From: Candidatus Mycalebacterium zealandia
GTDB taxonomy: Bacteria; Desulfobacterota_D; UBA1144; Nemesobacterales; Mycalebacteriaceae
Length of the DNA: 64,000 bases
Reading direction: 5' to 3'
NCBI GenBank assembly: GCA_014075295.1
Contig: CP046180.1
Location: 554,040-618,039, forward strand
Shown: piece after piece, positions 1 to 64,000 of the stretch
Position numbering within the stretch: position 1 is the stretch's first letter
How the letters are laid out: every line of letters begins with the position of its first letter
The notes under the pieces: model-generated
What the model was told of the DNA's origin: nothing
Database searches by the model: none
The model's input: only the letters and a program-made list of their open reading frames with translations
Position numbers and translations under genes: made by a program

Positions 1-2
1 CG

Positions 3-224
3 TATTCATTCGGAGAGATTCTTGTTCTGTCTCTTTACGAGGAATACACGCGGCGCGGAAATGATTTTGTTTCGGGTTATATGGATCTTCTGTCTTCAGG
101 CGGAAACGACAGTCCCGAAGCGCTGATTCGCAAAACCGGAGTTGACATAAACACGCCGGGTTTCTGGCGCAAAGGGGTGGGGTTTCTTGAAGAATTGCTT
201 GAAGAAGCCCTTTCCCTCGCCTGA
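3..224 (+). CDS. 3' end of an upstream gene (partial); C-terminal tail weakly resembles M3B oligoendopeptidase F
   Basis: Open frame enters from the window edge and stops at TGA 222-224. Translation ends ...DLLSSGGNDSPEALIRKTGVDINTPGFWRKGVGFLEELLEEALSLA, resembling PepF-type C-termini. Confidence 0.3.
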   Translation, partial: YSFGEILVLSLYEEYTRRGNDFVSGYMDLLSSGGNDSPEALIRKTGVDINTPGFWRKGVGFLEELLEEALSLA

Positions 225-236
225 CGGCGCGCTGTC

Positions 237-262
237 CGCGTTGAAACAACGCGCTTCTGTGT
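237..262 (+). terminator. candidate intrinsic terminator after the upstream gene
   Basis: 7-bp stem CGCGTTG / CAACGCG with AAA loop just after the stop codon, followed by a T-rich stretch CTTCTGTGTT. Confidence 0.3.
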
Positions 263-449
263 TAGTTTAGTGCGGTCTCCCGTCGGAGGTTTTTGAAATT
301 GGGATACTTTATCGCTTCATGCGTTGTTACATGGCTGGTTCTCGGATCGTATGTTCTGATTCTGTTTTCCCGTGCCCGTCGTTTGCGCCACCGCGCCTCC
401 GAAGGCGGATTCTCAAGAAAGGACTGAAGTTTGTCCCCCGTATGCAGCG

Positions 450-863
450 ATGTTATCCCCCGGAATTAAAATTGCCGTTCTTGTATTGACGGTTTTGCTT
501 TCAACCGCCTACCTCATCTATGACGGCGTTACCGACACAATGGTCTACTATCTGACCGTTCCCGAACTCAAACGGAGCGCGGAAGAGGGCGAAAGATACA
601 GAGTTTCGGGTCCCGTTGAGAAAAGAAGCATAGTCAAAAAGCGGGACGGAGAGGTGAGTTTTTCCATAAGCGGCGGTTCAGACAGTCTTGAAGTTTCATA
701 CCGGGGCGAAGTTCCCGATACTTTCACCGAAGGTGTTGAAGCTGTTGTTGAGGGGATTTATCGTGGCTCCGAAAGTTTTGAAGCCGACCTTCTTCTGGCA
801 AAGTGTCCCACAAAATATGAATCGGCGGACGGTTTATATCCGGAGAGTGACAAATTCAGATGA
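450..863 (+). CDS. ccmE: cytochrome c-type biogenesis heme chaperone CcmE (CXXXY variant)
   Basis: ORF 372..863; ATG at 450 gives an N-terminal TM helix (IKIAVLVLTVLLSTAYLIY) and an OB-fold body. C-terminal LLAKCPTKYE aligns with the canonical VLAKHDENY heme-binding motif, with Cys replacing His. Stop overlaps the ccmF start. Confidence 0.75.
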   Translation: MLSPGIKIAVLVLTVLLSTAYLIYDGVTDTMVYYLTVPELKRSAEEGERYRVSGPVEKRSIVKKRDGEVSFSISGGSDSLEVSYRGEVPDTFTEGVEAVVEGIYRGSESFEADLLLAKCPTKYESADGLYPESDKFR

Positions 864-2758
864 ACCTTCCCGAGCTGGGCTCGTCCGCGGTCATTTTCTG
901 TTTTCTGCTTTCCGTTTACTGCGCCGTCTGTTCATTCGCCGGAGGCGCTTTGCGCGCCCGCGCTCTGGTAAAAAGCGCGGAAAACGGCGTGGTCGCCGGT
1001 TTTGTTCTGCTTTGCGCGGCGGTCGCGCTTCTGCTCACCGAACTTGTTTCGCTTAACTTTGAACTGAAATACGTGGCTATGAACACGAGTTCAGACCTGC
1101 CCGTTATTTATCGCTTTACCTCTTTGTGGGCGGGGCAGGCGGGGTCGTTGATGCTTTGGTGTCTTGTGCTTGGGGCGTATGCCGCCGTGTTTGTTCTGCG
1201 TTCAGGCGCGCCCGAGCCGCTCAAGACCAATGTTACGGGAGTTATTTCGTGCGTGTCCGCGTTTTTTCTTTTTCTAATTGCGTTTGTTGAAAATCCGTTT
1301 GAAACGCTTCCATTTTCTCCGCAAGAGGGCAGGGGGCTCAACCCCATTCTCCAAAATCCCTATATGGCGATCCATCCGGTTGCGCTGTATATCGGGTATG
1401 TGGGCATAACCGTTCCATACGCTTTGGGCATGGGCGCATTGCTTTGCGGCAGAATGGATGACGCGTGGGTCAACCTGTCGCGCAAGTGGACACTTTTTTC
1501 ATGGGGAGCGCTCAGCCTTGGTTTGTTGCTCGGAGCGCGGTGGGCTTATCTGGAACTCGGCTGGGGCGGCTACTGGGCGTGGGACCCCGTTGAAAACGCG
1601 GCGTTTATGCCTTGGCTTTCGGGAACGGCTTTTCTGCATTCCATAATGGTTCAAAAAAGAAGAAATATGTTTATGAAATGGAACATCTGGCTTCTTGCAA
1701 TCACTTTTTTCCTCTCAATTTTCGGCACTTTCATAACCCGCAGCGGGCTTGTTTCTTCCGTTCACTCGTTCGCCGTTTCAGACATAGGTCCTTTGTTCAC
1801 GGCTTTTCTGCTTTTCATAATAGTTTTTTCATCCGCGCTGTTTTTCCTGCGCAGAGACGGCTTTGAGCGCGAAAGCGGATTTGATTCTGCGCTTTCGCGT
1901 GAGAGCGCGTTTGTATTCAACAATGTGCTTTTTCTCGCGGCGGCTTTCGTGGTTTTTTTCGGAACGGTTTTCCCCATTCTCTCCGAAGCCGTAACCGGAG
2001 ACCGCATACTTGTGGGCGCTCCGTATTTCAACCGGCTTAACGTTCCCATAGGGCTTTTGCTTATAACGCTGATGGGAATAGGTCCGCTTCTGCCGTGGCG
2101 TAAAACCCCTCTGCGCGCTTTTCTGCGTGCGTTTGCAGTTCCGCTCATTTGCACGGCGGCAACTCTTGCGGCTCTTCTGCTTTACGGAATGAGCGAAATC
2201 ACAGCGCTCGCCGCGTTTTCACTCTGCGTTTTTTCGGCGGCATCCGCCGTGCGCGGCATATACAAAGGCGCTAAAACAGCCGGGGCGGTCGGCGGCTACA
2301 TCGTGCACATAGGGGTCGCGCTCATAGTCGCGGGCATTACGGCGTCTTCGGTGTTTGCTACAAAAAGCGAGGCTCTTCTCGCTCCCGGACAGAGTTTCTC
2401 GGTCGGCGGCTACGAGTTGAAATACAACTCAATCAATCGCGGTTCCACTCCCGCCAAAAAGGTTGTTTCCACGCACATTGAGGTTCTAAAAAACGGCGCA
2501 CCGGCGGGTTTTCTGGTTGCTGAAAAAAACCTGTATCTATACGAGGGCAACAGGGAAATTAACCGCGAAACCGAAGTGGGTTTAATCTCAACATGGAAAG
2601 ACGACTTGTATGTCGTTCTCGTGGAAGCGCACGCGGACGATTCTGTTTTGATGGTCGCGGTTTTGAACCCGATGGTGTCATGGATTTGGGCGGGCGGTGT
2701 TGTCGCTTTGTTTGGCGCGGCGTTGTCATTTTTGCGCGCGCGGCGGGGGAGGGCTTGA
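860..2758 (+). CDS. ccmF: cytochrome c-type biogenesis protein CcmF (heme lyase, System I)
   Basis: 632-aa polytopic membrane protein with the WWD-domain signature WGGYWAWDPVENAAFMPWL. ATGA overlap with ccmE. Confidence 0.9.
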   Translation: MNLPELGSSAVIFCFLLSVYCAVCSFAGGALRARALVKSAENGVVAGFVLLCAAVALLLTELVSLNFELKYVAMNTSSDLPVIYRFTSLWAGQAGSLMLWCLVLGAYAAVFVLRSGAPEPLKTNVTGVISCVSAFFLFLIAFVENPFETLPFSPQEGRGLNPILQNPYMAIHPVALYIGYVGITVPYALGMGALLCGRMDDAWVNLSRKWTLFSWGALSLGLLLGARWAYLELGWGGYWAWDPVENAAFMPWLSGTAFLHSIMVQKRRNMFMKWNIWLLAITFFLSIFGTFITRSGLVSSVHSFAVSDIGPLFTAFLLFIIVFSSALFFLRRDGFERESGFDSALSRESAFVFNNVLFLAAAFVVFFGTVFPILSEAVTGDRILVGAPYFNRLNVPIGLLLITLMGIGPLLPWRKTPLRAFLRAFAVPLICTAATLAALLLYGMSEITALAAFSLCVFSAASAVRGIYKGAKTAGAVGGYIVHIGVALIVAGITASSVFATKSEALLAPGQSFSVGGYELKYNSINRGSTPAKKVVSTHIEVLKNGAPAGFLVAEKNLYLYEGNREINRETEVGLISTWKDDLYVVLVEAHADDSVLMVAVLNPMVSWIWAGGVVALFGAALSFLRARRGRA

Positions 2759-3982
2759 ATGAGGTTTGTCATTCTTGCCGTGTTTTTTGCCGCGCCATTT
2801 CTTTTTCCCGGCGACTGCGCGGCAAACGAGGGCGAGGCGCTTTTTGTTGAGCGCGACTGTGTTCGTTGTCACACAATCGGGCGCGGGCGGTTCGCCGGTC
2901 CCGACCTTAAAGGCGTTTTTGACAGATATTCAAAAGATGAAGTTGTTCTCTGGATAACAGATTCTTCCGCCGTTTACGAAGCGCGCGGCGGCGCTCCTGT
3001 GAATGAGGGCTATCCGCCAATGCCGCCGACCAACGTGAGCGAGCGCGAAGCGGAAAAAATCGCGGACTATCTGTTTTCTCTGCACGATGTTGCTTCTGAT
3101 GCGCCTGATGGCGGCGCGCTTTTCGGGAAAGTTGTGAACAAAACCACCGGAAAACCGGCGGCGGATGTAAAGGTTTTACTCTCCTCATTCATCGCCGAGA
3201 GACTGATTTCAGAACGCTCCGAAACCAGTGGCGCGCAAGGCGTTTTTCGTTTTGAAGGGCTTTCGTGGAGCGCGTCTCACAAAATCTCAATCCAAAAAGA
3301 CGGTGTTTTATACGAAACGGACAAAATGGTTTTCGCTCCGCGCCAAAGTGAGATTAAAACCACTTTGCCGATATACGAAACCATAACGGACGACCGCGCG
3401 ATAGGGCTTGAACTCGCGCACATGATAGTTGAGCCATTTGAGGGCGGAATCCGGGTTGCCGAATTTGTTGAGTTCGCGAACAGGGGTAAAACCGCCGTTG
3501 TCGCGGACAATGACGACAAAAACTCCGCCACTCTGCGTTTCGGCGTTCCCGAAGGCACTGAAAATCTGAATTTTATTCACGGCGCGGATTCTTCAAGTGT
3601 TTCGGCGCGAACCGGCGCTTTTGTTCTGCCCGTTCTTCCGGGTCTGAAAAAGATTGTGTTTTCTTACTTAGTGCCGTTTCAAAACAGCGGAAAAACCGTG
3701 TTCACAAAAACGCTTGAATACAAAACTTCATCGTTTGTTGCGATTTCGTCTGACCTGCAAGGCGTTGAGGTTGCGGGGCTTGGAGAAGCAAAGCACGTAA
3801 GCGGCGAAGACGGCAGGGTTTTTCTCAGATGGGAATCAAAAAGAATTGCCAAGGGCGCAAAGATTAAAATCTCAGTCAAATCCCCTTCGCCTGACAAACC
3901 CGCCTGGCTTCTGCCCGTTATGGTGTTCGCGCTTGTTTTGGCGTTTGCGGTTTTATTTCGCAGAGCTCGTCAAACTAATTGA
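2759..3982 (+). CDS. membrane-anchored mono-heme c-type cytochrome with carboxypeptidase-regulatory-like beta-sandwich domain
   Basis: Signal-like N-terminus and a single CXXCH (CVRCH) near the N-terminus. Middle region GKVVNKTTGKPAADVKVLL resembles CarboxypepD_reg/Big folds. C-terminal hydrophobic anchor WLLPVMVFALVLAFAVLF. Start overlaps the ccmF stop (TGAATG). Confidence 0.55.
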   Translation: MRFVILAVFFAAPFLFPGDCAANEGEALFVERDCVRCHTIGRGRFAGPDLKGVFDRYSKDEVVLWITDSSAVYEARGGAPVNEGYPPMPPTNVSEREAEKIADYLFSLHDVASDAPDGGALFGKVVNKTTGKPAADVKVLLSSFIAERLISERSETSGAQGVFRFEGLSWSASHKISIQKDGVLYETDKMVFAPRQSEIKTTLPIYETITDDRAIGLELAHMIVEPFEGGIRVAEFVEFANRGKTAVVADNDDKNSATLRFGVPEGTENLNFIHGADSSSVSARTGAFVLPVLPGLKKIVFSYLVPFQNSGKTVFTKTLEYKTSSFVAISSDLQGVEVAGLGEAKHVSGEDGRVFLRWESKRIAKGAKIKISVKSPSPDKPAWLLPVMVFALVLAFAVLFRRARQTN

Positions 3983-4137
3983 ACTGTTGTTCCAATCCTT
4001 TTTGGAATCGCAATTAGCAATCATCCAATAGAAGACCCGTTGTCTGGTCCTCTGTTGAATAAAAGACCCGATTACAATGTGGGATTGATTCCCCACATTC
4101 GGGGAATAGGCGGAACTTCTTAACTTCTGTTGGGTGG

Positions 4138-4734
4138 TTGCTGGACCCGCCTTTTAATTCCAATCGCAACTATTCCGCTCCAATCGGCAGTGAAGCCGCC
4201 GGAGCGGCTTTCAAAGACACTTGGACTTTTTCAGAAGTGGATAACGTCTGGCACGGAGAGATTGCTGAAAAAGAACCGGCAATTTATGAGGCAATTTCCG
4301 CGAGTGGAATTACACACGGTAAGGGAATGAAGTCATATCTGATTATGATGGCGGTTCGCCTGATTGAAATGAAGCGGGTTTTGAAACCAACCGGAAGCAT
4401 TTATTTGCATTGCGACCCGACAGCGAGCCATTATTTAAAAATGTTGATGGATGCGGTTTTTGGGAAAGAGAATTTTAAAAATGAGATTGTTTGGTGCTAC
4501 GCGAACGCGGGAAGATCAAAAAAGAAGTTTGCTCAAAAGCACGATGTAATTCTCTTTTATTCGAAATCCGAAAAATACGCTTGGACTGATTACAGAATTC
4601 CCGTTTCGGAAGCATATTTGGAAAGCCACTACAGGCAAAAAGATGGCAAGGGGCGAAGGTGTCGCATAAGAGTTGACGCCGGAAAAAAGCGCATTTATTA
4701 CCCGGAAGACGGAATGATTTGCAATGATTGGTAG
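4138..4734 (+). pseudogene. truncated, frame-disrupted beta-class DNA methyltransferase (N6A/N4C type), N-terminal half only
   Basis: Begins directly with motif IV LDPPFNSNRNY, then KRVLKPTGSIYLHCD and ILFYSKSEK typical of beta-class MTases, but ends at 198 aa before any SAM-binding FxGxG motif I. After the in-frame TAG, the same frame continues as ...ERTGYPKSG (HPTQKP-like motif), then shifts frame. Confidence 0.55.
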
Positions 4735-4863
4735 GAACTTCCTTACTTGAATTCTCAATCAAAAGAACGCACCGGCTACCCGAAAAGCGGTTGATTTGGT
4801 AACCTCCCGAATGAGACGGAAAACTACGCTTTTGAAAGGTTTGACCCCATTCATCGAGAGGAC

Positions 4864-5136
4864 GTGCCGACAAGAAAGTCGGGCGCGGAAAATTACAGAG
4901 ACCCCGAAAAGAAGAAGTTTTTATACGGACAGCAAGAGGGCAAATGCAACGGTTGCCGTGTTTTGTTTCCCTATCGCAATATGACGGTTGACCACGAAAC
5001 TCCGCAAAGCAAAGGCGGAGGCGACAACATTGAAAATCTGCAACTTCTCTGCGGGGCTTGTAATTCAATGAAAGGCGCGGGAACGCAAGAAGAGTTAATC
5101 GTCAGACTCAAAGAAGCGGGCGTTAATTACCGCTGA
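4864..5136 (+). CDS. small HNH endonuclease
   Basis: 90 aa with a GTG start. Contains CNGCRV...VDHETPQSKGGGDNIENLQLLCGACNSMKG, a canonical HNH ββα-metal motif with Cys pairs. The frame is open upstream to 4795 without an ATG, so it may be the remnant of a larger MTase-HNH gene. Confidence 0.6.
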   Translation: MPTRKSGAENYRDPEKKKFLYGQQEGKCNGCRVLFPYRNMTVDHETPQSKGGGDNIENLQLLCGACNSMKGAGTQEELIVRLKEAGVNYR

Positions 5137-6717
5137 TTACTTCTCAAAAAACACGCTCATTGCGTCGGCCAGACCTTCGGCGGTGTGCTTTTTCGCGACA
5201 ACGGACGGTTTGAAGCCCGCATCTTCAACAGTTTTTGCCGTGATGGGACCGATACAGCCGATTGAGGATTTACTCAAAATCTCTTTCGCGTTTTTGAAAA
5301 TGGCGAGGAAGTTTGTCGCCGATGACGAACTTGTAAAAACAACCATGTCCACCGCGCCGTCAAACATTTCGCGCCCGACCGCTTTAATTTCGGCGGGTTC
5401 ATGTTTCGGAATTCGCGTGCGGTAGCATGGCGCGGTTTGAACCTTCGCGCCCATTTTCTTCAAGCCCGCCGGAAGCGCGTCTCTGGCTTTTTCAGCTCTT
5501 GGAATAAAAAAGGTTTTTCCGCGAATTCCGCGCTTTTTCATCTCCGCGAGCACTCCCTCGGCGGTGTATTTTTTCGGAATTATGTCCGCTTCTATTCCAA
5601 AGCCGTTCAGGGCTTCGGCGGTTTTGCTTCCTATTGCCACGGTTTGAATTCCCGCGAGCGCCCTTGAATCAAGCGCCTTCTTTTTCATTCTCTCAAAAAA
5701 CCTTTCAACACCGTTTACGCTTGTGAACGCGAGAAAATCGCACGAGGAAAGATTTTTAATAATCCGGTCGGCATTGTTCCATGAACGCGGCGGAACAATC
5801 TCAATGCAGGGAAACGAGATGACTTCCGCGCCGCGCTGTTGCAAAAGTTTTACAAAATCCGCCGATTGACCCGCCGGACGGGTAACGACAATTTTTTTGC
5901 CGAAAAGCGGCTTTGTTTCAAACCAGTTCAATTTTTTCCTCATTCCAATCGCACCTCCCGCTATCACGACCGCCGGAGCGAAATCAGCCCCTTCGCCGCG
6001 GATTTTCGCGCTTATGTTTTCAAGCGTGCCGACAACGGTTTTCTGTTTTCCCGTTGTTCCGCGCGAGGTAACCATAACGGGGGTTTTTCGCGGTTTTTTA
6101 TTTTGTATGAGTTTTTTTGTTATCTCCTCAATGTTGTTCAGAGACATAAGGAAAACAACGGTTTCCATTCCGGCGAGATTTTTCCAGTTCAGGCGCGATT
6201 TTTTGTCGGGCTTCTCATGTCCCGTTACGACAGCGAAAGACGAATTGAAGTCTCTGTGGGTGAGCGGCACGCCTGAGTAAGCCGGAACGGAATAAACTGA
6301 ACTCACACCCGGAATAACCTCAATCACAATGCCGGCGGACAACAGTGCTTCGGTTTCTTCGCCGCCTCTTCCGAACACAAAAGGGTCTCCGCCTTTGAGG
6401 CGCACAACCGTTTTGCCACATTGCGCCTTGTTTATCATCAAGCGGTTAATTTCTTTTTGTTCAAGAGTTTTCATCCCCTTTTTTTTGCCCGCGAAAATCA
6501 TCTCCGCGCCGTGCGGGGCGAATTCCAGCAAAGAATTGTTTGCCAGCGCGTCGTAAATGACCACATCGGCGCACGCAAGAGTTTCCATTCCCTTGACGGT
6601 TATGAGACCCGGGTCTCCGGGTCCCGCGCCGACCAGATAAACCGCCGGTCTGTTTTTTATCGCTTTTCCTTTTTTCATCAGAACTATTAGCAATAACAAC
6701 GGGTGCGATGTTGTCAA
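5137..6717 (-). CDS. cobA: bifunctional uroporphyrinogen-III C-methyltransferase / uroporphyrinogen-III synthase (CobA-HemD fusion)
   Basis: N-terminal VYLVGAGPGDPGLITVKG...GGDPFVFGRGGEE (SUMT signature) and a C-terminal 250-aa HemD-like domain. 526 aa. Confidence 0.85.
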   Translation of the reverse strand: MTTSHPLLLLIVLMKKGKAIKNRPAVYLVGAGPGDPGLITVKGMETLACADVVIYDALANNSLLEFAPHGAEMIFAGKKKGMKTLEQKEINRLMINKAQCGKTVVRLKGGDPFVFGRGGEETEALLSAGIVIEVIPGVSSVYSVPAYSGVPLTHRDFNSSFAVVTGHEKPDKKSRLNWKNLAGMETVVFLMSLNNIEEITKKLIQNKKPRKTPVMVTSRGTTGKQKTVVGTLENISAKIRGEGADFAPAVVIAGGAIGMRKKLNWFETKPLFGKKIVVTRPAGQSADFVKLLQQRGAEVISFPCIEIVPPRSWNNADRIIKNLSSCDFLAFTSVNGVERFFERMKKKALDSRALAGIQTVAIGSKTAEALNGFGIEADIIPKKYTAEGVLAEMKKRGIRGKTFFIPRAEKARDALPAGLKKMGAKVQTAPCYRTRIPKHEPAEIKAVGREMFDGAVDMVVFTSSSSATNFLAIFKNAKEILSKSSIGCIGPITAKTVEDAGFKPSVVAKKHTAEGLADAMSVFFEK

Positions 6718-6789
6718 GATGCGCGCTTGACAACACGCGACTTTTTTTTACCATTACTCACATCCAAACAGTTATCGGAGGTTAGAGGT

Positions 6790-7362
6790 ATGAATAAAAA
6801 AACGGTTCTCTATTTTGCATCGGCGATTTTTTGCGTCGCTGTGTTTTCGCCGTCGTTTTCCCTTGCGGACGGTGATTGCTCATATTCAAAAAAAGGCGGG
6901 GAAAAGAGTTTTTGGAGCAGAATCACCGGCGGGGACAAAGAAAACGGAGAGCACGGAGAGAAAAGGCGCCGTTGCCACAAAGACAAGTACGGACACGGCA
7001 AGCGCGGCTTGGACGCGTTCTGGTGGAGAAGCGCGGACATGGCGGAGCGTTTGCGGCTTAGCGACGAGCAAATTAAGCGGTTGGACGGAATTGCCGCTTC
7101 AAGCCATGAAAAAATCTCAAACGCGTATGAAAAGGCGTTTGAAGAGAAACAGCGGTTCAGAAAAGTTATGAAAGAATCTGGCTCGTCCGCCGATGAAATC
7201 AAAGCGGCGGCGCAGAGGAAATACACGGCAATGACGGAGAAAAAACACGCACGGTTGGAGATGATACTCGCGATGCGCGAAGTTCTCACACCAGAGCAAA
7301 GAAGGGATTTTTCCGTTTTGAAACACAAAGGGCGCAAGGGATGCGGAAAGTCCGGGCGGTAG
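6790..7362 (+). CDS. periplasmic Spy/CpxP/ZraP-family protein with LTXXQ motifs
   Basis: ATG at 6790 with RBS GGAGG. Signal peptide MNKKTVLYFASAIFCVAVFSPSFSLA. Two LTXXQ-like motifs (LSDEQIKRL, LTPEQRRDF). His/Lys/Cys-rich N-terminal stretch GEHGEKRRRCHKDKYGHGKRG. Confidence 0.6.
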   Translation: MNKKTVLYFASAIFCVAVFSPSFSLADGDCSYSKKGGEKSFWSRITGGDKENGEHGEKRRRCHKDKYGHGKRGLDAFWWRSADMAERLRLSDEQIKRLDGIAASSHEKISNAYEKAFEEKQRFRKVMKESGSSADEIKAAAQRKYTAMTEKKHARLEMILAMREVLTPEQRRDFSVLKHKGRKGCGKSGR

Positions 7363-9375
7363 TTGAGCGGCTTCAAACTTCACAGTGAATTCACACCCGC
7401 CGGCGGGCAGCCCGAAGCGATAGAACAGATTGTTTCGCGACTTGAAGACGGTATTTCAGATCAGGTTCTGCTCGGTGTAACCGGTAGCGGGAAAACCTTC
7501 ACAATCGCCAACGCCATCGCGCGCGCGAACCGCCCCGCGCTTATTCTCGCGCATAATAAAATCCTCGCGGCTCAACTCTACGGCGAGTTCCGTGAGCTGT
7601 TTCCCGACAACGCCGTTCACTACTTCATCAGTTATTACGACTACTATCAGCCCGAAGCGTATATTCCTCACAGCAACACATACATTGAGAAAGATGTCGC
7701 GATTAATGATCACATAGACAAAATGCGCCACGCGGCAACCACCGCGCTTTTTGAGCGGCGCGACATTGTTGTTGTGGCGAGCGTGAGCGCGATTTACGGC
7801 ATTGGCGCGCCGGAGGACTACTATGGAATGATGAATTTTATTGAGGTTGGCGCGAGAACGGAAAGGGACGTTTTTCTGTCAAAACTCGCCGATATTCAAT
7901 ACAAGCGGAGCAATGACGCTCTTGAAAGGGGCGCCTTCAGGGTTCGCGGCGATGTTGTTGAAGTTATGCCTTCGCACGGCGATAACGAAGTGGTGAGAGT
8001 TGAGTTTTTCGGTGATGAGGTTGATTCCGTGAACGTGATTGACCATGAAACGGGCTCGGTTGTACGAGCGATTGAGAAAGCGTCTTTTTATCCGGCGTCT
8101 CACTATGTCGCGCCCAGAGACAAAATGCTTGCCGCCGTGGACGCAATTAAGTCGGAGTTGGACGAAAGGGTTGAATACTTCGGGGCGCGCTCAATGTCTG
8201 ATGAGAGAGACAGAATAGCCGAGCGCACACGCAGAGATATTGAGTTTCTTGAAACTATGGGCTTCTGCCCCGGAATAGAAAACTATTCGCGCCACCTCGC
8301 GGGCAGAAACGAAGGCGAGCCGCCGTTCACACTACTTGATTATTTTCCGGATGATTTCATCTGCGTGATAGACGAAAGCCACCAAACCGTTCCACAGATT
8401 CGCGGCATGCATGCGGGAGACAGAAGCCGCAAAAAAACGCTTGTTGAACATGGCTTCCGGCTTCCGTCCGCGATTGACAACCGTCCGCTCAATTTTGAGG
8501 AGTTCACGGAGAAGAAAGGGCAGACAATTTATGTTTCGGCGACTCCGGCGGAGTATGAAATTGAAAAATCGCTTGGGCAGGTGGCGGAACAGATGATCCG
8601 TCCCACGGGGCTTGCCGACCCGGATGTGGAGGTCAGGCCCGCGCGCGGACAGGTTGACGATTTGCTCGGCGAAATCCGTAAAGTCGCAAACGCGGGTGAG
8701 CGGGTTCTTATTTCCACACTCACAAAGAAAATGGCTGAGGATTTAACCGATTATTACAGAGACGCGGGCGTGCGGGTGCGCTATATGCATTCGGAAATTG
8801 AGACTCTTGAGCGGGTTCGCATAATTCACGATTTGCGCTCCGGTGAGTTTGACGCGCTTGTGGGAATCAACCTTCTGCGCGAGGGGCTGGACATTCCCGA
8901 AGTCGCTCTGTTCGCTGTGCTTGATGCGGACAGGGAGGGGTATTTGCGCAGTGAAACATCTTTGATTCAGATGTTCGGCAGAGCCGCGAGGAACATAAAA
9001 GGCAGAGTAATAATGTACGGCGATGAGGTAACGGGCTCAATGAAAGCGGCGATGAACGAAACTGAACGGCGCAGAGAAATCCAGACTCAATACAATAAAG
9101 ATAACGGCATAACGCCATCCGCGATAAGAAAAAACCTTCAAGGCGCGATGGGGCTTGTATGTGAGGCGGACTATGTTGACGCTTCGGCCGAAGCGGTTTT
9201 GTCCGGTGAAATCGCGCCGGAAGAGATTCCGGGCACGATTAAGTCGCTCACCCGAAAGATGAAAAAAAGCGCGAAAGACCTAGAGTTTGAGAAGGCGGCA
9301 TCTTTAAAAAAACGCATCAAAAAACTCAAAGATATGGAAGCGGAATATATCGCCGGAATGAAAAACCACCGCTGA
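7363..9375 (+). CDS. uvrB: excinuclease ABC subunit B
   Basis: 670 aa with a TTG start. Has GGQPEAIEQI, Walker A GVTGSGKT, helicase motifs and a C-terminal UVR domain. Confidence 0.9.
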   Translation: MSGFKLHSEFTPAGGQPEAIEQIVSRLEDGISDQVLLGVTGSGKTFTIANAIARANRPALILAHNKILAAQLYGEFRELFPDNAVHYFISYYDYYQPEAYIPHSNTYIEKDVAINDHIDKMRHAATTALFERRDIVVVASVSAIYGIGAPEDYYGMMNFIEVGARTERDVFLSKLADIQYKRSNDALERGAFRVRGDVVEVMPSHGDNEVVRVEFFGDEVDSVNVIDHETGSVVRAIEKASFYPASHYVAPRDKMLAAVDAIKSELDERVEYFGARSMSDERDRIAERTRRDIEFLETMGFCPGIENYSRHLAGRNEGEPPFTLLDYFPDDFICVIDESHQTVPQIRGMHAGDRSRKKTLVEHGFRLPSAIDNRPLNFEEFTEKKGQTIYVSATPAEYEIEKSLGQVAEQMIRPTGLADPDVEVRPARGQVDDLLGEIRKVANAGERVLISTLTKKMAEDLTDYYRDAGVRVRYMHSEIETLERVRIIHDLRSGEFDALVGINLLREGLDIPEVALFAVLDADREGYLRSETSLIQMFGRAARNIKGRVIMYGDEVTGSMKAAMNETERRREIQTQYNKDNGITPSAIRKNLQGAMGLVCEADYVDASAEAVLSGEIAPEEIPGTIKSLTRKMKKSAKDLEFEKAASLKKRIKKLKDMEAEYIAGMKNHR

Positions 9376-9471
9376 ACCGCCGCGTTTTCTGGTTCGCAAG
9401 CCCGCATACCTTGCTTAAAACCCCGTTTCTCTGTAAAATGCCCGTGTTAGACAGCTACTGGTTTTTGCAGA

Positions 9472-9498
9472 AGCGGGCTTCCGAGCCCGCTTTTGTTT
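9472..9498 (+). terminator. intrinsic terminator downstream of uvrB
   Basis: AGCGGGCT-TCCG-AGCCCGCT hairpin followed by TTTTGTTT. Confidence 0.5.
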
Positions 9499-9515
9499 GG
9501 TAGCGGGAAGAAATT

Positions 9516-10007
9516 ATGCAAAACCGTATTGAAACACGGGCGGATGCTGACAGGGGCGGAACAGCCGCCAGACTATCTAAAGTCGTTGAGAGGGTTATTG
9601 CGCCGAGTCCACTGGAACTTGTGGATTTGCGCCTTGCCGGAGGCGGAAAGGTGTCTGTTTTTGTTGATAAACCGGGCGGGGTCAACATCGCTGAATGCGC
9701 TGACCTCAGCAGAGAGATAGGTGTTTTGATAGATATTGAGGAGATTATGCAATCTCCGTACACCCTTGAAGTGTCATCTCCGGGGGTGGAGAGACCGCTT
9801 ACAAAACCCACTGACTACGACAGATTCAGCGGCAGAAGGGCAAAGGTCAGAACGAAAGACGCCCTTGAAGGACGCAGGGTTTTTACGGGGCGTATAGAAG
9901 GAATTGAGAGCGGTTTTGTAAAACTGCTCGACGAGGAGTCGGACGGAGAAGTTTTTTCAATACCTTTTGACGGCATTGAAAAGGCAAATCTGAAACGGGA
10001 GTTGTAA
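9516..10007 (+). CDS. rimP: ribosome maturation factor RimP
   Basis: YTLEVSSPGVERPLTKPTDYDRFSGRRAKV and its position immediately upstream of nusA. Confidence 0.8.
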   Translation: MQNRIETRADADRGGTAARLSKVVERVIAPSPLELVDLRLAGGGKVSVFVDKPGGVNIAECADLSREIGVLIDIEEIMQSPYTLEVSSPGVERPLTKPTDYDRFSGRRAKVRTKDALEGRRVFTGRIEGIESGFVKLLDEESDGEVFSIPFDGIEKANLKREL

Positions 10008-10008
10008 A

Positions 10009-11511
10009 ATGTCGACGGAACTGAACAGAGTCATTGAGACGGTGGTTAAGGAGAAGAATCTCCAGAAAGAGGAAGTTGTCAAAGCCATTGAAGACGCAGT
10101 TATAAGCGCGGTTGAGAGCATCTCAAAGAAGGACTATGAAGAAAGCGGTTTTGAGGTTCAATACAACTACGAAGACGGCGTTGTGGAACTTTTTCGCTAC
10201 AAGGATGTTCTCGTTGAAGTGTCCGATCCCGCAACGCAGATAGAGATTAGCGAGGCAAGGGACCTTGACCCTGAAGTTGAAGAAGGCGAGGAAATCGGCG
10301 TAATGGTCTGGACTTCGGACACCATGGCGGACGTTAACGACTCTGAGAACAACGATGGAATGTTTTCCCACGAAGGGTTCACGCGTGTTGCGATTCACAA
10401 CGCGAAACAGAAAATCCTGCAGAAGGTCAGGGAAGCCGAAGGCAGGGTTACTTATGAGGAGTTCATAAATTACAAAGGGCGGCTCGTGAACGGGGTTGTC
10501 AGGCGGATTGAGAGGAGAACTCTTGTAATTGACCTCGGCAGAGCCGAAGCAATTTTGCCGTATTCGCACAAAGCCCCAAAAGAGTTTTACGAGCCAAAAG
10601 ACCGTATAAAGGCGCTTCTGCTTGAAATTGACACGGAAAAAAGAGTGCCGCGTCTCATACTTTCTCGCATCTCGCCGGATTTCGTCAAACGGCTTTTTGA
10701 GGGCGAAGTTCCCGAAATCGCGGACGGCATAATTGAAATTAAAGCCATTGCGCGCGATCCCGGTTCAAGGATGAAAATCGCGGTTTATTCGCACGATCCC
10801 GATGTTGACCCCGTTGGCGCGTGCGTGGGCATACGCGGCGCGAGGGTTCAGAATCTGATTCAGGAATTGCAGGGCGAAAAGATAGACATTGTGCCGTGGT
10901 CGGCAAACTTGGGGCGTTTTGTTTCGGACGCGCTTTCCCCAGCGGTTGTGAACAAAGTCATCATTGACGAAGCGGCTAACCAAATGGAAGTGGTTGTTGA
11001 TGAAGACCAGCTTACGCTCGCCATAGGACGCGGAGGACAGAATGTGCGCCTCGCGTCAAACCTGACCGGCTGGAAAATAGATATCAAAACCGAAGAGCAG
11101 ATGAAGAAGGAGAAAGACCAGTCGCTCGCGATGCTCAACACCCTTCCGGGAATTGGTCATGTGTCGGCAACTCTTCTTTTTAACGAGGGCTTCCGCACGC
11201 TTGAAGATATTGTGTTCGCCGATTCGGAAAACATAAAAACTGTTCTCAAAGAGATGGGTGATAAAGAGGTTGAGGAGATAATTGCATTCGCGCGAGTGGC
11301 ATTTCAGGAAAGCGTGAAGGAGCAGACCGAGCAACAGGCGTCCGAACCTGTTACGGAGTCCGAAGCCGCGCAAGAGCCGGTTGAGCAGGCGTCTGAACCC
11401 GAATCCAAACCCGAAACGGAAACGGAAGTAACCGAAGAGCAACCCGAACAATCGTCCGAGTCCGCCGAAGAAACCGAAGTAAAACCGGAGGAAGACGGGC
11501 AGTCCTCATAA
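10009..11511 (+). CDS. nusA: transcription termination/antitermination factor NusA with acidic C-terminal extension
   Basis: S1 and KH domains (GRGGQNVRLASNLTGWKIDI). The last 60 aa are an E/S/P/T-rich low-complexity tail. Confidence 0.9.
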   Translation: MSTELNRVIETVVKEKNLQKEEVVKAIEDAVISAVESISKKDYEESGFEVQYNYEDGVVELFRYKDVLVEVSDPATQIEISEARDLDPEVEEGEEIGVMVWTSDTMADVNDSENNDGMFSHEGFTRVAIHNAKQKILQKVREAEGRVTYEEFINYKGRLVNGVVRRIERRTLVIDLGRAEAILPYSHKAPKEFYEPKDRIKALLLEIDTEKRVPRLILSRISPDFVKRLFEGEVPEIADGIIEIKAIARDPGSRMKIAVYSHDPDVDPVGACVGIRGARVQNLIQELQGEKIDIVPWSANLGRFVSDALSPAVVNKVIIDEAANQMEVVVDEDQLTLAIGRGGQNVRLASNLTGWKIDIKTEEQMKKEKDQSLAMLNTLPGIGHVSATLLFNEGFRTLEDIVFADSENIKTVLKEMGDKEVEEIIAFARVAFQESVKEQTEQQASEPVTESEAAQEPVEQASEPESKPETETEVTEEQPEQSSESAEETEVKPEEDGQSS

Positions 11512-11526
11512 CGCGTCGCATCCAAG

Positions 11527-13881
11527 ATGAAGCCAACAAGAGTGCACGAACTGGCTAAGGAACTCGGTGTTTCCAGCAAAGAGGTTATGGTGGCCGCCAA
11601 TGATATGGGCGTCAACCTTTCAACCGCATCAAATACGGTGGATTTGGAGACCGTTGAAAAACTCAGACGTGCCTTTTCCTCTTCGTCCAAAGATGATAAG
11701 GACGGCGAGGATTCTTCCAAAAATGAGATAAAGGTCGTCAAATCCAAATCCGGAGATGTTACCGAAACCAGAGGCGCAAAGAGGGTTGTAAGGCGCAGAA
11801 AGAAACAGGAAAAGCGCGAAGAGGAAGAGAGCGCCGCGCCTGAGGCCGAAGCCGAAACTGAGAAAACCTCCGCCCAGACTAAGTCCGCGCCACAAGAAAA
11901 AGCCGAAAAAGAAAAGCCCACCCCGCCCGATCCTGAAAAGGAGCAACTCGCGCGGCAGATTCAAGATTCGCTCGCGCCGAAACTTGTCGTCAAAAAAAAG
12001 GAATACGTTGTTGACGAAAAAAGTTTCCGTAGAAAACAGGATATCAGACGGAAAAAACTGCCTCACCATCACAGCTCTTCCGCCGCCAAACAGGTGAAGG
12101 ATTATCCGCCGGTCAGCAAAAAAAGCGTCAAAATCGGCGAAACCATAACGCTTGAGGAACTCGCGCGCAGAATGGATGTGAAACTGCGCGATGTGAGGGG
12201 AAAGGCTAAAAGCATCGGACTGAACGCCTCTCCGAAGGATTCCATTGATTATGAGACCGCCACGCTTGTCGCCGCCGAATACGGGCTTGAGGTTGATGTT
12301 GACAGGTTTGATGAAGCGGTGTTTCTGGATGACAAAGATGCGGGTTTCTCGGACGAGGCTCCGCGCCCTCCGGTTGTCAGCGTTATGGGGCATGTTGACC
12401 ACGGAAAAACGACCCTTCTTGACAACCTGCGCAAATCAAATGTGGCTTTGGGAGAGGCGGGTGGAATCACACAGCATATTGGCGCGTATAAAGTTTCTTC
12501 GGGGAACGGAACGGTTGTTTTCATTGACACGCCGGGGCACGAGTCTTTCACTTCAATGCGGGCGCGTGGCGCAAAAATCAACGATATGGCGATTCTTGTA
12601 GTTGCCGCCGATGACGGAGTGAAAGCGCAGACTATTGAGGCGATAAATCACGCCAAAGCTGCGGACGTGCCTGCTATTGTGGCGATTAACAAAATTGACA
12701 AAGACGCCGCCGACTCCGAAAACGTGAAAAGACAGCTTTCCGAGCATGGGCTTGTTACCGAAGAATGGGGAGGCGACACGCTTTTTGTTGAAATCTCGGC
12801 AAAGACGGGGCAGGGACTTAAAGAGTTGCTGGAACTGCTTCTTCTTCAAGCCGATATTCTTGAACTCAGAGCGCCGCAAAAAGGGCTTGCCAGAGGGATT
12901 GTTCTTGAATCGCGGCTTGACAAAGGACGCGGCGCGCTTGCCAATGTGATTGTTACAAAAGGTGATTTGAAAGTAGGCGACTATGTTGTAGCGGGGCTTT
13001 TCAGCGGAAAGGTCAAGGCTCTTTCGGATGAGAACGGCGCAAAACTCAAAAGCGCGGGACCGTCAATTCCTGTTGAGGTTATGGGGCTGTCAGGCGTGCC
13101 GGAAGCGGGCGAAAATCTTTACGTTCTGCGCGATGAGAAAACAGCGCGGGCGATAATTGAAAACAGGAAGCTGGTGCTGGGGCAGAGCGAAGCGCCTCAG
13201 GTTCCGCATGTGTCTCAGATTTCCTTTGACGCCCTTGAGGATGCGGAGCAGGAAGCGGAGAACTCCGCCAAGGAGTTGTCTATCATAATCAAATCAGATA
13301 CCCGAGGCACGGTTGAAGCGATTAAGGATTCCATTGATAAGATTGATCAGGACAAATGCTCGGTCAAAATCGTTCATTCCGGTGTTGGCGGCATAAGCGG
13401 CACCGATGTTGAACTTGCCAATGTTACAAACGCGTCAATTCTCGGTTTTAACGTCCGTCCGGACTCAAAAGCCGCTTCGGACGCCTCGGAGAACGGGATT
13501 CTGGTTGAGACATATCCGGTTGTATATGAGTTGATTGACAGGATAAAACGGATTATGGAGGGTCTGCTTGACCCGCTGGTTGAGGAGGAAACGCTTGGCC
13601 ACGCGCGTGTTATGGAGATTTTCCGCATGTCCGGGCAGAGGGCAATCGCGGGCTGTTTTGTTGATGACGGCAAGGTGTTGAGGGGCGAAAACATCAGGGT
13701 TGTGCGCGACGGTTCGGTGGTTTACGAAAGCAAGGTCGGCTCTCTCAAAAGGTTCAAAGACGATGTGAAAGAGGTGCAGTCGGGCTTTGAATGCGGTCTT
13801 ACAATAGAAAATTTCAGTGATGTGAAAGTGGGCGATGTGCTTGAAGTCTATCTAGTGAAGGAGACTGCGCAGCAGTTATAG
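11527..13881 (+). CDS. infB: translation initiation factor IF-2
   Basis: 784 aa. Lys/Glu-rich N-terminal linker and G-domain [12 protein letters not shown]...DTPGHE...NKID. Confidence 0.9.
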
Positions 13882-13887
13882 GACGGC

Positions 13888-14268
13888 GTGGCGGCGGGGT
13901 TTGTTTTGGGATCAAAGGGTCGCGAATTCAGTTACGAGAGACGCGAACGCGTAAAAGACCTTGTCTTCAGGGAGATAGCGCTAATAATGAGCGAGGGGAA
14001 CATCAAAGACACACGGGTCGCACGCGCCGTGATAACCCGTGTTTCAATGTCGAGGGACATGTCTTCCGCGAAAGTGTTTTTTACCCATCTCAAAGGCGGT
14101 TCGTCCGAACCAATGCTTGAGGGGCTGAACAAACTGTCAGGATTTTTCCGCAAACAGATAGCGTTGCGCCTCAATCTCAAAAAAGTCCCTTCAATAAAGT
14201 TTGAACCCGATGAGGTTCTGCTTTCCGCTCACAGGGTTGATGACATCATAAGGCGCTTTGACAGTTGA
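13888..14268 (+). CDS. rbfA: ribosome-binding factor A
   Basis: RbfA-like KH-fold sequence (RVARAVITRVSMSRDMSSAKVFFTHL) directly after infB. The exact start is uncertain. Confidence 0.75.
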   Translation: MAAGFVLGSKGREFSYERRERVKDLVFREIALIMSEGNIKDTRVARAVITRVSMSRDMSSAKVFFTHLKGGSSEPMLEGLNKLSGFFRKQIALRLNLKKVPSIKFEPDEVLLSAHRVDDIIRRFDS

Positions 14269-15248
14269 AATTTCCCGCTCAAATAAAGAAGATTTTTGAG
14301 AATGGAAGCAGTTTTCTGCTGACCTCTCACGAAAATCCTGATTCAGACGCTTTGGGCTCAATGCTCGCGCTCGCGAACTTGCTTGAATCGCTAGGCAAGT
14401 CCGTTTTTCTATATAACGCAAGCGCTACTCCTTCATTTCTTGAGTTTCTTCCGGGTTCGGAGAAGGTGCGGACAACGCTCACGGATACCCCTGAAAACGG
14501 TTTTGACGCACTTGTTGTTCTTGATTGCCCTGTGATTTCGCGCGCGGGCGCGGATTTTGAACGGTATGCCGGCGGGGCGGACTCCGAAGTTGTCATCATT
14601 GACCATCACACCGAGATGGAGGGCGGTGGCGGCGAAGTGAAATGGGTTGAAACCTCCGCGTCTGCAACGGGTGTTCTTGTTTATGAAATCTTCAAATTTT
14701 TCGGCGCTGAATTCACGCAACAGAGTGCGACTTGTGTTTTTGCCGCGATTTCGGGGGACACGGGCTCATTCAGGTTTTCCAACTCTACGGCGCAGTGTTT
14801 TGCCATAGCGTCCGAGATGGTTTCGCGCGGAGCCGATCCGCAGCGGATTTCAAGCGCGGTTTACGAAAACCAGTCCACCGGGAAAATGGACCTTCTCTCC
14901 CGCGTTCTGGGGAGTCTCAAGACAGATAAAACGGGAAAGATAGCGTGGGTTTGCGTTGACCGTGAAATGTTTGAAGCGACCGGAACAACAAATGAAGACA
15001 CTGAGGGAATGGTTGATTATCCGATGAGTTTGAAAGGGGTTGAGATTGCGATGTTTTTCAGGGAAACCTCAGCGCACGGGCAATCTCCGGCATGGAAGGG
15101 GAGCATAAGGTCGCGCGGCGATATTGACGTTTGCGCGGTGGCGGCAAAATTCGGTGGAGGCGGGCACAAAAATGCCGCGGGCTTCAATTTTGACGGCAAT
15201 TTTGATGGTGCAATCGGAAAAATACTCGGCGAGATAAAGTTGGCATGA
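14265..15248 (+). CDS. nrnA: DHH/DHHA1-family oligoribonuclease / pAp phosphatase (NrnA-like)
   Basis: LLTSHENPDSDALGS, the IIDHH motif and GGGHKNAAGF (DHHA1). Confidence 0.7.
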   Translation: MKFPAQIKKIFENGSSFLLTSHENPDSDALGSMLALANLLESLGKSVFLYNASATPSFLEFLPGSEKVRTTLTDTPENGFDALVVLDCPVISRAGADFERYAGGADSEVVIIDHHTEMEGGGGEVKWVETSASATGVLVYEIFKFFGAEFTQQSATCVFAAISGDTGSFRFSNSTAQCFAIASEMVSRGADPQRISSAVYENQSTGKMDLLSRVLGSLKTDKTGKIAWVCVDREMFEATGTTNEDTEGMVDYPMSLKGVEIAMFFRETSAHGQSPAWKGSIRSRGDIDVCAVAAKFGGGGHKNAAGFNFDGNFDGAIGKILGEIKLA

Positions 15249-16156
15249 ACGCGATAGTTGTAATTGACAAACCGGATGGCATTACCTCAAGCGATGTTGT
15301 GAACAGGGTTAAAAAAAACCTCAAAGTCCGCAAAGCCGGGCACACGGGCACGCTTGATAAATTTGCCACGGGTGTTCTCCCCGTCTGTCTGGGAGAGGCA
15401 ACAAAGGCTATTCCCCACCTTGACGAATCGTTCAAAGAGTATGAGGCGACAATGCGTTTGGGAGTCGCGACTGACACTTTTGACCTTTCCGGAAAAGTTA
15501 CGGGCGAAGGCGATGTTGGAAAAGTTTCGCGTAATGATATAATTTCACGCTTCAAGGAAAACACAGGAACTTTTTTGCAGATTCCGCCTATGTTTTCTGC
15601 GGTCAAGAAGAACGGGGTGAGGCTTTCAGAGATTGCCCGACTTGGCAAGGAGGTTGAGAGGAACGCCAGAACGGTAACGGTTGAGTCTCTGGAATTACTT
15701 GAGTTTTCACCGCCTCTGGTAAGGTTTTCCGTAAAATGCTCGCGCGGAACTTATGTCAGGGCGCTGGCGTCTGAAATGGGAGAAACTCTCGGTTGTATGG
15801 CTCATCTGGTTCAGCTCAGGCGGCTCGGCAGCGGAAAGTTTTCCATTAAAGAATCAGCGACTTTGCAAGACCTTGAAGCCGGGAATTTTACTTTGATAAG
15901 TGTTGATGGTGCTCTTTCGCATATGAAATCGGTTCGCATAGACGAAGATGCCGCACGAATTGTCGGTAGCGGCGGTTTTTTGAGTGCAACGCATCTGTCC
16001 GGATGCGGTTGCGATTTCCGCAAGGGAGATGTTGTGAAATTGATGAGAAACGGCGCGGTGGCATCCATAGCGGAATTTGTGGCGGACGCGCGTGAAGTTG
16101 AAAATTTGAAAGACGTGCCGGTGCTAAAACAGATAAGGGTGTTCGGTTCGCATTAA
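15245..16156 (+). CDS. truB: tRNA pseudouridine(55) synthase
   Basis: TruB catalytic region GHTGTLDKFATGVLPVCLGEATK. Operon position. Confidence 0.85.
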   Translation: MNAIVVIDKPDGITSSDVVNRVKKNLKVRKAGHTGTLDKFATGVLPVCLGEATKAIPHLDESFKEYEATMRLGVATDTFDLSGKVTGEGDVGKVSRNDIISRFKENTGTFLQIPPMFSAVKKNGVRLSEIARLGKEVERNARTVTVESLELLEFSPPLVRFSVKCSRGTYVRALASEMGETLGCMAHLVQLRRLGSGKFSIKESATLQDLEAGNFTLISVDGALSHMKSVRIDEDAARIVGSGGFLSATHLSGCGCDFRKGDVVKLMRNGAVASIAEFVADAREVENLKDVPVLKQIRVFGSH

Positions 16157-16178
16157 AAAAAATCGGAGGATTTTTAAA

Positions 16179-16448
16179 TTGGCTTTGGACAAAGATGAAA
16201 AACAGAAGGTTATCGCGGAGTTCTCGGAAAAACCCGGAGATGTAGGTTCTTCCACAGTGCAGATTGGCATACTTTCCAAAAGGATAGAGCAGATATCCGC
16301 CCATACGGGCAAAATGAAGAAAGATTTTCACTCGCGCAGGGGGCTTGTGAGACTTGTGGCGAAAAGAAGAAAACTGCTGAACTACCTGAAAAGTTCAGAC
16401 CCCCGCAAATATGCCGAGTTGATTAACAAACTCGGACTCAGGCATTAA
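16179..16448 (+). CDS. rpsO: 30S ribosomal protein S15
   Basis: 89 aa. TTG start with RBS GGAGGA. Typical S15 sequence. Confidence 0.9.
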   Translation: MALDKDEKQKVIAEFSEKPGDVGSSTVQIGILSKRIEQISAHTGKMKKDFHSRRGLVRLVAKRRKLLNYLKSSDPRKYAELINKLGLRH

Positions 16449-16475
16449 TTAAGAGTGAATTGGAGGATTATTAAT

Positions 16476-18578
16476 TTGACACACAAAACAGTTGAAAAAA
16501 CACTTTTCGGCTCAAGCTACAAAATGGAGACCGGAAAGATGGCGAAACAGTCAAGCGGCTCGGTTTTAATGAGCTGTTCAGACACCGTTGTTCTTGCCAC
16601 CGTAGTCGCGGAAAGCGAAAAAATCAATGAAGATTTTCTCCCGCTGACCGTGAACTATCAGGAAAAAACATACGCTGCGGGAAAAATTCCCGGCGGATTT
16701 TTCAGAAGGGAAGGAAGACCCAGCGAACAGGAAATTCTTACTTCGCGGCTGATAGACCGCTCAATCAGGCCCCTTATCACAAAGAAGTTCACCTATTCCA
16801 CTCAGGTGATGATTACCGTTCTTTCGGCGGATTCAACAACGGACCCCGGAGTGCTTTCAGCGACTGCCGCTTCAGCCGCTCTGGTTCTTTCGGATGTGCC
16901 GTTTGAAGGACCCATCGCCGGAGTGAAAGTTGGAAGAATAGGCGGGCAGTTGGTCTGTAATCCCTCATACGAGGATCTTGAATCAAGCGACATGGAGATT
17001 GTGGTTACGGGAACAAAAGACGCGATTGTAATGGTTGAAGGCGGAGCGAATGAGGTTCCCGAACCGGACATGATTGACGCGCTTATGTTTGCTCACGAAC
17101 GCATAAAGGAGCTTGTAAGTATGCAGGAGGAGCTTGCTTCAGACATTGCCGCCGAAAAACGCGTTCTTGACGAGGGCGATCCGTCGGCGGATGAAGCGGT
17201 TGCTTCGGCGGTCTCGGCTTTCGCGTCGGAGCGTCTTAAAGACGCGGTTGTCAAACCGTCCAAGGAGGAGCGCCGTGAAGAAATAGGAAAACTGCGTGCT
17301 GAAACGGTTGAGGCGATCGGGCGTGATTTCCCCAAAAGCGAAGGGCGCATCTCAAACGCTTTTGACAAAGCCACCAAAGAGTGCGTCCGCTCTTTGATTG
17401 TGAATGAAGGCATACGTCCGGATTCACGCGACCATAAAACCATCCGCGACATAGATTCACAGGTGAGGCTTCTTCCCCGTTCTCATGGCTCCGCGCTTTT
17501 CACTCGCGGCGAAACTCAGGCGCTTGTAGCCACAACGCTCGGAACTTCATATTACGAGCAGAGGATTGATTCTCTTGAAGGCGATTTGAAGAAAAGTTTT
17601 ATGCTTCATTACAATTTCCCGCCGTATTCTGTGGGCGAGACGAGTTTCCGTCTCGCTCCCGGGCGCAGGGAGATAGGGCACGGCGCGCTGGCGGAAAGGG
17701 CGGTAAAACCGCTTCTTCCCTCAAAAGAAGATTTTCCCTACACAATCAGGGTTGTTTCGGAAATTCTTGAATCAAATGGCTCGTCCTCAATGGCGACCGT
17801 TTGCGGCGCTTCAATGTCTCTTATGGATGCTGGTGTTCCTCTTCGCGCCGCCGTTGGCGGAATAGCGATGGGGCTTATAAAAGAAGGGGACAAACTCGTC
17901 ATTCTGTCGGACATTCTCGGCGATGAAGACCATTTGGGCGACATGGATTTCAAAGTTGCCGGAACGGAGAGCGGGATTACCGCATTGCAGATGGACATTA
18001 AAATAGACGGTGTTACGAAGGAAATTCTCTCAGACGCTCTTATGCAGGCGAAAGAAGCACGGCTTCACGTGCTTGCCGAGATGGGCAAAACAATCAGCGC
18101 GTCCAGTTCGGATATTTCCGCCCACGCCCCGCGCATAATGTCAATTAAAATTCATCCCGACAAAATACGCGATGTAATTGGTTCGGGCGGCAAGGTGATA
18201 AACAAACTCATTGAAGAAACCGGCGCTCAGATAGACATTCAGGACGACGGGAAAGTGCTTATTTCCTCTCCGGACAAGGAGTCATGCGAGATGGCAATTA
18301 ATCGCATAGAAAAAATCATTGAGGAGATAGAGCCCGGGAAAATATATTTCGGCAAGGTCAAGCGGTTGCTTGATTTCGGCGCGATTGTGGAGATGGACAA
18401 CGGCAGAGACGGGCTTGTGCACATTTCCGAGTTGGAAGAGGGAAGAGTTGAAAAGGTTACCGATGTTGTGAATGAGGGCGATGAGCTTCTCGTCAAGTGT
18501 ATTTCAAAAGAGAGAGACGGCAAGATACGGCTCAGCCGCAGGGAAGCGCTGGGAGAAAATATAGAGGATTACAGATAA
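16476..18578 (+). CDS. pnp: polynucleotide phosphorylase
   Basis: TTG at 16476 preceded by GGAGG. Two RNase PH domains plus KH and S1 domains. Confidence 0.9.
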   Translation: MTHKTVEKTLFGSSYKMETGKMAKQSSGSVLMSCSDTVVLATVVAESEKINEDFLPLTVNYQEKTYAAGKIPGGFFRREGRPSEQEILTSRLIDRSIRPLITKKFTYSTQVMITVLSADSTTDPGVLSATAASAALVLSDVPFEGPIAGVKVGRIGGQLVCNPSYEDLESSDMEIVVTGTKDAIVMVEGGANEVPEPDMIDALMFAHERIKELVSMQEELASDIAAEKRVLDEGDPSADEAVASAVSAFASERLKDAVVKPSKEERREEIGKLRAETVEAIGRDFPKSEGRISNAFDKATKECVRSLIVNEGIRPDSRDHKTIRDIDSQVRLLPRSHGSALFTRGETQALVATTLGTSYYEQRIDSLEGDLKKSFMLHYNFPPYSVGETSFRLAPGRREIGHGALAERAVKPLLPSKEDFPYTIRVVSEILESNGSSSMATVCGASMSLMDAGVPLRAAVGGIAMGLIKEGDKLVILSDILGDEDHLGDMDFKVAGTESGITALQMDIKIDGVTKEILSDALMQAKEARLHVLAEMGKTISASSSDISAHAPRIMSIKIHPDKIRDVIGSGGKVINKLIEETGAQIDIQDDGKVLISSPDKESCEMAINRIEKIIEEIEPGKIYFGKVKRLLDFGAIVEMDNGRDGLVHISELEEGRVEKVTDVVNEGDELLVKCISKERDGKIRLSRREALGENIEDYR

Positions 18579-19504
18579 CCGCGGAGTGCGAAAACGGGAG
18601 GATTGTCGCGGTTGTTGGTCCGACTGCGTCAGGAAAAACCGATTTCGGATTTCGCCTTGCCTCTGAACTGTCCGGAGCCGTGGTTGGCGCGGACTCGCTT
18701 CAAGTTTATAAACATTTTAACATAGGAAGCGCGAAGCCGTCCGCGGACGCGATGAGCGCGTTTCCGCATTTTATGATAGATGTTGTCGAGCCGGACGATG
18801 AGTTTAACGCGGGCGCTTACCGGACTCTGGCTCATCCCATACTTAAAAAACTTTGCGCGGAAAAAACGCCGCCGATTGTAGTCGGCGGAACTTTTCTTTA
18901 TGTTCGAGCTCTGCTTGAAGGGTTGATAGAAAGCCCTGCCGACCCGGAAATAAGAAAGCAGCTTGAAGATGAGGAAAAAATCTACGGGACCGACTGGCTT
19001 TATGAAAAATTGCGTGACTCAGATGCCGTTTCTGCCGTAGCGATTCATCAGCGCGATTCCGTGCGCATACGACGCGCGCTTGAGATTTTTTATTCCACGG
19101 GCACACCCGCTTCGCAGGTCCGGCGCTCTCACGGGTTTTCGGACGGCGGTTTTGACTGTCTTAAAATCGGTCTCACGACTGACAGAGACGCGCTTGTCGG
19201 GGAAATAAACCGCAGAACACAGGAGATGTTTGACGGGGGGATTATTGAAGAGACCGAGCAGATTCGCGGCATGGGATATTCAAGAGATTTAAAGCCGATG
19301 AAAGCGATAGGGTATCGTCAGGCTAATATGCTTATTGACGGCGAGATAACGAAAACTCAATCTGTTGAAGACACCGCCACGGACACGCGCCGTTTTGCCA
19401 AAAGGCAGATGACCTGGCTTAGAAAAGAAAAAGACATCCGATGGTTTGTGCCTGAAAAACTCAGCGAAGCGGTTGAGGAGTGCCGGAAGTTTTTATCCGC
19501 GTGA
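18497..19504 (+). CDS. miaA: tRNA dimethylallyltransferase
   Basis: P-loop VVGPTASGKT and DSLQVY. The ORF-track start (18497) overlaps the pnp 3' end by 82 nt. The true start may be further downstream, near 18575-18602. Confidence 0.75.
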   Translation: MYFKRERRQDTAQPQGSAGRKYRGLQITAECENGRIVAVVGPTASGKTDFGFRLASELSGAVVGADSLQVYKHFNIGSAKPSADAMSAFPHFMIDVVEPDDEFNAGAYRTLAHPILKKLCAEKTPPIVVGGTFLYVRALLEGLIESPADPEIRKQLEDEEKIYGTDWLYEKLRDSDAVSAVAIHQRDSVRIRRALEIFYSTGTPASQVRRSHGFSDGGFDCLKIGLTTDRDALVGEINRRTQEMFDGGIIEETEQIRGMGYSRDLKPMKAIGYRQANMLIDGEITKTQSVEDTATDTRRFAKRQMTWLRKEKDIRWFVPEKLSEAVEECRKFLSA

Positions 19505-19870
19505 TCTGCGGGCATTCTTTCTGATATACAGAACAGCTACCATACCTCCCGCGATTGCGGCAATAACAGGCAGGAACCAGGCAACAAGGCTAAACCCCTT
19601 CAGCGGCGGTTCGGCAAGGATTGTGTCTCCGTATTTACCTTGAAACCACAGGATAATTTCCTCATCGGTTTCTCCGTTTTCAATCTTTTTTCTTATTATT
19701 TTCCGCATGTCGCGGGCGAGGTCTGAGTTTGATTCCGCAACGCTTTGCCCGGCGCAAACGGGGCACATCAACTGCCGCGCGATTGTGTCTGTGCGGTCTA
19801 AGACCGTCTCTGTGGAAGCGGTTGGGGCGAAAAGGAATAGTATGGCGAACAGTAAAGTTGAAACTCTCAT
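19493..19870 (-). CDS. ccmH: cytochrome c-type biogenesis protein CcmH/CycL
   Basis: Signal peptide then LMCPVCAGQSVAESNSDLARDMR (CcmH LRCxxCQ-type motif) and a C-terminal TM. Start chosen at Met36 of the 160-aa ORF. Confidence 0.7.
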   Translation of the reverse strand: MRVSTLLFAILFLFAPTASTETVLDRTDTIARQLMCPVCAGQSVAESNSDLARDMRKIIRKKIENGETDEEIILWFQGKYGDTILAEPPLKGFSLVAWFLPVIAAIAGGMVAVLYIRKNARRSRG

Positions 19871-19920
19871 TGGCCCGGATGTTATAATAGCACAGTTACG
19901 CGAAGCCTTCTTGTCCTTCA

Positions 19921-21243
19921 ATGAATATACAACCCCCGCAGGATGAAAGAAAAAGTCTGAGGAAAGACGCCGCAACGCTTTTCGCCGGAGGCATGGGTGC
20001 GTCTATTTTTACGACTCTTGAAGTTGTTTTTCTCGCCCGTTTTCTGGATCTAGAACAGTTCGGCGTGTTCACGCTTGTTTTGTCATATGTAACCCTTGTT
20101 AACGCCTTTGTTGATTTCAGAATAAGAGAGGCCTCGGTTAAATACATCTCTGAATATTGTGAAAAGAACGACAAGACATCCGCGCTTTCATTTATCAAAT
20201 TTTTCTATTTAATCGATTTTCTCGGCGGGATTCTCGCGTTTGTTGTCTGTGTTGCCCTTGCCGAAGTTGCAAACGAATTTTTTATTAAATCTGAAAACAC
20301 TTTTCAGTATGTTCTTATCCTCTCTTTGAGCCTTTTTGTCTTGACTGTTAATCAGAATTCCAACGCGATACTTCAGGCGTTGAAAAAGTTTAGAGAGTCG
20401 GCTTTTCTGAAAGTTGTGGATGCTTTTGTCAAACTTGCTTTAATTGTGCTGTTTTTTGTTCTGGGATTTGGATTAAAGGGCTTTTTTATCGCTTACGTTA
20501 TTGCGGCTGTTGTGAATTTTGCCATACTTCAATTCTATGTGAACAGGACTCTGAAACTTGAAGGAATGAGCGGATGGTTATTTGCGGACCTCTCGAAAAT
20601 CAAAGGAAAAATGCGCGAAGTGATTTGGTTTGTTCTGAATATAAACGCGACGGGTTTCGTTTCCTTTTCCTTCTCCACACATATTCCTATTCTTCTGCTT
20701 GGTCATTTTTCAGGTGTTGAGGCGTCGGGGCTTTACAGAGTCGCAAAAAGCGTGGTATCTGCGGCAAATAAGATAACGGGTCCCGTTTATTCCGTTCTCT
20801 ATCCGGCTCTTGTGCGTCTTGAGACAAGAAAATCCTACGATGAATTCAGGCAGCTTATTGTCTATTCAGTAAAGGAAATAATGAAGTTTTTGTTGCCTGT
20901 TTGTGTTTTTCTGTTTGTTTTTGCGTATGAATTTATAGAAATTGTTTTCGGCAGTGAATTTACTCCCGCGACTGACGCAATGAGAGTTTTGACAGGCGCA
21001 ATGGTTGTAGGACACCTGTGCAAATGGTCGAATTTTGCTTTGTTGGCTTTCGGAATGCCCGGAACCAAAACGGTTTTTTCAATTCTGTTTGCGTGTGTAG
21101 GATTGGCGTCTATGTTTATTCTTATTCCTGATTATTCATATCTTGGAGCGGCGTGGGCGTTTTTCATACCTGAGTTTCTGTCTGTTTTTGTTGGTGTTTT
21201 TGTTCTTATGCGTGTTCGCGCGATGAGTGTAAAAGGAGTATAG
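19921..21243 (+). CDS. polysaccharide biosynthesis protein / Wzx-like oligosaccharide flippase (MOP superfamily)
   Basis: 440-aa polytopic membrane protein with the typical flippase N-terminus. Glycosyltransferase neighbours. Confidence 0.55.
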   Translation: MNIQPPQDERKSLRKDAATLFAGGMGASIFTTLEVVFLARFLDLEQFGVFTLVLSYVTLVNAFVDFRIREASVKYISEYCEKNDKTSALSFIKFFYLIDFLGGILAFVVCVALAEVANEFFIKSENTFQYVLILSLSLFVLTVNQNSNAILQALKKFRESAFLKVVDAFVKLALIVLFFVLGFGLKGFFIAYVIAAVVNFAILQFYVNRTLKLEGMSGWLFADLSKIKGKMREVIWFVLNINATGFVSFSFSTHIPILLLGHFSGVEASGLYRVAKSVVSAANKITGPVYSVLYPALVRLETRKSYDEFRQLIVYSVKEIMKFLLPVCVFLFVFAYEFIEIVFGSEFTPATDAMRVLTGAMVVGHLCKWSNFALLAFGMPGTKTVFSILFACVGLASMFILIPDYSYLGAAWAFFIPEFLSVFVGVFVLMRVRAMSVKGV

Positions 21244-21244
21244 A

Positions 21245-22162
21245 TTGATGAAAAGTCATAACTTTCCTCTGCCTCTGGTTAGTATTCTTGTTCTTTCCTA
21301 TAACAGAAAAAGTTGGTTGCGGGAAAGTTTGGATTCAATCTTAGCTCAGGATTATCCGAATATTGAGATAATTGTTTGTGATGATGCTTCCACGGATGGA
21401 AGTCAGGATGTTTTGCGTGAATATAAGGAGAAAAACTCCGACATCAATTTTGTTTTATCTCTTTCATCTCAAAATGAGGGTATAACAGCAAATCTGAACA
21501 AAGGTCTTTCTTTTTATCAGGGCAAATATGTTGTCACCTTTTCAGATGACGACATTATGCTTCCGGAAAAAATTACCCGGCAAGTGGCTTTTATGGAAGA
21601 CAATCCCGATTGCGCCGTTTGTTACCACAATATGGAAGTTTTTGACGAGGATACCAATAAAACCTTGCGTCTTTTCAACCATAAAGGAAACAGTTACGAG
21701 GGTGGTGTTGAAGTCTCACTTAAATATGGAATGTTTTCCGGGGCACCCTCATGTATGTACAGAGCAGACAAAATTCCCGATGGGGGGTGTAACCCTCTCC
21801 TTTCCAATACGTCTGATTGGTTCTTTATAATAGAAATTCTGGCGGGTGGGGGGACTATAAATTACATTGACGAAGTTCTTCTGAGATACAGACGGCACGC
21901 CAATGCCGACTCCATGAAATCTGATAGGATGGACCCCGGTGTTTTAGATACTCTGAATACATGCAACATTGTAATATTCAAATATACTCATCTTTTTAAC
22001 GAGGCAATGTATGCGTATGCAAGACGACTTGAAAAGCTCAGCAGGAAAAAAGGAATTAATTACAGATCTGCGCTGATTTCCAGTTTGAGGTTGAGTTTTA
22101 GAATGAGCGCTTTTCTCCGTTTGCTTGCCTACATTTTTTCGTTTGGCAAACTCAAATTTTAA
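21245..22162 (+). CDS. glycosyltransferase family 2
   Basis: VSILVLSYNRKSWLRESLDSILAQDYPNIEIIVCDDASTDGS (GT2 DXD region). Confidence 0.75.
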   Translation: MMKSHNFPLPLVSILVLSYNRKSWLRESLDSILAQDYPNIEIIVCDDASTDGSQDVLREYKEKNSDINFVLSLSSQNEGITANLNKGLSFYQGKYVVTFSDDDIMLPEKITRQVAFMEDNPDCAVCYHNMEVFDEDTNKTLRLFNHKGNSYEGGVEVSLKYGMFSGAPSCMYRADKIPDGGCNPLLSNTSDWFFIIEILAGGGTINYIDEVLLRYRRHANADSMKSDRMDPGVLDTLNTCNIVIFKYTHLFNEAMYAYARRLEKLSRKKGINYRSALISSLRLSFRMSAFLRLLAYIFSFGKLKF

Positions 22163-22171
22163 AAGGTTTTT

Positions 22172-23293
22172 TCATCGCGCGACCCTTTCAAAAATCGTCT
22201 TAAATCTTTCCGCCATTTTTTCAATGTTGAAATTCGCGGCGTGTTTTCTCGCGGCTTCGCCCATAAGTTTCGCAAGCGGTCTGTTCTCAATCAGTTTTAC
22301 AATCGCCTCCGCCATTTTTTGCGTGTTATTTACGGGCACAAGAATTCCGCTTTCCCCATCTTCAATAATTTCGTCCGCGCCAAAAGGGTGATTGGTTGAA
22401 ACAATCGGCATTCCGAGCGCGGCGGCTTCCAGCAGAGAGTTTGAGAGCCCCTCCCGTTCGGACGGACAGACGAATAAATCACACTTTGCCGTGAATCTGT
22501 GCGGATTTTCCTCTTGCGACAGAAAGTCTGTTTTGTCCGCCATTCCGATTTTTTCGGCATGGCTTATCAATTTCTCTTTAAGTTCTCCGTCTCCCGCAAT
22601 CAAAAGGCGAACCGGCGTTTTTTCATTCGCTATTTTTACCGCGTCAAGCAGAGTCCGTAACCCTTTCCGCCGCACAAGACGGCAGACCGATATTACGAGC
22701 GGCGTTTGCTCTCCGAGCCATTTGTGATTTACCTGTTCTCCTGATTTGCGCTCTATTGCTCCGGTGTCCATTAAGTTGTAAACAACTTCGGGCGCGCGCC
22801 TCAGTTTATAGACATCACGATTTTCATCGGCAACTCCTTTTGAATTCGCAGTTACCAAATCCGCGTAACTTATGGCAAAGCGGTGAGCGAAAAATAAAAG
22901 CGGTTTTTTATCTTTGAGAAAATTTGCGCCGCTCCCGTCGCTCCAGACGGTTTTTATTCCAAATATTTTTCCGATTATAATATTTGGAATTTTTGTCCAG
23001 TGCCGTGAATAGAGAACGTCCGGTTTTTCCTTTCGGACCGCACGGGCAAGCGCGAACAGCCCCCAGACAAAAGACAAAAAACGGGACCGTTTAACAAACG
23101 CCGGATAACAGGGAAACAGAATCGCCACTCTGCCATCCGCTTCCCTCTCAAGTTCGCCGCCGCCAAGAGAGAAAATCACGCATCGCATTTTTCCGCAGAG
23201 AGCGTTCGCCATATTGACGGTTTGCCTCTGCTCCCCGCCAAGTCCCAAGTTTGGCAGAGACATTAAAACCGAAACGGTTCCGTCTTTCCTCAC
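22172..23293 (-). CDS. glycosyltransferase family 4 (GT1-like)
   Basis: C-terminal CPSEREGLSNSLLEAAALGMPIVSTN...EDGESGILV, an E-X7-E type motif. Confidence 0.75.
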   Translation of the reverse strand: MRKDGTVSVLMSLPNLGLGGEQRQTVNMANALCGKMRCVIFSLGGGELEREADGRVAILFPCYPAFVKRSRFLSFVWGLFALARAVRKEKPDVLYSRHWTKIPNIIIGKIFGIKTVWSDGSGANFLKDKKPLLFFAHRFAISYADLVTANSKGVADENRDVYKLRRAPEVVYNLMDTGAIERKSGEQVNHKWLGEQTPLVISVCRLVRRKGLRTLLDAVKIANEKTPVRLLIAGDGELKEKLISHAEKIGMADKTDFLSQEENPHRFTAKCDLFVCPSEREGLSNSLLEAAALGMPIVSTNHPFGADEIIEDGESGILVPVNNTQKMAEAIVKLIENRPLAKLMGEAARKHAANFNIEKMAERFKTIFERVAR

Positions 23294-24498
23294 TCGTGCC
23301 TCAAAGCCTCAACCGGATTCATTTTTGCCGCCTTGTGCGCCGGATACAGACCGAAGAAAACTCCGACCAGTGCGGAAAAAAAGCAGGCAATTATAATGGC
23401 TGAAAATGATATTTCGGCGGGCCAACCGGTGAACAGAGACGCGGTTTTGGAAATTGCGACTCCAATCACTATACCCACCGCTCCTCCGGCGAGTGACAGG
23501 ACAAGCGCTTCAACCAGAAACTGCTTTTGTATGTCTATCTGCCTCGCGCCAACAGCCATCCTTATTCCGATTTCCCTTGTTCTTTCCGTTACAGAAACAA
23601 GCATTATATTCATAATTCCCACTCCGCCGACCATCAGCGATATTGACGCTATACTTACAAGCAGAATTTTCAAAATCCGTGTTACATCCGCTATGCGTTC
23701 AAGGTTCTGTGCGTTGTTTCTGATGGAATAATCGTCTTCTTCACCCACTCCGATTTTGTGATTTTTTCTCAAAACCCCGTTTATTTCGCTCAAAGCCGTG
23801 CCTATTCTTTCCGGGCTTATGACTGCGAGCGAGATTTTTGAAATGTTTCTTACCGAAAGGATTCTTTTCTGCACTGTTGAGTAGGGCATTAGAATTATGT
23901 CGTCCTGGTCCGCGCCGCTCGGTTTTGTTCCAAGTTTCTGCATTGTGCCGACAACCTCGCATGAGATGTTTTCCACTCTGATTTTTTTGCCGATGGCCGA
24001 TGTCGAGGTGAACAGTTTTTCCTCAATCGTTGTGCCTATCACGCACACCGGACGCGAGTTCTCAACATCGTCCGCGCTGAAAAAAGTGCCCGTCTGCGGA
24101 AACCAGTCGTTAATAAAAGTAAAATCGCGCGACACACCGAGAATGCGTGTAACCCACTGGTTTTTGCCGTGCACAACTGTTTTGTGGGTGCCAATTATTT
24201 CCGAAACAAACTCAACATCCGGCAATTGCCGTATCGCGTTCGCATCTTTGACGGTCAGCGGCTTGCCAGAAGTAAATTTGAGCAGGTTTCCGCTCGGGCG
24301 CACGGGCGTGATAAGCATTGACTTCCCGCCCAGACGCTCAAACTGCTCATTTATCATTTTGCTCGCCCCTTGTGTTGTTGAGACAAGCGCAACCACGGCC
24401 GCCACGCCGATTATCACTCCGAGCGAGGTAAGCATTGCACGCGCCTTGTTAGACATAATCGCCCTGTAAGCGATTGTTAAAGACCTGAATGGCTGCAT
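23290..24498 (-). CDS. ABC transporter permease, MacB/FtsX-like
   Basis: N-terminal TM helix, a large periplasmic MacB-like domain, and a C-terminal FtsX 4-TM bundle. No cognate ATPase in the window. Confidence 0.7.
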   Translation of the reverse strand: MQPFRSLTIAYRAIMSNKARAMLTSLGVIIGVAAVVALVSTTQGASKMINEQFERLGGKSMLITPVRPSGNLLKFTSGKPLTVKDANAIRQLPDVEFVSEIIGTHKTVVHGKNQWVTRILGVSRDFTFINDWFPQTGTFFSADDVENSRPVCVIGTTIEEKLFTSTSAIGKKIRVENISCEVVGTMQKLGTKPSGADQDDIILMPYSTVQKRILSVRNISKISLAVISPERIGTALSEINGVLRKNHKIGVGEEDDYSIRNNAQNLERIADVTRILKILLVSIASISLMVGGVGIMNIMLVSVTERTREIGIRMAVGARQIDIQKQFLVEALVLSLAGGAVGIVIGVAISKTASLFTGWPAEISFSAIIIACFFSALVGVFFGLYPAHKAAKMNPVEALRHE

Positions 24499-24558
24499 TT
24501 AGACTTGATTATAAAGGGAGAAGCTTGAAGTTTGAAGTTTGAGGGAAAAGGGATTGGT

Positions 24559-26142
24559 TTAGTCCAAACTCCGGTAGCGTCCTTTTTGAATGATGAAGAC
24601 CGTGAGGCAGGGCACCGCCACGCCAATTACCGTGGCGGTTATCAGAAGTATTCCCAGTTCCGAATAGTCCGCGGATGTGATGATTTTCTGCGCTTCGTCT
24701 CTTACCTCGCGCGTTATGATAAAAATTTCATTCAAATACTTTGAGCCGAGGCTCGCCGCTGAAAGCGAGAGATTTGAAAAAGACGCGAACACGGCGAAAA
24801 AAGTCGCTTTGAGATGGTCGGGCGCGTTTTTCGCTATCCACGCGAGAAGCGGAATCATTGCCACCTGTCCCAGAGGGGATTCAAGTGCCGTGTTCACAAT
24901 CGCTATGAATTTTGCATCCACAACGCCGTCCGTCAGCGCCGCCGTCCATTCGTGAAGCCCGTAGAAAAGCCCAATGTCGGGAAGTGACAGAACGCCCCAC
25001 ACCAGGGACAGAAAAACAATAAGCCATGGTATTTTAACCCTGCTCATAAGAGGCAGAAAAACAAATATGCCCGCGAGCGTGAGAGTGGAGCCTATGAGCG
25101 ACAGATATGAGAAAAACTGCTCGTCAAAGCCAATTTCGTCTATCAGAAACCAGCCGTTTCCCGGACCTATGGTCGGCACGGCGCGGAAGAAAAAAATGAT
25201 TATCGCCGTTCCTATAAGAGTGGCGTGTTTATCTTCGGGCAGTTCGGTAAGCAGTTTTCGCATAAGGAAAATCACTATCGCCATGGAGCCCGTGAACACT
25301 ATTTCCTCCGAATAGGGAACTTTTGAGAGCCCCGTTCCGATGCTGAAAATGACAAAGGCGAGGCTCCCCCAGAGAATCCACCAGTTTGGTGCGGTTGGAG
25401 TCTGAAGCTTCGGCACGCCGGGTATATGTCCGGTTTTTTTCAGGATTTCAGCGAGAACAACGCCCATGATGGACACAAGCGGAATGGCGAGAGCCATAAG
25501 GTATATTTCACTGTAAACATGCGCTTTTTCCGGTCGGGAAAGTTCCGATGTGTCATTAAAGGCGACTATGTTGATAATTGAAACCACAACCGTGCCGCCG
25601 ATAACGGCAAATCTGCCGAGTGTTTGCATTGTTGTGTGCGCGGATTTGAGTTCCTCTTCGCTGATTTTTTCACCCCGGGAATCCACGGTGGGAACGGCTT
25701 CAACCGTCATCGCGTCCGCAACAACGTCCTGAAGCACATAACCGACGGGGCTGATAATCACGCTTGCTACGAACCAGTTGGAGATGGGCCAGATTTGCCG
25801 CATATATTCAGTGTGGGCTATCAGCCCGTAAACAATAAGCAGCCCCACCGCGATAAGTGCCGCGCCTATAAACACAAGGACGGATTTCCAGCGCCAGATC
25901 AGGTCAACAAGATGCCCAACTGGCATTTTGAGCGCCCACGGGAGCCCCGCCCAGAAGCCGAGACCGGCGAGAAAAGCGGCGGACAAGTCCAGATAGTCTT
26001 TGACAAAAAAAGTGGCGACAATTCCCGTAAGCCCCGAAATTCCCGCCGCCAAATACACCATAAGCGGCGGTATGTAGCTCAGTCGAAGCTGTTTGAAAAT
26101 CCCAACAAAATCTTCGGCGAAAAACTTCCTCAGCGTGTTCAT
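24559..26142 (-). CDS. large polytopic membrane protein, possibly a BT1 (folate-biopterin)-like MFS transporter
   Basis: 527 aa, at least 12 predicted TM segments. N-terminal FFVKDYLDLSAAFLAGLGFWAGLPWALKMPVGHLVDLIWRWKS resembles the BT1 family signature. Confidence 0.35.
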   Translation of the reverse strand: MNTLRKFFAEDFVGIFKQLRLSYIPPLMVYLAAGISGLTGIVATFFVKDYLDLSAAFLAGLGFWAGLPWALKMPVGHLVDLIWRWKSVLVFIGAALIAVGLLIVYGLIAHTEYMRQIWPISNWFVASVIISPVGYVLQDVVADAMTVEAVPTVDSRGEKISEEELKSAHTTMQTLGRFAVIGGTVVVSIINIVAFNDTSELSRPEKAHVYSEIYLMALAIPLVSIMGVVLAEILKKTGHIPGVPKLQTPTAPNWWILWGSLAFVIFSIGTGLSKVPYSEEIVFTGSMAIVIFLMRKLLTELPEDKHATLIGTAIIIFFFRAVPTIGPGNGWFLIDEIGFDEQFFSYLSLIGSTLTLAGIFVFLPLMSRVKIPWLIVFLSLVWGVLSLPDIGLFYGLHEWTAALTDGVVDAKFIAIVNTALESPLGQVAMIPLLAWIAKNAPDHLKATFFAVFASFSNLSLSAASLGSKYLNEIFIITREVRDEAQKIITSADYSELGILLITATVIGVAVPCLTVFIIQKGRYRSLD

Positions 26143-26250
26143 TGGTTGCCGTTTTGGACGGAATGGATAGTGAATGTTATGAGGTTGAGTGGGGGTTGTA
26201 AAGTGAAGGACACAAGCCGGACTTCTTACTCGGAAAAAAAGGCGTGCCGA

Positions 26251-26487
26251 GTTGTGAATTGAGGGCAGGTTTCAGTCAGTTACAATCTGCGCGCGCTATC
26301 TTCAATCTGTCTTTGAGTTGTGAATTAAGGGCAGGTTTCAGTCAGTTACAATACGGACAAATTATTGTAAGACAGGGCAGGGGGTGTTGTGAATTAAGGG
26401 CAGGTTTCAGTCAGTTACAATTTACAGTTCGCACTTCCTACCAAGGCGCGAGTTGTGAATTAAGGGCAGGTTTCAGTCAGTTACAAT
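26251..26487 (+). CRISPR. CRISPR array, 4 repeats / 3 spacers, 36-bp repeat GTTGTGAATTAAGGGCAGGTTTCAGTCAGTTACAAT
   Basis: Repeats at 26251-26286 (variant with G at position 11), 26317-26352, 26386-26421 and 26452-26487. Spacers are 30, 33 and 30 nt. Sits directly 3' of cas2. The ORF-track entry 26244..26489 is a translation artefact of the array. Confidence 0.9.
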
Positions 26488-26537
26488 AGCTCGTCCTCAA
26501 CTGTCCTGCTGGCAAGGGGTTATGGCTTTTCCACAAA

Positions 26538-26867
26538 TCAAAAAAGAGTGATTTGCTGAGGAGCCCTTTCCAGTTTCTTTCGTTTTTTCCCATAAAAAAT
26601 TTGCATTCGTCCAAATTGCTTGTCTGTAATTGTAATAATCCGCACTTCGCCTTCGGGAGGCAAAGATTCTCTTACTCGCCCTGAATGGACATAGGCGTTT
26701 TCTTCGCTTGCGCAGTGTCTGGCATATACGGAGAACTGCATCATGATAAATCCGTCTTGCATAATATGCTTTCTGAACTTCGTATAATCTTTCCGTGCTC
26801 TCTTTGTGTCTGTGGGAAGGTCAAACATAACTATTATCCACACGGTTCTGTATCCTCCGAAAGCCAT
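26538..26867 (-). CDS. cas2: CRISPR-associated endoribonuclease Cas2 (type II)
   Basis: 109 aa with N-terminal IVMFDLPTDTKRARKDYTKFRKHIMQDGFIMMQFSVYARH, typical of type II Cas2. Confidence 0.9.
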   Translation of the reverse strand: MAFGGYRTVWIIVMFDLPTDTKRARKDYTKFRKHIMQDGFIMMQFSVYARHCASEENAYVHSGRVRESLPPEGEVRIITITDKQFGRMQIFYGKKRKKLERAPQQITLF

Positions 26868-26870
26868 TTT

Positions 26871-27779
26871 TTACATTTCAATCCTCATTTGTTTGTTCTC
26901 AATCAGTTCCGGTATTTTCAAAGAGTCAATTCCTTCTGAAAACGCTTTCTTCAGGCTCGCGGCCATGTATTGATTTGCCACCATCATTGGCAATTTCTTT
27001 TCTTCAAGTAAAACATCTTCAGACAGAAGGGAAAGCAATGATAACTTTATCTTTTTATCAATTTCTGTTTTTCCATTTTCGTTCAATTCATAAACTCGTC
27101 TGTCAACAAGAGGTCTCAACGGTTCCATAATGTCATCGGCGAGACACATAGGGTTGTATTGATTGTGATGATGAATTCCGAGCGCAGGATGAAGCCCTGT
27201 TCCGCACAAAGCGCGAGCAACAGACGCCCTGATTAGGCTGTATCCGTAGTTTAGAAGGGAATTCACTCCACTTTCTTTGTAATCTCTGCCGAATTCTTTC
27301 CCGAACAGTATTGACCAGTATATTTTTGCGGCTTGCGCTTCAATATTTTTCGGATCACCACTTTGAACTCTCTTCTTGAGACTTGGAAGTGTTCCCGGAT
27401 CTTTCTTGAAAAAGAGCAACGTTTGAATCTGCGCCTCGGTTTTGGCTATTATAATTTTCTGCCAGAGCCGTTTTTTCAGCGGTTTTTTAACTCCCGTCTG
27501 TATGTTGAGAACCTTGCTGTGCATTGAGTTTCCTGAGAGAGGAAGCAAGGCGGAAACGGGTAGATGCCTTTGGTCGCAAAACACAATTATGCAGTTATTT
27601 TTCTGACATTCCGCTATAAGACTTTGAGAGATTGAGATTGCAGGGTTGGCAAGTATGAGAATACCCATGTCTTCCACGGGAATACTGCTGTCATTTTCAC
27701 TCTCTTTTCTGATAATCATCTGACAGTCTTTCAGATGAAGGTATGCGGGGTTGCTGATTTCAATGATTCTTTTGATCAT
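26871..27779 (-). CDS. cas1: CRISPR-associated integrase Cas1 (type II)
   Basis: 302 aa, type II Cas1-like throughout. Its start overlaps the cas9 stop by 4 nt. Confidence 0.9.
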   Translation of the reverse strand: MIKRIIEISNPAYLHLKDCQMIIRKESENDSSIPVEDMGILILANPAISISQSLIAECQKNNCIIVFCDQRHLPVSALLPLSGNSMHSKVLNIQTGVKKPLKKRLWQKIIIAKTEAQIQTLLFFKKDPGTLPSLKKRVQSGDPKNIEAQAAKIYWSILFGKEFGRDYKESGVNSLLNYGYSLIRASVARALCGTGLHPALGIHHHNQYNPMCLADDIMEPLRPLVDRRVYELNENGKTEIDKKIKLSLLSLLSEDVLLEEKKLPMMVANQYMAASLKKAFSEGIDSLKIPELIENKQMRIEM

Positions 27780-30700
27780 TGTGTTTTAGTGTTGTTTTTA
27801 GCGAGACCAAGAGCATTTATGGATTCTTGTTTTACTTTGTATTCCGCCATTAGTGTTGAAGGAGCCATTGCCAATTCAAGTTTTTTCTTTTCATCGGAGG
27901 ATAGTTTTTTAAAATCTTGATCTGAGGTTCCGTCTGTGTGTTTTCGTAGTATCAATTTTATACACTGATTTTTCTGTCCTCTGTCTATTTTCCGCACTCT
28001 ATAGAATATTTTCTCACCGTTTTTCTGAACACTTACGGTGTCATTTATACATAGACTCATAACAAATTCCCGGTTTTCCCCGTGTTCAGTTTTTACAATC
28101 GGTTCTTTCCTAATTCTTGTTCTCTCTGCGGCTTTCATAGTTGTTACAACAATACTCTCATATTTTCCGGTTTCTCCATTCTTGATAATTTCCACATGAT
28201 GATTGTTGCCATATTGCAAAACCTTTGAGATTTTTCCTGCTTTATTCTTCTTCGTATAGTAAAAACTCTCATTAAAGGTTTTAGACATCCAAACTTTAAC
28301 GCGTCTGACAGCATCTCCCGTTTCCGGGTGTTTCAACGGTTGTTCTTTCAAAGCTTTTTTTGCCTTGCTCAAATCATTTCCTTGTTCCAAAACATATCTT
28401 TCAAATGCTTCTCTAACAGTTGGAGATACTATCTCTTTGTTCTTCAACACAGCGTCTGATATATCAGTCAAGTTTTTACGAACAACAATTCCTTTTTTGC
28501 CGTTTTCTTCTCTTACTCCATAAATCGTGTCTTCGTGAAATGCTCCCGTTATTTTTCTGTTTGTTGCATGAGAGACAATCATTCCATCTACAGCTTCCTG
28601 CAGTCTGTTTCTGAGATTGTCAAGAATTCTAGGGGGTTCCAATCCATGTTCGGGGTCTATGGAATCACCGCTAGCCTCTGATGCCACTTTGACTATTTTT
28701 TGATAAAGACTGCGGTTCGTAAGCGCAATCACGGTTGCGTCAATCGCGTGGTGTCTGTGGTCGGCGCGGTTTTTCTCTCCCGTTTCGCTGAGAATTTTAT
28801 TTAATCCCCATTGGTGACGGAGCCAACTTGTTATTCCGCCTTTTGTAAAAGTTACATCGCAACCGAGAGTTCTCATATACTTGCCGGTTTCTTTTGCTAT
28901 GTAGCGTGCGTCAGTCAGCTGGCTGTTAACAAAATCTTCAATTCCTTCCATTTTTTTTGCCAGAATTCTTCCGCATTTTGCTTCGGGATAGTTGTTGCGT
29001 TTTGCCATGCTCTCAATGGTTTTCCATTGTTCTGTTTCGCCAAATGCTTCCCACGGTGTTTTGTTGTGCTTTTCCCTGTTCTCTTTTGCAAAACATATGA
29101 CCTTGTTCATATAAGAGTTATCAAGACTTCTGCTATACGGAAGAATGTGATCTATTTCAACATCGGAAGACCAGAGGTCCGTCAAACTGATAGACTTTCC
29201 GCTGTATGAACATTTACACTCACTTTCTTTCCAGAGTCTGTATTTCAGTTTGTCCTGATGGCTTATATATTTCTTTAACCGCAAGTCGGGTTCCCTATCT
29301 CTGATGCTATTGTATTTTTCTTCCGCTTCCTCATTGGCTTTCCTATTCTTTTTATGTATTTGTTCCGCTCTTTTGTATTTTTCCGTGTTCATCTCTAAAT
29401 CACGAGACATTTCTATGCGTATAGCGGTTGGTTTCCCGTACTCTTTGATAATTGCATTCACAACACGCCGGACTTCATAAAGAGCTTTTGTAACAATGGG
29501 ATTCGGTATAAAAGGCAGTTCGCCAAGAGTTTCTTTGTCTCCGGTCTTCGGTTTTGTAATGTCTTTATAGCCTGCTACTTGAACCGCTCCCGTTTCATCT
29601 TCCTTGTCGCTTTCCCTGCTATAAACCCTGCCTTCTTTAAGGTGTGGCAGGATTTTATTTATTGCTTTCAGTGAAAGATTTCCATGTCCCTCTTCCAATT
29701 CCAGAACAGCAAGTTTGACAGCTTTTTCCAAATCAAATTTCCAGTGATCTTGCAGGCGTTTTTTCAGTTTTATTTTGGACTCATAGGAAATTAAGTCTTC
29801 AACAAGTTGTTTTTGTTTGCTGTCGTCGAGTGAGTCGTCCCAATCATCTCCGATAATCTCTCTTATTCCGCAAGCTGTTGTGTTTCCCTTAATACCCTTT
29901 CTGCTTTTTCCTTCAACTTTTTCCAGATTGAATTTTGTTCGTTTGTTCAGGCTGAACAGGGTTTTTATTTTTGCCCATGTCAGATTTTTGTTTTTCTCAA
30001 GCGTTTCGGCAATTAGTTGTTTCTGCTCAGGCGAGGGTTTTACATCTCTTTCTCCCGTTTCGGTGTCATCCCAACTTAAATTGTTAATGTCCTGCCAGTA
30101 ACGAAATTGCTGAAATTCAAGACGTTCCATTTTCACTCTTTTCTTTTTCGGTTCAAGAGAACAATTACCCACGGTGTTTTTATTCCAAATTATAGAGCGT
30201 TGGTTAAAGATGATTTTCTCAATCGCGTTTTTGACATTTTCCGTATAAATCTTTGGATTAAGTGCGAATTGCTTACGGAAGATTTGTTCAAACTCTTCCT
30301 GATACATTTTTCTGTCGGTTCTGCGGTCATGATATTCTCCTCTGTTGCGTTTGCGGTTCAGGGTTGAGAGGTGTTCGCCAAGGGTTCTTTTTCCGGCTTC
30401 TTTTATATCATCTCGGAGTTCTTGAATGTCTTTTTTGAATTTGTTTTCATCGTTGTCAGTTTTTGCAGATTTATCTTCAATTTCTAAAATTTCCCGCACC
30501 TCCGGGTCATCACGCAAATTTCCAAATCCCGTTTTGCGGTTGCTTAAAAATCCTCGCCGTGTTCCCAAGTGAAGTATCGCGCGTCCAAACTTATGTGGAG
30601 TCAATTCTTCGTCCAACGCTTTTGCCCTTAAATCATAAGGGTTGCCCAGTTTGTTAAGTTCCGTTTCAGGATTGGGTTCATCTTTCAGAGAATTCGGCAG

Positions 30701-30964
30701 AAATTCTTTGCTTATCAGATAGTTTCTCAGACGCATTTTACGTCTATGTCGCCTTTCAATTACACGCCTTAAAAGCCGTTTCTCTCGACGGTTTTGATTT
30801 TTTGGGGTGGGTGTTTTGTCTTCAACGGAACGGATAAAAATCCTGCTTCCACAACTTACGAGTCCTTTCGGTTTGCCGTTCTTTTCCTCTACAACACTCC
30901 AGCCAATGGAGTTTGTTCCCATATCAAGACCAATTGTGTATTCAGACAGTTTTGCTTTTTTCAT
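27776..30964 (-). CDS. cas9: Cas9 endonuclease, type II-C
   Basis: 1062 aa. RuvC-I motif YTIGLDMGTNSIGWSVV (Asp14). HNH motif VEIDHILPYSRSLDNSYMNKVICFAKENREKHNKTP (His about residue 606). Arg-rich bridge helix KNQNRREKRLLRRVIERRHRRKMRLR. No csn2 or cas4 in the locus, hence II-C. Confidence 0.9.
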   Translation of the reverse strand: MKKAKLSEYTIGLDMGTNSIGWSVVEEKNGKPKGLVSCGSRIFIRSVEDKTPTPKNQNRREKRLLRRVIERRHRRKMRLRNYLISKEFLPNSLKDEPNPETELNKLGNPYDLRAKALDEELTPHKFGRAILHLGTRRGFLSNRKTGFGNLRDDPEVREILEIEDKSAKTDNDENKFKKDIQELRDDIKEAGKRTLGEHLSTLNRKRNRGEYHDRRTDRKMYQEEFEQIFRKQFALNPKIYTENVKNAIEKIIFNQRSIIWNKNTVGNCSLEPKKKRVKMERLEFQQFRYWQDINNLSWDDTETGERDVKPSPEQKQLIAETLEKNKNLTWAKIKTLFSLNKRTKFNLEKVEGKSRKGIKGNTTACGIREIIGDDWDDSLDDSKQKQLVEDLISYESKIKLKKRLQDHWKFDLEKAVKLAVLELEEGHGNLSLKAINKILPHLKEGRVYSRESDKEDETGAVQVAGYKDITKPKTGDKETLGELPFIPNPIVTKALYEVRRVVNAIIKEYGKPTAIRIEMSRDLEMNTEKYKRAEQIHKKNRKANEEAEEKYNSIRDREPDLRLKKYISHQDKLKYRLWKESECKCSYSGKSISLTDLWSSDVEIDHILPYSRSLDNSYMNKVICFAKENREKHNKTPWEAFGETEQWKTIESMAKRNNYPEAKCGRILAKKMEGIEDFVNSQLTDARYIAKETGKYMRTLGCDVTFTKGGITSWLRHQWGLNKILSETGEKNRADHRHHAIDATVIALTNRSLYQKIVKVASEASGDSIDPEHGLEPPRILDNLRNRLQEAVDGMIVSHATNRKITGAFHEDTIYGVREENGKKGIVVRKNLTDISDAVLKNKEIVSPTVREAFERYVLEQGNDLSKAKKALKEQPLKHPETGDAVRRVKVWMSKTFNESFYYTKKNKAGKISKVLQYGNNHHVEIIKNGETGKYESIVVTTMKAAERTRIRKEPIVKTEHGENREFVMSLCINDTVSVQKNGEKIFYRVRKIDRGQKNQCIKLILRKHTDGTSDQDFKKLSSDEKKKLELAMAPSTLMAEYKVKQESINALGLAKNNTKTQ

Positions 30965-30984
30965 TTGCCACTCTCACCAATTGT

Positions 30985-31012
30985 TTGACAAATTGCTTTG
31001 TCCCGATACGAT
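30985..31012 (+). promoter_or_regulatory. candidate sigma70 promoter for the tracrRNA (TTGACA -N16- TACGAT)
   Basis: Perfect -35 TTGACA at 30985-30990 and TACGAT at 31007-31012, placing +1 about 31019-31021 at the first base of the anti-repeat. Overlaps the 5' region upstream of cas9, in divergent orientation. Confidence 0.4.
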
Positions 31013-31020
31013 ACATAACT

Positions 31021-31136
31021 ATTGTTACTGACTGAAACCTGTCCAAACATTTTTTTTCAATTCATAACAAGAGACTAATGTTTCGCAGGCAACCCCTTCG
31101 GGGGACCTTGGCGCCTCCCAGTGGGGCGCTTTTTTA
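31021..31136 (+). ncRNA. tracrRNA: predicted tracrRNA
   Basis: 31021-31044 ATTGTTACTGACTGAAACCTGTCC matches the reverse complement of repeat positions 13-36 at 22/24. 31059-31068 AATTCATAAC complements repeat positions 1-10 with one G-U wobble. Between them is a 14-nt U-rich bulge. Downstream are a CCCC-TTCG-GGGG hairpin and a GC-rich hairpin GCGCCUC-CCAGU-GGGGCGC followed by TTTTTT at 31130-31135. Confidence 0.6.
31111..31135 (+). terminator. intrinsic terminator of the tracrRNA
   Basis: 7-bp GC-rich stem (GCGCCUC / GGGGCGC with one G-U) and a 5-nt loop, then a U6 tract. Confidence 0.6.
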
Positions 31137-31186
31137 TGCCTTTCGCAATATAGTTATACTCAATACCTGTAAGGAGAACTTCCGTA

Positions 31187-32629
31187 ATGAGTGTTAAAAA
31201 AATCCCTCTACAATTCAAAACAGACATTCCACCTGCGGGCGAGACGGAAGTTGTAAATCCTTTTGACGGCTCCGTTATTGCCACGCTTGAGACGGCGGGG
31301 GAAAAGCATATCAATGAGTTGCTTGAGACCGCGAAAGAACTTTATGACGACCGCGCCGGATGGCTTACGGTTCAAAAAAGGGTGGAAATCCTTGAGCGGA
31401 CGGCTTCCATTATCTCGGAGCGCGAAGACGATTTAATAAAACAGGCGGCGGGCGAGGGCGGAAAACCGTATAACGATTCAAAGGTGGAGATTTACAGGGC
31501 GTCCGACAGCGCGAAAATTGCAGCCGAAACAATCCGCACAGAGGCGGGAAATGTTATTCCGATGGGTGGCGACCTTTACAGCGCGAACAGGGCGGCTTTC
31601 ACACAGAAAGAGCCGATAGGCGTTGTTGTGGCCGTTAGCGCGTTCAACCATCCGCTCAATCTCATCGTTCATCAGGTCGGCGCGGCGGTTGCCGCCGGTT
31701 GTCCCGTTATTGTCAAACCCGCCGTGGAAACTCCGCTCTCATGCGTTTCCTTCAAAGACATTCTGGTTGAAGCGGGCCTGCCTCCTGAGTGGTGTCAGGT
31801 CGTCATCACGGATTCAAACGACACCGCGCAGGCGCTTGTAACCGATGAACGGACGGCGTTTTTCAGTTTTATCGGCAGTTCGCGCGTGGGCTGGAGTCTG
31901 CGCTCAAAACTCGCTCCCGGAACCCGTTGCGCGCTTGAACACGGCGGGGTGGCGCCCGCGCTTGTTTATCCCGACGCTGATATGGAGCGTGCGGCGGTTC
32001 TGCTTGCCAAAGGCGGTTTTTATCATGCGGGGCAGGTTTGTGTTTCCACCCAGCGGATATATGTGCAAAAGAAGGAAGGACGGCGGTTTGTTTCGCTTCT
32101 TCAAAAAGAGGCGCAAAGTCTCAAAGTGGGAGACCCCGCTCTTAAATCCACGCAAGTGGGGCCACTCATTCGTCCGTCCGAGGTTGAGCGCGTTCATAAG
32201 TGGGTTACACAGGCCGTTAAAGAGGGAGCGGAGCTTGTTTGCGGCGGAAAACCCGTGCTTGACACATGCTATGAGCCGACCGTTCTTCTCAACCCTTCAG
32301 ATAAATCCCTTGTCAGCACGGAGGAAATTTTCGGTCCGGTCGTCTGTATTTATGAGGTTGACGATATGGAAGACGCCGTAGCGCGCGCGAACGGGCTTGA
32401 TGTGGCGTTTCAGTCTTCGGTGTTCACAAGCGACATTGACACCGCGCTCGCGACCGCGAAAAAACTGAATGCTTCGGGTGTTATGGTGAATGATCATACG
32501 GCGTTCCGCATAGACGGAATGCCGTTTGCCGGGCTTAAAAAATCCGGGCTTGGAACAGGCGGTATTCCGCACACGATAAAAGATATGAGTGTGGAGAAAA
32601 TGGTGGTTTTGCGCTCGGACGGAATTTAA
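31187..32629 (+). CDS. NAD(P)-dependent aldehyde dehydrogenase family protein
   Basis: 480 aa. FNHPLNLIVHQVGAAVAAGCPVIVKPA, EHGGVAP and active-site GQVCVSTQR. Confidence 0.8.
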   Translation: MSVKKIPLQFKTDIPPAGETEVVNPFDGSVIATLETAGEKHINELLETAKELYDDRAGWLTVQKRVEILERTASIISEREDDLIKQAAGEGGKPYNDSKVEIYRASDSAKIAAETIRTEAGNVIPMGGDLYSANRAAFTQKEPIGVVVAVSAFNHPLNLIVHQVGAAVAAGCPVIVKPAVETPLSCVSFKDILVEAGLPPEWCQVVITDSNDTAQALVTDERTAFFSFIGSSRVGWSLRSKLAPGTRCALEHGGVAPALVYPDADMERAAVLLAKGGFYHAGQVCVSTQRIYVQKKEGRRFVSLLQKEAQSLKVGDPALKSTQVGPLIRPSEVERVHKWVTQAVKEGAELVCGGKPVLDTCYEPTVLLNPSDKSLVSTEEIFGPVVCIYEVDDMEDAVARANGLDVAFQSSVFTSDIDTALATAKKLNASGVMVNDHTAFRIDGMPFAGLKKSGLGTGGIPHTIKDMSVEKMVVLRSDGI

Positions 32630-33414
32630 TTCGCGTTACGCTGAACGGCGCAGATTTTTTCAGTGTGCTTTTCCACAAGAGCGGCGATTGCGGGGCGCGG
32701 TTTGTTGCGCAATATTTTTTTCACTTCCGAACATGCGGTCTCACGGTTTCCCGCTTTCATTAAAGCGAGCGCGAGGTTGAGGCGCGCCTTGTTGTATCCC
32801 GGAGCAATTCGCAACGCCGCCTGAAACTGTTTTATTGCTTCGGAGTGTCTTGAAAGACCTTGCAGCAGTTTGCCGTATTCGTTTCTTGAATAGATATTTG
32901 ACGGTTCAAGCTTTATTGATTTGGCAAAAAACCGCTCGGCCGAAGCGGTGTCATTTTTTAGCATGTGCGCTTTGGCGATGTTGACAAGCGCGGCGTAGCG
33001 AAGCGGATAGGTGAGGTCGTGCGCGGCGACTTTGCAGTGTTCAATCGCGCCATCGGGGTTGTTCATTTTGAGATACAGTCCGCACAAGTTGTATCTGGCT
33101 TTTGTGTAGTCGCTTTTGATTTCAAGTGCTTTTTTGTAACTTCTTTCAGCGGCTTGCAGGTCTTTGAGACCAAAATAGGCGATACCCTTGATAAGATGCG
33201 CTTCGGGGTCGCCTTCGGCCTGTTTTCCTGCCATATCAACCTCTTTTATTGCTCCAATAAAATCTCCGCCCCGCGCGTATGAGGCCGCAAGTGTTTTGTG
33301 GTTTCGCAGTTCGTTTGCGGATTTTTTCCCCGCTCCGGCGCACGCCGAAAAAACAAGCGCGGGAGCAAGCAGGATTAGGGAAAACCCCAGACGTTTTAAT
33401 GGATTCAAATTCAT
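32626..33414 (-). CDS. tetratricopeptide-repeat lipoprotein
   Basis: Lipobox LVFSAC after a signal peptide. Several TPR-like helical repeats. Confidence 0.55.
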   Translation of the reverse strand: MNLNPLKRLGFSLILLAPALVFSACAGAGKKSANELRNHKTLAASYARGGDFIGAIKEVDMAGKQAEGDPEAHLIKGIAYFGLKDLQAAERSYKKALEIKSDYTKARYNLCGLYLKMNNPDGAIEHCKVAAHDLTYPLRYAALVNIAKAHMLKNDTASAERFFAKSIKLEPSNIYSRNEYGKLLQGLSRHSEAIKQFQAALRIAPGYNKARLNLALALMKAGNRETACSEVKKILRNKPRPAIAALVEKHTEKICAVQRNAN

Positions 33415-33430
33415 GAAAACATATGGTTTT

Positions 33431-34333
33431 TCAAAACCGTAACATTTCTACAAATTTGCCGAGACGGTCTTCAAATTTTTTTCTGTTCAGTTTTTTTATG
33501 CTTTCAGTCCCCAGTTTTTCCACCGTGAATGAAGCCAGAACCGAACCGTGAATAACCGCTTGTTTCAAGTGTTCGTATCTGTCCGCGCCATTTTCACTCA
33601 AATAACCCATAAATCCTCCGGCAAATGTATCTCCGGCTCCGGTCGGGTCAACGGCGCGTTCCACCGGATATGCGGGCGAGCAGAAAACCTCTTTGCCCGA
33701 AAACATTATGCAACCGAATTCTCCTCTTTTTATCACAACAGTTTCGGGACCCATTTTTTTTATCGTGCGCGCGGCGGCGACCACGGAATTTTCTCCGCTC
33801 AAAGACAATGCTTCGGAGTTGTTTATGATGAGAATGTTCACCATTTTTAGCGTTTTTTTCAGGTCGGACAAACTGTTTTCTATCCAGAAATTCATCGTGT
33901 CGCACGCGACAACACGCGGTGATTTAATCTGTTTGAGCGTTTCCATCTGCGTGACGGGATCCATGTTGGCGAGAAAGACGAACTCCGCGTTTCTGAGTTT
34001 GTCGGGAAGATTCGGTCTGAAGTTTTCAAACACATTCAGGTGAACGGAAAGCGTTTCGGGGTCTCCGAGTTTTTCATCATATCTGCCTTCCCAGCGAAAG
34101 GTTTTTCCGCTTGCCTTCTCAAGTCCTGTTGTGTCAATTCCCGCTTTGCGCAGCAACTCGGAGTGAGGAGCGGGAAAATCTTTCCCGATGACCGCCGAGA
34201 TGCAGACTTTTGTAAACAGAGACGCGCCAAGACACGAATAAACCGCCGAGCCGCCGAGAATTTCATCTCCGCTTTCAATCGGGGTTTGTATGGAGTCAAG
34301 CGCAACCGTTCCTACTATCACAAGTTTGCTCAT
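33431..34333 (-). CDS. PfkB-family carbohydrate/nucleoside kinase
   Basis: Ribokinase-like fold with the C-terminal anion-hole motif DPTGAGDTFAGGF. Confidence 0.7.
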   Translation of the reverse strand: MSKLVIVGTVALDSIQTPIESGDEILGGSAVYSCLGASLFTKVCISAVIGKDFPAPHSELLRKAGIDTTGLEKASGKTFRWEGRYDEKLGDPETLSVHLNVFENFRPNLPDKLRNAEFVFLANMDPVTQMETLKQIKSPRVVACDTMNFWIENSLSDLKKTLKMVNILIINNSEALSLSGENSVVAAARTIKKMGPETVVIKRGEFGCIMFSGKEVFCSPAYPVERAVDPTGAGDTFAGGFMGYLSENGADRYEHLKQAVIHGSVLASFTVEKLGTESIKKLNRKKFEDRLGKFVEMLRF

Positions 34334-35193
34334 TTAAGAAACCTCTCTATTATTATTCCAAGCTGTTCTTTCGTCTTTTCGCTCACCATTTCGGGGCGCG
34401 TTATAATGCTGTTTTTAAGAGCGTTTGCGCAGTCGCAGTTTTGCTCCTCTCCCATTATTTCCAGAGATTTTTTAATTATTTGTTTTGCGGTTTCAACGTT
34501 GTTTGTGAGCGTTTGAATCACATCCTCCACTGTTACGGCGTCATGCCCGGGATGCCAGCAGTCATAGTCCGTTGACATCGCGAGTGTAGCGTAGCAAATT
34601 TCCGCTTCCCGCGCGAGTTTGGCTTCGGGCATGTTCGTCATTCCTATAACGTCAACTCCCCATTGCCGGTAAAGATTGCTTTCCGCCCGCGATGAGAACT
34701 GCGGCCCTTCCATGCAAATATATGTCGCGTCTTCGTGAGTGGTCGCGCCGGACTGCCGGGCGGCTTTGCGCAGAACGGCGGAAAGGTCACCACAAACCGG
34801 ATCCGCCATTGACACATGCGCCGCTATGCCGCTTTCAAAAAAAGTGCTCCGTCTATTTTTTGTGTGGTCTATGAACTGCGACGGAACAACCACATCCCCG
34901 GGACTTATTTCCTCTCTCATACTGCCCACGGCGCTGACCGAAATTATGCGCTCCACGCCGAGGCTTTTCAGCGCGTAGATGTTTGCCCTGTAGTTTATTT
35001 CGGACGGGAGAATTGTGTGTCCGATTCCATGGCGCGGCAGAAAAAGAGCCTTTGTGCGGCCGATTGTTCCCGCTATCACAGGCGCGGACGGCTCGCCCCA
35101 CGGGGTTTTGACTTTGAGCGGCTCAGGGTTTTCAAAGCCGTCCATTTCATAAAGCCCGCTTCCTCCGATGATGCCGACAGTCTTCATATTCAC
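34330..35193 (-). CDS. mtnP: S-methyl-5'-thioadenosine phosphorylase (PNP family 2)
   Basis: VGIIGGSGLYEMDGFE N-terminus and MTAP-like body. 287 aa. Confidence 0.8.
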   Translation of the reverse strand: MNMKTVGIIGGSGLYEMDGFENPEPLKVKTPWGEPSAPVIAGTIGRTKALFLPRHGIGHTILPSEINYRANIYALKSLGVERIISVSAVGSMREEISPGDVVVPSQFIDHTKNRRSTFFESGIAAHVSMADPVCGDLSAVLRKAARQSGATTHEDATYICMEGPQFSSRAESNLYRQWGVDVIGMTNMPEAKLAREAEICYATLAMSTDYDCWHPGHDAVTVEDVIQTLTNNVETAKQIIKKSLEIMGEEQNCDCANALKNSIITRPEMVSEKTKEQLGIIIERFLK

Positions 35194-35843
35194 GTCTCTT
35201 TACGCTTTTTCAAAGCCACAACAAACCTGATTTCGCCGCTTGTCGGAAGTGTTAGTTCCTCCGAGGTGTGGAAAACGGAACCCTGTGGAATCAGCCGTTC
35301 TTCCTCCTCCCATTCCCGCGCGCCGTTTTTACCTTTCATAATCAACACAATGCCTCCCTCTTTTACAAGAGGCAGAGCAGCGCGCGCCACTTCGGGCGAT
35401 TTCGCCACCGCGCGGGCAACCGCGACGTCAAAGCCGCCGCCGATTTTGCCGTTTTCCTTTCCTGCTCTCGCCTTTACCGCGCGCGTATTTTCCAGTTCTA
35501 ATTCCCTTATGATTTCTCTCATGAAGAAAACTCTTTTCTCACGTGAGTCCGCAAGAACAAGGTTGATTGAAGGGCGGCATATTTTAACGGGAATTCCCGG
35601 AAACCCCGCGCCCGCGCCAATGTCAAGCACGGACGCGCCGGGCTCAATATGACGCAACACCGTAAGCGAGTCAATAAAATGCGAAACCGCAATAGTTTCG
35701 GGGTCGGTTATTGACGTAAGGTTGATTTTTGAAGCCCATTTTATGAGCAAATCCGAGTAGGTCTCAAACTTTTCAACCATTTCGGGCTCAATTTCCAACC
35801 CCAGTTGCGCGCCGCTGTGTGTGAGTATTTTCTGTAATTTCAT
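35190..35843 (-). CDS. rsmG: 16S rRNA (guanine527-N7)-methyltransferase RsmG
   Basis: GidB-like sequence with SAM motif VLDIGAGAGFPGIPVKI. Confidence 0.85.
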   Translation of the reverse strand: MKLQKILTHSGAQLGLEIEPEMVEKFETYSDLLIKWASKINLTSITDPETIAVSHFIDSLTVLRHIEPGASVLDIGAGAGFPGIPVKICRPSINLVLADSREKRVFFMREIIRELELENTRAVKARAGKENGKIGGGFDVAVARAVAKSPEVARAALPLVKEGGIVLIMKGKNGAREWEEEERLIPQGSVFHTSEELTLPTSGEIRFVVALKKRKET

Positions 35844-36670
35844 TCTTGAACGCTTATAGACATCGGATGCCTTACAATGATGTTGGGGGCGCCCCTGTAC
35901 ATTGACGCTCTGCCGACAATCCGGACTGTTTTTCCCGTGTAATGCGAGCGCGGAGCAATTCCGAAGTGGCTGAAATTTGCCGCCGAGCCTCCGAAAATTA
36001 CAATTTCAACTCCGCCGTCGGTTTTGAGTATAACCGTACCCCCTCTTTTGCGCGCCGAGCCCGTAATTTTCGCCATTATGACGATTCTTTTGCCCTCCAT
36101 GCGCGCCACTTTGCTTTGTGCGACAACAAACCTTTCGTTGCTTCGGAGTTGGTTGAAATTTCCGTCTCCGCTCCATATGCCTTCACGATTTCGCATGGCG
36201 GTTTTCTGCGCGTTCAGCAGTTCTTTCATCAAAACGGGGTCTTGCTGTCCCAGCTCAATTACGGTTGCGAGACCGGCTTTCACAATTTCCCTGTTCACAT
36301 TTAAGTCGCCGGAAAAAACAAATGCCAACAGCCGCCCGTATCTGTCATACCGCTCCGCACCGAAGCGCGCTCGCACAGTTTTGCTTTTGAGGAGTTTTGA
36401 AAGCAACTCCGTCGCCTCTTTGGAGAACGGGTCGCCCGGAGAGTCGTGTCTCATAATCTCAGGGCAGTCTATTCCTTCAAGCCGTATCAGGCGGCTGCGT
36501 CCGCGTTTATCCGGAACGCGTATTGTGTCGCCGTCAATAATTTGCTCCACAGGGAAGATTTCTTCCTTTTGCGCTTCGTGGGCAAAGTGGGAAGGCAGGT
36601 CCGTGTAGCCCGCGAGCACGGCCAGCGCGATAAGAAAAAGGAGCCATTTTGCCGATTTTGCATTTCTCAA
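35840..36670 (-). CDS. secreted thermonuclease (SNase-like) family protein with extra C-terminal beta domain
   Basis: Signal peptide, then IIDGDTIRV...RLIRLEGIDCPE (staphylococcal nuclease catalytic core), then a roughly 110-aa extension. Confidence 0.6.
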   Translation of the reverse strand: MRNAKSAKWLLFLIALAVLAGYTDLPSHFAHEAQKEEIFPVEQIIDGDTIRVPDKRGRSRLIRLEGIDCPEIMRHDSPGDPFSKEATELLSKLLKSKTVRARFGAERYDRYGRLLAFVFSGDLNVNREIVKAGLATVIELGQQDPVLMKELLNAQKTAMRNREGIWSGDGNFNQLRSNERFVVAQSKVARMEGKRIVIMAKITGSARKRGGTVILKTDGGVEIVIFGGSAANFSHFGIAPRSHYTGKTVRIVGRASMYRGAPNIIVRHPMSISVQE

Positions 36671-37806
36671 GTTTCGCTCTCCCCTGCGGTTTTTCGCTCA
36701 AAAATCTGAAACACCGCGAATCCCGTGAACACAACCAGCCCCGCGAGCACGTACATAGTCCGCAATCCCGCTCTTTCCGCCACAATTCCGAGCGGAAACG
36801 CCGCATAGTTGATTCCCAGACTGAAAGATGAATTGAAGGCTCCCATCGCTTTTGCCGTTCCGTTTTGTGTTTTTTCTCTGACCATCGCGCCCAGCGTGGG
36901 GAACATCAGCCCGTATCCCGCGCTGAAAAGAAAGCACAAAAGAATGATTTGCGCTTCGCTACGCGCCTGTGAAATAAGAACAAGCGCGGTCGCCGCGAGA
37001 AAAATTGCCGGAGACGCGACTGTTTTCCTGCCTATTCTGTCGGCGAATTTTGAAAAGAAAATCCGCACGGAAATTATTGTCAGCGCGTATGTAAGAAAGA
37101 ATCGGGACGCCTCAAATCTGTTCTCATGTGCGAACACGGCGAAGAAATTAAGCATGCTTCCCAGTCCCACCGCCATCGCGAGGTTGGTGAGGAAAATAAT
37201 TCCGTATTTTTTTTCGGCGAACAGTTTGAAAAATTTCCCGAACGATGTTTTGTCCTCTTGCGGGGTGAAGTTGTTTTCCCGTACAAAAAGAGCGGTTACG
37301 AACGCGGCGAGACTGAAAAATGAGGCGTAAACAAAAAGCCCGTCGTCGCCGTGCGTGTTCATTATCCATTCTCCCACGGTGGGCCCCGCGGCGTATGAAA
37401 GCATAGTAATGCCGCCGAAAATCCCCAGTCTTTCAGACAGGCGGTTTGTCTCGGCGATGTCGGAAACCATCGTAAGCGCGGCGGTATAAAAAGAGGCGAA
37501 AGCCGCGCCCTGAATCAGCCGCAGGGCGAAAACCGCGTATCCAACCTCTTGCACAAAAACGAAACAGACCGAAGCCGCGGTCATCGCCAGCGCGCCCGCG
37601 GTCATAAAAACTTTGCGCCCGTGGCGGTCGGCGAGAGTTGAAATGAAGGGCAGGCACAGTAGCGAGGTTATGCCGAAACTGCCCATCACATATCCTATTT
37701 GCGCCTCGTCTCCTCCAAGCCCGCTTATGAAAACCGGAAGTAGAAAAAATGAGGAAAAATTGCAAAACAGAAAGAAGCCGGAAACTGTTATTAGAATAAA
37801 ATTCAT
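36667..37806 (-). CDS. MFS transporter
   Basis: 379 aa, 12 TM-like segments, MFS motif region GRKVFMTAGAL. Confidence 0.7.
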   Translation of the reverse strand: MNFILITVSGFFLFCNFSSFFLLPVFISGLGGDEAQIGYVMGSFGITSLLCLPFISTLADRHGRKVFMTAGALAMTAASVCFVFVQEVGYAVFALRLIQGAAFASFYTAALTMVSDIAETNRLSERLGIFGGITMLSYAAGPTVGEWIMNTHGDDGLFVYASFFSLAAFVTALFVRENNFTPQEDKTSFGKFFKLFAEKKYGIIFLTNLAMAVGLGSMLNFFAVFAHENRFEASRFFLTYALTIISVRIFFSKFADRIGRKTVASPAIFLAATALVLISQARSEAQIILLCFLFSAGYGLMFPTLGAMVREKTQNGTAKAMGAFNSSFSLGINYAAFPLGIVAERAGLRTMYVLAGLVVFTGFAVFQIFERKTAGESET

Positions 37807-37928
37807 GGCGGGCGGAGCTTTTGCGGTTTTTCCTTTGAGTGAATCGTTAAGAGTGTACGGATTTTTGCCGTCGTAAAAAGCGGCGGAGTTTTAACATTGT
37901 CAATTTGTGTTATGATTGTCGCGCTTGA

Positions 37929-38001
37929 GAGCCGTTAGCTCAGCTGGCAGAGCAACTGCCTTTTAAGCAGTGGGTCGCAGGTTCGAATCCTGCACGGCTC
38001 A
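37929..38001 (+). tRNA. tRNA-Lys (anticodon TTT)
   Basis: Cloverleaf GAGCCGT / ACGGCTC acceptor, D-arm GCTCAGCTGGCAGAGC, anticodon loop CTTTTAA, T-arm GTCGCAGGTTCGAATCCTGCAC. No encoded CCA. Confidence 0.85.
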
Positions 38002-38012
38002 TTTCAAGTCCG

Positions 38013-38087
38013 GTCCCCGTCGTCTAGCCTGGCCCAGGACACCGCCCTTTCACGGTGGCAACAGGGGTTCGAATCCCCTCGGGGACG
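38013..38087 (+). tRNA. tRNA-Glu (anticodon TTC)
   Basis: Near-identical to E. coli tRNA-Glu: GTCCCCG...CCCTTTCACGG...AGGGGTTCGAATCCCCT...CGGGGAC. Confidence 0.85.
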
Positions 38088-38658
38088 GTAAATCCGTTTC
38101 AAGAATTCTTCGCGCGGCCCCGCGAATGTCTTTTTCAATAAAGTCCGCTCTTGTGCCGACTACTGTTCCGTGGCTCAGGCGTATTGTTGAAAATCCGCTT
38201 CGCACTCCGGCAATGACATCTTTTTCAGAATCTCCCGCCATCCATGACGTTTTCGGATCTATGCCGTGTTCGCGAACTATTTTTTCAATCATTCCCGTTC
38301 CGGGTTTTCTGCACGGGCACGGCACATTATACGGCGCGACCGTTCCGTCTGGATTATGAGGGCAGTAGTGGATGCTCGAAAACCGCACTCCGCGTTTTCT
38401 GAAAAAAGCATCCATCTCCGCGTGTACTTCCTTCACGTCATTCTCGCTCATAAAACCTTTGGCGACTCGTCCCTGATTTGTGACTATAAAAAGCAGGTAT
38501 CCGGCGTTCTGAATATCAAGCAGAGATTCTGTGTAGCCGCGCGGAATGCGGTAATCGCCCACCCTGTGTATGTATCTGTCGCCTATGGGCATTAAAACCG
38601 TTTTGTCTCTGTCAAGCAGAACACATTTCGCGCCGCCCGCGCCTTTTTTAGAACGCAT
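38050..38658 (-). CDS. gmhB: D-glycero-D-manno-heptose 1,7-bisphosphate phosphatase / HAD-IIIA family (GmhB-like)
   Basis: VLLDRDKT (HAD motif I), TNQ, and CPHNP...CPCRKPGTGM zinc-finger insertion typical of GmhB/HisB-N. The 3' end overlaps tRNA-Glu on the opposite strand. Confidence 0.65.
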   Translation of the reverse strand: MRSKKGAGGAKCVLLDRDKTVLMPIGDRYIHRVGDYRIPRGYTESLLDIQNAGYLLFIVTNQGRVAKGFMSENDVKEVHAEMDAFFRKRGVRFSSIHYCPHNPDGTVAPYNVPCPCRKPGTGMIEKIVREHGIDPKTSWMAGDSEKDVIAGVRSGFSTIRLSHGTVVGTRADFIEKDIRGAARRILETDLPSPRGFEPLLPP

Positions 38659-39340
38659 GTTTGAGTATCATCCAGATTATTTTCGCGCCCGCTTTGACGC
38701 TTCCCGAAAATGTGCCGCTTATTTTTGAGACGCCGGTTCGTTCCCTGTAGCGCACGGGAACTTCAACGCACCGGAGCTTTTTTTTGACCGCTTTGATTTG
38801 CATCTCAACCGTCCAACCGTAACCCTCGTCGCTCATTTGAAGGGATTGCAGAGATGAAAACCTTATCGCCCGGAACGGTCCCAAATCGGTGAACTTTACT
38901 CCGAACAGTGCGCTCAAAATAAATCCCGCGACTCTGTTTCCGACAACCGTGTGCGGTGGCAGAGCGCCTTTTGTCCGCTCGCCGGTGATTCTGGAGCCAA
39001 CCACAAAATCCGCTTCGCCGCGAAAAACGGGCTCAACCAGCATCGGGATTTCTTCAGGATAGTCCGAGTGGTCTGCATCAAGGAAAACCACAACGTCGGG
39101 ACGGCTTTGCGAGTCACGCGATATGTGTTTGATGCCCGCAAGACACGCCTTGCCGTAGCCGCGAACGGGTTCGTCAATTACAGTCGCGCCCGCGGCGCGG
39201 GCTTTGTCGGCGGTTGAATCGGTTGAGCCGTTATTGACCACCACCGTTTCGGCAACCGCGCCCGCGGGAATTTCCCCAATGACCGCCGCGACTGACCGCT
39301 CCTCGTTGAGAGCGGGAATTATGACCGACACTTTTTTCAT
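38648..39340 (-). CDS. GT2 polyprenyl-phosphate glycosyltransferase (dolichol-P-mannose synthase-like)
   Basis: VSVIIPALNEE...VVNNGSTDST...DADHSDYPEE, a DPM1-like catalytic domain. 230 aa. Confidence 0.75.
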   Translation of the reverse strand: MKKVSVIIPALNEERSVAAVIGEIPAGAVAETVVVNNGSTDSTADKARAAGATVIDEPVRGYGKACLAGIKHISRDSQSRPDVVVFLDADHSDYPEEIPMLVEPVFRGEADFVVGSRITGERTKGALPPHTVVGNRVAGFILSALFGVKFTDLGPFRAIRFSSLQSLQMSDEGYGWTVEMQIKAVKKKLRCVEVPVRYRERTGVSKISGTFSGSVKAGAKIIWMILKHAF

Positions 39341-39350
39341 AGTTTTTGTC

Positions 39351-42341
39351 CTAAACGGTTTTTAACTCCGCTGACGGAAGAACGCATATGTAGCGCTCAT
39401 CGGGTTTTTTACCCCGGATTTTCTCAATCGCTTCACAGTAGGATTCCATCTGTTCCCGGTATTTTTCTTCCTCAAAAGAGTCCGTGTATTTGTAGTCCAC
39501 AAGAACTGTTTTGCCATCTGTGGTTTCAATCAGAAGATCAATTCTTCCGTTGACCGTTTTGCCGCCGGCATTGTTTTCAACCGAGAAAATATACTCTCTG
39601 CGCAGTTCCACCGCGCCGCGCGCCATTTCCCCAAGTGGAGACCGGAGAGCATTTCTTGCGCACAACGCTATGTTTTCCTTCAAACTTTTCCGTTTTGAGA
39701 AAAACTCGTCCATTACAAAATTCGCGGTTTCTTCAACCGAGTCGGGCAAAAAATCCCACACTTGAAAAAATCTGTGGAGAATTTCTCCCTCTTCGGTTCT
39801 GGCAAGTTCACAAAATCTATTAGGGGGTTCCTTGCGTGTGGAGTCTTTTTTATAAAGCGGGCGCAGGGTTTGTGCCGTGGCCTTCGCCCCCCGCGCGCGC
39901 TTCTTTTCGTCCACGTTTTCGTTCGCGGTTTCCATTTTGTGTGCGGGCTTTGTCCCGTGCCCGCCTTTGAATTCAGGAATCATGGCGAGCCCGTTTTCAA
40001 TAATCCGCGCGAGACTGCCTTCGCTCGGTTTTTTGTGTCTTTGCGCGAACGCGATGTCCGCCGCTCTTGTCATTGTCACATACAGAATTCTTTTTTCCTC
40101 CTCGTCCACTCCCGCGTTCTTTATTCTTTCCCATTCGCCAACTCTGCAATTTTCGTAACAAACCATGATGCCGTGCTCCGAACTTGCCGCGATTCTGCCT
40201 GAGGGCGGGCGCCTGTAGTTTGTGTCCGCGAGAAACACAACGCGGAATTCAAGTCCTTTTGCCGAGTGGCTTGTCATCAGCGTTACGCAGTTTTCCCGTT
40301 CAGTGTTTGCTTCTCCGGATTTGTCCGGAAAATCTTTTTCAGAATCAAACCGTTCAATCGCTTCATTCAGCCCCGTTCCGTCTTCGGTAAGCCCGGCGCA
40401 TATTTCAGTGAATTTTATTATGTTGGCGCGAATTTGCCGTCCGTGGGGCAGGGCGAGAGCGCACGCCGCGAGACCCAGTTCATACGCCGCAAACTGCGCC
40501 GCTTCAAGCGGTGAAGAAATATCGGTTTCCCCCATGTTTTCAATAACTGAAAGCAGATGCCGCGCCGCTTCGCAATGCTCTCCTTTGCCATTTGACAATA
40601 TCCGCAAAGATTCCCCGCAATCCGCTTCCGTTTTGCTTTTTTCAGAAAAATATCGTGCGAGCCCCTCATCGGAAATTCCGAAAAATGGCGACCTTAAAAC
40701 CGCCGCTTCGGCGATTTTGTCAAGCGGGTTTGCCATAAACCTCATCATTGAGACCATGTCTCTTATTTCCGGTCGCGCGAAAAATTGCGATGTGTCGGTT
40801 CTTTTGAATGGCACCTCCGCCCCGCTCAATGCCCGTTCGTAGATTTCCATGTTTGTTTTTCTTCTGAATATCAGAGCTATATCGGAAAATGCGTAACCGT
40901 CTTTTGAGGTGAGTTCGCGTATTTTTTCCGCGATTGAAGCGGCTTCGGTTTGCCGCGCGTTTCCGGATTCAACGTCAAACATTTCAAACATTCCGCCGTT
41001 TAGTTCGGAGGCGGCTTCGGTTTTTTCATAGCCGTCAAAAATGTTGCTGAAAAGTCCGTTTGTGAACTCCACGAGTTCGGGAGCGGTTCTGTAGTTTTTC
41101 AGCAGGCTGAATTTTTCAAAGTCCCCCGAGGAGAGGATTTTGTCGAACAGTTCAGGTTCCGCTCCCCTGAATCCGTAGATGGACTGCAAACGGTCTCCGA
41201 CCACGATGAGTTTGGTTTTTTCTCCGCAGAGAAGTTTGATGATTTTATACTGCGCCGAATCCGTGTCCTGAAATTCGTCCACCATAATCAGTCCGAATTT
41301 TTGAGTCCGGCGCAAAGCTTCGGCAGGGTTTGTTTGGAGGATTTTCAGCGTGTTTGTGAGCAGGTCATTGTATTCAAGCGCGGAGTTTTCCGTTTTGATT
41401 TTTTCATGGAGTTTCATCACTTCTTCGGCTACTGAAAGGTAAAAACCGGTCAATCGGTTATTCAGAAAGTCCGCAACGGCGGCTGCGGCATTCTTAATGC
41501 GCTCTGAATTCTCTTTTTCGTGTTTTTTCACCGTTTTCATTTCCAGAATTTTTTCCATGTGCTCAATCACCTCTCCGGCGATTAGGCAGTCATTCCGGTC
41601 GTTTCCGCTCACATCATCGACAAGCGCTTTTGCGTTCTCAAAACGTTTTCGCGCATGTGAAGATGCAAAAGTCATGCCTTCCGGACAATTAAACGCTTCC
41701 CGCAACGCCGCGCGCGGGTCATTTTCGGGGGCGCTCTCAATGGGCGTTTTGAAGGGGTGCGGAAGATGTTTTTCCATTGCGCTTAGAACTGTAAGACGCA
41801 GGTTTTCCGTAATCACATCCAGATTGAACTGTTCATTTTCAAGCAGTTTGTTAAGTGCTTCGGACTTTTCTCCTTTCGTTGTGCGCAGATTCAAAATTGT
41901 TTTGAGAACGGCTTTTTTCAACGCCTCGTCCGAGTCGACTTTCTTTGAGATTTCAAATCCTGAAGTGAAATCGGTGTCAAAGAGGTTTTCTCTGAAAATC
42001 CCGGACGCGAGGCCGTGAATTGTGCTGATTTGAGCGCGCGCGATATTTCCGCGCGCGTCTTTTGTGAGATTCCCTTTTTCGCCGAACTGTTTTATGTAGT
42101 TGTCCATTTCGTGCGCGATTCGCGCGCGCAATTCAGCCGCGGCGTTTTCGGTGAATGTTATTGCCGCGACCATGTCGATGTTAGAATCCCCTGATTCCAG
42201 TTCGGCGAGGAACCGTGCCACGAGAAGACGCGTTTTGCCCGACCCGGCTCCGGCACACACCACCACGCGATTTGCGCACGAGCGCAAAACGCGCGTCTGT
42301 TCATCATTAAGACTCAGAAGACTTTCAATTCTCTCAGCCAC
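39351..42341 (-). CDS. addA: AddA/RexA-type UvrD-family helicase with C-terminal PD-(D/E)XK nuclease
   Basis: Walker A CAGAGSGKT, UvrD helicase motifs, and C-terminal GRIDLLIE...VLVDYKYT nuclease motif. 996 aa. Confidence 0.75.
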   Translation of the reverse strand: MAERIESLLSLNDEQTRVLRSCANRVVVCAGAGSGKTRLLVARFLAELESGDSNIDMVAAITFTENAAAELRARIAHEMDNYIKQFGEKGNLTKDARGNIARAQISTIHGLASGIFRENLFDTDFTSGFEISKKVDSDEALKKAVLKTILNLRTTKGEKSEALNKLLENEQFNLDVITENLRLTVLSAMEKHLPHPFKTPIESAPENDPRAALREAFNCPEGMTFASSHARKRFENAKALVDDVSGNDRNDCLIAGEVIEHMEKILEMKTVKKHEKENSERIKNAAAAVADFLNNRLTGFYLSVAEEVMKLHEKIKTENSALEYNDLLTNTLKILQTNPAEALRRTQKFGLIMVDEFQDTDSAQYKIIKLLCGEKTKLIVVGDRLQSIYGFRGAEPELFDKILSSGDFEKFSLLKNYRTAPELVEFTNGLFSNIFDGYEKTEAASELNGGMFEMFDVESGNARQTEAASIAEKIRELTSKDGYAFSDIALIFRRKTNMEIYERALSGAEVPFKRTDTSQFFARPEIRDMVSMMRFMANPLDKIAEAAVLRSPFFGISDEGLARYFSEKSKTEADCGESLRILSNGKGEHCEAARHLLSVIENMGETDISSPLEAAQFAAYELGLAACALALPHGRQIRANIIKFTEICAGLTEDGTGLNEAIERFDSEKDFPDKSGEANTERENCVTLMTSHSAKGLEFRVVFLADTNYRRPPSGRIAASSEHGIMVCYENCRVGEWERIKNAGVDEEEKRILYVTMTRAADIAFAQRHKKPSEGSLARIIENGLAMIPEFKGGHGTKPAHKMETANENVDEKKRARGAKATAQTLRPLYKKDSTRKEPPNRFCELARTEEGEILHRFFQVWDFLPDSVEETANFVMDEFFSKRKSLKENIALCARNALRSPLGEMARGAVELRREYIFSVENNAGGKTVNGRIDLLIETTDGKTVLVDYKYTDSFEEEKYREQMESYCEAIEKIRGKKPDERYICVLPSAELKTV

Positions 42342-45053
42342 TTATTCCTCCGCAGAGCGCACCGCGCTTTCCTTGATTCTGCAGATGTCCGAATATGAAC
42401 AAAAATCGCATCCCCGCTCTTTTTTCAGAATTACCGGATTTTCGCCGCGCGGAAAATTGTCCGGTTTGTAACCAGGCACCGCGGGGAAAAATCCGCTTTT
42501 TATAAGTTTGATGTTGAGTGCTGCGAGAGCGGCCGCTTTTTCAAGAATGTTGTCTTTGTCCGCATTTTTTTCAACAGTCTTCGATTTTTCCACCGAGAGG
42601 TAAGAGCCCCAACCTGCGGCGGTTTTCAATTCCGAGGAGATTGCCGCGAGATAGAGAGGGACTTGCAGGGTTTTGCGGTCGCAGATTTTTTGCGGCAGAG
42701 ACCCCTTTTTGTAATCAACCACGTGTAAGCGGCCGTCTTTGTCCCTGTCCACTCTGTCAACCCTTCCCGTGATTTTTGCCTGTTCAATTTCCATCTCAAT
42801 TTCCCGCTCAAAAAATTCAGGTGTTACACCTTTTTCCACAATTCTGTGTTTTTCGCGGCTGATAAACCCTCCGACCAGAAACCGCACCCGTTCTTTTTGC
42901 AACTCCCACACCGCATCCGGCGTTTTGCAGTGCCGTTTTTTTGTTTCTTCATTGTCAAGAAACACGCAAAGAGCCGTATGGGTTTTTTCATCGTCTTTCC
43001 ACACCATGCCGTCGGAGGAAAAAATATGTTTGAGAGCGTCGTGATAAAGGGTTCCCGTGTCCATCGCGGACGGGATTTCCGTTTCCGTCTCTTTTTCTTT
43101 TATTTTAAGTGCCTTTGAGCAGAAAAACTGAAAAGGACATCCGCCGAATTTTTCAATTTCAGTAACGCGCAGATTTTTCCACCAATCGTCTTCGGTTTTT
43201 GTGACAATCCCTTCAAATTTTCCAAACACTCCGTTTTCCATCAACCGTTCATTCTCGGCGGCGGCTCCGCGCTCCGCCATCTCCGCAAGGGTGGAAAGCG
43301 GGTCGTTTTCTCTGAGAAGTTTTTTAAGTTTGTCCGGAATTTTCCTGTTGTTCTCGAACTCACGCGCCCGCGTGATTTCCGCACAATACGGATTTTCGCC
43401 CGTGTCCGGTTCAATCTCCTCAACCACATGGGTTTGCTCAAGTTCCTTGATAAACAGAGAAGGGGCGTTTTCATTGCCTGTGTCTTCGGCGTTGCGGGGG
43501 AAGGAGATGTTGAGTTCCCGCTCCGCGCACGCGACCGCGCACCGCCATATTGCGCGTTCGTCGCTCAAAAACTCTGCGTCAGTCGGGAGCGTTTGTGCTC
43601 CGCAATGTTTGTTGATAGCCCGTTTTTCCGCGTCATTGAACACGCCGCCCGTTCTTCCCAATTTGGGGAAACTCCCGTCCCGACAGTCAAGAATGAACAC
43701 AACCGGATACGAAGTCCCGCGTGCTTGAAATGCGTCCATAATGGGCACGTGCTCTTCGGTTCCGGGGGTTTTATAGGAATACGCGCGGCTTTGGAGCAGT
43801 TTTGACAGAAAGTCTGTGAAGTCATCGGGCGAGGTGAAATTTTCGTCCCATTTTTCCGACAGAAAAACCGCTTCTCTGAGAAGTTTTCGCGCTTCTTCAA
43901 CCGCGAGAACTCCCTCCGGAATTCGATACGCGCCCGTCGCGTCCACAATTTTAGACAGAGTTAGCAGTATGGCGCTTGCCTTGAGCGGCTTGCCGACGGT
44001 GATTTTAATCGGCGCGAGCATTTTTTTGAGTTCTCTCCGCTTTTCAGCCGTTTTTGTCGCGCCGAAAAAGAACCGTCGCAAAACCGGGTTCGCCTCAAAA
44101 CGCTCAAACTCGCTCCCTTCCGGATTTTGAGCCACGACGAAACAGTCTCTCAAAAAAGCCGATATGGATGACACCGCGCCGACCCTGACTCTGGACTGAA
44201 CGGTTACCGGAACACCGTTTCGTTCAAAAATACTTGCTATGAGCGCCGCGCGCCGGGGAGTTTCACGCACAATCACGGCAAAATCGGAAAGGCTCGCGCC
44301 GTTGTCAATCATCTTTCTGATTTTCGCCGCAGCGTGGTGCGCCTCATTTGTGAGAAAGTCAAATGAACGGAGAAAAACGGGCGGTTTTTTTTCAGGAGAT
44401 TTTTGTTCCAAATCCGCTGTTATTTGCAGGGTTTCAATTCCGGAGTCTTCAGCCGCGGAGAGAATTTTAAGATGTGTGGGGGTAAGCGCGTGAAATCCCG
44501 CCACAATGATTCTGCGAAAGTTTCCGTTTATGCCATCCATCCCCCCCGCTCTTATCGCGGACGCAAGATCAACCAGCGCGGTTGTGTCGTCCGTCATTGC
44601 CTCTTTTTTCATCTGTGCTTCAAAATCGGTGAGCGCGGGCTCAAGCAGGGAGAGTTTGCGTCCGGCTTCTCCCGCGGCTCCTGATTTTTTGAGTATTTCA
44701 GCGGCGGACATTCCGCACTGTTTCAGGCTCGCATCCAGAGCAAGCAGTTGAGAGGTAAATTTTTTCCGCTTTTCCGCGCCGCCGGGCAGGCGTTCCACCG
44801 CTTTGCGCATTAGAATTATTCCGCCCGTGCGCGAAAGAATCCGTTTGCGTGCGACGATTCTGTGCCGTCGCGCCAAATCGCCGAAAGTGGTTATGAACGG
44901 AGCCGAATCGGTGTTGGCAAACGCTTTCCGGGCCTGCCATACGGCTGGGGTGTCCGGCAGAATGAGCAGGTCGCCGCCCTCTCCCGGCTCAACTTTCAAA
45001 TCACGCAAAACGCCGCTCACGAGCGGTCCCGAAAAAGAAACCGTTTTCATCAA
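42342..45053 (-). CDS. addB: AddB/RexB-type helicase-nuclease subunit with C-terminal Fe-S nuclease domain
   Basis: 903 aa. C-terminal four-Cys cluster (CPFQFFC ... CDFCSYSDIC) characteristic of AddB. Immediately upstream of and co-directional with addA. Confidence 0.65.
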   Translation of the reverse strand: MMKTVSFSGPLVSGVLRDLKVEPGEGGDLLILPDTPAVWQARKAFANTDSAPFITTFGDLARRHRIVARKRILSRTGGIILMRKAVERLPGGAEKRKKFTSQLLALDASLKQCGMSAAEILKKSGAAGEAGRKLSLLEPALTDFEAQMKKEAMTDDTTALVDLASAIRAGGMDGINGNFRRIIVAGFHALTPTHLKILSAAEDSGIETLQITADLEQKSPEKKPPVFLRSFDFLTNEAHHAAAKIRKMIDNGASLSDFAVIVRETPRRAALIASIFERNGVPVTVQSRVRVGAVSSISAFLRDCFVVAQNPEGSEFERFEANPVLRRFFFGATKTAEKRRELKKMLAPIKITVGKPLKASAILLTLSKIVDATGAYRIPEGVLAVEEARKLLREAVFLSEKWDENFTSPDDFTDFLSKLLQSRAYSYKTPGTEEHVPIMDAFQARGTSYPVVFILDCRDGSFPKLGRTGGVFNDAEKRAINKHCGAQTLPTDAEFLSDERAIWRCAVACAERELNISFPRNAEDTGNENAPSLFIKELEQTHVVEEIEPDTGENPYCAEITRAREFENNRKIPDKLKKLLRENDPLSTLAEMAERGAAAENERLMENGVFGKFEGIVTKTEDDWWKNLRVTEIEKFGGCPFQFFCSKALKIKEKETETEIPSAMDTGTLYHDALKHIFSSDGMVWKDDEKTHTALCVFLDNEETKKRHCKTPDAVWELQKERVRFLVGGFISREKHRIVEKGVTPEFFEREIEMEIEQAKITGRVDRVDRDKDGRLHVVDYKKGSLPQKICDRKTLQVPLYLAAISSELKTAAGWGSYLSVEKSKTVEKNADKDNILEKAAALAALNIKLIKSGFFPAVPGYKPDNFPRGENPVILKKERGCDFCSYSDICRIKESAVRSAEE

Positions 45054-45123
45054 ACTCTCCAGTTTGGGAGTATAAAACAGATGGCAAACTATTGAAACTT
45101 GCTAAAAAAGGGTGGTGCTTGTT

Positions 45124-45197
45124 GCGTCCCCGGAGGGATTTGAACCCCCGACCCCGGGATTAGGAATCCCGTGCTCTATCCAACTGAGCTACGGGGA
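45124..45197 (-). tRNA. tRNA-Arg (anticodon CCT)
   Basis: Minus-strand GTCCCCG-TA-GCTCAGTTGGATAGAGC-A-CGGGATTCCTAATCCCG-GGGTC-GGGGGTTCAAATCCCTC-CGGGGAC-G. Confidence 0.8.
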
Positions 45198-45290
45198 CGT
45201 TTCCAGCGTACTTTAACCGTCCGCGCCTGTTTGTTCAAAAGCGCGAAATTTTAGATGCCCCGCACTTGTATTATAGTCATGCCTTATGTT

Positions 45291-45312
45291 AAATTTAGAC
45301 ATGCCTAAATTT
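45291..45312 (+). promoter_or_regulatory. candidate DtxR/MntR-type operator palindrome upstream of the regulator and metal ABC operon
   Basis: Inverted repeat AAATTTAG-ACATGC-CTAAATTT immediately 5' of the RBS GGAGGAG. Preceded by a duplicated CATGCCT(T/A)A element and a TATTATAGT -10-like box. Confidence 0.4.
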
Positions 45313-45323
45313 TGGAGGAGTTG

Positions 45324-46025
45324 ATGCTCAACCAGACGACAGAGGACTATCTGAAAACCATTTACGAATTGGCGGAGTGTTCGGACAAGGTTACGACTAA
45401 AGCCATAGCGGAAAAACTGAAAGTTTCATCTCCGTCCGTTACTGAGATGACAAGAAAACTCGCCGCGAAAAAACTGCTTGTTTACAAGCCGTATCACGGC
45501 GTCAAACTTACCAAGGCGGGCGAGAAGGTGGCACTTGAAATGATAAGGCATCACCGGCTCATAGAGCTTTATCTTCAGGAGGCGCTTGGAATTCCGTGGG
45601 ACAGGGTTCACGCCGAGGCGGAGAAGTGGGAACATTTCATCTCCGAAGATGTAGAGGACAGAATGGATGCCAAACTCGGATTTCCCAAGGTTGACCCGCA
45701 TGGGGCGCAGATTCCAACCCGTGACGGTGTTCTTCCGATACGCAGAAAGTGCGAAACTCTGGACACTCTGCAAGCCGGAGACAAAGGGGTTGTTGCGGAA
45801 GTGAGTGACCATGATTCCGAACTGCTGGGATATCTTGGAAACATAGATATCTTCCCCCGCAGCAGCATTGAGGTTAGGAGTATAGAGCCGTTTGACGGAC
45901 CGATGACTATCAGCGTCAACGGGCACAAACGCATTATCGGCAAAAACGTGGCAGTTTACATTTCCATTACCGACATAGAGAAAAAACAAGCGGAGCCGAA
46001 GAGGGCCTCGGGAGGTAAACAATGA
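45324..46025 (+). CDS. mntR: DtxR/MntR-family metal-dependent transcriptional repressor with C-terminal FeoA/SH3-like domain
   Basis: TEDYLKTIYEL...SPSVTEMTRKLAAKKLL...IRHHRLIELYL (DtxR HTH and dimerisation region). ATG at 45324 after the RBS. Confidence 0.8.
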   Translation: MLNQTTEDYLKTIYELAECSDKVTTKAIAEKLKVSSPSVTEMTRKLAAKKLLVYKPYHGVKLTKAGEKVALEMIRHHRLIELYLQEALGIPWDRVHAEAEKWEHFISEDVEDRMDAKLGFPKVDPHGAQIPTRDGVLPIRRKCETLDTLQAGDKGVVAEVSDHDSELLGYLGNIDIFPRSSIEVRSIEPFDGPMTISVNGHKRIIGKNVAVYISITDIEKKQAEPKRASGGKQ

Positions 46026-47005
46026 GACTTGCGGTTTTATTTTCGGCGTTTGCGCTGTTTTTCACGCCCGTTCCCTCTGTTGCCCATCACCATTTTGCGG
46101 ACGAAACACGGCACGGCGTTATAAATGTTGTTTCCACAACAGGCATTATCAATGACATTGTCAAAAATGTGGGAGGCAAAAAGGTTTCCACGACCGCGCT
46201 TATGGGGCCCGGCATTGACCCCCACCTTTACAGGGCAACCGCCGGAGACGTCAAAACGCTCGCCCGCGCCGATGTTGTTTTTCATCACGGGCTTCACCTT
46301 GAGGGGAAACTTTCCGATTTGCTGAACGGAATGCGGGCAAGGGGCATCAACACGGTTGCTGTTACCGATGAAATTCCCAAATCCATGCTGCTTTCCGCAG
46401 GTGTGCCGGGCAATTACGACCCGCATGTGTGGTTTGACCCGAATCTGTGGAGTATGTCGGTGCGCGCAGTTGCTCGTACGCTTTCGGAAATAGATCCCGC
46501 GAACTCCGCTTTTTACTCGGCCAACGCGAGTGACTACATCGCTGCTCTTTCAGAGGTTGACGGTTACGCCAGACGGAAGTTTTCAGCCATTCCGGAAAAT
46601 CTTAGGTTTATAGTCACTTCGCATGACGCGTTTGCGTATTTCGGCAGGGCTTACGGCTTTGAGGTAACTGCACTTCAAGGTGTCAGCACGGCTTCGGAAG
46701 CGGCAATTTCAGACATCCACAGAGTGGTCGACGTGATTGTGAACAACCGGCTTCCCGCGATTTTTACCGAATCGTCAGTTTCCCCGCGCTATATCAAGGC
46801 GGTCAAAGAGGCGGTGGAATATTCAGGGGTTTTAATCAAAATCGGTGGGCAACTCTACTCGGATGCGCTTGGTGGCAAGGATTCTGAGCAGGACACCTTT
46901 TACGGAATGTTCAAACACAACGTTGATGTGATTTACGGCTCTCTTTCAACAAACACCGAGCGAGAGCTTGCGACCGCGCCAAAAATTCAGGACCCGGGCC
47001 TTTGA
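46022..47005 (+). CDS. metal (Mn/Zn/Fe) ABC transporter substrate-binding protein, TroA/ZnuA/MntC cluster A-I family
   Basis: Signal peptide and TroA-like fold sequence with conserved His/Asp metal ligands. Confidence 0.8.
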   Translation: MRLAVLFSAFALFFTPVPSVAHHHFADETRHGVINVVSTTGIINDIVKNVGGKKVSTTALMGPGIDPHLYRATAGDVKTLARADVVFHHGLHLEGKLSDLLNGMRARGINTVAVTDEIPKSMLLSAGVPGNYDPHVWFDPNLWSMSVRAVARTLSEIDPANSAFYSANASDYIAALSEVDGYARRKFSAIPENLRFIVTSHDAFAYFGRAYGFEVTALQGVSTASEAAISDIHRVVDVIVNNRLPAIFTESSVSPRYIKAVKEAVEYSGVLIKIGGQLYSDALGGKDSEQDTFYGMFKHNVDVIYGSLSTNTERELATAPKIQDPGL

Positions 47006-47027
47006 CACTTGACGGATTTTTTGAGTT

Positions 47028-47741
47028 ATGGAAAATCCACTTGAAGTCAAAGGGCTGACTGTCGCGTATTCGGGATTGGTCGCATTGTGGAATATTTCAT
47101 TGACTGTTCCGCGAGGGTCTTTAACTGCCGTAGTGGGTCCTAACGGAGCGGGCAAAAGCACCCTTATAAAAGCCGTTCAAAACCTTGTGCCCAGAGCCGC
47201 GGGTGAAGTCCGGATTTTCGGAAAACTCTATGACGAGTTGAGAAAATCGGTCGCATACGTGCCGCAGCGTGGCAACGTTGACTGGAACTTTCCCGCCAGT
47301 GTTTTTGATGTGGTTCAGATGGGAACCTACGCTTCTCTGGGCTGGATGAAGAGACCCGGAGAGATAGAGAGGCGGAAAACCTTTGCCGCGCTTGAAAGAA
47401 CGGCGATGGAGGAGTTTGCCGACCGGCAGATAGGTGAGCTTTCAGGCGGACAACAGCAAAGGGTTTTTGTGGCGCGCGCCCTTGTTCAAGATGCGGATTT
47501 GTATCTTATGGACGAGCCGTTTCAGGGCGTTGACAGCGTTACGGAAATAACAATCGCGAATATTATGCGCGAGATGAGTCGGAACGGAAAAACAATGATA
47601 GTGGTTCACCATGACCTTCAAACCGTACCGGATTATTTTGACCGCGCGGCGTTGATAAACAGGGAAATTGTCGCCTGCGGAGCGGTTTCGGAGGTGTTTA
47701 ACGGAGAAAACATCGGCGTGACTTACGGTGCCGGAGGTTAG
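47028..47741 (+). CDS. metal ABC transporter ATP-binding protein
   Basis: Walker A GPNGAGKST, signature LSGGQQQR, Walker B LYLMDEP. Confidence 0.85.
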   Translation: MENPLEVKGLTVAYSGLVALWNISLTVPRGSLTAVVGPNGAGKSTLIKAVQNLVPRAAGEVRIFGKLYDELRKSVAYVPQRGNVDWNFPASVFDVVQMGTYASLGWMKRPGEIERRKTFAALERTAMEEFADRQIGELSGGQQQRVFVARALVQDADLYLMDEPFQGVDSVTEITIANIMREMSRNGKTMIVVHHDLQTVPDYFDRAALINREIVACGAVSEVFNGENIGVTYGAGG

Positions 47742-47748
47742 GGCGCGC

Positions 47749-48648
47749 ATGTGGATTTTTTCCGAACTGTTTTCGAACTACACGGTTGCCGTGGTTGTGT
47801 GTGGCGCGATTTTTCTCGGATTGACCGCAGGCGCCTGCGGAACTGTCGTGTTTGTGAGGAAGGAAACACTTCTTGCGGACGCGGTTTCGCACGGCTGCCT
47901 TCCGGGCATTGCGCTGGGATTTATGGTGGCGCAGGGCAAGTCGCCCTCAATGTTGCTTGTCGGCGCGCTTCTCACGGCGTTTGTGACCGTGGGTTTTGTG
48001 CGCCTCGCGCGTTCGGTTTCCGCTGTCAGGTTTGACAGCGCTCTCGCGATGGGTGTTTCAATCTCATTTGGGGTAGGCATTGTTCTTCTTACAGCCATTC
48101 AGTCGTCCGGCGCTTCGGGGCAGGCGGGGCTTGACAGGTTTTTGTTCGGTCAGGCAAGCGCGATGTCGCTTGATGACGTAAAAACCATTTTTATCATGGG
48201 TGCGGTCTGCGCGCTTTCTCTCGCGGTTTTCTGGAAGCATATCAAAATCGTGTGTTTTGACCGTGAATACGCCGAGTCTTCAGGCTTCAGCGTGCGCGCT
48301 GTCGGGTTTTTTCTGAACGCCTTTCTTGTTGCCGCAACCGTAATCGGGATTGAAACCGTGGGCGTTGTGTTGATGTGCTCAATGATGGTGGCTCCGGCAA
48401 TCGCGGCAAGGCATTTGACGGACACAATGGGCAAGATGACCGTGCTCGCGGCGCTTATCGGTGCCGTGGGCGGAGTTCTCGGGGTGATTGGAAGTTGGAA
48501 AATCGACAACCTTCCGACCGGTCCCGCGATTGTCGTGTGCGTTACCGTGGCGGCTCTCGCGGCCATTTTGTTCTCTCCGAAGAATGGCATCTTGGCGCGC
48601 CGTGCGAGGTTTGAATCAGCCGGGGTTGAAAATGAGCCCCGAAGTTGA
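47749..48648 (+). CDS. metal ABC transporter permease (TroC/ZnuB-like)
   Basis: Multi-TM ABC-3 family permease. ATG at 47749 just after the ATPase stop. Confidence 0.75.
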   Translation: MWIFSELFSNYTVAVVVCGAIFLGLTAGACGTVVFVRKETLLADAVSHGCLPGIALGFMVAQGKSPSMLLVGALLTAFVTVGFVRLARSVSAVRFDSALAMGVSISFGVGIVLLTAIQSSGASGQAGLDRFLFGQASAMSLDDVKTIFIMGAVCALSLAVFWKHIKIVCFDREYAESSGFSVRAVGFFLNAFLVAATVIGIETVGVVLMCSMMVAPAIAARHLTDTMGKMTVLAALIGAVGGVLGVIGSWKIDNLPTGPAIVVCVTVAALAAILFSPKNGILARRARFESAGVENEPRS

Positions 48649-49543
48649 AATACAGATAATAGCCGCGCTTGTGTCGGTCGCGTGCGCGACCATTGGGATT
48701 TTTCTGGTTCTCAGAAAGAAGGCGATGATTACAGACTCCGTGAGTCACTCAATCCTGCCGGGAATTGCGGCGGGTTTTATTTTGACCGGAAGCGTTACTT
48801 CTCCGTTGCTTGTTTTTGGAGCGTTCGCGGCGGCCATTGCAAGTGTTTTTTCGTCTGAAGCGCTCGCTCGCTTGCGCTTGATGTCAAACGACTCGGCAAT
48901 CGCTTTTGTTTACCCATTTCTTTTCAGCATCGGAGTCATACTTGTTTCGGGATACGCAGGTAACGCCCATCTGGATGTTGATTCGGTTCTGCTCGGAGAA
49001 TTGGCGCTCGCACCACTTGACAGAATCATTATTGGCGGCACGGACATAGGACCGTTCGCGCTTTATTCATCGGGTGCGATTGCAGTGCTTTGCGCCGTTT
49101 TTGTCGCCATTTTCTACAAGGAGTTGAAACTGTCAGCTTTTGATGAGTCTGCGGCGAAAACTGCGGGTTTTTCAAAATTTGTATTTTCCGCCGCTTTCTC
49201 GGCGGTGGTCTGCGCCACCTGCATTGTTGCTTTTGGCGCGGTAGGCTCGGTTCTGCTCATAGCTCTTGTGGCGACTCCGCCGTGCTGTGCTTTGCTTCTT
49301 ACGGACCGGCTCGGAAGGGCAATTGTTTTGAGCGCCGCGATTGCGGCGGCGTGCTCGGTCACGGGGTTTCACGCGGCTGTGAAGTGGAATACAAATATCG
49401 CCGGAGCCGCAACCACCGTTTTGGGAGTTGTATTTATTTTGATTCTGATTTTTTCGCCTCGAAAAGGGATTGTTTCAAGCTTGGTTGAAAACCGCAGACG
49501 CGAAAAACAGATTCAAGCAGCTCTGCGGAAATTGTCCTCTTAG
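48632..49543 (+). CDS. metal ABC transporter permease (second subunit, TroD-like)
   Basis: Paralogous ABC-3 permease starting MSPEVEIQII. Overlaps the previous gene's end. Confidence 0.75.
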   Translation: MSPEVEIQIIAALVSVACATIGIFLVLRKKAMITDSVSHSILPGIAAGFILTGSVTSPLLVFGAFAAAIASVFSSEALARLRLMSNDSAIAFVYPFLFSIGVILVSGYAGNAHLDVDSVLLGELALAPLDRIIIGGTDIGPFALYSSGAIAVLCAVFVAIFYKELKLSAFDESAAKTAGFSKFVFSAAFSAVVCATCIVAFGAVGSVLLIALVATPPCCALLLTDRLGRAIVLSAAIAAACSVTGFHAAVKWNTNIAGAATTVLGVVFILILIFSPRKGIVSSLVENRRREKQIQAALRKLSS

Positions 49544-49589
49544 TCTTGCGTTCGCACCACGCGCTGTTAATCTAAAATTTGATAGAGCA

Positions 49590-49886
49590 ATGACTAAGTC
49601 CGACATCAGCAGAAACATATTCTACAAGTTTCGTCTCTCCGCCACTGACGCGGACGCGATTCTGAACACAATCATAGATTGCATGTCAAACGCGATTGTG
49701 TCCGGTTCGCGTGTTGAAATCAGAGGTTTTGGAAGTTTCTACACCAAGGCGTGTAAGCCCTACACGGGCAGAAACCCCCGCACGGGCGAAAACGTTGAAG
49801 TGAAGGCAAAGCAATTGCCGTGTTTCAGACAGGGCAAAGGCATCAGAGATGCTTTCAAAACCCTTTCCGAACGGGAATCTTCTTAA
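49590..49886 (+). CDS. HU/IHF-family DNA-binding protein (IHF beta-like)
   Basis: 98 aa with VEIRGFGSFYTK...RNPRTGENVEV beta-arm. Confidence 0.75.
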   Translation: MTKSDISRNIFYKFRLSATDADAILNTIIDCMSNAIVSGSRVEIRGFGSFYTKACKPYTGRNPRTGENVEVKAKQLPCFRQGKGIRDAFKTLSERESS

Positions 49887-49898
49887 AAAAGCGCGAAA

Positions 49899-50528
49899 AT
49901 GGCTCTGCTGAAAATTCTACGCTATCCAGATCCCAAATTGAGAAAAAAGGGCGTCTCGGTCGGCAAAATTGACGGCCGTATTCACCTCCTTCTTGACAAT
50001 ATGCTTGAGACCATGCGCGATGAGCGGGGAGTGGGACTTTCCGCGCCGCAGGTAGGGGAAAACATAAGGGTTGTTCTTGTGTCTGACACGCGCGATTTTG
50101 AGCCTGCGGAGGTTCCCGCGGACGAAGACGCGTCCACTGACCTGAGGGAAGAGGAAGCGCCTGTTGAAATGCCCGTGATTGAGATGATAAACCCCGTCAT
50201 AGAGAAATCTTCGGGCTTAATGGATGAGGACACCGAGGGCTGCCTCAGTATTCCGGGTTTTACGGGCAGGGTGAAAAGGAGCAAAAGTGTTGAAGTCAAG
50301 TGGCTTTGCCGTGACGGAAAACAGCATTCCATGACTGCGAGCGGGTTTACGGCGAGAATAGTTCAACACGAGATTGACCACCTTGACGGAACGCTTTTTA
50401 TTGACCGTTTGAGCGCTCTTAAAAAACAGATGATGCTGAAAAAAATGGACAAGGTTTTCGGCGCGGTTTCAGACACTCCGCAGGCGCCCGTGGCAAAAAA
50501 ACAGAAAAAAGGCGCGGCGCACGAATAA
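49899..50528 (+). CDS. def: peptide deformylase with extended C-terminus
   Basis: GVGLSAPQVG, EGCLSIPG and QHEIDHLDG motifs. About 40 extra C-terminal residues. Confidence 0.85.
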   Translation: MALLKILRYPDPKLRKKGVSVGKIDGRIHLLLDNMLETMRDERGVGLSAPQVGENIRVVLVSDTRDFEPAEVPADEDASTDLREEEAPVEMPVIEMINPVIEKSSGLMDEDTEGCLSIPGFTGRVKRSKSVEVKWLCRDGKQHSMTASGFTARIVQHEIDHLDGTLFIDRLSALKKQMMLKKMDKVFGAVSDTPQAPVAKKQKKGAAHE

Positions 50529-51691
50529 TGGCTTCTTCGGGGGAAATTGTGCTCTCCCGTCTTGCCGAAGGGCTTGAGCCCTTCTACGTGATGGAGACTC
50601 TTGAGACGGCGGCACGAATGGAGAAGGAGGGAATTGATGTTATTCATTTTGAGGTGGGGCATCCAGACCTTCCGACTGCGCCCGAAGTTTGCGAAGCGGC
50701 GATAGAGGCGGTCAAACGCGGCGAAACGGCTTACGCGCCGAGCACGGGCATTGATTCCTTAAAAGAGCGCATAGCGCAAGCACACTGTTCGAGATACGGC
50801 TTGAATGTTACGGCAAGCAATGTGTTGGTAACGTCGGGCAGTTCTCCCGCTCTGCTGATTGCCGTGCTTTGCGTTGTCAATCCGGGTGATGAGGTTGTTA
50901 TTACGGACCCGCACTACGCATGCTATCCGGGAATGATTAAATCCGCGGGAGGTGTTCCCGTTACGGTCCCCGTGTATGCCGAAGAGAAATATCAAATTGA
51001 TATGGCGCGGTTGAAAAAGGTTTTAAGTCCGAGAACAAAGGCGATTATCATCAACTCCCCCTCCAACCCCACCGGGGCGATTCAAATTGAAGAGACGCTT
51101 GCCGAAATATCATCGCTCGGAATTTTCGTTATATCGGATGAAATCTATCACGGGCTTGAATACGGCGTGAAGTCAAAATCGGTTTTGAATCATACAAACC
51201 GTGCGGTTGCGGTTAACGGATTTTCAAAACTGTGCTCAATGACCGGCTGGCGGCTTGGATATATGATAGCGCCGGAGCCGTTTATACGCGCCGCTCAGAA
51301 ATTTCAGCAGAACCTCTTTCTGTGCGCGAACCCGTTTGTTCAACGCGGGGGGGAAGCGGCCGTTGAATATGTTTTTCCGCAAGCGGACGAAATTGCCGCA
51401 ATCTATATGAAGCGCAGAGACGCGATGATAAAAGAGCTTTCCAAAGCCGGGATTTCTCCCTGCGGTGATCCGCGCGGGGCTTTTTATGTTTTTGTGAAGA
51501 TTCCCGGTAAAAACACCGATTCGCGCCGGGTCGCGTCCAACATTCTTGAGAAAACCCATGTTGCCGTCACGCCGGGTTTTGATTTCGGCCGTGAAGGTGA
51601 GGGGCACTTGCGCTTTTCATACGCAACGGGGATTGATAAAATCAACGAGGGGATAACCCGAATCGTGGATTATTTGCAAAAAACATTATGA
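50528..51691 (+). CDS. PLP-dependent aminotransferase class I/II (aspartate/aromatic-type)
   Basis: Fold-type I aminotransferase with SKLCSMTGWRLGY, a Lys-containing PLP region. 387 aa. Confidence 0.75.
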   Translation: MASSGEIVLSRLAEGLEPFYVMETLETAARMEKEGIDVIHFEVGHPDLPTAPEVCEAAIEAVKRGETAYAPSTGIDSLKERIAQAHCSRYGLNVTASNVLVTSGSSPALLIAVLCVVNPGDEVVITDPHYACYPGMIKSAGGVPVTVPVYAEEKYQIDMARLKKVLSPRTKAIIINSPSNPTGAIQIEETLAEISSLGIFVISDEIYHGLEYGVKSKSVLNHTNRAVAVNGFSKLCSMTGWRLGYMIAPEPFIRAAQKFQQNLFLCANPFVQRGGEAAVEYVFPQADEIAAIYMKRRDAMIKELSKAGISPCGDPRGAFYVFVKIPGKNTDSRRVASNILEKTHVAVTPGFDFGREGEGHLRFSYATGIDKINEGITRIVDYLQKTL

Positions 51692-52434
51692 GAAAAAAAC
51701 TTATCGCGGCGAACTGGAAAATGAACAAAACGCGCGCCGAAGCTACGGATTTTACCCGCGTTTTTGCCGGAAAGTTTTCAAATTCGGACTGCGAAATCAC
51801 CTTGTTTCCGCCTTTTACTGCGATTGAGGCAGTTGCGAAAGAGGTGGACGGAAAGGGAATGACGGTTGGAGCGCAGGATGTTTTTTACGAAAACAGCGGC
51901 GCTTACACCGGAGAAGTTTCCTGCGTGATGCTTGCGGATTTGGGATGCGCAATGGTAATCGCGGGGCATTCGGAAAGGCGGCACATTTTTGGCGAGAGCG
52001 ATGAACTTGTGGCGAAAAAAACACATGCTGTTGTTAGAAACGGAATGGGAGTGTTGCTGTGTGTTGGCGAGACCGATTCGCAAAGAATTGACGGAAAAGA
52101 AAAAGATGTTGTGCGTCAACAGTTAACTTCCGCGCTCAAGGGCGTTCCGCCCGGTCTGACAACCGTCGCATATGAGCCCGTGTGGGCGATTGGAACCGGA
52201 AATAACGCGAAATCCGGGGATATAGAGGAGATGCATATTTTCATGAGAGATGTTCTTGGCGGCATTTTCGGAGCGGATTCAGACGGCATCAAGATTTTAT
52301 ACGGAGGCAGTATAAATCCCGGAAATGCCTCGGAGATTGCCCGCGTTCAAGGAGTGGACGGCATGCTTGTGGGAACGGCAAGTCTTGAATTGGAATCATT
52401 TGTCAGCATAATAGAGGCGTCTTTGGCGGATTGA
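51688..52434 (+). CDS. tpiA: triose-phosphate isomerase
   Basis: AANWKMNKT, AGHSERR and catalytic Glu in the YEPVWAIGTG region. Confidence 0.9.
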   Translation: MRKKLIAANWKMNKTRAEATDFTRVFAGKFSNSDCEITLFPPFTAIEAVAKEVDGKGMTVGAQDVFYENSGAYTGEVSCVMLADLGCAMVIAGHSERRHIFGESDELVAKKTHAVVRNGMGVLLCVGETDSQRIDGKEKDVVRQQLTSALKGVPPGLTTVAYEPVWAIGTGNNAKSGDIEEMHIFMRDVLGGIFGADSDGIKILYGGSINPGNASEIARVQGVDGMLVGTASLELESFVSIIEASLAD

Positions 52435-52437
52435 AAA

Positions 52438-52785
52438 ATGGAAGTTTTAACGCCCTTTATAGAAACCGTCCACATTGTTGTGGCTTTGATAATGATAGTT
52501 GTCATTCTCATTCAGCCGAGTGGAACGGACGAGTTGGGAACCGTTTTCGGCGGCGGAACGTCTGAATCCGTTTTCGGAGCGGGCGGAGCGACCCCGTTTC
52601 TATCAAAAGCAACCAGATTTATGGCGATTGTTTTTGTGTCCACATCGCTTCTGCTTGGATATATTTCTTTCACGCAGTCATCAGAATCAGTTTTTGATGG
52701 CTCGGTTCCTCAGAGCCAGATGATTGAATTTGACGGTTCGACAGCGCCCGCAGAGGAAGGCGCATCCGGAGAGAGTTCCAAATAG
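52438..52785 (+). CDS. secG: preprotein translocase subunit SecG
   Basis: Two TM helices with a Gly-rich loop (GTVFGGGTSESVFGAGGA). Located after tpiA. Confidence 0.8.
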   Translation: MEVLTPFIETVHIVVALIMIVVILIQPSGTDELGTVFGGGTSESVFGAGGATPFLSKATRFMAIVFVSTSLLLGYISFTQSSESVFDGSVPQSQMIEFDGSTAPAEEGASGESSK

Positions 52786-52816
52786 GGAAAGGCGGAGATA
52801 TAAAGGAGAGGTTTTT

Positions 52817-53083
52817 ATGCCGTATATAATTGCAGAACCGTGCATTGACGTTAAGGACAAATCGTGTGTTGAAGCTTGCCCCGTGGATTGCATATACGAA
52901 GGGGATGAGCAGTTGTTTATTGAGCCCAATGAGTGCATTGATTGCGGAGCATGCGTTGACCCGTGTCCGGTGGACGCTATTTTCCATGAAGATGAAGTCC
53001 CTGAAAAATGGCATAAGTTTATCAAAGAGAACAGCGATTTCTTTGAGGGGAAAAAGGATCTCAAGCCCGCCACAAAAGACTGA
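52817..53083 (+). CDS. fdxA: 7Fe-type ferredoxin (FdxA-like, [3Fe-4S][4Fe-4S])
   Basis: MPYIIAEPCIDVKDKSCVEACPVDCIYEGD...ECIDCGACVDPCPVDAIFHEDEVPEKW matches the Azotobacter-type 7Fe ferredoxin pattern. RBS AAGGAGAGG. Confidence 0.8.
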   Translation: MPYIIAEPCIDVKDKSCVEACPVDCIYEGDEQLFIEPNECIDCGACVDPCPVDAIFHEDEVPEKWHKFIKENSDFFEGKKDLKPATKD

Positions 53084-53726
53084 TAAATCCAACCCCGTCA
53101 AGGAAAAAGTTTCACGCGTCTCGGTTTTTCTTAAAAAACAATATCCTGACGTCCGCTGTCATTTGAACTACAACTCCGCGTTTGAACTGCTTATCGGTTC
53201 AATCCTTTCGGCTCAGTGCACGGACAAGAGGGTTAATGAAATCACTCCGGGGCTTTTCAAAAAATATCCTGACGTCGCCAGTTTTGCGAGCGCGAAAGGC
53301 TCCGAACTGGAAAAGGATATTTTCAGCGCGGGGTTTTATAAAAACAAAACGAAATCAATAATTGGTTGCTGTAAAGGAATTGCCGACAAACACGGCGATG
53401 CGGTTCCCGACACAATGGAAGAACTTAAAGCACTGCCCGGAATAGGCAGGAAAACCGCCAATGTGGTTCTCGGAAACTGGTTCGGTAAGCCCGGCATCAT
53501 TGTTGACACACACATAACCCGTCTTTCCCGAAGGCTCGGAATGAGTTCAAAAAACACCGCCGAAGGCATAGAAAAAGACCTGATGGCGCTTGTGCCGCGA
53601 AAAGACTGGACATTTTTTTCAAACTCTTTGGGCGAACACGGAAGGCAGATTTGCAAATCGCGCGCGCCTCTTTGTACCAGATGCGGAGTTTCTGAATTTT
53701 GCGTATGGAGCGGAAAAAATGATTGA
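52986..53726 (+). CDS. nth: endonuclease III (DNA glycosylase/AP lyase)
   Basis: LIGSILSAQCTDKRVN, helix-hairpin-helix LPGIGRKTANVV, catalytic region, and C-terminal 4Fe-4S loop CKSRAPLCTRCGVSEFC. The frame is open back to 52830 overlapping fdxA, and no canonical start lies near the expected position, so the start is uncertain. Confidence 0.7.
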   Translation: MKMKSLKNGISLSKRTAISLRGKRISSPPQKTDKSNPVKEKVSRVSVFLKKQYPDVRCHLNYNSAFELLIGSILSAQCTDKRVNEITPGLFKKYPDVASFASAKGSELEKDIFSAGFYKNKTKSIIGCCKGIADKHGDAVPDTMEELKALPGIGRKTANVVLGNWFGKPGIIVDTHITRLSRRLGMSSKNTAEGIEKDLMALVPRKDWTFFSNSLGEHGRQICKSRAPLCTRCGVSEFCVWSGKND

Positions 53727-54630
53727 AAACTCCGGTGCGGACACTTCGGTTCAGGAACTCATAACAATTCCCACCGAGGGTGGAAATGTTAACGCCCTTT
53801 TCTACAAGTGTGAAAACGGTGGATATGGCAAAGAGCCTGTTATCATCCATGTTCACGGGTTTCTGGGCAATTTTCTTGAGGGAAGCCAGAGGTTTCTACC
53901 CCCAATTCTTGCCAAAGCCGGATATTCATCCATAGCCATTAATACGCGCCTTTCAAATTTCAGCCTGTTTTTCGGCTACGGAATAGTGAACAGCACAATT
54001 CCGCAGATAGACGGCGTTATCAAATTCCTACGCGAAATGGGTTATGACAAAATCATAATTTCGGGTTACAGCCTCGGCGGCTGTATTGCCGTCAGATACG
54101 TGTCGTCCAAAGCGGGAACAAAAGAGGCGGACGCTTTGAGCGGAATGATAGCGATCGCCACTCCGTATTCAATGCCGGACTCCATAAAAAGAAGATGGGA
54201 CAAATGGCAGAGCAGTCCGTCTTATGATCAAATTTATGAGGAAGCCAAAGAGATTCTGGGTTCCGACCCGATGAATTCAACCAGAGACCGCACAATTATA
54301 ATCCACAAAGCGCGCGGCGACAGTTTCAGCCCCGAACACTGTGAGATATACACCTACAAAACCTGGTGGTTTCTCGCAGGTCCCGAAGCCACAAGCACAA
54401 AAACCTACAAACAGATAGAGAACATCAAAGTGCCTACGTTGCTGATTCAGGGCTGGGATGACAAAATTGTGTATCCGAACGAAACACACGACCTGTGTCA
54501 AACGGCGACTGAAGCGGGCAACAATGATGTGTCCGCGTTTTTCCTCAACGCCGGGCACACGCTTGAAGGCAAAGAGGACGAATTGGGCGAGATTATCACA
54601 AACTGGCTGCGGAGAAGAACCGGCAACTGA
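53719..54630 (+). CDS. alpha/beta-hydrolase fold protein (paralog 1)
   Basis: IHVHGFLGNFLEG and a GYSLGG nucleophile elbow. ATG at 53719 overlaps the nth stop. Confidence 0.6.
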   Translation: MIENSGADTSVQELITIPTEGGNVNALFYKCENGGYGKEPVIIHVHGFLGNFLEGSQRFLPPILAKAGYSSIAINTRLSNFSLFFGYGIVNSTIPQIDGVIKFLREMGYDKIIISGYSLGGCIAVRYVSSKAGTKEADALSGMIAIATPYSMPDSIKRRWDKWQSSPSYDQIYEEAKEILGSDPMNSTRDRTIIIHKARGDSFSPEHCEIYTYKTWWFLAGPEATSTKTYKQIENIKVPTLLIQGWDDKIVYPNETHDLCQTATEAGNNDVSAFFLNAGHTLEGKEDELGEIITNWLRRRTGN

Positions 54631-55526
54631 TGGGTTTTCAACGGCGACAGCTTCTCAGTTATAAAGCGCGAGACGGTTTTGAAATTGACTCTCTTCTTAC
54701 CACTCCGGCGGTGAAAAACGAAGATGTTTTGTGCCGAATTCCCGTCATCATCAACATACATGGGGTTCTAGGCAACTTCCTTGCGCGGGGAACTCCGAAA
54801 ATTTTCCCCTCCGTTATGCTTGAACGGGGGTATTCAACGTTTTCAATAAACACGCGCATGGCATTTATGGGGCAGATATTTGGAACGGGCATTTTTGACA
54901 AGGCGTGGGAGGATGTGGAATGCTCGGTTGAGGTTTTGAGCAAAGAGGGTTTTGAGAATATCTACATTATGGGATACAGCATGGGGGCAAACATAGCGGT
55001 TGACTACATGGAACGCCGCCCGGATTCTCCGGTGAAGGGGTTGATTCTTGAAGGGTGCTCACCGTCTCTTCCCGAGTCGCAAAAAAGCCGGCTGGACAAG
55101 TGGGGCAGTATACCCGGGTATAACGATATTTATAAAAAGGCGAAATCGGTTTTGAAGCCTGACCCCGAAACGTCCAAAAACGATCAGATTTTTGTCGTTT
55201 ACAGAGCGTGGGGAGAGTCTCTTGCTCCGGTGGATGTTGAGATGTTCACTTATAAAACATGGTGGTTTATGAGAGGTCCGGATGCCGAGCGCGCCAAGAC
55301 AAAAAACATCATAGGGGCTGTTGCCGCGCCCGTGCTTTTTATCAACGGAGCAAATGACGACATAGTTTTCGCGGGCGAGCCGGAGAAATTGAAGGACATT
55401 TTGAACAAATCTGGAAACAGCGACGTTGAGATTGAGTACATACCGGACGCTGGGCATGACTGTTTGGAAAATCCGGAATATTGCGCCGATGTCATGGACA
55501 GGTGGATAAAGAGACACGAAGGGTGA
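54630..55526 (+). CDS. alpha/beta-hydrolase fold protein (paralog 2)
   Basis: Same architecture as the preceding gene: INIHGVLGNFLARG, a GYSMGA elbow, and a shared YKTWWF motif. Confidence 0.6.
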   Translation: MGFQRRQLLSYKARDGFEIDSLLTTPAVKNEDVLCRIPVIINIHGVLGNFLARGTPKIFPSVMLERGYSTFSINTRMAFMGQIFGTGIFDKAWEDVECSVEVLSKEGFENIYIMGYSMGANIAVDYMERRPDSPVKGLILEGCSPSLPESQKSRLDKWGSIPGYNDIYKKAKSVLKPDPETSKNDQIFVVYRAWGESLAPVDVEMFTYKTWWFMRGPDAERAKTKNIIGAVAAPVLFINGANDDIVFAGEPEKLKDILNKSGNSDVEIEYIPDAGHDCLENPEYCADVMDRWIKRHEG

Positions 55527-55659
55527 ATTTCTTCAAAAACACATATTGCAAAATTGTTTTCCATAATATATTTTTCCCGAGTCTGCGGCGGAGTCGCCGG
55601 TATAGTACGGAATTTATAGGAAAGAAACTCTGACAAGTGTGTGTTGTGGCTTTACGGTT

Positions 55660-57216
55660 ATGGCAACAAGAAGCAAAACAAAATCTCCGGCAAATTTCCT
55701 TGCGCCGAACGGTGTTCAAACCTCCGGGCGCGTGTTTGCGAACTTGACTGTTCCCGAACTTTACGAGGAGGCGCTTCGCAGAAAAGAAGCCTTTCTCGCA
55801 ACCGGCGGCGGACTTGTCGCCTACACTGGAAAGCACACCGGGCGTTCTCCTCTTGACCGCTTTATTGTAAGAGATTCATATACGGAAAAATCCGTAAACT
55901 GGGGCAAAGTCAATCAGTCCATCAGCCCCACAAAGTTTGACGCGCTCTACAAGAAAGCCGCCAAATACCTGTCAAAAAAAGATGTTTTCGTGCGAGACCT
56001 TGCGGTCTGTTCTCATCCTAAATACCGTTCTTCAGTCAGGGTTATAAATGAATTCGCGTGGCACAACATCTTTGTAAACAACCTGTTTGTCAGATCCCCA
56101 AAACCTTCAGGCAAAAAAACGGACTTTACGGTTCTTTGTGTGCCCGGATGCAAGGCTAATCCCGGAAAGGATGGCACGAATTCTGAAACCTTTGTGATTC
56201 TAAATCTTAAAAAGAAAATCGCGCTAATCGGCGGAACTCAATATGCCGGAGAGATGAAGAAATCCATTTTCACGATGCTTAACTTTCTGCTTCCCGACAA
56301 GGGCGTATTTCCGATGCATTGCTCGGCCAATGTAGGGAAAAAGGGTGATTCAGCGCTTTTTTTCGGACTTTCGGGAACCGGGAAGACAACTCTTTCCGCC
56401 GACCCCGAACGCAAACTGATAGGAGACGATGAGCACGGCTGGTTTACCGGAGGAGTTTTCAATTTTGAAGGCGGATGTTACGCCAAAGCAATACGGCTCA
56501 ATCCCGAAACTGAGCCCGAAATTTACTCGGCCTCCATGCGTTTCGGCTCAATCCTTGAAAATGTTGAGATTGACGAGAGGAACCGCGAGATTGATTTCAA
56601 CAGTTCCAAACACACTGAAAACACAAGGGTTGCCTACGAGATAGACGCTCTGCCCGGAATCGTGGAGAGCGGATTCGGAAAGACTCCGAAAAATATTTTT
56701 ATGCTCACATACGATGCGTTTGGCGTTCTTCCTCCAATCTCAAAACTGACTTCAAAACAGGCGATGGAGTTTTTCCTACTCGGATACACGGCGAAGGTTG
56801 CCGGAACCGAGCGTGGCGTTAACGAACCGCAGACAACTTTCAGTTCCTGTTTCGGTGCGCCGTTTCTGCCGCGCGCTCCTCATTTCTATGCGAAGATGTT
56901 GGAAGACAGAATGAAAAAATCCGGCGCGAAAGTATGGCTTCTGAATACGGGCATTTCCGGTGGCCCCTACGGAATCGGTAAAAGAATGCCGTTGCCGCAG
57001 ACAAGGGCTCTGGTTAGAGCCGCGCTTGACGGCACACTTGGAAAAGGCGGTTTTCTTGAAGTTCCGGTTTTTGGTCTCAAAGTTCCCAAAATATGTCCAA
57101 AGGTTCCTTCAAAACTGCTCCAACCCAGAAAATGTTGGAAGAGTCCGAGGGAGTATGACAAAAAAGCGACGGAACTCAAAGACAAATTTGCACATGAATT
57201 GCTCAAGTTTAAATAG
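55660..57216 (+). CDS. pckA: phosphoenolpyruvate carboxykinase (ATP)
   Basis: GLSGTGKTTLSADPERKLIGDDEHGW kinase-1a motif and PEPCK-ATP family length. Confidence 0.85.
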   Translation: MATRSKTKSPANFLAPNGVQTSGRVFANLTVPELYEEALRRKEAFLATGGGLVAYTGKHTGRSPLDRFIVRDSYTEKSVNWGKVNQSISPTKFDALYKKAAKYLSKKDVFVRDLAVCSHPKYRSSVRVINEFAWHNIFVNNLFVRSPKPSGKKTDFTVLCVPGCKANPGKDGTNSETFVILNLKKKIALIGGTQYAGEMKKSIFTMLNFLLPDKGVFPMHCSANVGKKGDSALFFGLSGTGKTTLSADPERKLIGDDEHGWFTGGVFNFEGGCYAKAIRLNPETEPEIYSASMRFGSILENVEIDERNREIDFNSSKHTENTRVAYEIDALPGIVESGFGKTPKNIFMLTYDAFGVLPPISKLTSKQAMEFFLLGYTAKVAGTERGVNEPQTTFSSCFGAPFLPRAPHFYAKMLEDRMKKSGAKVWLLNTGISGGPYGIGKRMPLPQTRALVRAALDGTLGKGGFLEVPVFGLKVPKICPKVPSKLLQPRKCWKSPREYDKKATELKDKFAHELLKFK

Positions 57217-58783
57217 TTTTACATCCGGTGGCGGGTTCCGGTTTTTCACACAATTTCGGCAAAATTTTTCTGTTCGCGCATTGGTTTTCTTTGTAATACC
57301 TGTTTTTCTTCTTTCAATATTTCCCCTTCACGGCGCGCTGGCGCGAGACGATTCTTCAATAAAGAAATCGGTTGTGCGGATTCATGTTCAAAAAACAATT
57401 CCGTCTTATAAACAGCCGTGGATAGTCAATAAACCTTCTTCGCATTTCGGCTCCGGCTGCATAATTTCGCGTTCTCATATTCTGACAAGCGCGCACGTGG
57501 TTTCGCATGCCGCGTTTATCCACGTGAGCAAATTCGGCGACCCTAACAAATACACCGCTGACTTGCTTTTCATCTCTCATGAAGCCGATTTGGCGATTCT
57601 TACCGTCAAAAAAAGAGAGTTTTTTGAAGACACAAAGCCAGTGCAAATAAGACGCAACCTTGTTCACACTCAGGACGAAGTGGCGGTTTACGGGTTTCCC
57701 ATAGGCGGCGAGACTTTGAGCGTTACGCGTGGAATTGTGTCGCGCGTGGAGCATGAAATTTACTCTCACAGCGTTTACCAGCTTCTTATGTCGCAAGTAG
57801 ATGCTCCAATCAATCCCGGCAACAGCGGCGGCCCCGTTATTGTCAAGGGAGAGCTTGTGGGAATTGTAATTCAGGCGCTACACAGGGGCAGGTCTGAAAA
57901 CATCGGATACATGGCTCCCGCGCCGGTGATAGACCATTTTCTTGACGACATCAAAGACGGCTCATACGATGGATTTCCCGTTCTTGGAATAGTCGCGCAG
58001 ATTGCACAGAATCCGGACTTGAGGAAGAAAAAACTTGTTTCCGATCAGGGCGGCGGAGTTCTTGTAACATATGTGGTCCCCGGCTCTCCGGCTGATGACG
58101 GAATTCTCAAAGGCGACATTCTTCTGACTGTTGACGGCGTGGAGATATTTTCTGACGGCACGGTGAATTTCAGGGGCGATGAGCGGACAAATTTTTCATA
58201 TCTGGTTGATTCCCGCCAGATAGGTGAAGAAATCACGGTTGAGGTTTTAAGGGACGGCAGGAAGATGGAGTTTGAAATTTCGCTCACAAAAGGCGGCGAC
58301 GCTCTGCGTCTTGTCAATTCAAACTACACCGTTCCGAGTTATTACATATTAGCCGGATGCGTGTTTTCCCCTCTCACCTTCAACTATTTGAGAGAGTGGG
58401 GGCGGCGCTGGCTTCTGGAGGCGCCGAGCGAACTGCTTTCAAAACTCAGCCATAACGTGAAGCGGTTTCCGGGAGAAGAGGTCGTAATTCTGATACGGGT
58501 TCTCCCGTCCGAGATTAATTACGGTTATCACGAAACCCGGAACTGGATAGTGAGCAAAGTAAACGGAACAAAGATAGAAAATATGAAGCATCTGGTAAAG
58601 GTTGTTGAGTCCAAAATCGCGAGTGAGAAATTTATAACTTTTGAAAATCCCCACGGTGAGCAGATTGTTTTTTCGTCCGGAAAAGCTAAGCAAAGCGGAG
58701 CACCGTTGCTCTCCACTTACCAGATTCCAAAAGACAGGTCGCCCGACCTTGTTGTTCCCATTTTTGAGTCCATCGGGCTTTAG
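57194..58783 (+). CDS. secreted trypsin-like serine peptidase (S1 family) with C-terminal PDZ-like domain
   Basis: Signal peptide, His in TSAHVV, Asp in EADLAIL, Ser in GNSGGPV. The start is uncertain: the frame is open from 56960 and overlaps the pckA 3' end. Confidence 0.65.
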   Translation: MNCSSLNSFTSGGGFRFFTQFRQNFSVRALVFFVIPVFLLSIFPLHGALARDDSSIKKSVVRIHVQKTIPSYKQPWIVNKPSSHFGSGCIISRSHILTSAHVVSHAAFIHVSKFGDPNKYTADLLFISHEADLAILTVKKREFFEDTKPVQIRRNLVHTQDEVAVYGFPIGGETLSVTRGIVSRVEHEIYSHSVYQLLMSQVDAPINPGNSGGPVIVKGELVGIVIQALHRGRSENIGYMAPAPVIDHFLDDIKDGSYDGFPVLGIVAQIAQNPDLRKKKLVSDQGGGVLVTYVVPGSPADDGILKGDILLTVDGVEIFSDGTVNFRGDERTNFSYLVDSRQIGEEITVEVLRDGRKMEFEISLTKGGDALRLVNSNYTVPSYYILAGCVFSPLTFNYLREWGRRWLLEAPSELLSKLSHNVKRFPGEEVVILIRVLPSEINYGYHETRNWIVSKVNGTKIENMKHLVKVVESKIASEKFITFENPHGEQIVFSSGKAKQSGAPLLSTYQIPKDRSPDLVVPIFESIGL

Positions 58784-59202
58784 CCCAGAACTTCAAACTT
58801 CCGCCCTTTCAGCACATTCTTTAGTTTGAAGAATTTTATGTAACTTCTTTTTTTGTAATATCTGCCGGTAACCATCAGTTTGTCGCCCGTTTTAAGCCGC
58901 GCGTGCTTTCCCCTCAAATAGACAAGCATAGGCGTGCCGCCTCCGGAATCTTCCATTTTGAATACCGTATAGTCATTTCCTTTATGGTGTTTTGTTTCCA
59001 CTTTGGATGAGATTTTCCCCTTGGTCAGTATTACTTTTCTGTGATATTGACCGGGGCTGTCCGTTACTTCCCGTATGGAAGCGGGAAGCGGGTTGTTGTA
59101 TCCGTTTTGAGCCGCGTGCGCATCTACATTTTGAAAAGTTAAAAGTGCTCCCGTGAGAATAACGGCAAGATTGCCCACGGTAAAAAACCTTGTTTGTTTC
59201 AT
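58780..59202 (-). CDS. small secreted OB-fold protein, YgiW/BOF-like
   Basis: Signal peptide and a roughly 110-aa body with the pattern PGQYHRKVILTKGKISSKV...YTVFKMEDSGGG...LKTGDKLMVTG, which resembles the BOF family. Confidence 0.4.
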   Translation of the reverse strand: MKQTRFFTVGNLAVILTGALLTFQNVDAHAAQNGYNNPLPASIREVTDSPGQYHRKVILTKGKISSKVETKHHKGNDYTVFKMEDSGGGTPMLVYLRGKHARLKTGDKLMVTGRYYKKRSYIKFFKLKNVLKGRKFEVLG

Positions 59203-60608
59203 TTTTTCCTGAGCGACGCAGACCCTGTCATCGCGCGCGCATCAAGCAGGGAGTCCAGTTCTTTTTTTGGAAGTATCTTTTTTTCTTCAGCCGTTTCCCT
59301 CACGGTTTTGTTTTTCTCATACGCCTCTTTCGCTATGGCAGCCGCGGAGTCGTATCCAATTACGGGCGCGAGGCTTGTGCACATCGCAAGACTTTTTTCA
59401 ATACTTTCTTCGCACTGTTCTTTGTTTGCCATTATGCCGTCCACGCATTTTTCCGTGAACACTTCGCATATGTTTGAAAGCAAGGAAACCGAGTTCAGAA
59501 GGTTATTCGCCATCATGGGCATCATAACGTTGAGCTCAAAGTTTCCGCTCTGCCCCCCCACTGTTATCGCGGAGTCATTTCCGATTACCTGAGCGCACAC
59601 CTGAGTGAGTGATTCCGCCATCACGGGATTGACCTTGCCGGGCATTATTGAAGAACCGGGCTGAACGGCGGGAACATCTATTTCTCCGAAACCGCAACGG
59701 GGCCCGCTTCCGAGCCAGCGGATATCGTTTGAGATTTTCATCAAACTCGTTGCAAGAGTTTTCAGCGAGCCGCTCATCTGTACAACCGCGTCTCTGCCGC
59801 TCTGGGCTTCAAAGTGGTTTTTCGCTTCAACAAAACGTGTTCCCGCGAGGCGGCTTATGCGCGCCGCCGTTTTTAATCCGAATTTTTTGTGCGTGTTGAT
59901 TCCCGTGCCGACCGCTGTGCCTCCAAGCGCGAGCTCTCTCAGCCCTTCGCATGAGTGTTTTATATCGCGCGTTCTTTGCGAAATCATCGCGGCATATCCG
60001 CCGAATTCCTGTCCCAGCGTTACCGGAGTCGCATCCTGAAGATGAGTTCTGCCTATCTTCACAACGGACGAGAAGGCGCGCGATTTGCGCGCGAGGGATT
60101 TTTCAAGTTTCGCGAGCGCGGGCAGGAGTTTTTCGTGTATTTCAATCAGCGTGGAGATGTGAGTTGCCGAAGGTATAACGTCGTTGCTTGACTGTCCCAT
60201 GTTTACGTGATCATTGGGGTGAACGGGCGATTTGTCGCCGATTTTTCCGCCTAAAATCTCATTCGCTCTGTTTGCTATAACCTCGTTGGCATTCATATTT
60301 GTTGAGGTTCCGGAACCGGTCTGAAAAACGTCCACAACGAAGTGCGCGTCCAGTTTTCCGTTCACAACCTCGCCCGCTGCGGAAACAATAGCTTTGCCGG
60401 CGCGTTTGCCAAGCAAGCCCAGCTCCATGTTGGTTTGAGCGGCGGCGGATTTTATGATTCCGACCGCTGAGGTGAATGAGCGCGGAAGAGTTGTGCCGCT
60501 TACCGGGAAGTTTTCAACGGCTCTTGCCGTTTGCGCCCCGTAATAAGCGCCTGCGGGAACCCGCATTTTTCCCATTGAGTCGGATTCAATTCTTGTTTTT
60601 GTTTTCAT
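59199..60608 (-). CDS. class II fumarate hydratase / aspartate ammonia-lyase family enzyme
   Basis: Signature GSSIMPGKVNP and N-terminal MGKMRVPAGAYYGAQTARAVENF. Start at Met33 of the ORF, with RBS upstream. Confidence 0.8.
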   Translation of the reverse strand: MKTKTRIESDSMGKMRVPAGAYYGAQTARAVENFPVSGTTLPRSFTSAVGIIKSAAAQTNMELGLLGKRAGKAIVSAAGEVVNGKLDAHFVVDVFQTGSGTSTNMNANEVIANRANEILGGKIGDKSPVHPNDHVNMGQSSNDVIPSATHISTLIEIHEKLLPALAKLEKSLARKSRAFSSVVKIGRTHLQDATPVTLGQEFGGYAAMISQRTRDIKHSCEGLRELALGGTAVGTGINTHKKFGLKTAARISRLAGTRFVEAKNHFEAQSGRDAVVQMSGSLKTLATSLMKISNDIRWLGSGPRCGFGEIDVPAVQPGSSIMPGKVNPVMAESLTQVCAQVIGNDSAITVGGQSGNFELNVMMPMMANNLLNSVSLLSNICEVFTEKCVDGIMANKEQCEESIEKSLAMCTSLAPVIGYDSAAAIAKEAYEKNKTVRETAEEKKILPKKELDSLLDARAMTGSASLRKK

Positions 60609-60757
60609 CAGCCGTGCCTCCGGGGAGAAAAAAACTTTTCGTAAGATTTTTAGACTACTGAACGGCGGCGCGGTGCGCAATACGGCATGATTTTCGCTTG
60701 ACACGGGCGGAGCGGAAATTACATTACTGCCACAAAAACAATGAAGAGAGGTTAGAG

Positions 60758-61087
60758 ATGTCCGAAGATGATGTAATTGAACTTAGTGATTCCGCTTTTG
60801 AGAGCGAGGTACTCCAAAGCGACATTCCGGTGCTTGTTGATTTCTGGGCTCCCTGGTGCGGACCGTGTAAGGCAATCGCGCCGACCGTGAGCCAAATCTC
60901 GCGTGATTTTGCGGGCAAAATCAAAGTGGGCAAAATCAACGTGGACGAAAATCAGCAAACTTCCATTCAGTTTGGAATACGCAGCATTCCCACATTGCTA
61001 ATTTTCAAAGATGGTAAAATTGTTGACCAGATTATAGGAGCTGTTTCGCAGACGGACCTTGAAAATTCCGTCAACAAAGCGCTTTAA
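60758..61087 (+). CDS. trxA: thioredoxin
   Basis: VLVDFWAPWCGPCKAIAP active site. 109 aa. Confidence 0.85.
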   Translation: MSEDDVIELSDSAFESEVLQSDIPVLVDFWAPWCGPCKAIAPTVSQISRDFAGKIKVGKINVDENQQTSIQFGIRSIPTLLIFKDGKIVDQIIGAVSQTDLENSVNKAL

Positions 61088-61103
61088 CCTGCGGGCAAAT
61101 ACA

Positions 61104-61388
61104 ATGGCAAAATACATAATGCTGAGCACTCTCACGGACGAAGGGCGAAAAACCGTCAAGATGCGTCCCGAGAGAATCAAAGAGGTCAACAAAGAGATAG
61201 AAAAAATGGGCGCAAAAGTTATTGCGCAATACGCCGTGCTTGGACTGTACGATTTTGTCAACATCATTGAGGCTCCCGACAACGAAACTATAACGCGGAT
61301 TTCAATTGAACTCGGCTCAAGAGGCACGGTTCAGTTGCTCACACTTTCCGCAATCACCATTGACAGTTTTGAGAAACAATTGTCTTAG
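61104..61388 (+). CDS. GYD-domain protein
   Basis: MAKYIMLSTLTDEGRKTVKMRPERIKEVNKEIEKMGAKVIAQYAVLGLYDFVNIIEAPDNETITRISIELGSRGTV follows the GYD family pattern end to end. Confidence 0.65.
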   Translation: MAKYIMLSTLTDEGRKTVKMRPERIKEVNKEIEKMGAKVIAQYAVLGLYDFVNIIEAPDNETITRISIELGSRGTVQLLTLSAITIDSFEKQLS

Positions 61389-61398
61389 CGGGATTTTT

Positions 61399-62835
61399 TC
61401 AGAAGCGAAGTTGAATTTCCGTTATGACCGTTTGCGACACCGTGTTGTCATCGTGTCCTGAAACCGGAATTTGCAAAGCCACCGAAGGTGAAAGGAAACG
61501 CCCCAGACGTATTCCCGTTGTGAAGTAAGAGTTGTTTTTATTCCCGCTTTTCATCGAAATAATTCTGTTTCCTGAAAATTCCGCGGACACCCGGGCCGCG
61601 ATATTGATCGGAAGCGCCAAACTCAGCGAGACTCCGTATTTCAGGATTTTTTCCGATTCATCACCCTCAAAATCCTCCGCTTTTTTCACAATAGTTAAGG
61701 CGGCGTTTGTTTCAAGTGAAAGCGCTCCCATACTCACGCCTACGCCCACAAAAGGCGTAAACGCGTAGGAATCACGCAGATAAACCGGAAGGTCGCGCCT
61801 GTAAAGGTTTTTGATTTGTTCGAGCCTTCCCACATTGTCTTTGTGGATTGTCGGCAGATGAGACTCAAAACCCACCGCCAGCCAATACGCCGGTGTTTTC
61901 ACAAACGCGTATTTTGCACCGAGCCGAAAGTTTGAAAGTTCATAGCCGTCTCTGGGCAAGTGAAAGTTGTTGATTCCCGACTGGTTGAATATCACATACA
62001 GGCTTTTGCGATAATCGTTTGACGGCACCTCCGCCTTGAGGTTGTAGAGAACTATTTGCCCGGTTGAGTCCTGCGCTCCGGAAACTTCAAGCCGCGCCCC
62101 GGTGTATCCCCTTGGCAATGCGGAGTAAAATGAGTGCGGAGAGTTTTGTTCAATTGCAAGGTCCTTCCACGGCACATGCGATATGTCGAAATTCTGCAAA
62201 TATTCGAAACGCCCCGCCAGCGGATTTATCAGTGCGACCCGTCCGTTTTTCACAAAGTTTCTCATAGGGTTGATGAGATGGGCGAAGAAGGTCGCCGTAG
62301 GGTTGTTTTTTTCAATCAGAAAATCTGAAATATTTGATGCCGCAAAACCGAACATCGCTCCGAGCACGGGAGTGGAAATGAGGTCGGGAAGCGAAGGGGT
62401 TTCAACAAGTCCCTCGACCGTGTATTCAAAAATTGTGCTTTGAAGCGCCGAGCCCAGCGCCGAACCCCAGAATCCATACCCCATTTCATTGTAATACAGG
62501 TAAGACACATACCCCGCGAAGGGATGAGCCACATAGTTTGTTAAAAACTCATCGCCATCATCGGTTTGGGGCGCTTGAGAGATGTGGTCCCACCATGTTG
62601 ACAGCGAAGTTTTGTATATACGCTCATTTTTGTTGCGGACGTAAAAAAGTCTGAACGCCCATATTGAGCCGTAGTAAATCCCGCTGTCTTTGAGAAACTG
62701 TTTGCTGACGATTTTTCTTGGAGCGGGAGACGTGTTTTCACCGCTTTGCGCAATGGTTGCCGGTGGCGAAAGCACAAGAGCAAAACTCAGAAGCAGCAGA
62801 GCCGCAACGCGGCATTTTTTCATGCCCGGAGTCAT
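61399..62835 (-). CDS. secreted hypothetical protein, probable outer-membrane beta-barrel
   Basis: Signal peptide CRVAALLLLSFALVLSPPATIAQ. C-terminus ...VITEIQLRF ends in an aromatic residue with alternating hydrophobics, the OMP beta-signal. No recognisable family. Confidence 0.35.
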   Translation of the reverse strand: MTPGMKKCRVAALLLLSFALVLSPPATIAQSGENTSPAPRKIVSKQFLKDSGIYYGSIWAFRLFYVRNKNERIYKTSLSTWWDHISQAPQTDDGDEFLTNYVAHPFAGYVSYLYYNEMGYGFWGSALGSALQSTIFEYTVEGLVETPSLPDLISTPVLGAMFGFAASNISDFLIEKNNPTATFFAHLINPMRNFVKNGRVALINPLAGRFEYLQNFDISHVPWKDLAIEQNSPHSFYSALPRGYTGARLEVSGAQDSTGQIVLYNLKAEVPSNDYRKSLYVIFNQSGINNFHLPRDGYELSNFRLGAKYAFVKTPAYWLAVGFESHLPTIHKDNVGRLEQIKNLYRRDLPVYLRDSYAFTPFVGVGVSMGALSLETNAALTIVKKAEDFEGDESEKILKYGVSLSLALPINIAARVSAEFSGNRIISMKSGNKNNSYFTTGIRLGRFLSPSVALQIPVSGHDDNTVSQTVITEIQLRF

Positions 62836-63998
62836 TGAATTTTTTCCGTTGCGGATGAAGCGAATAAAAGAATTTTCGAAACCCTGTCTTCCCATGTATA
62901 CTCGCCGGCTTTTTGTCGCGCCGCACTCCCGATTTTCTCTGAAAATCCCTCATCGTCAAGGCAGCGACGAACCGCGAGCCCAAATCCCCGCGTGTCTCCC
63001 GGAGCGGTCATGACGCAATTCTCTCCATCTTTTAGAATGTCGGCAACCGAGGGAATCGCTGTCGCCACTATGGGTTTGCCCGCCGCCATATACTCAAAAA
63101 GTTTCATCGGCGAGGTGAACTCCGCGGCATTTATTCCGCCTTTTATGGTTATGTGTTCGGTGTACGGGAGCACAAGCAGGTCCGAAGCAAGCAGATAGGC
63201 GGGCACTTCGGTATGCGGAACGAAACCTTTCATTACGAAGTTGTCAAGCGCCTTTTTCCGGGCGGCTTCAATATACGGCGCGTTATCCTCATCGCGTCCG
63301 CCGACTATAAGAAAAAACGCGTCTTTTGTTTCCTTCGCAATGTCTAACAGACTTTCAATTCCTCTGCCTGCGTATGTGTTTCCGCAGTAACACACAATTT
63401 TTTTATCCGCCGGAAGATTCAACTGTTTTCTTATACTCGCTTGAGGCGGGCGGTTTTCAAAATTCTCCGTTTCAACCCCGTTATGAGCGACAATGGTTTT
63501 TTCTTTCGCAAGTCCGTCCCGCAGGTATATGCGCCGCAATCCCTCGCTGTTGAACGAAACCGCTGCGAGCGAGCGCGAATTTTGAAAAGATTTGAAGAGC
63601 AGGCGCGCTGCGGTGTTGACGGGCGGATGGTGCGCGTCATAAACGGTCGCAATTCCCATGGCGGTGAGAATGGATGTGCAGATTATGTTCCGGGTTACAA
63701 CAAGATCAAAGTTCCGCCTGTTTGAAAAAGCGTGGAAAGCCGCCGCAAGTCCGTGAGAAAGTTGTCGCCCCTTGTGTTTTGTAAAAGGCAGGGATTTCAG
63801 ATTGAAAGGTTTTTCAACACCGTAGCATTTAAAAATTTTATCCGTCTCAAAACTTCCCGGAACAACGGCTTCAAACTCCACCCCGAGTTTGGCAAACGCT
63901 TTGCACATTTCCATTGCGTGAACCCCGTAAGCGCCTCTGGAAAAAAGTTCCGGGCTGGCTATGTAGCAAATTCGGGGTGAATTTAGAATTTTCCGCAT
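62832..63998 (-). CDS. glycosyltransferase family 4
   Basis: GT-B fold. C-terminal E-X7-E-like region FVLPYTEHITIKGGINAAEFTSPMKLFEYMAAGKPIVAT. ATG at 63998. Confidence 0.75.
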   Translation of the reverse strand: MRKILNSPRICYIASPELFSRGAYGVHAMEMCKAFAKLGVEFEAVVPGSFETDKIFKCYGVEKPFNLKSLPFTKHKGRQLSHGLAAAFHAFSNRRNFDLVVTRNIICTSILTAMGIATVYDAHHPPVNTAARLLFKSFQNSRSLAAVSFNSEGLRRIYLRDGLAKEKTIVAHNGVETENFENRPPQASIRKQLNLPADKKIVCYCGNTYAGRGIESLLDIAKETKDAFFLIVGGRDEDNAPYIEAARKKALDNFVMKGFVPHTEVPAYLLASDLLVLPYTEHITIKGGINAAEFTSPMKLFEYMAAGKPIVATAIPSVADILKDGENCVMTAPGDTRGFGLAVRRCLDDEGFSEKIGSAARQKAGEYTWEDRVSKILLFASSATEKIQ

Positions 63999-64000
63999 TG

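Follow-up and report, generated by a model that had tools for sequence, protein, structure and literature searches.

Genes of the locus

The window analysed here is the whole stretch of 64,000 nucleotides from Candidatus Mycalebacterium zealandia, which is also represented by contig JAAHTH010000004.1 of assembly GCA_011087705.1. According to NCBI taxonomy, this organism belongs to the class Candidatus Dadabacteria of the phylum Thermodesulfobacteriota, which also includes Desulfovibrio. A literature search found no publications on Mycalebacterium. At the start of the window, ccmE is followed by ccmF and by a gene whose periplasmic, membrane-anchored product contains a cytochrome c domain, all on the forward strand, while a cobA-hemD fusion gene is encoded further downstream on the reverse strand (Table 1).

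Table 1. Features of the ccmE-ccmF region of the window, and homologs of the gene downstream of ccmF in related loci
Feature	Locus	Coordinates	Strand	Basis
ccmE, Cys-type (System I*) heme chaperone, 137 aa	Window	450..863	+	Pfam PF03100, Foldseek, dN/dS
N-terminal membrane-anchor helix of CcmE, aa 4-30	Window	459..539	+	AlphaFold2 model, hydrophobic stretch
OB-fold beta-barrel domain of CcmE, aa 31-118	Window	540..803	+	AlphaFold2 strands, TM-scores
CPTKY heme-binding motif	Window	804..818	+	phmmer alignment to PDB chains; homolog alignment
ccmF, cytochrome c synthetase/heme lyase, 632 aa	Window	860..2758	+	Pfam Cytochrom_C_asm and CcmF_C
Periplasmic protein with membrane anchor, 407 aa; start codon directly abuts the ccmF stop codon	Window	2759..3982	+	Pfam, AlphaFold2
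cobA-hemD fusion (uroporphyrinogen-III methyltransferase and synthase), outside the Ccm machinery	Window	5137..6678	-	Pfam
Beta-sandwich family homolog	L005	12997..14433
Beta-sandwich family homolog	L006	13011..14486
Beta-sandwich family homolog	L024	9123..10415
Beta-sandwich family homolog	L040	9649..10683

The ccmE gene starts with the ATG at 450 and ends with a TGA codon (861-863) that overlaps the ATG of ccmF at 860. Its product matches the Pfam family CcmE (PF03100) over residues 31-125 with 83 bits (E=2e-23; cut-off 24.6). Together with the phmmer alignment to CcmE chains in the PDB and with the top Foldseek matches of its structural model, all of which are CcmE, this confirms the CcmE heme chaperone proposed in the initial annotation. 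Eight CcmE equivalog models of NCBIfam also match the protein, each below its strict cut-off, which indicates a divergent CcmE subfamily. A 100% identical entry at NCBI is named cytochrome c maturation protein CcmE of Candidatus Mycalebacterium zealandia, and an identical copy of the protein is encoded on 14 public contigs. A GTG at 372 was rejected as an upstream start codon because all homologs start at the position of ATG 450. Comparison with the 89%-identical congeneric locus L088 gives a dN/dS ratio of 0.16 for ccmE, and the gene is thus under purifying selection. A scan for promoters and terminators between positions 150 and 4200 yielded nothing that exceeded the expectation from shuffled sequence.

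The AlphaFold2 model of CcmE, which is based on 26 homologs and has a mean pLDDT of 81.9, consists of a helix formed by residues 4-30, a six-stranded barrel extending to residue 117, and a disordered tail. The modelled strands comprise residues 33-36, 49-56, 68-75, 78-85, 97-104, and 109-117. The anchor contains the hydrophobic stretch IKIAVLVLTVLLSTAYLIY with Lys7 on its N-terminal side and is aligned in all homologs. In a Foldseek search against the PDB, the four top matches are 8ce8_E (E. coli, from the CcmABCDE complex), 1lm0 and 1j6q (both Shewanella), and 1sr3 (E. coli), and 2kct from D. vulgaris is found at rank 9. The TM-scores of the model, normalised to the length of the CcmE NMR structures, range from 0.67 to 0.75. 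In the model, Cys119 opens a predicted flexible segment directly after the barrel, like His130 in E. coli.

A cysteine at the heme-binding position

The segment LLAKCPTKYE comprises residues 115-124 of CcmE (nt 792-821), with Cys119 encoded by TGT (804-806) and Tyr123 by TAT (816-818). In the phmmer alignments to PDB chains, LLAKCPTKY pairs without gaps and in every column with VLAKHDENY of CcmE from E. coli (1sr3, 8ce8) and Shewanella (1j6q). Accordingly, Cys119 corresponds to His130 of E. coli CcmE and Tyr123 to the iron ligand Tyr134. The segment also pairs with LMTKCP of the Cys-type CcmE of D. vulgaris (2kct), which places the Cys of the Desulfovibrio protein and Cys119 at the same heme-binding position. 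Sequence and structure alignments thus agree with the earlier suggestion that a Cys replaces the heme-binding His in this protein, and they leave no room for a Cys located outside this position. Cys119 is the only Cys of the protein. As the protein contains not a single His, there is no alternative heme-binding His.

The sequence LLAKCPTKY is found without any exchange in all of the 120 closest homologs listed, and CPTKY is invariant in the 26 aligned homologs. The identical protein on 14 contigs and the conservation of LLAKCPTKY among the 120 listed homologs exclude a frame or sequencing artefact, and a hidden His is ruled out by the absence of this residue from the protein.

The Cys-for-His variant is the one described for the System I of Desulfovibrio, as had been proposed initially; this is supported by the alignment with 2kct and its Foldseek match as well as by published work on this type of CcmE (PMC3601427, PMC3884852, PMC9084895). 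Gene 450..863 therefore encodes the known cysteine form of CcmE, which is the normal form in the Dadabacteria lineage, and the observation is correct but ordinary. The additional proposal of an unusual heme-CcmE chemistry is overstated, because CcmE proteins with a covalent Cys-heme bond, as in M. acetivorans and D. desulfuricans, already are an experimentally characterised class and because the Cys type forms the majority (56 of 62) of the related loci described below.

CcmF and the organisation of the ccm genes in Dadabacteria

CcmF aligns over its full length with the structure of CcmF from T. thermophilus (6zmq; 323 bits). Its WWD motif GWGGYWAWDPVENA (nt 1559-1600) is intact, and so are the four residues His172, His260, His302, and His483 in the conserved contexts AIHPVA, AFLHS, SVHSFA, and IVHIGV, respectively. 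The dN/dS ratio over the first 243 codons is 0.08 in comparison with L088, showing that ccmF is under purifying selection as well.

In free-living Dadabacteria, the ccm genes form a contiguous cluster consisting of ccmA, ccmB, ccmC, a gene for a CcmD_alt-type lipoprotein, ccmE, ccmF, a gene for a protein with a transmembrane (TM) segment, a coil, and a zinc ribbon (166-185 aa), and a gene for a cytochrome c/beta-sandwich membrane protein (478-491 aa). The CcmE motif encoded in these clusters is the same as in the window. The ccmABC(D) regions used for comparison are located at 7073..9971 in L005 and at 5291..9963 in L006. Usually, CcmD is a small, separate protein. In both of these loci, the gene in the interval between ccmC and ccmE (L006 9295..9963; L005 9357..9971) encodes a lipoprotein-like periplasmic domain of about 200 aa that is fused to a C-terminal CcmD_alt-type TM segment, and the CcmD_alt segment of this interval gene matches TIGR04391 with 28.2 bits (cut-off 24). 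The protein with the TM segment and the coil resembles CcmI: TIGR03142, the N-terminal domain of CcmI, is listed for seven out of ten such proteins from several phyla, with E-values from 9e-8 to 0.1 and one match above the cut-off (32.5 bits).

The symbiont lineage, represented by the window and by the 65%-identical relative L004 on a 1.4-Mb contig, has only ccmE, ccmF, and the cytochrome gene at this site. Upstream of ccmE, a gene for an M3 peptidase (in the region 1..450 of the window) takes the place of ccmABC(D). Genes for CcmABCD are found neither within the 10 kb upstream of ccmE nor elsewhere in the 64-kb window. Tblastn searches of the 64 kb with Dadabacteria queries for CcmA, CcmB, CcmC, the CcmD fusion, the CcmI-like protein, and the TM198 protein returned an unrelated Mn/Zn ABC ATPase at 47028 as the sole match. 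When species-representative genomes were searched with a profile of Dadabacteria CcmC, this genome was not among the best 80 loci listed, a result that says nothing about an absence of the gene. Of the CcmI-like gene, a 42-aa remnant is preserved in L004 (12381..12509) and nothing is left in the window, where no homolog of this helper was found; it is an optional feature of System I*. The cytochrome c/beta-sandwich protein of free-living Dadabacteria ends in a TM segment and a cytoplasmic coil that is homologous to its CcmI-N-terminal-like neighbour, and the version in the window lacks this coil. The loss of the CcmI-like gene and of the cytoplasmic coil in the symbiont lineage thus points to a pared-down system.

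A search of the 64-kb window for CcmH-type ORFs of at least 80 aa with an LRCxxC motif was negative. With a CcmE devoid of His and no CcmH-like ORF in the window, the locus does not belong to the canonical System I of the E. coli/Rhodobacter type. The only thioredoxin motif in the window, a WAPWC match at 60845, was considered as a candidate for CcmG and was rejected, as it is part of an ordinary cytoplasmic thioredoxin.

Distribution of Cys-type CcmE

Related ccm loci were gathered by similarity to CcmC, and the CcmE motif could be classified in 62 out of 88 loci; the following numbers therefore describe this sample and are not a census. Among the classified loci, 56 are of the Cys type and six of the His type. 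The most frequent Cys-type motifs are KCPTKY (24 loci) and SCPSKY (16), followed by KCPSKF and QCPSRF (five each) and by others. Hosts of Cys-type loci are Dadabacteria, Chloroflexota, Binatia, Armatimonadota, Zixibacteria, and Desulfosporosinus, whereas the His-type loci, with KHSEEY and similar motifs, belong to Rokubacteria/Methylomirabilota and Actinomycetota. CcmH-like ORFs with an LRCxxCQ motif are encoded in five of the His-type loci and are lacking from all 56 loci of the Cys type. Thus, the CcmC-selected sample reproduces the published pattern that Cys-type CcmE and CcmH tend toward mutual exclusion.

With these results, Dadabacteria including the sponge-symbiont lineage join the bacteria with a Cys-type CcmE, and CPTKY is the invariant form of the motif in this clade. 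In the symbiont lineage, ccmE and ccmF have been split from ccmABCD and the CcmI-like helper has been shed, yet both genes are under selection.

The gene downstream of ccmF

The product of the gene following ccmF combines a signal peptide and a single cytochrome c domain of class I, whose heme-binding motif is CVRCH (nt 2858-2872), with three domains of the beta-sandwich type and a TM helix at the C-terminus. It matches the Pfam family Cytochrom_C with 39.9 bits and, weakly, CarboxypepD_reg. Its AlphaFold2 model (pLDDT 81.6) retrieves only generic beta-sandwich and TM proteins from the PDB in Foldseek searches, such as Ost1/ribophorin I with a TM-score of about 0.3, and these matches provide no functional lead.

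According to a family HMM, a homolog follows ccmF at a distance of no more than 3 kb in 22 of the 45 Cys-type loci with enough flanking sequence and in none of the five corresponding His-type loci; the same applies to nine of 11 loci in which ccmE is cut off. Among the gathered loci, the HMM detected no member of the family in the Binatia and Thermomicrobium groups. The number of cytochrome c domains varies: Dadabacteria have one, most homologs from Chloroflexia and Anaerolineae have two, and 16 of the 39 aligned members, which come from Chloroflexota, Armatimonadota, Zixibacteria, and unclassified lineages, have none. Across phyla, the beta-sandwich parts of the 39 aligned members share no conserved Cys, His, or Met, so that neither a redox site nor a ligand site can be proposed.

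The beta-sandwich gene is thus conserved alongside ccmF in some of the System I* clusters, and no description of it was found in the literature cited here. It is conceivable, if rather doubtful, that its product is an undescribed accessory component of the CcmH-less, Cys-type maturation of cytochromes c. The protein could act as a periplasmic docking or chaperone module that replaces the periplasmic domains of CcmH and CcmI. This makes the gene a reasonable target for studies on how CcmF works without CcmH.

Tetrapyrrole synthesis and other genes in the window

The initial annotation had also referred to a cobA-hemD fusion, and this fusion is real: a single ORF, which is 513 aa long in the public gene call, contains a TP_methylase domain (173 bits) and a HEM4 domain (220 bits). 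The gene is located near the ccm cluster and on the opposite strand in the relatives L004 to L007 as well. In all Dadabacteria loci examined, it is found a few genes downstream of the ccm genes in this orientation, for example at 13834..15432 in L004, 15184..16725 in L005, and 15296..16873 in L006. The linkage between genes for tetrapyrrole synthesis and for cytochrome c maturation is therefore conserved in Dadabacteria. D. vulgaris has the same fusion, with both functions assigned to DVU0734 (PMC3004389).

From the combination of this fusion with the Cys-type CcmE, a heme metabolism similar to that of sulfate reducers had been deduced, which is plausible but putative. Of the siroheme-dependent alternative heme pathway of sulfate reducers and archaea, the window contains the cobA-hemD fusion alone. 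Pfam scans of the large ORFs in the 64 kb revealed none of the ahb genes characteristic of this pathway, neither ahbA/B (nirD/H-like) nor ahbC/D (nirJ-like radical SAM) genes, and the window holds no sign of sulfate reduction. Common descent within the Thermodesulfobacteriota explains both the Cys-type CcmE and the cobA-hemD fusion without implying sulfate reduction.

Several further gene groups were observed in the window. Between the cytochrome gene and cobA-hemD, a fragment of an N6/N4 DNA methylase (198 aa) and a 90-aa HNH endonuclease are encoded on the forward strand (4138..5136). As this pair is absent from the equivalent site in L004, it looks like the insertion of a small mobile element or restriction-modification remnant. 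A periplasmic protein of the LTXXQ-motif family with a basic, His/Lys-rich N-terminal stretch is encoded between cobA-hemD and uvrB (6703..7362, forward strand). A compact type II CRISPR-Cas locus extends from 26249 to 30964 and comprises, on the reverse strand, genes for Cas9 (27776..30964; 1062 aa) and Cas1 (26871..27779) and a Cas2-sized ORF (26538..26867), together with four direct repeats of 38 nt at a spacing of 66-69 nt (26249..26487). An operon for the uptake of Mn, Zn, or Fe (45312..49543, forward strand) encodes a metal-dependent repressor of the DtxR family with a FeoA domain, a ZnuA-type binding protein, an ABC ATPase, and two ABC-3 permeases.

Proposed function and alternative explanations

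The product of ccmE is very probably a functional Cys-type CcmE that serves as a membrane-anchored, periplasm-facing heme chaperone of System I*, and it would bind heme covalently and deliver it to CcmF without CcmH. By homology to the members tested experimentally, heme would be handed to the surface of the OB-fold by CcmC together with CcmAB and CcmD, which are presumably encoded elsewhere in the genome. The thiol of Cys119 would then form a covalent bond with a heme vinyl group, presumably a thioether, and Tyr123 would ligate the iron. After its release, holo-CcmE would dock on the co-transcribed CcmF, which would move the heme onto CXXCH apocytochromes without the need for a CcmH partner.

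A sub-question of this mechanism is whether Cys119 could be an axial thiolate only, with CcmE acting as a reversible carrier of non-covalently bound heme and no covalent thioether intermediate. The CcmE of D. vulgaris (2kct), which shares the KCP motif, binds ferric heme in vitro exclusively in a non-covalent manner via C127 (PMC3884852), and Stevens et al. pointed out that a thioether is hard to break (PMC3601427). However, the in vitro work was carried out without CcmABCD, which is required for covalent loading in System I. Moreover, when the Desulfovibrio operon was expressed in E. coli, holocytochrome c was formed without CcmH and CcmG, and heme was covalently attached to the Cys-type CcmE of D. 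desulfuricans in vivo (PMC3601427). Both the formation of heme-stained holo-CcmE and cytochrome maturation depend on C120 of the CXXXY motif in M. acetivorans; the SDS-resistant, heme-stained CcmE band disappears in the C120A variant, and C120H is not tolerated (PMC9084895). A purely non-covalent role of Cys119 is therefore improbable.

The three adjacent genes could also constitute a dedicated module for the maturation of the neighbouring cytochrome c, comparable to NrfEFG for NrfA, instead of being part of a general Ccm system. Their tight packing, with an overlap of stop and start codons followed by zero spacing, would fit such a module, as would the approximately equal scores of CcmF on the NrfE and the generic CcmF/NrfE models of NCBIfam, both of which are below the respective cut-offs. 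In the relatives, however, these three genes adjoin the sole ccmABC(D) set seen per locus, and the adjacent cytochrome has a standard CXXCH heme motif. In addition, 16 of the 39 aligned members of the downstream family, all of which are ccm-linked, lack CXXCH and cannot serve as substrates for heme attachment. This makes a dedicated module very improbable. A decaying, orphaned remnant with a functionless Cys, left behind after the loss of ccmABCD from a streamlined symbiont genome, is scarcely credible, as the missing ccmABCD in the window and in the 10 kb upstream, the loss of the CcmI-like gene, the truncation of the downstream gene relative to free-living relatives, and the position of this genome outside the best 80 loci listed in the CcmC profile scan are set against low dN/dS ratios (0.16 for ccmE, 0.08 for ccmF), the integrity of every functional motif of CcmE and CcmF, the same split layout with intact genes in the 65%-identical relative, and a CXXCH cytochrome requiring maturation that is encoded directly downstream.

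Comparison with known systems

In 2006, Allen and co-workers reportedly described this variant, in which a novel type of CcmE coincides with the lack of CcmH, for archaea and a number of bacteria. Work on the Cys-type CcmE of Desulfovibrio (System I*) is said to have been presented by Goddard in 2010 and by Aramini in 2012. The name System I* was introduced by Stevens et al. in 2011, and the carriers listed there are delta-proteobacteria, chloroflexi, and firmicutes (PMC3601427). In this work, CPSKY was the commonest Cys-type motif (25 of 36 genomes), CcmH was kept in about one third of the Cys-type bacteria, and CcmI enhanced the Desulfovibrio system without being required (PMC3601427).

As a Cys-type chaperone of System I*, the CcmE of the window resembles the proteins of D. 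desulfuricans and D. vulgaris (2kct), with which it has about 32% identity over the OB-fold, and it differs from them in its CPTKY motif in place of the commonest form CPSKY. Unlike in Desulfovibrio, the locus in the window has neither adjacent ccmABCD genes nor a CcmI-like gene, and ccmF is followed by the cytochrome c/beta-sandwich gene. With CcmE from Methanosarcina acetivorans it shares the CXXXY motif, and the system of this archaeon works without CcmH and CcmI (eLife 2022; PMC9084895). In M. acetivorans, however, CcmF is split into two genes and CcmD is missing, whereas CcmF is a single protein in the window and the bacterial relatives carry a CcmD_alt-type segment.

The best structural match is CcmE from E. 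coli (1sr3, 8ce8), which has the N-terminal anchor, the OB-fold, the flexible C-terminal tail, and the positions of the heme-binding residue and the Tyr in common with the protein of the window. In contrast to the latter, it relies on His130 within HDENY and on an N-vinyl bond, and it requires CcmH and CcmG. Neither residue can stand in for the other at this position: the H130C variant of E. coli CcmE binds heme without being able to hand it over, and Cys-type CcmE fails when its Cys is exchanged for His (PMC9084895).

Follow-up and report, generated by a model that had tools for sequence, protein, structure and literature searches.

The window analysed here is a stretch of 64,000 nucleotides from the genome of Candidatus Mycalebacterium zealandia, a member of the Dadabacteria associated with a sponge, whose longest recorded contig is 1.16 Mb. 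Within it we focused on the segment 3983–5136, which lies between two convergent genes. The upstream one encodes a cytochrome c, closes a ccmE-ccmF-cytochrome c cluster and ends with a TGA at 3980–3982; the same gene order is present in L003 (the related species Ca. Mycalebacterium sp.), in L006 and in the more distant relative L007. The downstream one is a cobA-hemD fusion gene whose stop codon (5137–5139) directly adjoins that of a reading frame for an HNH nuclease. GenBank designates two coding sequences in the segment as “hypothetical protein” (QMU56089.1 and QMU56090.1), and the second covers the HNH part with 90–95 aa from a GTG start at 4864. Our analysis indicates that the segment is very probably the pseudogene of one self-contained module, in which a promoter and a structured 5' leader (about 165 nt) preceded a single ORF (Table 1). 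Judged by its sequence, the remnant is that of a single gene, in which a DNA methyltransferase was fused to an HNH nuclease and which was recently inactivated. The two GenBank entries should become one merged pseudogene entry.

Table 1. Features of the decayed methyltransferase-HNH module and its flanks (positions are those of the window)
Feature	Position	Strand	Evidence or detail
Cytochrome c gene, 407 aa, upstream flank	2759–3982	+	ORF list; Pfam Cytochrom_C
Dead module promoter	3979–4008	+	-35 TTGAAC 3979–3984, 18-nt spacer, TGGAAT 4003–4008
Hairpin 1, lineage-specific	3985–4012	+	-10.0 kcal/mol, against -1.8 in the homologous L003 segment; alignment A2
Remnant of conserved structured 5' leader	4014–4144	+	Alignments A6, A7
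Leader closing stem P1, 21 bp	4014–4034 with 4124–4144	+	
Leader hairpin H1	4035–4048	+	
Leader hairpin H2	4067–4104	+	Inner stem 4077–4098
L003 leader, 5' element A			TTAGCAACAAC
L003 leader, element B, proposed partner of A and C			GTTGTTGCTG
L003 leader, element C, next to AUG (lost in the window)			CAGCAACAAC
Junction of 122-nt deletion between two GACCCG direct repeats	4144–4149	+	Alignment with L003
Methyltransferase N-terminal catalytic half (motif IV DPPF to VIII) and variable target-recognition region, original frame	4144–4731	+	
Nonsense TAG where homologs have W (NDWW; TGG to TAG)	4732–4734	+	
Continuation of methyltransferase frame, ELPYLNSQSKERTGYP, as far as GYP of motif X (GYPTQKP)	4735–4782	+	Alignment A1
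Junction of 149-nt deletion	4782–4783	+	Single 149-nt gap against each of L003, L004, L027, L028
Linker codons KAVDLVTSRMRRKTTL(L), now in +1 frame	4784–4833	+	
Linker, HNH (beta-beta-alpha-metal) nuclease domain and native stop TGA 5134–5136	4834–5136	+	
cobA-hemD fusion gene, downstream flank, convergent	5137–6717	-	Pfam TP_methylase and HEM4

The methyltransferase and HNH parts share one reading frame and are collinear with single proteins of 400–480 aa, so the HNH is the C-terminal domain of the same gene. The read-through translation is 60% identical to P0001-3 across 99% in BLASTP, and 67–68% identical over the aligned columns of alignment A1. PF01555 and PF01844 lie on one chain of 377–489 aa in more than 100 of the best 120 matches, and no free-standing HNH was found among the best 120 matches in either protein search. 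The remnant is collinear with an unnamed family of single-chain fusions of a beta-class methyltransferase and a C-terminal HNH domain (P0001–P0190), and an intact ortholog from this family is present at the same chromosomal site in L003. All intact relatives carry a single ORF, not the separate restriction and modification genes with their own starts of a two-gene Type II system.

What lies between the cytochrome c gene and cobA-hemD, whose stop codons face each other, varies among relatives. L003, whose flanks show 87.5–88.7% DNA identity to those of the window, has an intact ortholog of 463 aa (8001–9392) in the same interval. L006 has a different cargo there, and L007 an empty site, with a 4-nt overlap of the cytochrome c gene and cobA-hemD. 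This synteny comparison, which had been suggested as a check in the original prediction, agrees with its view of the island as an insert. It speaks against the reservation, made at the same time, that the short form could be conserved and functional in homologs, because the closest relative has the full 463-aa form. Our repeat search found no convincing terminal repeats or target-site duplications around the insert. A phage derivation had been put forward as well and is not supported: intact relatives sit among housekeeping genes, and phage and plasmid records match essentially the methyltransferase part only, at about 35–50% identity. The intact members stand alone among these chromosomal genes, with no adjacent restriction endonuclease or methyltransferase partner; an SNase/HSDR_N_2 gene, upstream in L005, is the one nuclease-type neighbour.

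Five lesions are visible in comparison with the intact copies, namely two substitutions in the -10 box (TATAAT to TGGAAT), a 122-nt deletion, a nonsense mutation, a 149-nt deletion and the loss of a single nucleotide. The repeats that bound the 122-nt deletion lie in the leader and in the LDPPF codons, respectively (in the L003 alignment, ...GCTG|GACCCGGCTCC...ATG...TATCTT|GACCCGCC), and the event cost the gene its ATG and first 28 codons and the leader its 3' end. With the 149-nt deletion, TQKP...DPFCGCATT...WIGIDISE was lost, a stretch that spans motifs X, I, II and III and contains the AdoMet-binding site. Because of the frame shift at this deletion, a TGA now stands in the original frame at 4792–4794. 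The +1-frame peptide KAVDLVTSRMRRKTTLL (4784–4833) corresponds in the alignment to EKAVDLVTLRMRRETNLF, the linker after motif III of intact homologs, and reading returns to the original frame by chance in the T-run 4830–4833, which has lost 1 nt (T4 instead of T5). Phase variation or programmed frameshifting at this run was considered and rejected, because the other lesions include irreversible deletions.

In the surviving codons, dN/dS against the ortholog is 0.10 for the N-terminal part and 0.23 for the C-terminal part. These values resemble those of neighbouring genes (0.18 for cytochrome c and 0.13 for uvrB), which indicates that the decay is recent. Though of little importance in itself, the locus is a clean natural example of gene decay: comparison with an intact ortholog, an empty site and a locus filled by other cargo allows each inactivating lesion to be pinpointed and shows that the decay is recent. 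The remnant itself is ordinary. Likewise, its decay shows nothing unusual in comparison with decayed restriction-modification genes in reduced symbiont genomes, where a dispensable selfish or defence gene likewise loses function through promoter mutation, short-repeat deletions and nonsense mutation; the difference here is that both activities lie in one gene and that the decay path can be read beside an intact ortholog.

The lesions, mapped base by base, bear out the initial impression of a decayed remnant, and most details given for the methyltransferase part were accurate. The in-frame TAG is present, and the frame does begin abruptly at motif IV: it opens at LLDPPF (DPPF at 4144–4155), with no ATG and no homologous codons upstream. 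Motif I is missing as described, since it has been removed, and the Pfam N6_N4_Mtase match (E = 6.6e-18) covers profile positions 6–123 of 221 and leaves 124–221 unmatched. The HPTQKP-like residues reported in shifted frames were a misreading; GYP is still in the original frame (4774–4782) and TQKP is deleted. With regard to functional membership in PF01555, the remnant retains motif IV, (D/S)PP(Y/F), while only GYP is left of motifs X (PTQKP) and I (DPFxGxGTT), and the ORF is incomplete, as its ATG and 28 codons are gone and the TAG lies at 4732–4734. The N-terminal remnant shows 84–87% amino acid identity to the N-terminal parts of P0009, P0010, P0016 and P0020. The segment 3983–5136 can yield neither a methyltransferase nor the native fusion protein.

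Upstream of the coding part, the -35 box overlaps the stop codon of the cytochrome c gene. The corresponding L003 promoter, TTGAAC-18-TATAAT, matches at 10 of 12 positions, and TATAAT is invariant in all five intact genes (L003, L004, L027, L028 and L032); no promoter-like site was called in 3780–5300 of the window. The leader that follows accompanies six related genes. It was found only upstream of one gene clade when all fetched loci were searched with nhmmer, and in L005, L025, L031 and L033, which carry more distant members of the family, the leader profile had no match ahead of the gene. The leader is supported by covariation: 94% of cells are paired, compared with 37–51% after sliding of the partners, 15 pairs have both bases changed, and 0 of 500 shuffles reach the observed values. 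G-U pairs are frequent and strand-specific, and five of the six copies fold better as the sense than as the antisense strand. These two properties, together with the lack of a GTTRRRY/RYYYAAC core by eye, led us to reject an integron attC site or MITE terminal repeats as the origin of the stem.

No Rfam family matched the window at the gathering score, and the only match to the intact L003 leader was a generic hairpin family at 26.8 bits on both strands (gathering score 55.2). Three metagenome contigs matched the leader pattern inside DNA polymerase/AAA and metallophosphoesterase coding regions, and two viral contigs matched a second leader pattern; all were regarded as chance. The arrangement of the elements suggests that the intact leader could act as a translational switch, in which A and C would compete for the one partner B. 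The alternative B:C helix is 70% paired in the column-based count, and only so because its register shifts between sequences. In the window, the 3' element C and the start region have been lost. If regulatory, such a leader may show how a self-toxic gene stays under translational control.

As for the parent protein, an AlphaFold2 model of the intact homolog P0001 (pLDDT 86.7, pTM 0.87) has its best PDB matches in CcrM, M.RsrI, M.BceJIV and M.MboIIA (E = 4e-17, TM to target 0.55–0.79). These beta-class N6-adenine methyltransferases of PF01555 have the same motif order, with motif IV N-terminal and motifs X and I–III C-terminal, and CcrM, like the family described here, has a C-terminal extra domain. 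The window copy differs from them in lacking motifs X and I–III and the first 28 codons, so it cannot be an enzyme. DPPF alone does not distinguish N6-adenine from N4-cytosine specificity in the parent methyltransferase. The HNH domain has the beta-beta-alpha-metal fold, two CxxC pairs and D-H general base of KpnI, Hpy99I, PacI, McrA and TagI and of the HNH domains of Cas9 and IscB; in those proteins, however, it stands alone or is joined to a reader or guide module rather than to a methyltransferase. The NCBIfam IscB and Cas9d models match it with E = 1e-8 to 1e-10, and these, as all NCBIfam matches, are below the cut-offs. PADLOC gave only generic MTase_II, MTase_III and orphan-methyltransferase models, and neither sequence nor fold searches found a PDB chain with both a methyltransferase and an HNH domain.

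Type IIC/IIG/IIL enzymes (MmeI, BpuSI and Eco57I) likewise combine nuclease and methyltransferase in one polypeptide, as do the intact homologs according to Pfam and the model, the window copy being a remnant only. Moreover, MmeI works without a partner gene, like the lone intact fusion genes, and the specificity region of these enzymes is modular and swappable, as in the present family. Those described have an N-terminal PD-(D/E)XK nuclease and a gamma-class NPPY methyltransferase, with BtgZI as an exception that has an alpha-class methyltransferase and a C-terminal PD-D/QXK variant (2014 review, PMC4081073). In contrast, the present family lacks this architecture, having an N-terminal beta-class DPPF methyltransferase and a C-terminal HNH, at less than half the size (400–480 aa).

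From its domain content, the intact parent would carry out restriction and modification in a single chain, with target recognition by the variable middle region, protection of host sites by the methyltransferase and cleavage of unmodified DNA by the HNH. Loss of the gene would be harmless, because one null mutation in a single polypeptide removes both activities. The middle region of the remnant, corresponding to 4495–4782, does not align with P0020, although the N- and C-terminal parts are 78–86% identical to it (backbone identity is 78–87% with P0016 and P0020). With P0014 and P0018, on the other hand, this region shares 76% identity, against a backbone identity of only 48–66%. On these alignments, the specificity region is modular and shuffled between backbones. 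Tentatively, it is plausible that the leader of about 165 nt is an undescribed cis-regulatory RNA gated by the competition of A and C for B, and that the parents form a compact one-polypeptide restriction-modification class of 400–480 aa with swappable specificity.

A somewhat unlikely alternative is that the parent was not a restriction-modification enzyme, being either an orphan methyltransferase linked to regulation or repair, with the HNH as a DNA-binding or nicking module comparable to the non-specific DNA-binding domain at the C-terminus of CcrM, or a homing-type selfish element. The best structural match is in keeping with this, as CcrM is a beta-class methyltransferase with a C-terminal DNA-binding extension (PMC6787082); so are the solitary position of the gene among housekeeping genes and the occurrence of the same module at four different chromosomal sites in related genomes. 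However, conservation of the catalytic D-H...N...N and of both zinc-binding CxxC pairs of the HNH reaches at least 90% among 119 family members, and this points to an active nuclease. In addition, backbones exchange their specificity regions, a pattern shared with restriction-modification systems under diversifying selection, and the gene is dispensable and patchy, being present, absent or dead at one locus.

Whichever role the parent had, apparently neither its gene family nor the structured mRNA leader has been described before. The literature searched contained no description of methyltransferase-HNH fusions or of enzymatic activity for any family member, and no biochemical report of sequence-specific cleavage blocked by the enzyme's own methylation. 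The beta-class methyltransferase-HNH fusions are a very large family of compact proteins for which we found no functional study in that literature. Should they prove to be one-chain restriction-modification enzymes whose recognition region can be swapped, enzyme engineers and researchers on phage defence would take an interest in them.

A new use of the remnant is quite improbable. Under this explanation, hairpin 1 and the leader stem would serve as terminator or stabiliser of the ccm transcript, or the leader as a small RNA. Hairpin 1 is indeed new in the lineage and begins 3 nt past the cytochrome c stop codon, the region is strongly structured (-55.1 kcal/mol for 3975–4140, z = -4.7 against shuffles), and P1 is still fully pairable through G-U pairs. 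Yet no T-tract follows either structure and no terminator-like site was called, H1 has two new mismatches by eye in comparison with L003, as drift would give, and the form occurs in a single lineage and hence has no comparative support. Hairpin 1 was created by the very substitutions that destroyed the -10 box; it overlaps the dead promoter and is not conserved. Of the two 5' hairpins first noticed here, the second is the inner stem of H2 and belongs to the conserved leader, while the first is absent from the ortholog; the region as a whole is structured.

The original prediction took the segment for a two-gene module, with a decayed methyltransferase gene followed by a separate small HNH gene that is intact and possibly expressed. 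This is very improbable when set against a single decayed fusion gene. It is true that a 90-aa ORF from GTG 4864 to 5136 with a complete HNH domain exists, and that gene callers annotate it as a coding sequence (QMU56090.1). The residues CNGC...DH...N...CGAC-N are intact, all zinc-binding and catalytic residues are present, and matches to Pfam HNH PF01844 (E = 1.7e-11) and HNH_5 (2.2e-10) are both above gathering scores, the two CxxC pairs, D-H general base and conserved N of PF01844 being found in CNGC...VDHE...ENLQLLCGACN. Nevertheless, the HNH is in the methyltransferase frame and aligns as the C-terminal domain of single proteins (with the C-terminal parts of P0020 and P0016 it shares 78–83% amino acid identity), at the syntenic site L003 has one undivided ORF, and neither search returned a free-standing HNH among its best 120 matches. 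The domain is complete, and its frame is open upstream without an ATG as stated, but it is not a separate gene. Its expression, also considered possible, appears unlikely from the sequence, since the -10 box is mutated, no promoter-like site is present and the native start is deleted. The sole candidate start, GTG 4864, is located within the conserved linker; the one Shine-Dalgarno-like sequence it has, GAGG, is just 2 nt upstream. Trace translation from this GTG is conceivable, because no terminator-like site was called on the + strand between 3983 and 4864 and read-through transcription from the ccm operon may occur.

Finally, the suggestion that the gene is intact and that its stops and frameshifts are assembly or sequencing errors has a negligible probability: the T4/T5 difference at 4830–4833 is a homopolymer length difference, a typical error type, but deletions of 122 and 149 nt and promoter substitutions are not, two independent assemblies from NCBI and ENA (L001 and L002) are 100% identical to the window over 7–10.7 kb, and the same truncated 198-aa ORF is present on 12 contigs from NCBI, ENA and Logan.

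Reading 3983-5140 in three frames placed all coding remains of interest in a single frame, which runs ...LLDPPFNSNRNYS...ICNDW-TAG-ELPYLNSQSKERTGYPKSG-TGA-FGNLPNETENYAFERFDPIHREDVPTRKSGAENYRDPEKKKFLYGQQEGKCNGC...VDHETPQSKGGGDNIENLQLLCGACNSMKG...NYR-stop. Translated across its stops (the read-through), this frame gave at least 8000 matches in a collection of 5.8 billion proteins, every one with E < 1e-5. More than 100 of the best 120 matches are single chains of 377-489 aa carrying PF01555 and PF01844 together, and three of the family proteins (P0001-3) show 60% identity to the read-through with 99% covered. The original prediction had a decayed MTase gene followed by a separate HNH gene. Since both parts share one frame and align to single fused chains, they belong to one gene, and the stretch 3983-5136 is best read as one fused gene, recently dead, with a dead promoter and a truncated leader. 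The observation of decay was largely right, but its interpretation is to be corrected.

In the alignment with family proteins (A1), the first ~28 residues are absent from the window, the window stop corresponds to W (NDWW), and ~50 residues are missing, TQKP...DPFCGCATT...WIGIDISE, which hold motifs X, I (AdoMet-binding), II and III. Past this gap the alignment picks up again with the linker, then the HNH domain. The peptide (R)KAVDLVTSRMRRKTTLL, at first read as resembling HPTQKP in a shifted frame, is instead the counterpart of the linker EKAVDLVTLRMRRETNLF, located after motif III. In GenBank the gene appears as two CDSs of Candidatus Mycalebacterium zealandia designated "hypothetical protein", QMU56089.1 (4138-4734) and QMU56090.1 (4864-5136), whose start codons vary by gene caller (198, 216 or 165 aa; 90 or 95 aa). 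These should become one pseudogene feature.

Features of the remnant, its flanks and its leader (window positions unless a locus is named)
Feature	Position	Description
Upstream flank		cytochrome c gene, 407 aa, end of ccmE-ccmF cluster
Downstream flank		cobA-hemD fusion gene, convergent
N6_N4_Mtase	4138-4731	Pfam, E = 6.6e-18, profile positions 6-123 of 221 only
HNH	4795-5133	Pfam, E = 1.7e-11
Lesion 1	4003-4008	-10 box, TGGAAT; TATAAT in all five intact genes
Lesion 2	junction 4144-4149	122-nt deletion between two GACCCG repeats
Lesion 3	4732-4734	TGG to TAG
Lesion 4	junction 4782/4783	149-nt deletion; AdoMet-binding half of MTase lost
Lesion 5	4830-4833	one T gone from T5 run
P1	4014-4034 with 4124-4144	21-bp closing stem
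H1	4035-4048	hairpin inside P1
H2	4067-4104	hairpin inside P1
Leader, window	4014-4144	
Leader, L003	7831-8000	B/C pairing GTTGTTGCTG / CAGCAACAAC
Leader, L004	~1127-1295	B/C pairing CAGTTGAC / GTCAACTG
Leader, L027	~3611-3779	B/C pairing GAGTTGTTGC / GCAACAACTC
Leader, L028	~120-331	B/C pairing GTTGGTGG / CCACCAAC
Leader, L032	~260-428	B/C pairing GTGTTGCC / GGCAACAC
L006 slot	9211-12436	Fic/DOC-MerR fusion; NOV_C-domain protein; HEPN + AEP-like primase-domain protein

Base-level alignment with four intact loci (L003, L004, L027, L028) mapped five lesions in total. A base-calling error is ruled out by deletions of 122 and 149 nt. The decayed state is also borne out by L002, an independent ENA assembly with 100% identity to the window over 7.1 kb; L001 (GCA_011087705.1) is likewise 100% identical over 10.7 kb, and the exact 198-aa ORF occurs on 12 contigs. 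The organism belongs to the class Dadabacteria of the phylum Thermodesulfobacteriota, and its longest recorded contig is 1.16 Mb. The promoter in L003, the locus of Ca. Mycalebacterium sp., is TTGAAC-18-TATAAT (10/12 matches), while no promoter-like site was found across 3780-5300 of the window. Comparison of the window, L003, L004 and L028 showed three GACCCG copies in the intact leader plus one in the LDPPF codons, and one copy of the complement CGGGTC in H1. The 122-nt deletion fused the third leader copy with the coding copy and took away the leader 3' end together with the ATG and 28 codons, leaving only the first two leader copies as separate repeats (4036-4041 and 4064-4069). The 149-nt deletion put reading out of frame, giving the TGA at 4792-4794, and together with the 1-nt loss it amounts to 150 nt, so that HNH returned to its original frame.

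Signs of selection persist in the remaining codons, with dN/dS against L003 of 0.10 in the N-terminal part and 0.23 in the C-terminal part, compared with 0.18 for the cytochrome c gene and 0.13 for uvrB. The gene was therefore in working order during most of the period after the two species parted, and its death is recent. The intact ortholog P0020 (463 aa), encoded at L003 8001-9392, has the same cytochrome c and cobA-hemD neighbours as in the window, and the flanks are 87.5-88.7% identical in DNA; the insertion is older than the divergence of the two Mycalebacterium species. Two further, more distant relatives, L006 and L007 (57-60% aa identity), came from scanning genomes with the cytochrome c protein. 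In L007 the site is empty, the cytochrome c gene (8001-9248, +) and cobA-hemD (9245-10801, -) overlapping by 4 nt, and in L006, a Thermodesulfobacteriota MAG, three other genes lie between them. The prediction of an insertion here thus holds, and what occupies the slot varies; the space separating the two convergent genes acts as a small hotspot of genes of the defence or toxin type.

The 160 nt 5' of the MTase codons are conserved past L003, in L004, L027, L028 and L032, the last having Thi4 and ribosomal protein genes nearby. The six copies of this leader occupy at least three chromosomal contexts (L028 is too short to reveal its neighbours), so the leader belongs to the gene and not to the site. 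Intact leaders are about 165 nt and go with one clade of MTase-HNH genes; judging from the invariant TATAAT, transcription starts at the 5' arm of P1. Two hairpins had been predicted at the 5' side. The second is the inner stem of H2 and stands as part of the conserved leader, but the first (3985-4012) is absent as such from L003 (-10.0 kcal/mol in the window vs -1.8 kcal/mol) and arose because of the substitutions that killed the -10 box.

The region 3975-4140 folds at -55.1 kcal/mol (z = -4.7 vs shuffled sequence). In the leader alignment (A7), 94% of cells are paired vs 37-51% with partners slid, both-sided changes occur in 15 of 38 pairs, and none of 500 shuffles reached the observed value for any measure. 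G-U pairs are frequent, and in five of six copies the sense strand outfolds the antisense, which fits a structured RNA better than a DNA palindrome. B (the 3' half of the P1 3' arm) can also pair, in all intact copies, with C, the 8-14 nt directly before AUG, and the two covary across these copies, with pairings partly assigned by eye. Minimum-free-energy folding prefers P1 in three copies and gives B:C in L027; counted by alignment column, B:C is less well supported (70% paired), since its register differs from one sequence to the next. The leader looks like a translational switch, in which the alternative B:C helix would sequester the AUG-adjacent region. No Rfam family matched the window or intact L003 leader. 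Of these elements, C is missing from the window remnant, which still has the 5' element A, H1, H2 and B.

As for the suggestion that the HNH could still be expressed, its catalytic and zinc-binding residues are all intact, but the promoter carries mutations and the native start has been deleted. The sole candidate start, GTG 4864, lies inside the conserved linker with GAGG just 2 nt upstream, and no free-standing HNH relative occurred among the best matches of the protein searches. Transcription may still read through from the ccm operon, because no terminator-like site was called in the region. Overall, residual expression appears unlikely rather than disproved.

In 119 family members, conservation is complete or at least 90% for DPPF, TQKP and DPF-GC-T and for the HNH residues C..C, DH, N, C..C and N. 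The AlphaFold2 model of P0001, an intact homolog, is of high confidence, with pLDDT 86.7 and pTM 0.87, and the best structural matches of its MTase part are CcrM, M.RsrI, M.BceJIV and M.MboIIA (beta-class N6-adenine); PDB sequence and fold searches found no solved chain with beta-class MTase and HNH together. In a 2014 review, combined Type II enzymes join PD-(D/E)XK to a gamma-class MTase, with the exception of BtgZI (alpha-class MTase and PD-D/QXK variant) (PMC4081073). In contrast, this family joins a beta-class MTase to HNH, and no description of the fusion architecture was found in the literature searched. As a working model from domain content and conservation, the parent would be a one-chain restriction-modification enzyme.

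The family proteins are mosaics. The N- and C-terminal parts of the window protein are 78-87% identical to P0016, P0020, P0009 and P0010, whose middles do not align with its own; its middle shares 76% identity with P0014 and P0018, proteins with backbones that match the window's at only 48-66%. The two Mycalebacterium orthologs therefore differ in the middle: window 4495-4782 and L003 8439-9037, presumed target-recognition regions, are unrelated, while the rest of the protein is 78-86% identical. This is the pattern expected for a swappable target-recognition domain. The dS of the N-terminal block, 0.77 vs about 0.45 in flanking genes, hints at allelic replacement via recombination.

Intact members lie at unrelated chromosomal sites, and full-length fusions are rare in phage or plasmid records. 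In marine relatives, L004 1296-2621 and L027 3780-5009 (one of the two contigs from TARA) carry the module with its leader at a conserved site other than the window's, flanked by a Proton_antipo_M gene and the gene of an AMP-binding enzyme; the proteins (441 and 409 aa) again differ in their middles. No restriction endonuclease or MTase partner was adjacent to intact members in the loci examined. The sole adjacent nuclease-type gene, L005 7056-7967, encodes a 303-aa protein whose domains are SNase and, weakly, HSDR_N_2 (restriction-enzyme N-terminal), and ends 34 nt before the MTase-HNH gene of P0002; in this lineage its product is a possible partner nuclease.

Taken by itself, the locus is an ordinary finding: one more decayed gene of restriction-modification type and a correction to the annotation. 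Of greater interest are two by-products, an apparently unstudied compact beta-MTase-HNH family and its covarying leader RNA. The Rfam scan of the whole window also detected three tRNA genes, at 37929-38087 (+) and 45125-45198 (-), unrelated to the remnant.

Follow-up and report, generated by a model that had tools for sequence, protein, structure and literature searches.

Does the compact cas locus on the chromosome of Candidatus Mycalebacterium zealandia, a Dadabacteria sponge symbiont, encode an intact type II-C CRISPR-Cas9 system, and is its Cas9 out of the ordinary? The locus lies within a 64 kb stretch of DNA, here called the window, for which a first-pass annotation had proposed an uncharacterised, divergent Cas9 and a guide RNA reconstructable from the window itself. 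The evidence assembled below favours an intact type II-C adaptive immune system, a reading to which a probability of about 0.85 is given, and places the nuclease in a large family with a characterised relative.

Layout and chromosomal setting

Open reading frame calls across the window place cas9, cas1 and cas2 on the minus strand in one tight operon, in which cas1 and the cas9 stop share a 4-nt overlap (Table 1). The array lies 50 nt past cas2, and the tracrRNA gene diverges from cas9 on the opposite strand, 57 nt upstream. The locus is bordered by a BT1 transporter gene and an aldehyde dehydrogenase gene, with no additional ORF in the interval: csn2, cas4 and any other fourth cas gene are absent, and the flanks consist of housekeeping genes. 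Subtype II-C is defined by an operon of cas9, cas1 and cas2 with csn2 and cas4 absent (PMC3737331); the minimal operon of the window fits this definition and is of subtype II-C. Every element of the arrangement first described, including the array of four repeats, was recovered in its place.

The cas block has a GC content of ∼40% against 50–52% in its flanks. Despite this contrast, recent horizontal acquisition was rejected because synteny is preserved in three relatives (L008, L010 and L072), in which the locus occupies the matching chromosomal slot between matching neighbours. The flanking proteins of these genomes are only 70–80% identical, and retention of the locus at one site over such a distance argues for long-term selection.

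Table 1. Features of the locus, in window coordinates; Cas9 residues are numbered along the protein.
Feature	Position	Strand	Details
CRISPR array	26251..26487	+	crRNA sense, opposite to cas genes; 4 repeats of 36 nt, 3 spacers
Repeats	26251-26286, 26317-26352, 26386-26421, 26452-26487	+	36 nt each
First repeat ('extra', oldest, cas-distal)	26251..26286	+	variant, G at position 11
Spacers	26287-26316, 26353-26385, 26422-26451	+	30, 33, 30 nt
TACAAT, -10-like hexamer, candidate repeat-embedded crRNA promoter	26281..26286, 26347-26352, 26416-26421, 26482-26487	+	ends every repeat
Conserved flank, last repeat to cas2 stop	26488..26537	+	50 nt, leader-like
cas2	26538..26867	-	109 aa; PF09827 1e-18, TIGR01573 4.8e-21 (75 bits)
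cas1, type II (NMENI) class	26871..27779	-	302 aa; TIGR03639 cas1_NMENI 286 bits, cut-off 120
cas9	27776..30964	-	1062 aa, intact; TIGR01865 640 bits, full length
Cas9 motif residues	RuvC-I D14; RuvC-II E518; HNH D605/H606/N629; RuvC-III H739/D742		D14 in GLDMGTNSIGW; H606 in DHILPYS
Cas9 WED/PI region	~aa 770 to 1062		
tracrRNA promoter candidate	30985..31012	+	TTGACA, 16 nt, TACGAT; 10/12 consensus match, sigma-70-like
Promoter-like site within anti-repeat, candidate cas operon promoter	31018..31045	-	TGGACA, 16 nt, AATAGT; 9/12 consensus
tracrRNA	31019..31135	+	~117 nt, own promoter and terminator
Distal anti-repeat	31021-31044	+	92% complementary to repeat
tracrRNA internal loop	31045-31058	+	14 nt; U8 run at 31050-31057
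Proximal anti-repeat	31059-31068	+	
Nexus hairpin	31071-31084	+	
Hairpin 2	31087-31108	+	
Intrinsic terminator	31110-31135	+	stem-loop 31110-31130, then U-tract to 31135

The array and its guide RNA

A 19-nt repeat core occurs five times in the window, in the four repeats and in the anti-repeat, whereas none is expected from 100 shuffles. The orientation of the anti-repeat and terminator, together with the -10-like end of the repeat, sets the crRNA sense as the plus strand. The four 36-nt repeats already noted are confirmed with one correction: repeats 2–4 are identical and carry A at position 11, where the first repeat has G. Set against the tracrRNA, this position forms an A:C mismatch in the three guide-forming repeats and a G:C pair in the unused first one. 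The three spacers compare with 4–71 in the arrays of relatives.

Degenerate repeats mark the cas-distal end in 13 of 49 related arrays and the cas2-proximal end in only one. The 50-nt flank on the cas2 side is conserved over 11 close loci, whereas the cas-distal flanks are unrelated. Type II-C systems generally are described as having promoters embedded in their repeats and as acquiring spacers at the last repeat (PMC12080349, citing Dugar et al.). The polarity of the degenerate repeats and the conserved flank match published II-C behaviour (PMC12080349, PMC3737331), and by the same analogy (PMC12080349) the conserved flank is the probable side of spacer acquisition. As far as sequence features go, the array fits one that is transcribed oppositely to the cas genes, promoted from its repeats and arranged with the oldest repeat first.

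All 62 related repeat consensus sequences keep the 3' end G-n-T-A-n-n-n-T; T31, A32, A34 and T36 are invariant in alignment A2, and adjacent stem positions covary. Following the Nme and Cje systems (PMC12080349), we infer that TACAAT acts as a crRNA promoter. With each repeat ending in a -10 box, three short crRNAs would be expected, starting ∼7 nt inside each spacer; crRNA 1 would be promoted from the first repeat, which itself would give no guide. By analogy with the II-C arrays of Neisseria and Campylobacter, transcription would proceed along the plus strand, beginning at the oldest spacer and heading for cas2, and each crRNA would consist of a guide of roughly 23–27 nt followed by the repeat.

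The tracrRNA is predicted to start at about 31019–31020. Of 11 close loci inspected, 7, that of the window included, have a TTGACA-like -35 box at the equivalent position, and most of them a -10-like hexamer just ahead of the anti-repeat. The candidate carries what characterizes a type II tracrRNA, namely an anti-repeat predicted to pair with the repeat, and 3' hairpins. Pairing would involve two segments, 10 bp beside the guide and ∼23 bp distally, separated by the 14-nt loop on the tracrRNA side, whose length varies from 6 to 20 nt among related loci. A fusion of repeat and tracrRNA folds into an sgRNA-like shape (-71.9 kcal/mol). Strong covariation across 40 related loci supports this structure: 82% of cells are paired, compared with 38–45% in slid controls, and 27 pairs show compensatory changes, with support for 15 of 23 pairs in the distal duplex, 4 of 4 in hairpin 2 and 2 of 5 in the nexus. 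Rfam, including its CRISPR-DR and tracrRNA models, returned nothing at threshold in the locus, only chance-level matches (E > 3). The expectation that a guide RNA could be rebuilt from the window is thus borne out, with anti-repeat, promoter and terminator all located and the covariation in support; the tracrRNA lies where it had been placed, its end shifting from 31136 to 31135, where the U-tract stops.

The complement of the anti-repeat offers a plausible, if speculative, promoter for cas9 and the cas operon in the wider clade. The idea is kept as speculation only, because the -10 box is weakened (AACAAT) in the window.

Cas9 and its relatives

The 1062-aa protein announced by the first-pass annotation is present with its GLDMGTNSIGW motif, arginine-rich bridge helix (aa 57–82) and DHILPYS HNH motif. 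The profile search that had been suggested gave a full-length match to TIGR01865 at 640 bits (model positions 1–1048 of 1070), and Pfam matches comprise HNH_4, RuvC_III and Cas9_a. The catalytic motif residues are invariant or nearly so among 20 clade members (alignment A1). Together these results show the lone large effector of a type II system, its RuvC nuclease domain split and an HNH domain inserted. The exact protein is GenBank QMU56110.1, already annotated as Cas9, and occurs on six public contigs. It has more than 2000 homologues, the nearest of which in the databases, all uncharacterised MAG proteins, are 65–72% identical.

The best sequence and fold matches are GeoCas9, ThermoCas9, Nme1Cas9 and HpaCas9, and judged by these the protein appears to group with II-C orthologs. 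Fold searches with the C-terminal model and the full-length model, the latter of moderate quality (pLDDT 67), matched Cas9 structures only, with II-C enzymes at the top. Among solved structures, sequence similarity is highest to the Geobacillus II-C enzymes GeoCas9 and ThermoCas9 (PDB 8jtj, 8uza, 9ar4; 264–266 bits), which are of similar size (1082–1087 aa) and give a full-length fold match (E = 3e-40). Identity to GeoCas9 is 36% over 767 aligned columns but only 26% across the entire protein; the systems of these enzymes have repeats and tracrRNAs unlike those of the window, and the PAM-reading residues of the enzymes find no confident alignment with the window Cas9.

The II-C prototype, the Nme1Cas9 system of Neisseria meningitidis (PDB 6jdq, 6jdv), also has the minimal cas9-cas1-cas2 operon; its array is transcribed against the direction of the cas genes (PMC3737331), as predicted for that of the window. 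The proteins are ∼22% identical with a full-length fold match, the sequence alignment ending at about aa 760. Both repeats are 36 nt long, start with GTTGT and end in a TACAAT-like motif; as anticipated, the Neisseria-like ends enclose a different interior, a hand count giving ∼44% identity to an Nme-like Haemophilus repeat. In contrast to the Nme system, the window has its tracrRNA gene on the upstream side of cas9 and divergent from it.

The closest characterised scaffold is that of Cme2Cas9, from compost metagenome Ga0079224_100072790, assigned to clade IX by Gasiunas et al. 2020 (PMC7606464, supplement file 4 row 59) and established by biochemical work as an RNA-guided nuclease with PAM NAGNGC (PMC7606464). 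Its 36-nt repeat has the ends and core seen in the window (GUUGUGGAUUCCGGGCAGG...CUACACU), and its tracrRNA corresponds module by module: ...CCAUAACAAG, nexus hairpin, CUUCGCAGG, hairpin, AAACC and a CCUCC...GGGGG terminator, without the 14-nt internal loop. Alignment A4 has 73% mean column identity over window, Cme2, L076, L001 and L047 jointly, a figure in which the share of Cme2 is not separated. The guide scaffold of the window is homologous to the Cme2 repeat and tracrRNA. The two compact proteins (1008 aa for Cme2Cas9) are 40% identical over the N-terminal 399 aa (E = 5e-79), which makes them separate orthologs; because the comparison covers the first 400 residues, with the PI region outside it, the Cme2Cas9 PAM cannot be transferred to the window enzyme. 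In the search for full-length Cme2Cas9 the best match was a 51% fragment.

The C-terminus had been described as having no obvious similarity to the Nme, Cje or Sp Cas9 sequences. Its sequence has indeed diverged, but it adopts the standard WED/PI fold and is 23% identical to GeoCas9/ThermoCas9 (E ∼1e-10). Identity to intact close relatives varies only modestly from one end of the protein to the other, which gives no sign of a PI-domain swap. That the enzyme is a distinct ortholog holds, since identity to characterised Cas9s stays far below 90% (40% for the N-terminal part of Cme2Cas9, 36% for GeoCas9, 22% for Nme1Cas9) and the deposited ORF is intact, with neither a premature stop nor a frameshift.

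By analogy with characterised systems, Cas9 would bind the crRNA:tracrRNA duplex together with the nexus and the two 3' hairpins, read the PAM through its C-terminal WED/PI domain and cut both DNA strands with HNH and RuvC, and Cas1-Cas2 would insert new spacers at the cas2-proximal repeat, beside the conserved flank.

Alternative readings and significance

The three window spacers and 975 from relatives, searched for targets in the window and in 80 loci, yielded only chance matches of 15–19 nt; exact scans of IMG/VR for 24–26-nt spacer cores found no match, nor did 218 close-clade spacers against 50,697 phage records. No spacer could be matched to a protospacer, which leaves both current activity and the PAM unproven. 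This absence, the small number of spacers and the A:C mismatch of the guide-forming repeats with the tracrRNA would suit a decaying or silent relic, in which the ORFs stay open after acquisition and interference have been lost, as in reduced symbiont genomes. Loss does occur in the lineage, since some relatives have a damaged cas9: that of L007 is interrupted by an ISKra4-family element. The cas9 frameshifts of L008 and L072, which point the same way, fall within A8/A5 homopolymers in assemblies made from long reads and probably represent errors. Decay is nevertheless an unlikely account, as none of the three cas ORFs is truncated and the catalytic residues are all in place, the three functional repeats do not differ from one another, the tracrRNA retains promoter, all helices and terminator, and the locus has been held at one site while its flanks diverged.

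Endogenous gene regulation by Cas9 via a scaRNA-like partner has been reported for Francisella. A role of this kind, also discussed for N. meningitidis (PMC5449619), might be the chief task of the window Cas9, acting through its tracrRNA or a scaRNA-like partner instead of in defence. General precedent and the promoter-like site that faces cas9 from within the anti-repeat speak for it; however, the window holds no further repeat- or anti-repeat-like copy to serve as a scaRNA and no match to any spacer elsewhere in its 64 kb, and the retention of cas1 and cas2, alongside an array that has polarity and a conserved flank on its leader side, is a mark of adaptive immunity, which renders this reading highly improbable. 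Still more remote, with nothing found in its favour, is a chance or mis-assembled arrangement with no real CRISPR-Cas locus behind it, given the recurrence of the repeat core, family scores far above curated cut-offs, the same protein on separate public contigs and an architecture common to dozens of independent genomes.

An intact type II-C locus, the favoured reading, is not unusual: it is a textbook system and one of thousands of such orthologs, which reveals no new mechanism and raises no new question. The significance given to it in the first-pass annotation was overstated, the protein being deposited and annotated, a member of a large family, equipped with a canonical WED/PI domain and related to a characterised enzyme with a homologous sgRNA scaffold. 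Its practical value is modest, as one more candidate compact nuclease of 1062 aa with a fully specified guide RNA. No paper naming Mycalebacterium, or Dadabacteria and Cas9 jointly, was found in the literature, and the guide scaffold was not found in the Metagenomi supplement, the PNAS 2025 supplement or PAM-repeat association tables. The locus provides an example of a II-C system retained at a single chromosomal site in a lineage of sponge symbionts that has received little study, and the 62 repeat families lend comparative support to II-C repeats carrying their own -10 element and to arrays growing on the cas2 side.

The locus plan is common to nearly all of 80 related loci, and the wider clade, Cme2Cas9 among its members, has its repeat and tracrRNA family in common with the window. 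Other, likewise uncharacterised, Dadabacteria-type MAG Cas9s (L001, L009, L010; P0002-P0037) are 55–72% identical over their full length, come with the same repeat and tracrRNA family, and differ among themselves in the last 60 residues and in the tracrRNA internal loop. It is conceivable, though we hold the idea only tentatively, that these vertically inherited, fixed-site Cas9s of sponge symbionts read a PAM unrepresented among characterised compact Cas9s, tolerate a large tracrRNA-side loop of variable length (6–20 nt) and use the strand opposite the anti-repeat as a cas promoter. If so, one repeat-derived element would drive both tracrRNA pairing and cas9 transcription.

Architecture and inheritance of the locus

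The locus is an intact type II-C CRISPR-Cas9 system, already annotated, that keeps to the known II-C plan in its architecture, its guide RNAs and, as far as sequence shows, its polarity. The cas9, cas1 and cas2 genes are closely packed on the minus strand, flanked on one side by a BT1-family transporter and a MacB-type permease and on the other by an aldehyde dehydrogenase, a TPR protein and a PfkB kinase; neither csn2 nor cas4 is present at the cas locus. Subtype II-C is defined by a minimal cas9-cas1-cas2 operon (PMC3737331), and the operon is of this kind. The first-pass annotation, which had described a compact II-C locus lacking csn2 and cas4, therefore agrees with the gene list and the flanking genes; its coordinates (26251-31136) are accurate except that the end of the tracrRNA is placed 1 nt too far, and the Cas9 motifs that it quoted are present in the sequence.

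Features of the window (ORF coordinates of the cas genes from the ORF list)
Feature	Position	Strand	Details
ORF, Wzx-type polysaccharide flippase	19921-21243		in second low-GC patch
ORF, GT2 glycosyltransferase	21245-22162		in second low-GC patch
Second low-GC patch	20000-22000		~40% vs 50-52%
Low-GC patch, cas block	26000-31000		~40% vs 50-52%
Direct repeats 1-4, 36 nt	starts 26251, 26317, 26386, 26452		three spacers of 30, 33 and 30 nt
cas2	26538-26867	-	109 aa
cas1	26871-27779	-	302 aa; start overlaps cas9 stop by 4 nt
cas9	27776-30964	-	1062 aa
Candidate tracrRNA promoter	30985-31012	+	TTGACA-16 nt-TACGAT; 10/12 consensus positions
Promoter-like site facing cas9	31018-31045	-	TGGACA, 16 nt, AATAGT; inside anti-repeat
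Inverted copy of 19-nt repeat core	31021-31039		
U8 run (eight T)	31050-31057		within tracrRNA internal loop
tracrRNA terminator	31110-31135	+	GC-rich stem-loop and U-tract, ~90 nt past anti-repeat
tRNA-Lys(ttt) and tRNA-Glu(ttc), tandem	37929-38087	+	
tRNA-Arg(cct)	45124-45198	-	

A one-genome-per-species scan yielded 80 loci encoding Cas9 relatives. In nearly all those with a long enough contig, cas9-cas1-cas2 is followed by an array ~1.3 kb after cas9; L057 (20-1241) instead has its array upstream of cas9. The GC content of the cas block is ~40%, against 50-52% in the surroundings. Three related loci (L008, L010 and L072) share the same neighbours, with PfkB, TPR and aldehyde dehydrogenase on one side and BT1 and MacB on the other, and the proteins of these flanks share 62-81% identity with those of the window. 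The shared setting shows the locus to be old and vertically inherited in the lineage.

The cas9 gene is interrupted in three relatives. The frameshifts in L008 (~6960 and ~8840) and L072 (~7375) fall in A8, A8 and A5 homopolymers of long-read assemblies, and are probably assembly errors rather than real pseudogenes. In L007 the gene is split after approximately codon 110-120 by a genuine insertion of ~1.8 kb (4193-6001), which encodes an ISKra4-family transposase that itself lies in two frames.

Guide RNA and array polarity

The cas9 start codon is preceded, at a distance of 57 nt, by an inverted copy of the repeat, the anti-repeat. In the 64-kb window there are five copies of the 19-nt repeat core, four in the direct repeats and one inverted, whereas none is expected from 100 shuffles. 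The candidate promoter before the anti-repeat and the terminator after it delimit a tracrRNA of ~117 nt on the plus strand, so that the crRNA sense is also plus, the reverse of the cas genes. When repeat and tracrRNA are fused through GAAA, the predicted fold (-71.9 kcal/mol) has a 10-bp guide-proximal duplex, a 14-nt internal loop on the tracrRNA side and a distal duplex of ~23 bp, followed by a nexus hairpin of 5 bp, a second hairpin and the terminator. No Rfam family scored above threshold at the RNA components of the window. The U8 run is not preceded by a hairpin, which makes bacterial termination there unlikely; it would halt Pol III if the sgRNA envisaged in the first-pass annotation were driven by a U6 promoter.

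All related loci share the 36-nt repeat family GTTGTG...GTTAnAnT and an anti-repeat on the opposite strand upstream of cas9, usually at 17-80 nt and in a few cases at 320-420 nt (320-417 nt in L065 and L067-L069); in L026 the anti-repeat region is partly duplicated. Their tracrRNAs are homologous by module. In an alignment of 40 distinct repeat and tracrRNA fusions, standard pairs occupy 82.3% of cells, compared with 38-45% when partners are slid by 1-3 columns. Two-sided changes affect 27 pairs, including 15 of the 23 that make up the distal duplex, all four in hairpin 2 and two of five in the nexus; in 500 shuffles the observed values were never attained. Among 11 close loci examined, a TTGACA-like -35 box is found in seven, the window included, and a -10-like hexamer stands just before the anti-repeat in most. 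Covariation and promoter conservation, together with terminator and fold, thus lend good support to the proposal that the window allows reconstruction of the guide RNA.

The four 36-nt repeats reported previously are confirmed, but a single-base variant in the first had been missed: position 11 is G (26261) rather than A (26327, 26396, 26462). This position is opposite a C in the tracrRNA, so that G11 of the unused first repeat pairs and A11 of the three guide-forming repeats produces an A:C mismatch; L008 has the G11 form in all its repeats. The 3' end of the repeat conforms to G-n-T-A-n-n-n-T in all 62 repeat consensus sequences, the terminal hexamer being TACACT in 34, TACAAT in 13, TATACT in seven and others in eight. 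In the fusion alignment T31, A32, A34 and T36 are invariant and adjacent paired positions covary, the signature of a candidate -10 element. In published II-C systems each repeat has a promoter of its own, new spacers are inserted at the last repeat, and the oldest repeat is the first, 'extra' one, which frequently bears mutations (PMC12080349); in Nme and Cje, transcription of the array runs opposite to the cas operon (PMC3737331). By analogy with the Nme and Cje systems, transcription would start ~7 nt inside each spacer. The cas-distal repeat departs from consensus in 13 of 49 complete arrays and the cas2-proximal one in a single array of the 49; the 50-nt flank next to cas2 is conserved throughout the close clade, whereas cas-distal flanks are unrelated. 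As far as sequence can tell, the polarity of the window's array matches the published II-C behaviour. The BT1 gene upstream of the array points away from it, which makes read-through yielding extraneous crRNA unlikely.

A promoter-like site inside the anti-repeat faces cas9. Across the wider clade the TACACT box of the repeat persists on the strand complementary to the anti-repeat, just 17-30 nt before the cas9 ATG, and a repeat-derived element may thus also drive the cas operon.

Cas9 divergence and its clade

The Cas9 is GenBank QMU56110.1, 'MAG: type II CRISPR RNA-guided endonuclease Cas9 [Candidatus Mycalebacterium zealandia]', from a Dadabacteria species. The HMM search proposed in the first-pass annotation gives 640 bits to NCBIfam TIGR01865 (Cas9; cut-off 100 bits), covering model positions 1-1048 of 1070. 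Pfam domains HNH_4, RuvC_III and the Cas9 alpha-helical lobe are present. Across 20 aligned clade members the catalytic residues D14, E518, D605/H606, N629, H738/H739 and D742 show little or no variation. Cas1 scores 286 bits with the type II (NMENI) model, and Cas2 is recognised by TIGR01573.

A word-based search scored 2124 homologues. Approximately 37 at 55-72% identity are other Dadabacteria-type MAGs, and a large group at 44-47% is spread over Methylococcales, Binatia, Nitrospiria, Thiotrichales and several sponge symbionts. Compared with intact close relatives, the protein shows fairly uniform identity along its length (58-80%, lowest in the C-terminal third), and there is no sign of a domain swap. 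The best matches of solved structure are GeoCas9 and ThermoCas9 (264-266 bits), followed by Nme1Cas9 (222-230 bits).

A search of paper supplements by tracrRNA signature retrieved Cme2Cas9, a compost-metagenome enzyme of 1008 aa with PAM NAGNGC (Gasiunas et al., PMC7606464, supplement file 4, row 59). The Cme2Cas9 system has the repeat GUUGUGGAUUCCGGGCAGGCAUCGAUCAACUACACU and a tracrRNA that can be aligned module by module with that of the window. Over its first 399 residues the enzyme shares 40% identity with the Cas9 of the window (E = 5e-79); the comparison is confined to these residues and the PI domain lies outside them, so that the PAM is not transferable. No closer characterised enzyme was found in the other sources searched. 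Identity to characterised orthologues is therefore far from 90%, the next value being 36% to GeoCas9 across 767 aligned columns (26% when taken over the full length).

The C-terminal 250 aa had been described as showing no obvious similarity to Nme, Cje or Sp Cas9. The sequence of the C-terminal domain has diverged, but its predicted fold matches those of known Cas9 proteins. The full-length AlphaFold model is only moderate (pLDDT 67, pTM 0.39), yet along its entire length it matches ThermoCas9 (24% identity), Nme1Cas9 (22%), GeoCas9 (24-26%) and HpaCas9 (20%), with E ~1e-33 to 1e-40. Residues 770-1062, modelled separately (pLDDT 77), retrieve only Cas9 C-terminal regions among the top 50 matches, including GeoCas9/ThermoCas9 at 23% (E ~1e-10), SaCas9 with TM 0.54, and Nme1/Nme2Cas9 at 16-19%. 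The predicted fold is thus a standard WED/PI one despite the diverged sequence. PI domains usually diverge in sequence.

The finding of the first-pass annotation is real and its interpretation correct, but the locus is ordinary: its Cas9 belongs to a populous clade with one biochemically characterised member, and it is useful chiefly as a further compact-nuclease candidate. A Cas9 relative 42% identical to the window's lies beside the array in L065 (contig JYIN01000009.1), the sponge sulfur-oxidiser 'Gsub', whose CRISPR repeats have been tabulated in a paper that never mentions Cas9 in its text (PMC5361782).

Spacers and other features of the window

The window's spacers matched neither the window nor the related loci, nor IMG/VR when exact 24-26-nt cores were used; together with 215 spacers of close relatives they found no match in cultured-phage records. 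Spacers recur within several arrays: in L008 (10438-10737) s1 equals s3 and s2 equals s4, identical spacer pairs occur in both L003 and L004, and two neighbouring spacers of L001 differ by a single nucleotide. The repeated spacers suggest internal duplication of repeat-spacer units. Elsewhere the window harbours a second low-GC patch, with flippase and glycosyltransferase ORFs, and three tRNA genes, two of them in tandem.

Follow-up and report, generated by a model that had tools for sequence, protein, structure and literature searches.

Organization of the CRISPR-Cas9 locus

The window (the whole 64,000-nt stretch of DNA that was analysed) contains a CRISPR-Cas locus that is flanked by a transporter gene and an aldehyde dehydrogenase gene and is laid out in the order tracrRNA, divergent cas9-cas1-cas2, 50-nt leader and array. 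The features referred to below are the following:

26143..26250, no strand assigned: cas-distal flank, 108 nt, divergent intergenic region of the transporter gene
26251..26286, plus strand: repeat 1, cas-distal, the presumed oldest or 'extra' repeat, with TTGAGG-16-TACAAT
26287..26316, plus strand: spacer 1, 30 nt
26317..26352, plus strand: repeat 2, with TTAAGG-16-TACAAT
26353..26385, plus strand: spacer 2, 33 nt, an unusual length
26386..26421, plus strand: repeat 3
26422..26451, plus strand: spacer 3, 30 nt, the newest by the inferred polarity
26452..26487, plus strand: repeat 4, leader-adjacent, the putative integration site for new spacers (PMC12080349)
26281-26286, 26347-26352, 26416-26421 and 26482-26487, plus strand: -10-like hexamers TACAAT
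26488..26537, no strand assigned: putative leader (in the integration sense), 50 nt, from the last repeat to the cas2 stop codon
26538..26867, minus strand: cas2 (NCBIfam TIGR01573, E=4.8e-21)
26871..27779, minus strand: cas1 of type II, NMENI subtype (NCBIfam TIGR03639, E=2.3e-85)
27776..30964, minus strand: cas9, 1062 aa (NCBIfam TIGR01865, E=8e-192)
30985..31012, plus strand: predicted tracrRNA promoter TTGACA-16-TACGAT, from a scan for sigma-70-like sites, with equivalents upstream of the anti-repeats of relatives
31021..31136, plus strand: predicted tracrRNA with anti-repeat, two hairpins, terminator hairpin (31110-31130) and T-run

The cas genes at the locus are cas9, cas1 and cas2 only, with neither csn2 nor cas4, which is the gene content that defines type II-C. 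The Cas9 encoded in the window is 100% identical to a protein from a metagenome-assembled genome of Candidatus Mycalebacterium zealandia and 44-46% identical to the Cas9 proteins of Methylomonas, Rhodocyclus and others; among solved structures, the best matches are Cas9 chains of 1082-1095 aa (approximately E=1e-77). By gene content, the locus is an ordinary Neisseria-type (type II-C) CRISPR-Cas9 system of the uncultured Dadabacteria bacterium Candidatus Mycalebacterium zealandia, an unusual host that belongs to a sponge-associated candidate phylum. An Rfam scan of the whole window returned three tRNAs only and no curated family at the CRISPR locus; the tRNA genes are located at 37929-38001 and 38013-38087 on the plus strand and at 45125-45198 on the minus strand.

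A first-pass annotation of this DNA had placed an array at 26251-26487 and had noted TACAAT at the end of every repeat. Both statements were confirmed: the 36-nt repeat GTTGTGAATTAAGGGCAGGTTTCAGTCAGTTACAAT is present there in four plus-strand copies (shuffled sequences are expected to contain none), and all four copies have GTTACAAT as their 3' end. Repeat 1 differs from the consensus by an A to G change at position 11 (26261). The distances given in the same annotation were also accurate, with 50 nt (26488-26537) separating the array from the cas2 stop codon and 108 nt (26143-26250) separating it from the upstream gene. To the left of the array, the nearest ORF (24559-26142) is that of a BT1/MFS-type transporter; it is a minus-strand ORF and has its start codon at 26142, which makes the gap 26143-26250 a divergent intergenic region. 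A minus-strand promoter-like site within this gap (TTTACA-17-TAACAT at 26174-26202) faces the transporter gene, and the flank is therefore likely to be the promoter region of the transporter.

Several observations on the array and its flank stand apart from the main argument. The length of spacer 2 (33 nt) is found in 3 of 783 family spacers, of which 633 are 30 nt long. The 3' part of this spacer, TTGT-AAGACAGGGCAGG, resembles the 5' part of the repeat (positions 2-19; p ~0.03 against shuffles), and the spacer also contains an inverted TTACAAT that gives rise to a minus-strand promoter-like match, TTCACA-18-TACAAT. A decayed older repeat was considered at 26195-26209, 56 nt upstream of repeat 1, where GTTGTAAAGTGAAGG agrees with 12 of the first 15 repeat positions; this candidate was rejected (p ~0.11 against shuffles). 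Protospacers were sought in IMG/VR viral contigs in order to orient the array by its PAM side, and no exact match to spacers 1 and 3 was found there.

The tracrRNA and the strand of the guide RNAs

Upstream of cas9 and divergent from it, the plus strand carries an anti-repeat at 31021-31067 (ATTGTTACTGACTGAAACCTGTCC ... AATTCATAAC) and, further downstream, a terminator at 31110-31136 that consists of a GC-rich hairpin (31110-31130) followed by a T-run. Co-folding of the tracrRNA with the plus-strand repeat yielded stems of 10 bp and 23 bp and a predicted energy of -71.4 kcal/mol, and across the repeats of the window the predicted duplex energies ranged from -71 to -77 kcal/mol. The anti-repeat contains a 14-nt U-rich insertion, AAACATTTTTTTTC (31045-31058), which appears in the duplex as a large one-sided bulge on the tracrRNA side; other loci of the Dadabacteria clade have anti-repeat insertions at a similar position, the sequence of which varies.

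As a comparison set, 80 related loci were fetched by Cas9 alignment, 56 of which have an array. The anti-repeat lies on the strand opposite cas9 in 54 of these 56 array-containing loci, and in 22 of the 23 loci that were inspected in detail it is found upstream of cas9 and is followed by a conserved TTCATAAC/TTCATACC stretch, hairpins and a terminator. Since the tracrRNA promoter, the anti-repeat and the terminator in the window are all on the plus strand, the guides are expected on the plus strand as well: a minus-strand transcript of the array would have the same sense as the anti-repeat, so that pairing with the tracrRNA would be impossible. By this predicted pairing, the crRNAs must be plus-strand molecules that run opposite to cas9-cas1-cas2 and are read from the cas-distal end towards cas2. 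Plus-strand crRNAs converging on cas2, as proposed in the first-pass annotation, are thus borne out by the plus-strand tracrRNA and by the orientation of the anti-repeat in the related loci.

Polarity of the array and position of the leader

In the related loci, variant repeats were located at the cas-distal first position of the array in 11 cases, at the last position in one case and at internal positions only in three cases, and most of the changes in these arrays affect the 5' half of the repeat sequence. On the cas2 side, the flanks of the arrays (54 distinct sequences from very different hosts) have conserved positions, namely an A at +1 in 38 of the 54, AA at +12/+13 in 49 and 51, respectively, a T at +19 in 46 and a G at +20 in 35. 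On the opposite side, the 30 nt that precede the first repeat of related arrays showed no conservation (information content of at most 0.27 bit). The first-pass annotation had described the array as leaderless, or as having no obvious leader, and this is wrong in the integration sense, given the conserved motif on the cas2 side and the variant repeats at the far end. By this comparison of loci, the 50 nt beside cas2 are the predicted acquisition leader, situated at the transcriptionally downstream end of the array. Because it lies downstream in the direction of transcription, this leader cannot supply the promoter.

The four repeats of the window follow the same polarity at position 11. G11 is the state of 48 of the 49 family repeats and is kept in the window array by repeat 1 only, while repeats 2-4 (positions 26327, 26396 and 26462) all have A11, a derived state that no other repeat of the family shows. 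An ancestral G11 in repeat 1 together with a derived A11 in repeats 2-4 is the pattern that would result from using the cas2-proximal repeat as the template for new ones. In type II-C systems, acquisition takes place at the transcriptionally last repeat, and the oldest repeat is the first or 'extra' one, in which mutations among the first 15 nt are common (PMC12080349); the Neisseria leader adjoins the last repeat, R26 (PMC12477760). From the sequence comparison and this published work on type II-C we infer that new spacers enter at repeat 4, adjoining the leader. G11 of repeat 1 pairs with a C in the tracrRNA, and by co-folding the duplex with the tracrRNA was predicted at -77.0 kcal/mol for repeat 1 versus -71.4 kcal/mol for the younger repeats. 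In the window it is thus the oldest repeat that pairs better with the tracrRNA; for the extra repeats of type II-C arrays, the reported trend runs the other way (PMC12080349).

The repeat end as a candidate promoter

The terminal hexamer of the repeat reads TAnAnT in all 49 distinct repeats of the Cas9 clade. TACACT is the most frequent version (24 repeats), followed by TACAAT (10), TATACT (7), TAAAAT (3) and TAAATT (2), and the remaining repeats end in TAAACT, TAGAAT or TAGACT. Repeat positions 31, 32, 34 and 36 (T1, A2, A4 and T6 of the hexamer) are invariant among the 49 repeats and positions 33 and 35 vary. Read as a -10 element, the invariant bases would be T-12, A-11, A-9 and T-7, and these include the bases of the sigma-70 -10 consensus that are generally held to be best conserved. 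In addition, 48 of the 49 repeats have G at -14. Variants of the hexamer are usually matched by a change in the anti-repeat (AGTGTA, AGTATA, AGTCTA or ATTGTA), and in some Dadabacteria loci the repeat and the anti-repeat pair poorly at the hexamer end. As the anti-repeat follows the hexamer variants, base pairing alone does not explain the four invariant bases.

On the basis of homology and conservation we consider it fairly probable that promoters are embedded in the repeats and that each repeat starts its own guide RNA. This idea fits both the family-wide invariance of TAnAnT and the type II-C biology described in the literature (PMC3656092, PMC12477760, PMC12080349).

The candidate element is incomplete in the window. 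A T at -15, which would make up the TG of an extended -10 element, is present in 1 of the 49 family repeats and absent in 48, and the window repeats read AGT-TACAAT. At 16 nt upstream of the hexamer the family repeats have a -35-like TTG (T9 in 49/49, T10 in 40/49 and G11 in 48/49), which in repeats 2-4 of the window is TTA. The -35-like TTAAGG of these three repeats matches at 3 of 6 positions, so that the whole element reaches 8/12 and falls below the 9/12 threshold of the scan; repeat 1, with TTGAGG-16-TACAAT, reaches 9/12 and was the sole window repeat reported by the promoter scan. The tracrRNA promoter has a perfect TTGACA as its -35, which suggests that the polymerase may use -35 elements and that a -10-only site could therefore be weak.

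Downstream of the hexamer, spacer nucleotides 5-8, where a transcription start would be expected, showed no purine enrichment over 769 family spacers of 29-31 nt. In the same 769 spacers, nucleotides 1-3 are slightly A/T-rich (0.58-0.59 versus 0.52 overall), an excess that could reflect either a promoter discriminator or an integrase preference. Point changes in the first repeats of related loci spare the hexamer, though not significantly so (0 of 12, with about 2 expected, p ~0.11), and several of the variant first repeats look like 5' truncations, which would trivially give the same asymmetry.

The conserved bases at the repeat end could instead be kept by Cas1-Cas2, which would recognize them as part of the integration site, perhaps together with a contribution of RNase III or the tracrRNA; in that case the resemblance to a -10 element would be coincidental or would matter little in this organism. 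This explanation draws on the fact that the invariant bases abut the conserved leader, that the other repeat end (GTTGTG) is equally invariant, and that one end is in part an inverted copy of the other, T3 and T5 of GTTGTG being found again in AnTnTA, the reverse complement of the hexamer; the lack of the TG extension in 48 of the 49 repeats points in the same direction. It leaves aside, however, that the fixed positions T-12, A-11, A-9 and T-7 include the best-conserved bases of sigma-70 -10 elements. Moreover, the repeats of Neisseria and Campylobacter are reported to use the same element as a promoter (PMC3656092, PMC5965381, PMC12477760), and roles in integration and in transcription are not mutually exclusive. 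Sequence analysis alone cannot separate a Cas1-Cas2 constraint from a promoter function at the repeat end, and we regard the integrase explanation as unlikely.

A single pre-crRNA could also be transcribed from a promoter outside the array, located either in the flank 26143-26250 or antisense within the transporter gene, and TACAAT would then play no part. With three spacers the array is short and one weak promoter would be enough, and the repeat-internal element is itself weak (8/12, without TG). The flank contained no plus-strand sigma-70-like site reaching 9/12 matches, and the candidate that could be read by eye in these 108 nt, TTATGA-16-TAAAGT, is a weak one (7/12). Among 34 complete related arrays, a sense-strand sigma-70-like site within 150 nt upstream was found in 4, as compared to 4.7 +/- 1.8 in shuffles, i.e. 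without enrichment, and the sequences upstream of these arrays are not conserved; as a positive control, the same scan reported a correctly placed promoter match upstream of 22 of 54 tracrRNA genes. Some related arrays have at least 41 repeats, and their newest spacers are the ones farthest from any distal promoter. Read-through from an upstream gene is unlikely as well, since the nearest plus-strand ORF in the ORF list, leaving out those that overlap a longer minus-strand ORF, ends at 22162. Altogether, we judge an outside promoter to be improbable.

That the crRNAs are minus-strand transcripts which run in the direction of the cas genes from a cas2-side leader, as in type II-A, is barely tenable: the conserved leader does lie on the cas2 side, where type II-A promoters sit (PMC12477760), but such transcripts would share the sense of the anti-repeat and could not pair with the tracrRNA, the promoter, 3' hairpins and terminator of which are on the plus strand in the window and in its relatives.

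Proposed mechanism

According to the repeat-embedded promoter mechanism, which we favor, the sigma-70 -10 element TACAAT at the end of each repeat would recruit RNA polymerase, and transcription would start about 5-8 nt into the following spacer, a range extrapolated from Neisseria (6th nt) and Campylobacter (5th nt). Each spacer would be transcribed separately, giving a 5'-triphosphate RNA made up of a guide of about 23-25 nt and the next repeat. This repeat would form a duplex with the tracrRNA, within which RNase III may cut to give the crRNA its 3' end, and Cas9 would then be loaded. Repeat 1 would act as the promoter of spacer 1 only; as it would not itself be transcribed, no 'extraneous' guide would be produced. 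Repeat 4 would fire into the leader, antisense to cas2, without a guide being made, and the window scan found no plus-strand terminator between the array and cas2. A search upstream of the array for the other mechanisms described in PMC12080349, a terminator or a guide-sequestering hairpin, yielded nothing convincing.

The first-pass annotation had further predicted that the crRNAs would need no RNase III processing at their 5' ends. The part of this prediction that stands is that 5' trimming would not be needed, but the reference to RNase III was imprecise: the RNase III cut of type II systems falls inside the repeat:anti-repeat duplex and generates the 3' end of the crRNA (PMC3656092, PMC5965381).

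A possible promoter of cas9

Read on its complement, the anti-repeat resembles the repeat and has a -10-like end that points at cas9; the scan reported a match there, TGGACA-16-AATAGT, on the minus strand at 31045-31018. In gammaproteobacterial relatives the -35 of the tracrRNA promoter, either TTGCTC or TTGACC, shares bases with the start codon of cas9, and a TACACT on the anti-repeat complement is found some 30 nt before the ATG of cas9. There may be a repeat-derived cas9 promoter, in which case the cas9 5' UTR and the tracrRNA would overlap in antisense. In a more far-reaching version, the whole clade (Dadabacteria, Methylococcales, Binatia and others) would have, in place of the extended -10 type validated in Neisseria and Campylobacter, a two-part repeat promoter, TTG-N19-TAnAnT with G at -14, and a mirror copy of it on the anti-repeat complement would drive the cas9 operon. 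We think this version improbable; if it is true, repeat-derived promoter modules drive both the guides and the cas genes.

Comparison with known systems

Repeat-embedded promoters and acquisition at the last repeat are already treated as general properties of type II-C (PMC12080349), and the current picture of type II-C biology would be unchanged even if the mechanism proposed here is confirmed. What is mildly new is that an environmental Cas9 clade keeps TAnAnT without the TG, together with the possible cas9 promoter. Confirmation would extend repeat-embedded crRNA promoters to the candidate phylum Dadabacteria and to a broad environmental Cas9 clade and would mean that repeat promoters work without the TG extension of the two validated cases. 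It would also help with the annotation of array orientation and with guide design for compact Cas9s (a guide of about 23-25 nt inside a 30-nt spacer).

The first of the validated cases is Neisseria meningitidis 8013, in which crRNA promoters are embedded in the repeats and transcription starts at the 6th spacer nucleotide (PMC12477760). The locus in the window resembles this system in that it has cas9-cas1-cas2 only, a 36-nt repeat of the form GTTGT...TACAAT and 30-nt spacers (PMC12477760, PMC5965381), and also in the acquisition at the leader-adjacent last repeat (PMC12477760), as predicted for the window. The Neisseria repeat end that the first-pass annotation had given is correct, as the repeat of strain 8013 does end in ...GTGCTACAAT (PMC12477760). 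The likeness that the annotation drew from it holds for the shared TACAAT end and fails for the TG of the extended -10 element, since Neisseria has TGC-TACAAT and the window has AGT-TACAAT. Unlike Neisseria, the window has an unrelated repeat middle and no TGC before TACAAT, and it is known from sequence alone. The RNase III step at the 3' end is dispensable in Neisseria (PMC5965381).

In Campylobacter, the second case, promoters are likewise embedded in the repeats, and the primary crRNA 5' ends map to spacer nucleotide 5 (PMC3656092). The minimal type II-C system of Campylobacter jejuni is similar to that of the window in having a -10 box at the end of each repeat (GGTAAAAT; PMC3656092), and it needs RNase III and the tracrRNA for the crRNA 3' end only (PMC3656092). 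TAAAAT also forms the terminal hexamer of three repeats of the Cas9 clade of the window. As for differences, the Campylobacter element has been described as an extended -10 box, and the Campylobacter Cas9 and repeat come from another branch. Extended -10 elements are described in the repeats of both validated systems (PMC3656092, PMC7038990).

In the survey of more than 650 type II-C systems by Feussner et al. 2025 (PMC12080349), acquisition is at the last repeat and the first repeat, the oldest, is often mutated, and the array of the window agrees with both, its first repeat differing at position 11. It departs from the trend of this survey in that its first repeat pairs better with the tracrRNA and that the younger repeats carry the derived base (PMC12080349). 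For type II-C systems of Flavobacterium, a repeat-encoded 'TTG', located some 35 nt before the expected start, has been proposed as a part of the promoter (PMC10309648). The clade of the window similarly has a TTG 16 nt upstream of the hexamer, with TTA in repeats 2-4 of the window itself. The promoter consensus of Bacteroidetes is a different one. In its gene content, tracrRNA, guide strand, repeat end and predicted polarity, the locus matches the type II-C design of Neisseria and Campylobacter, save for the missing TG extension.
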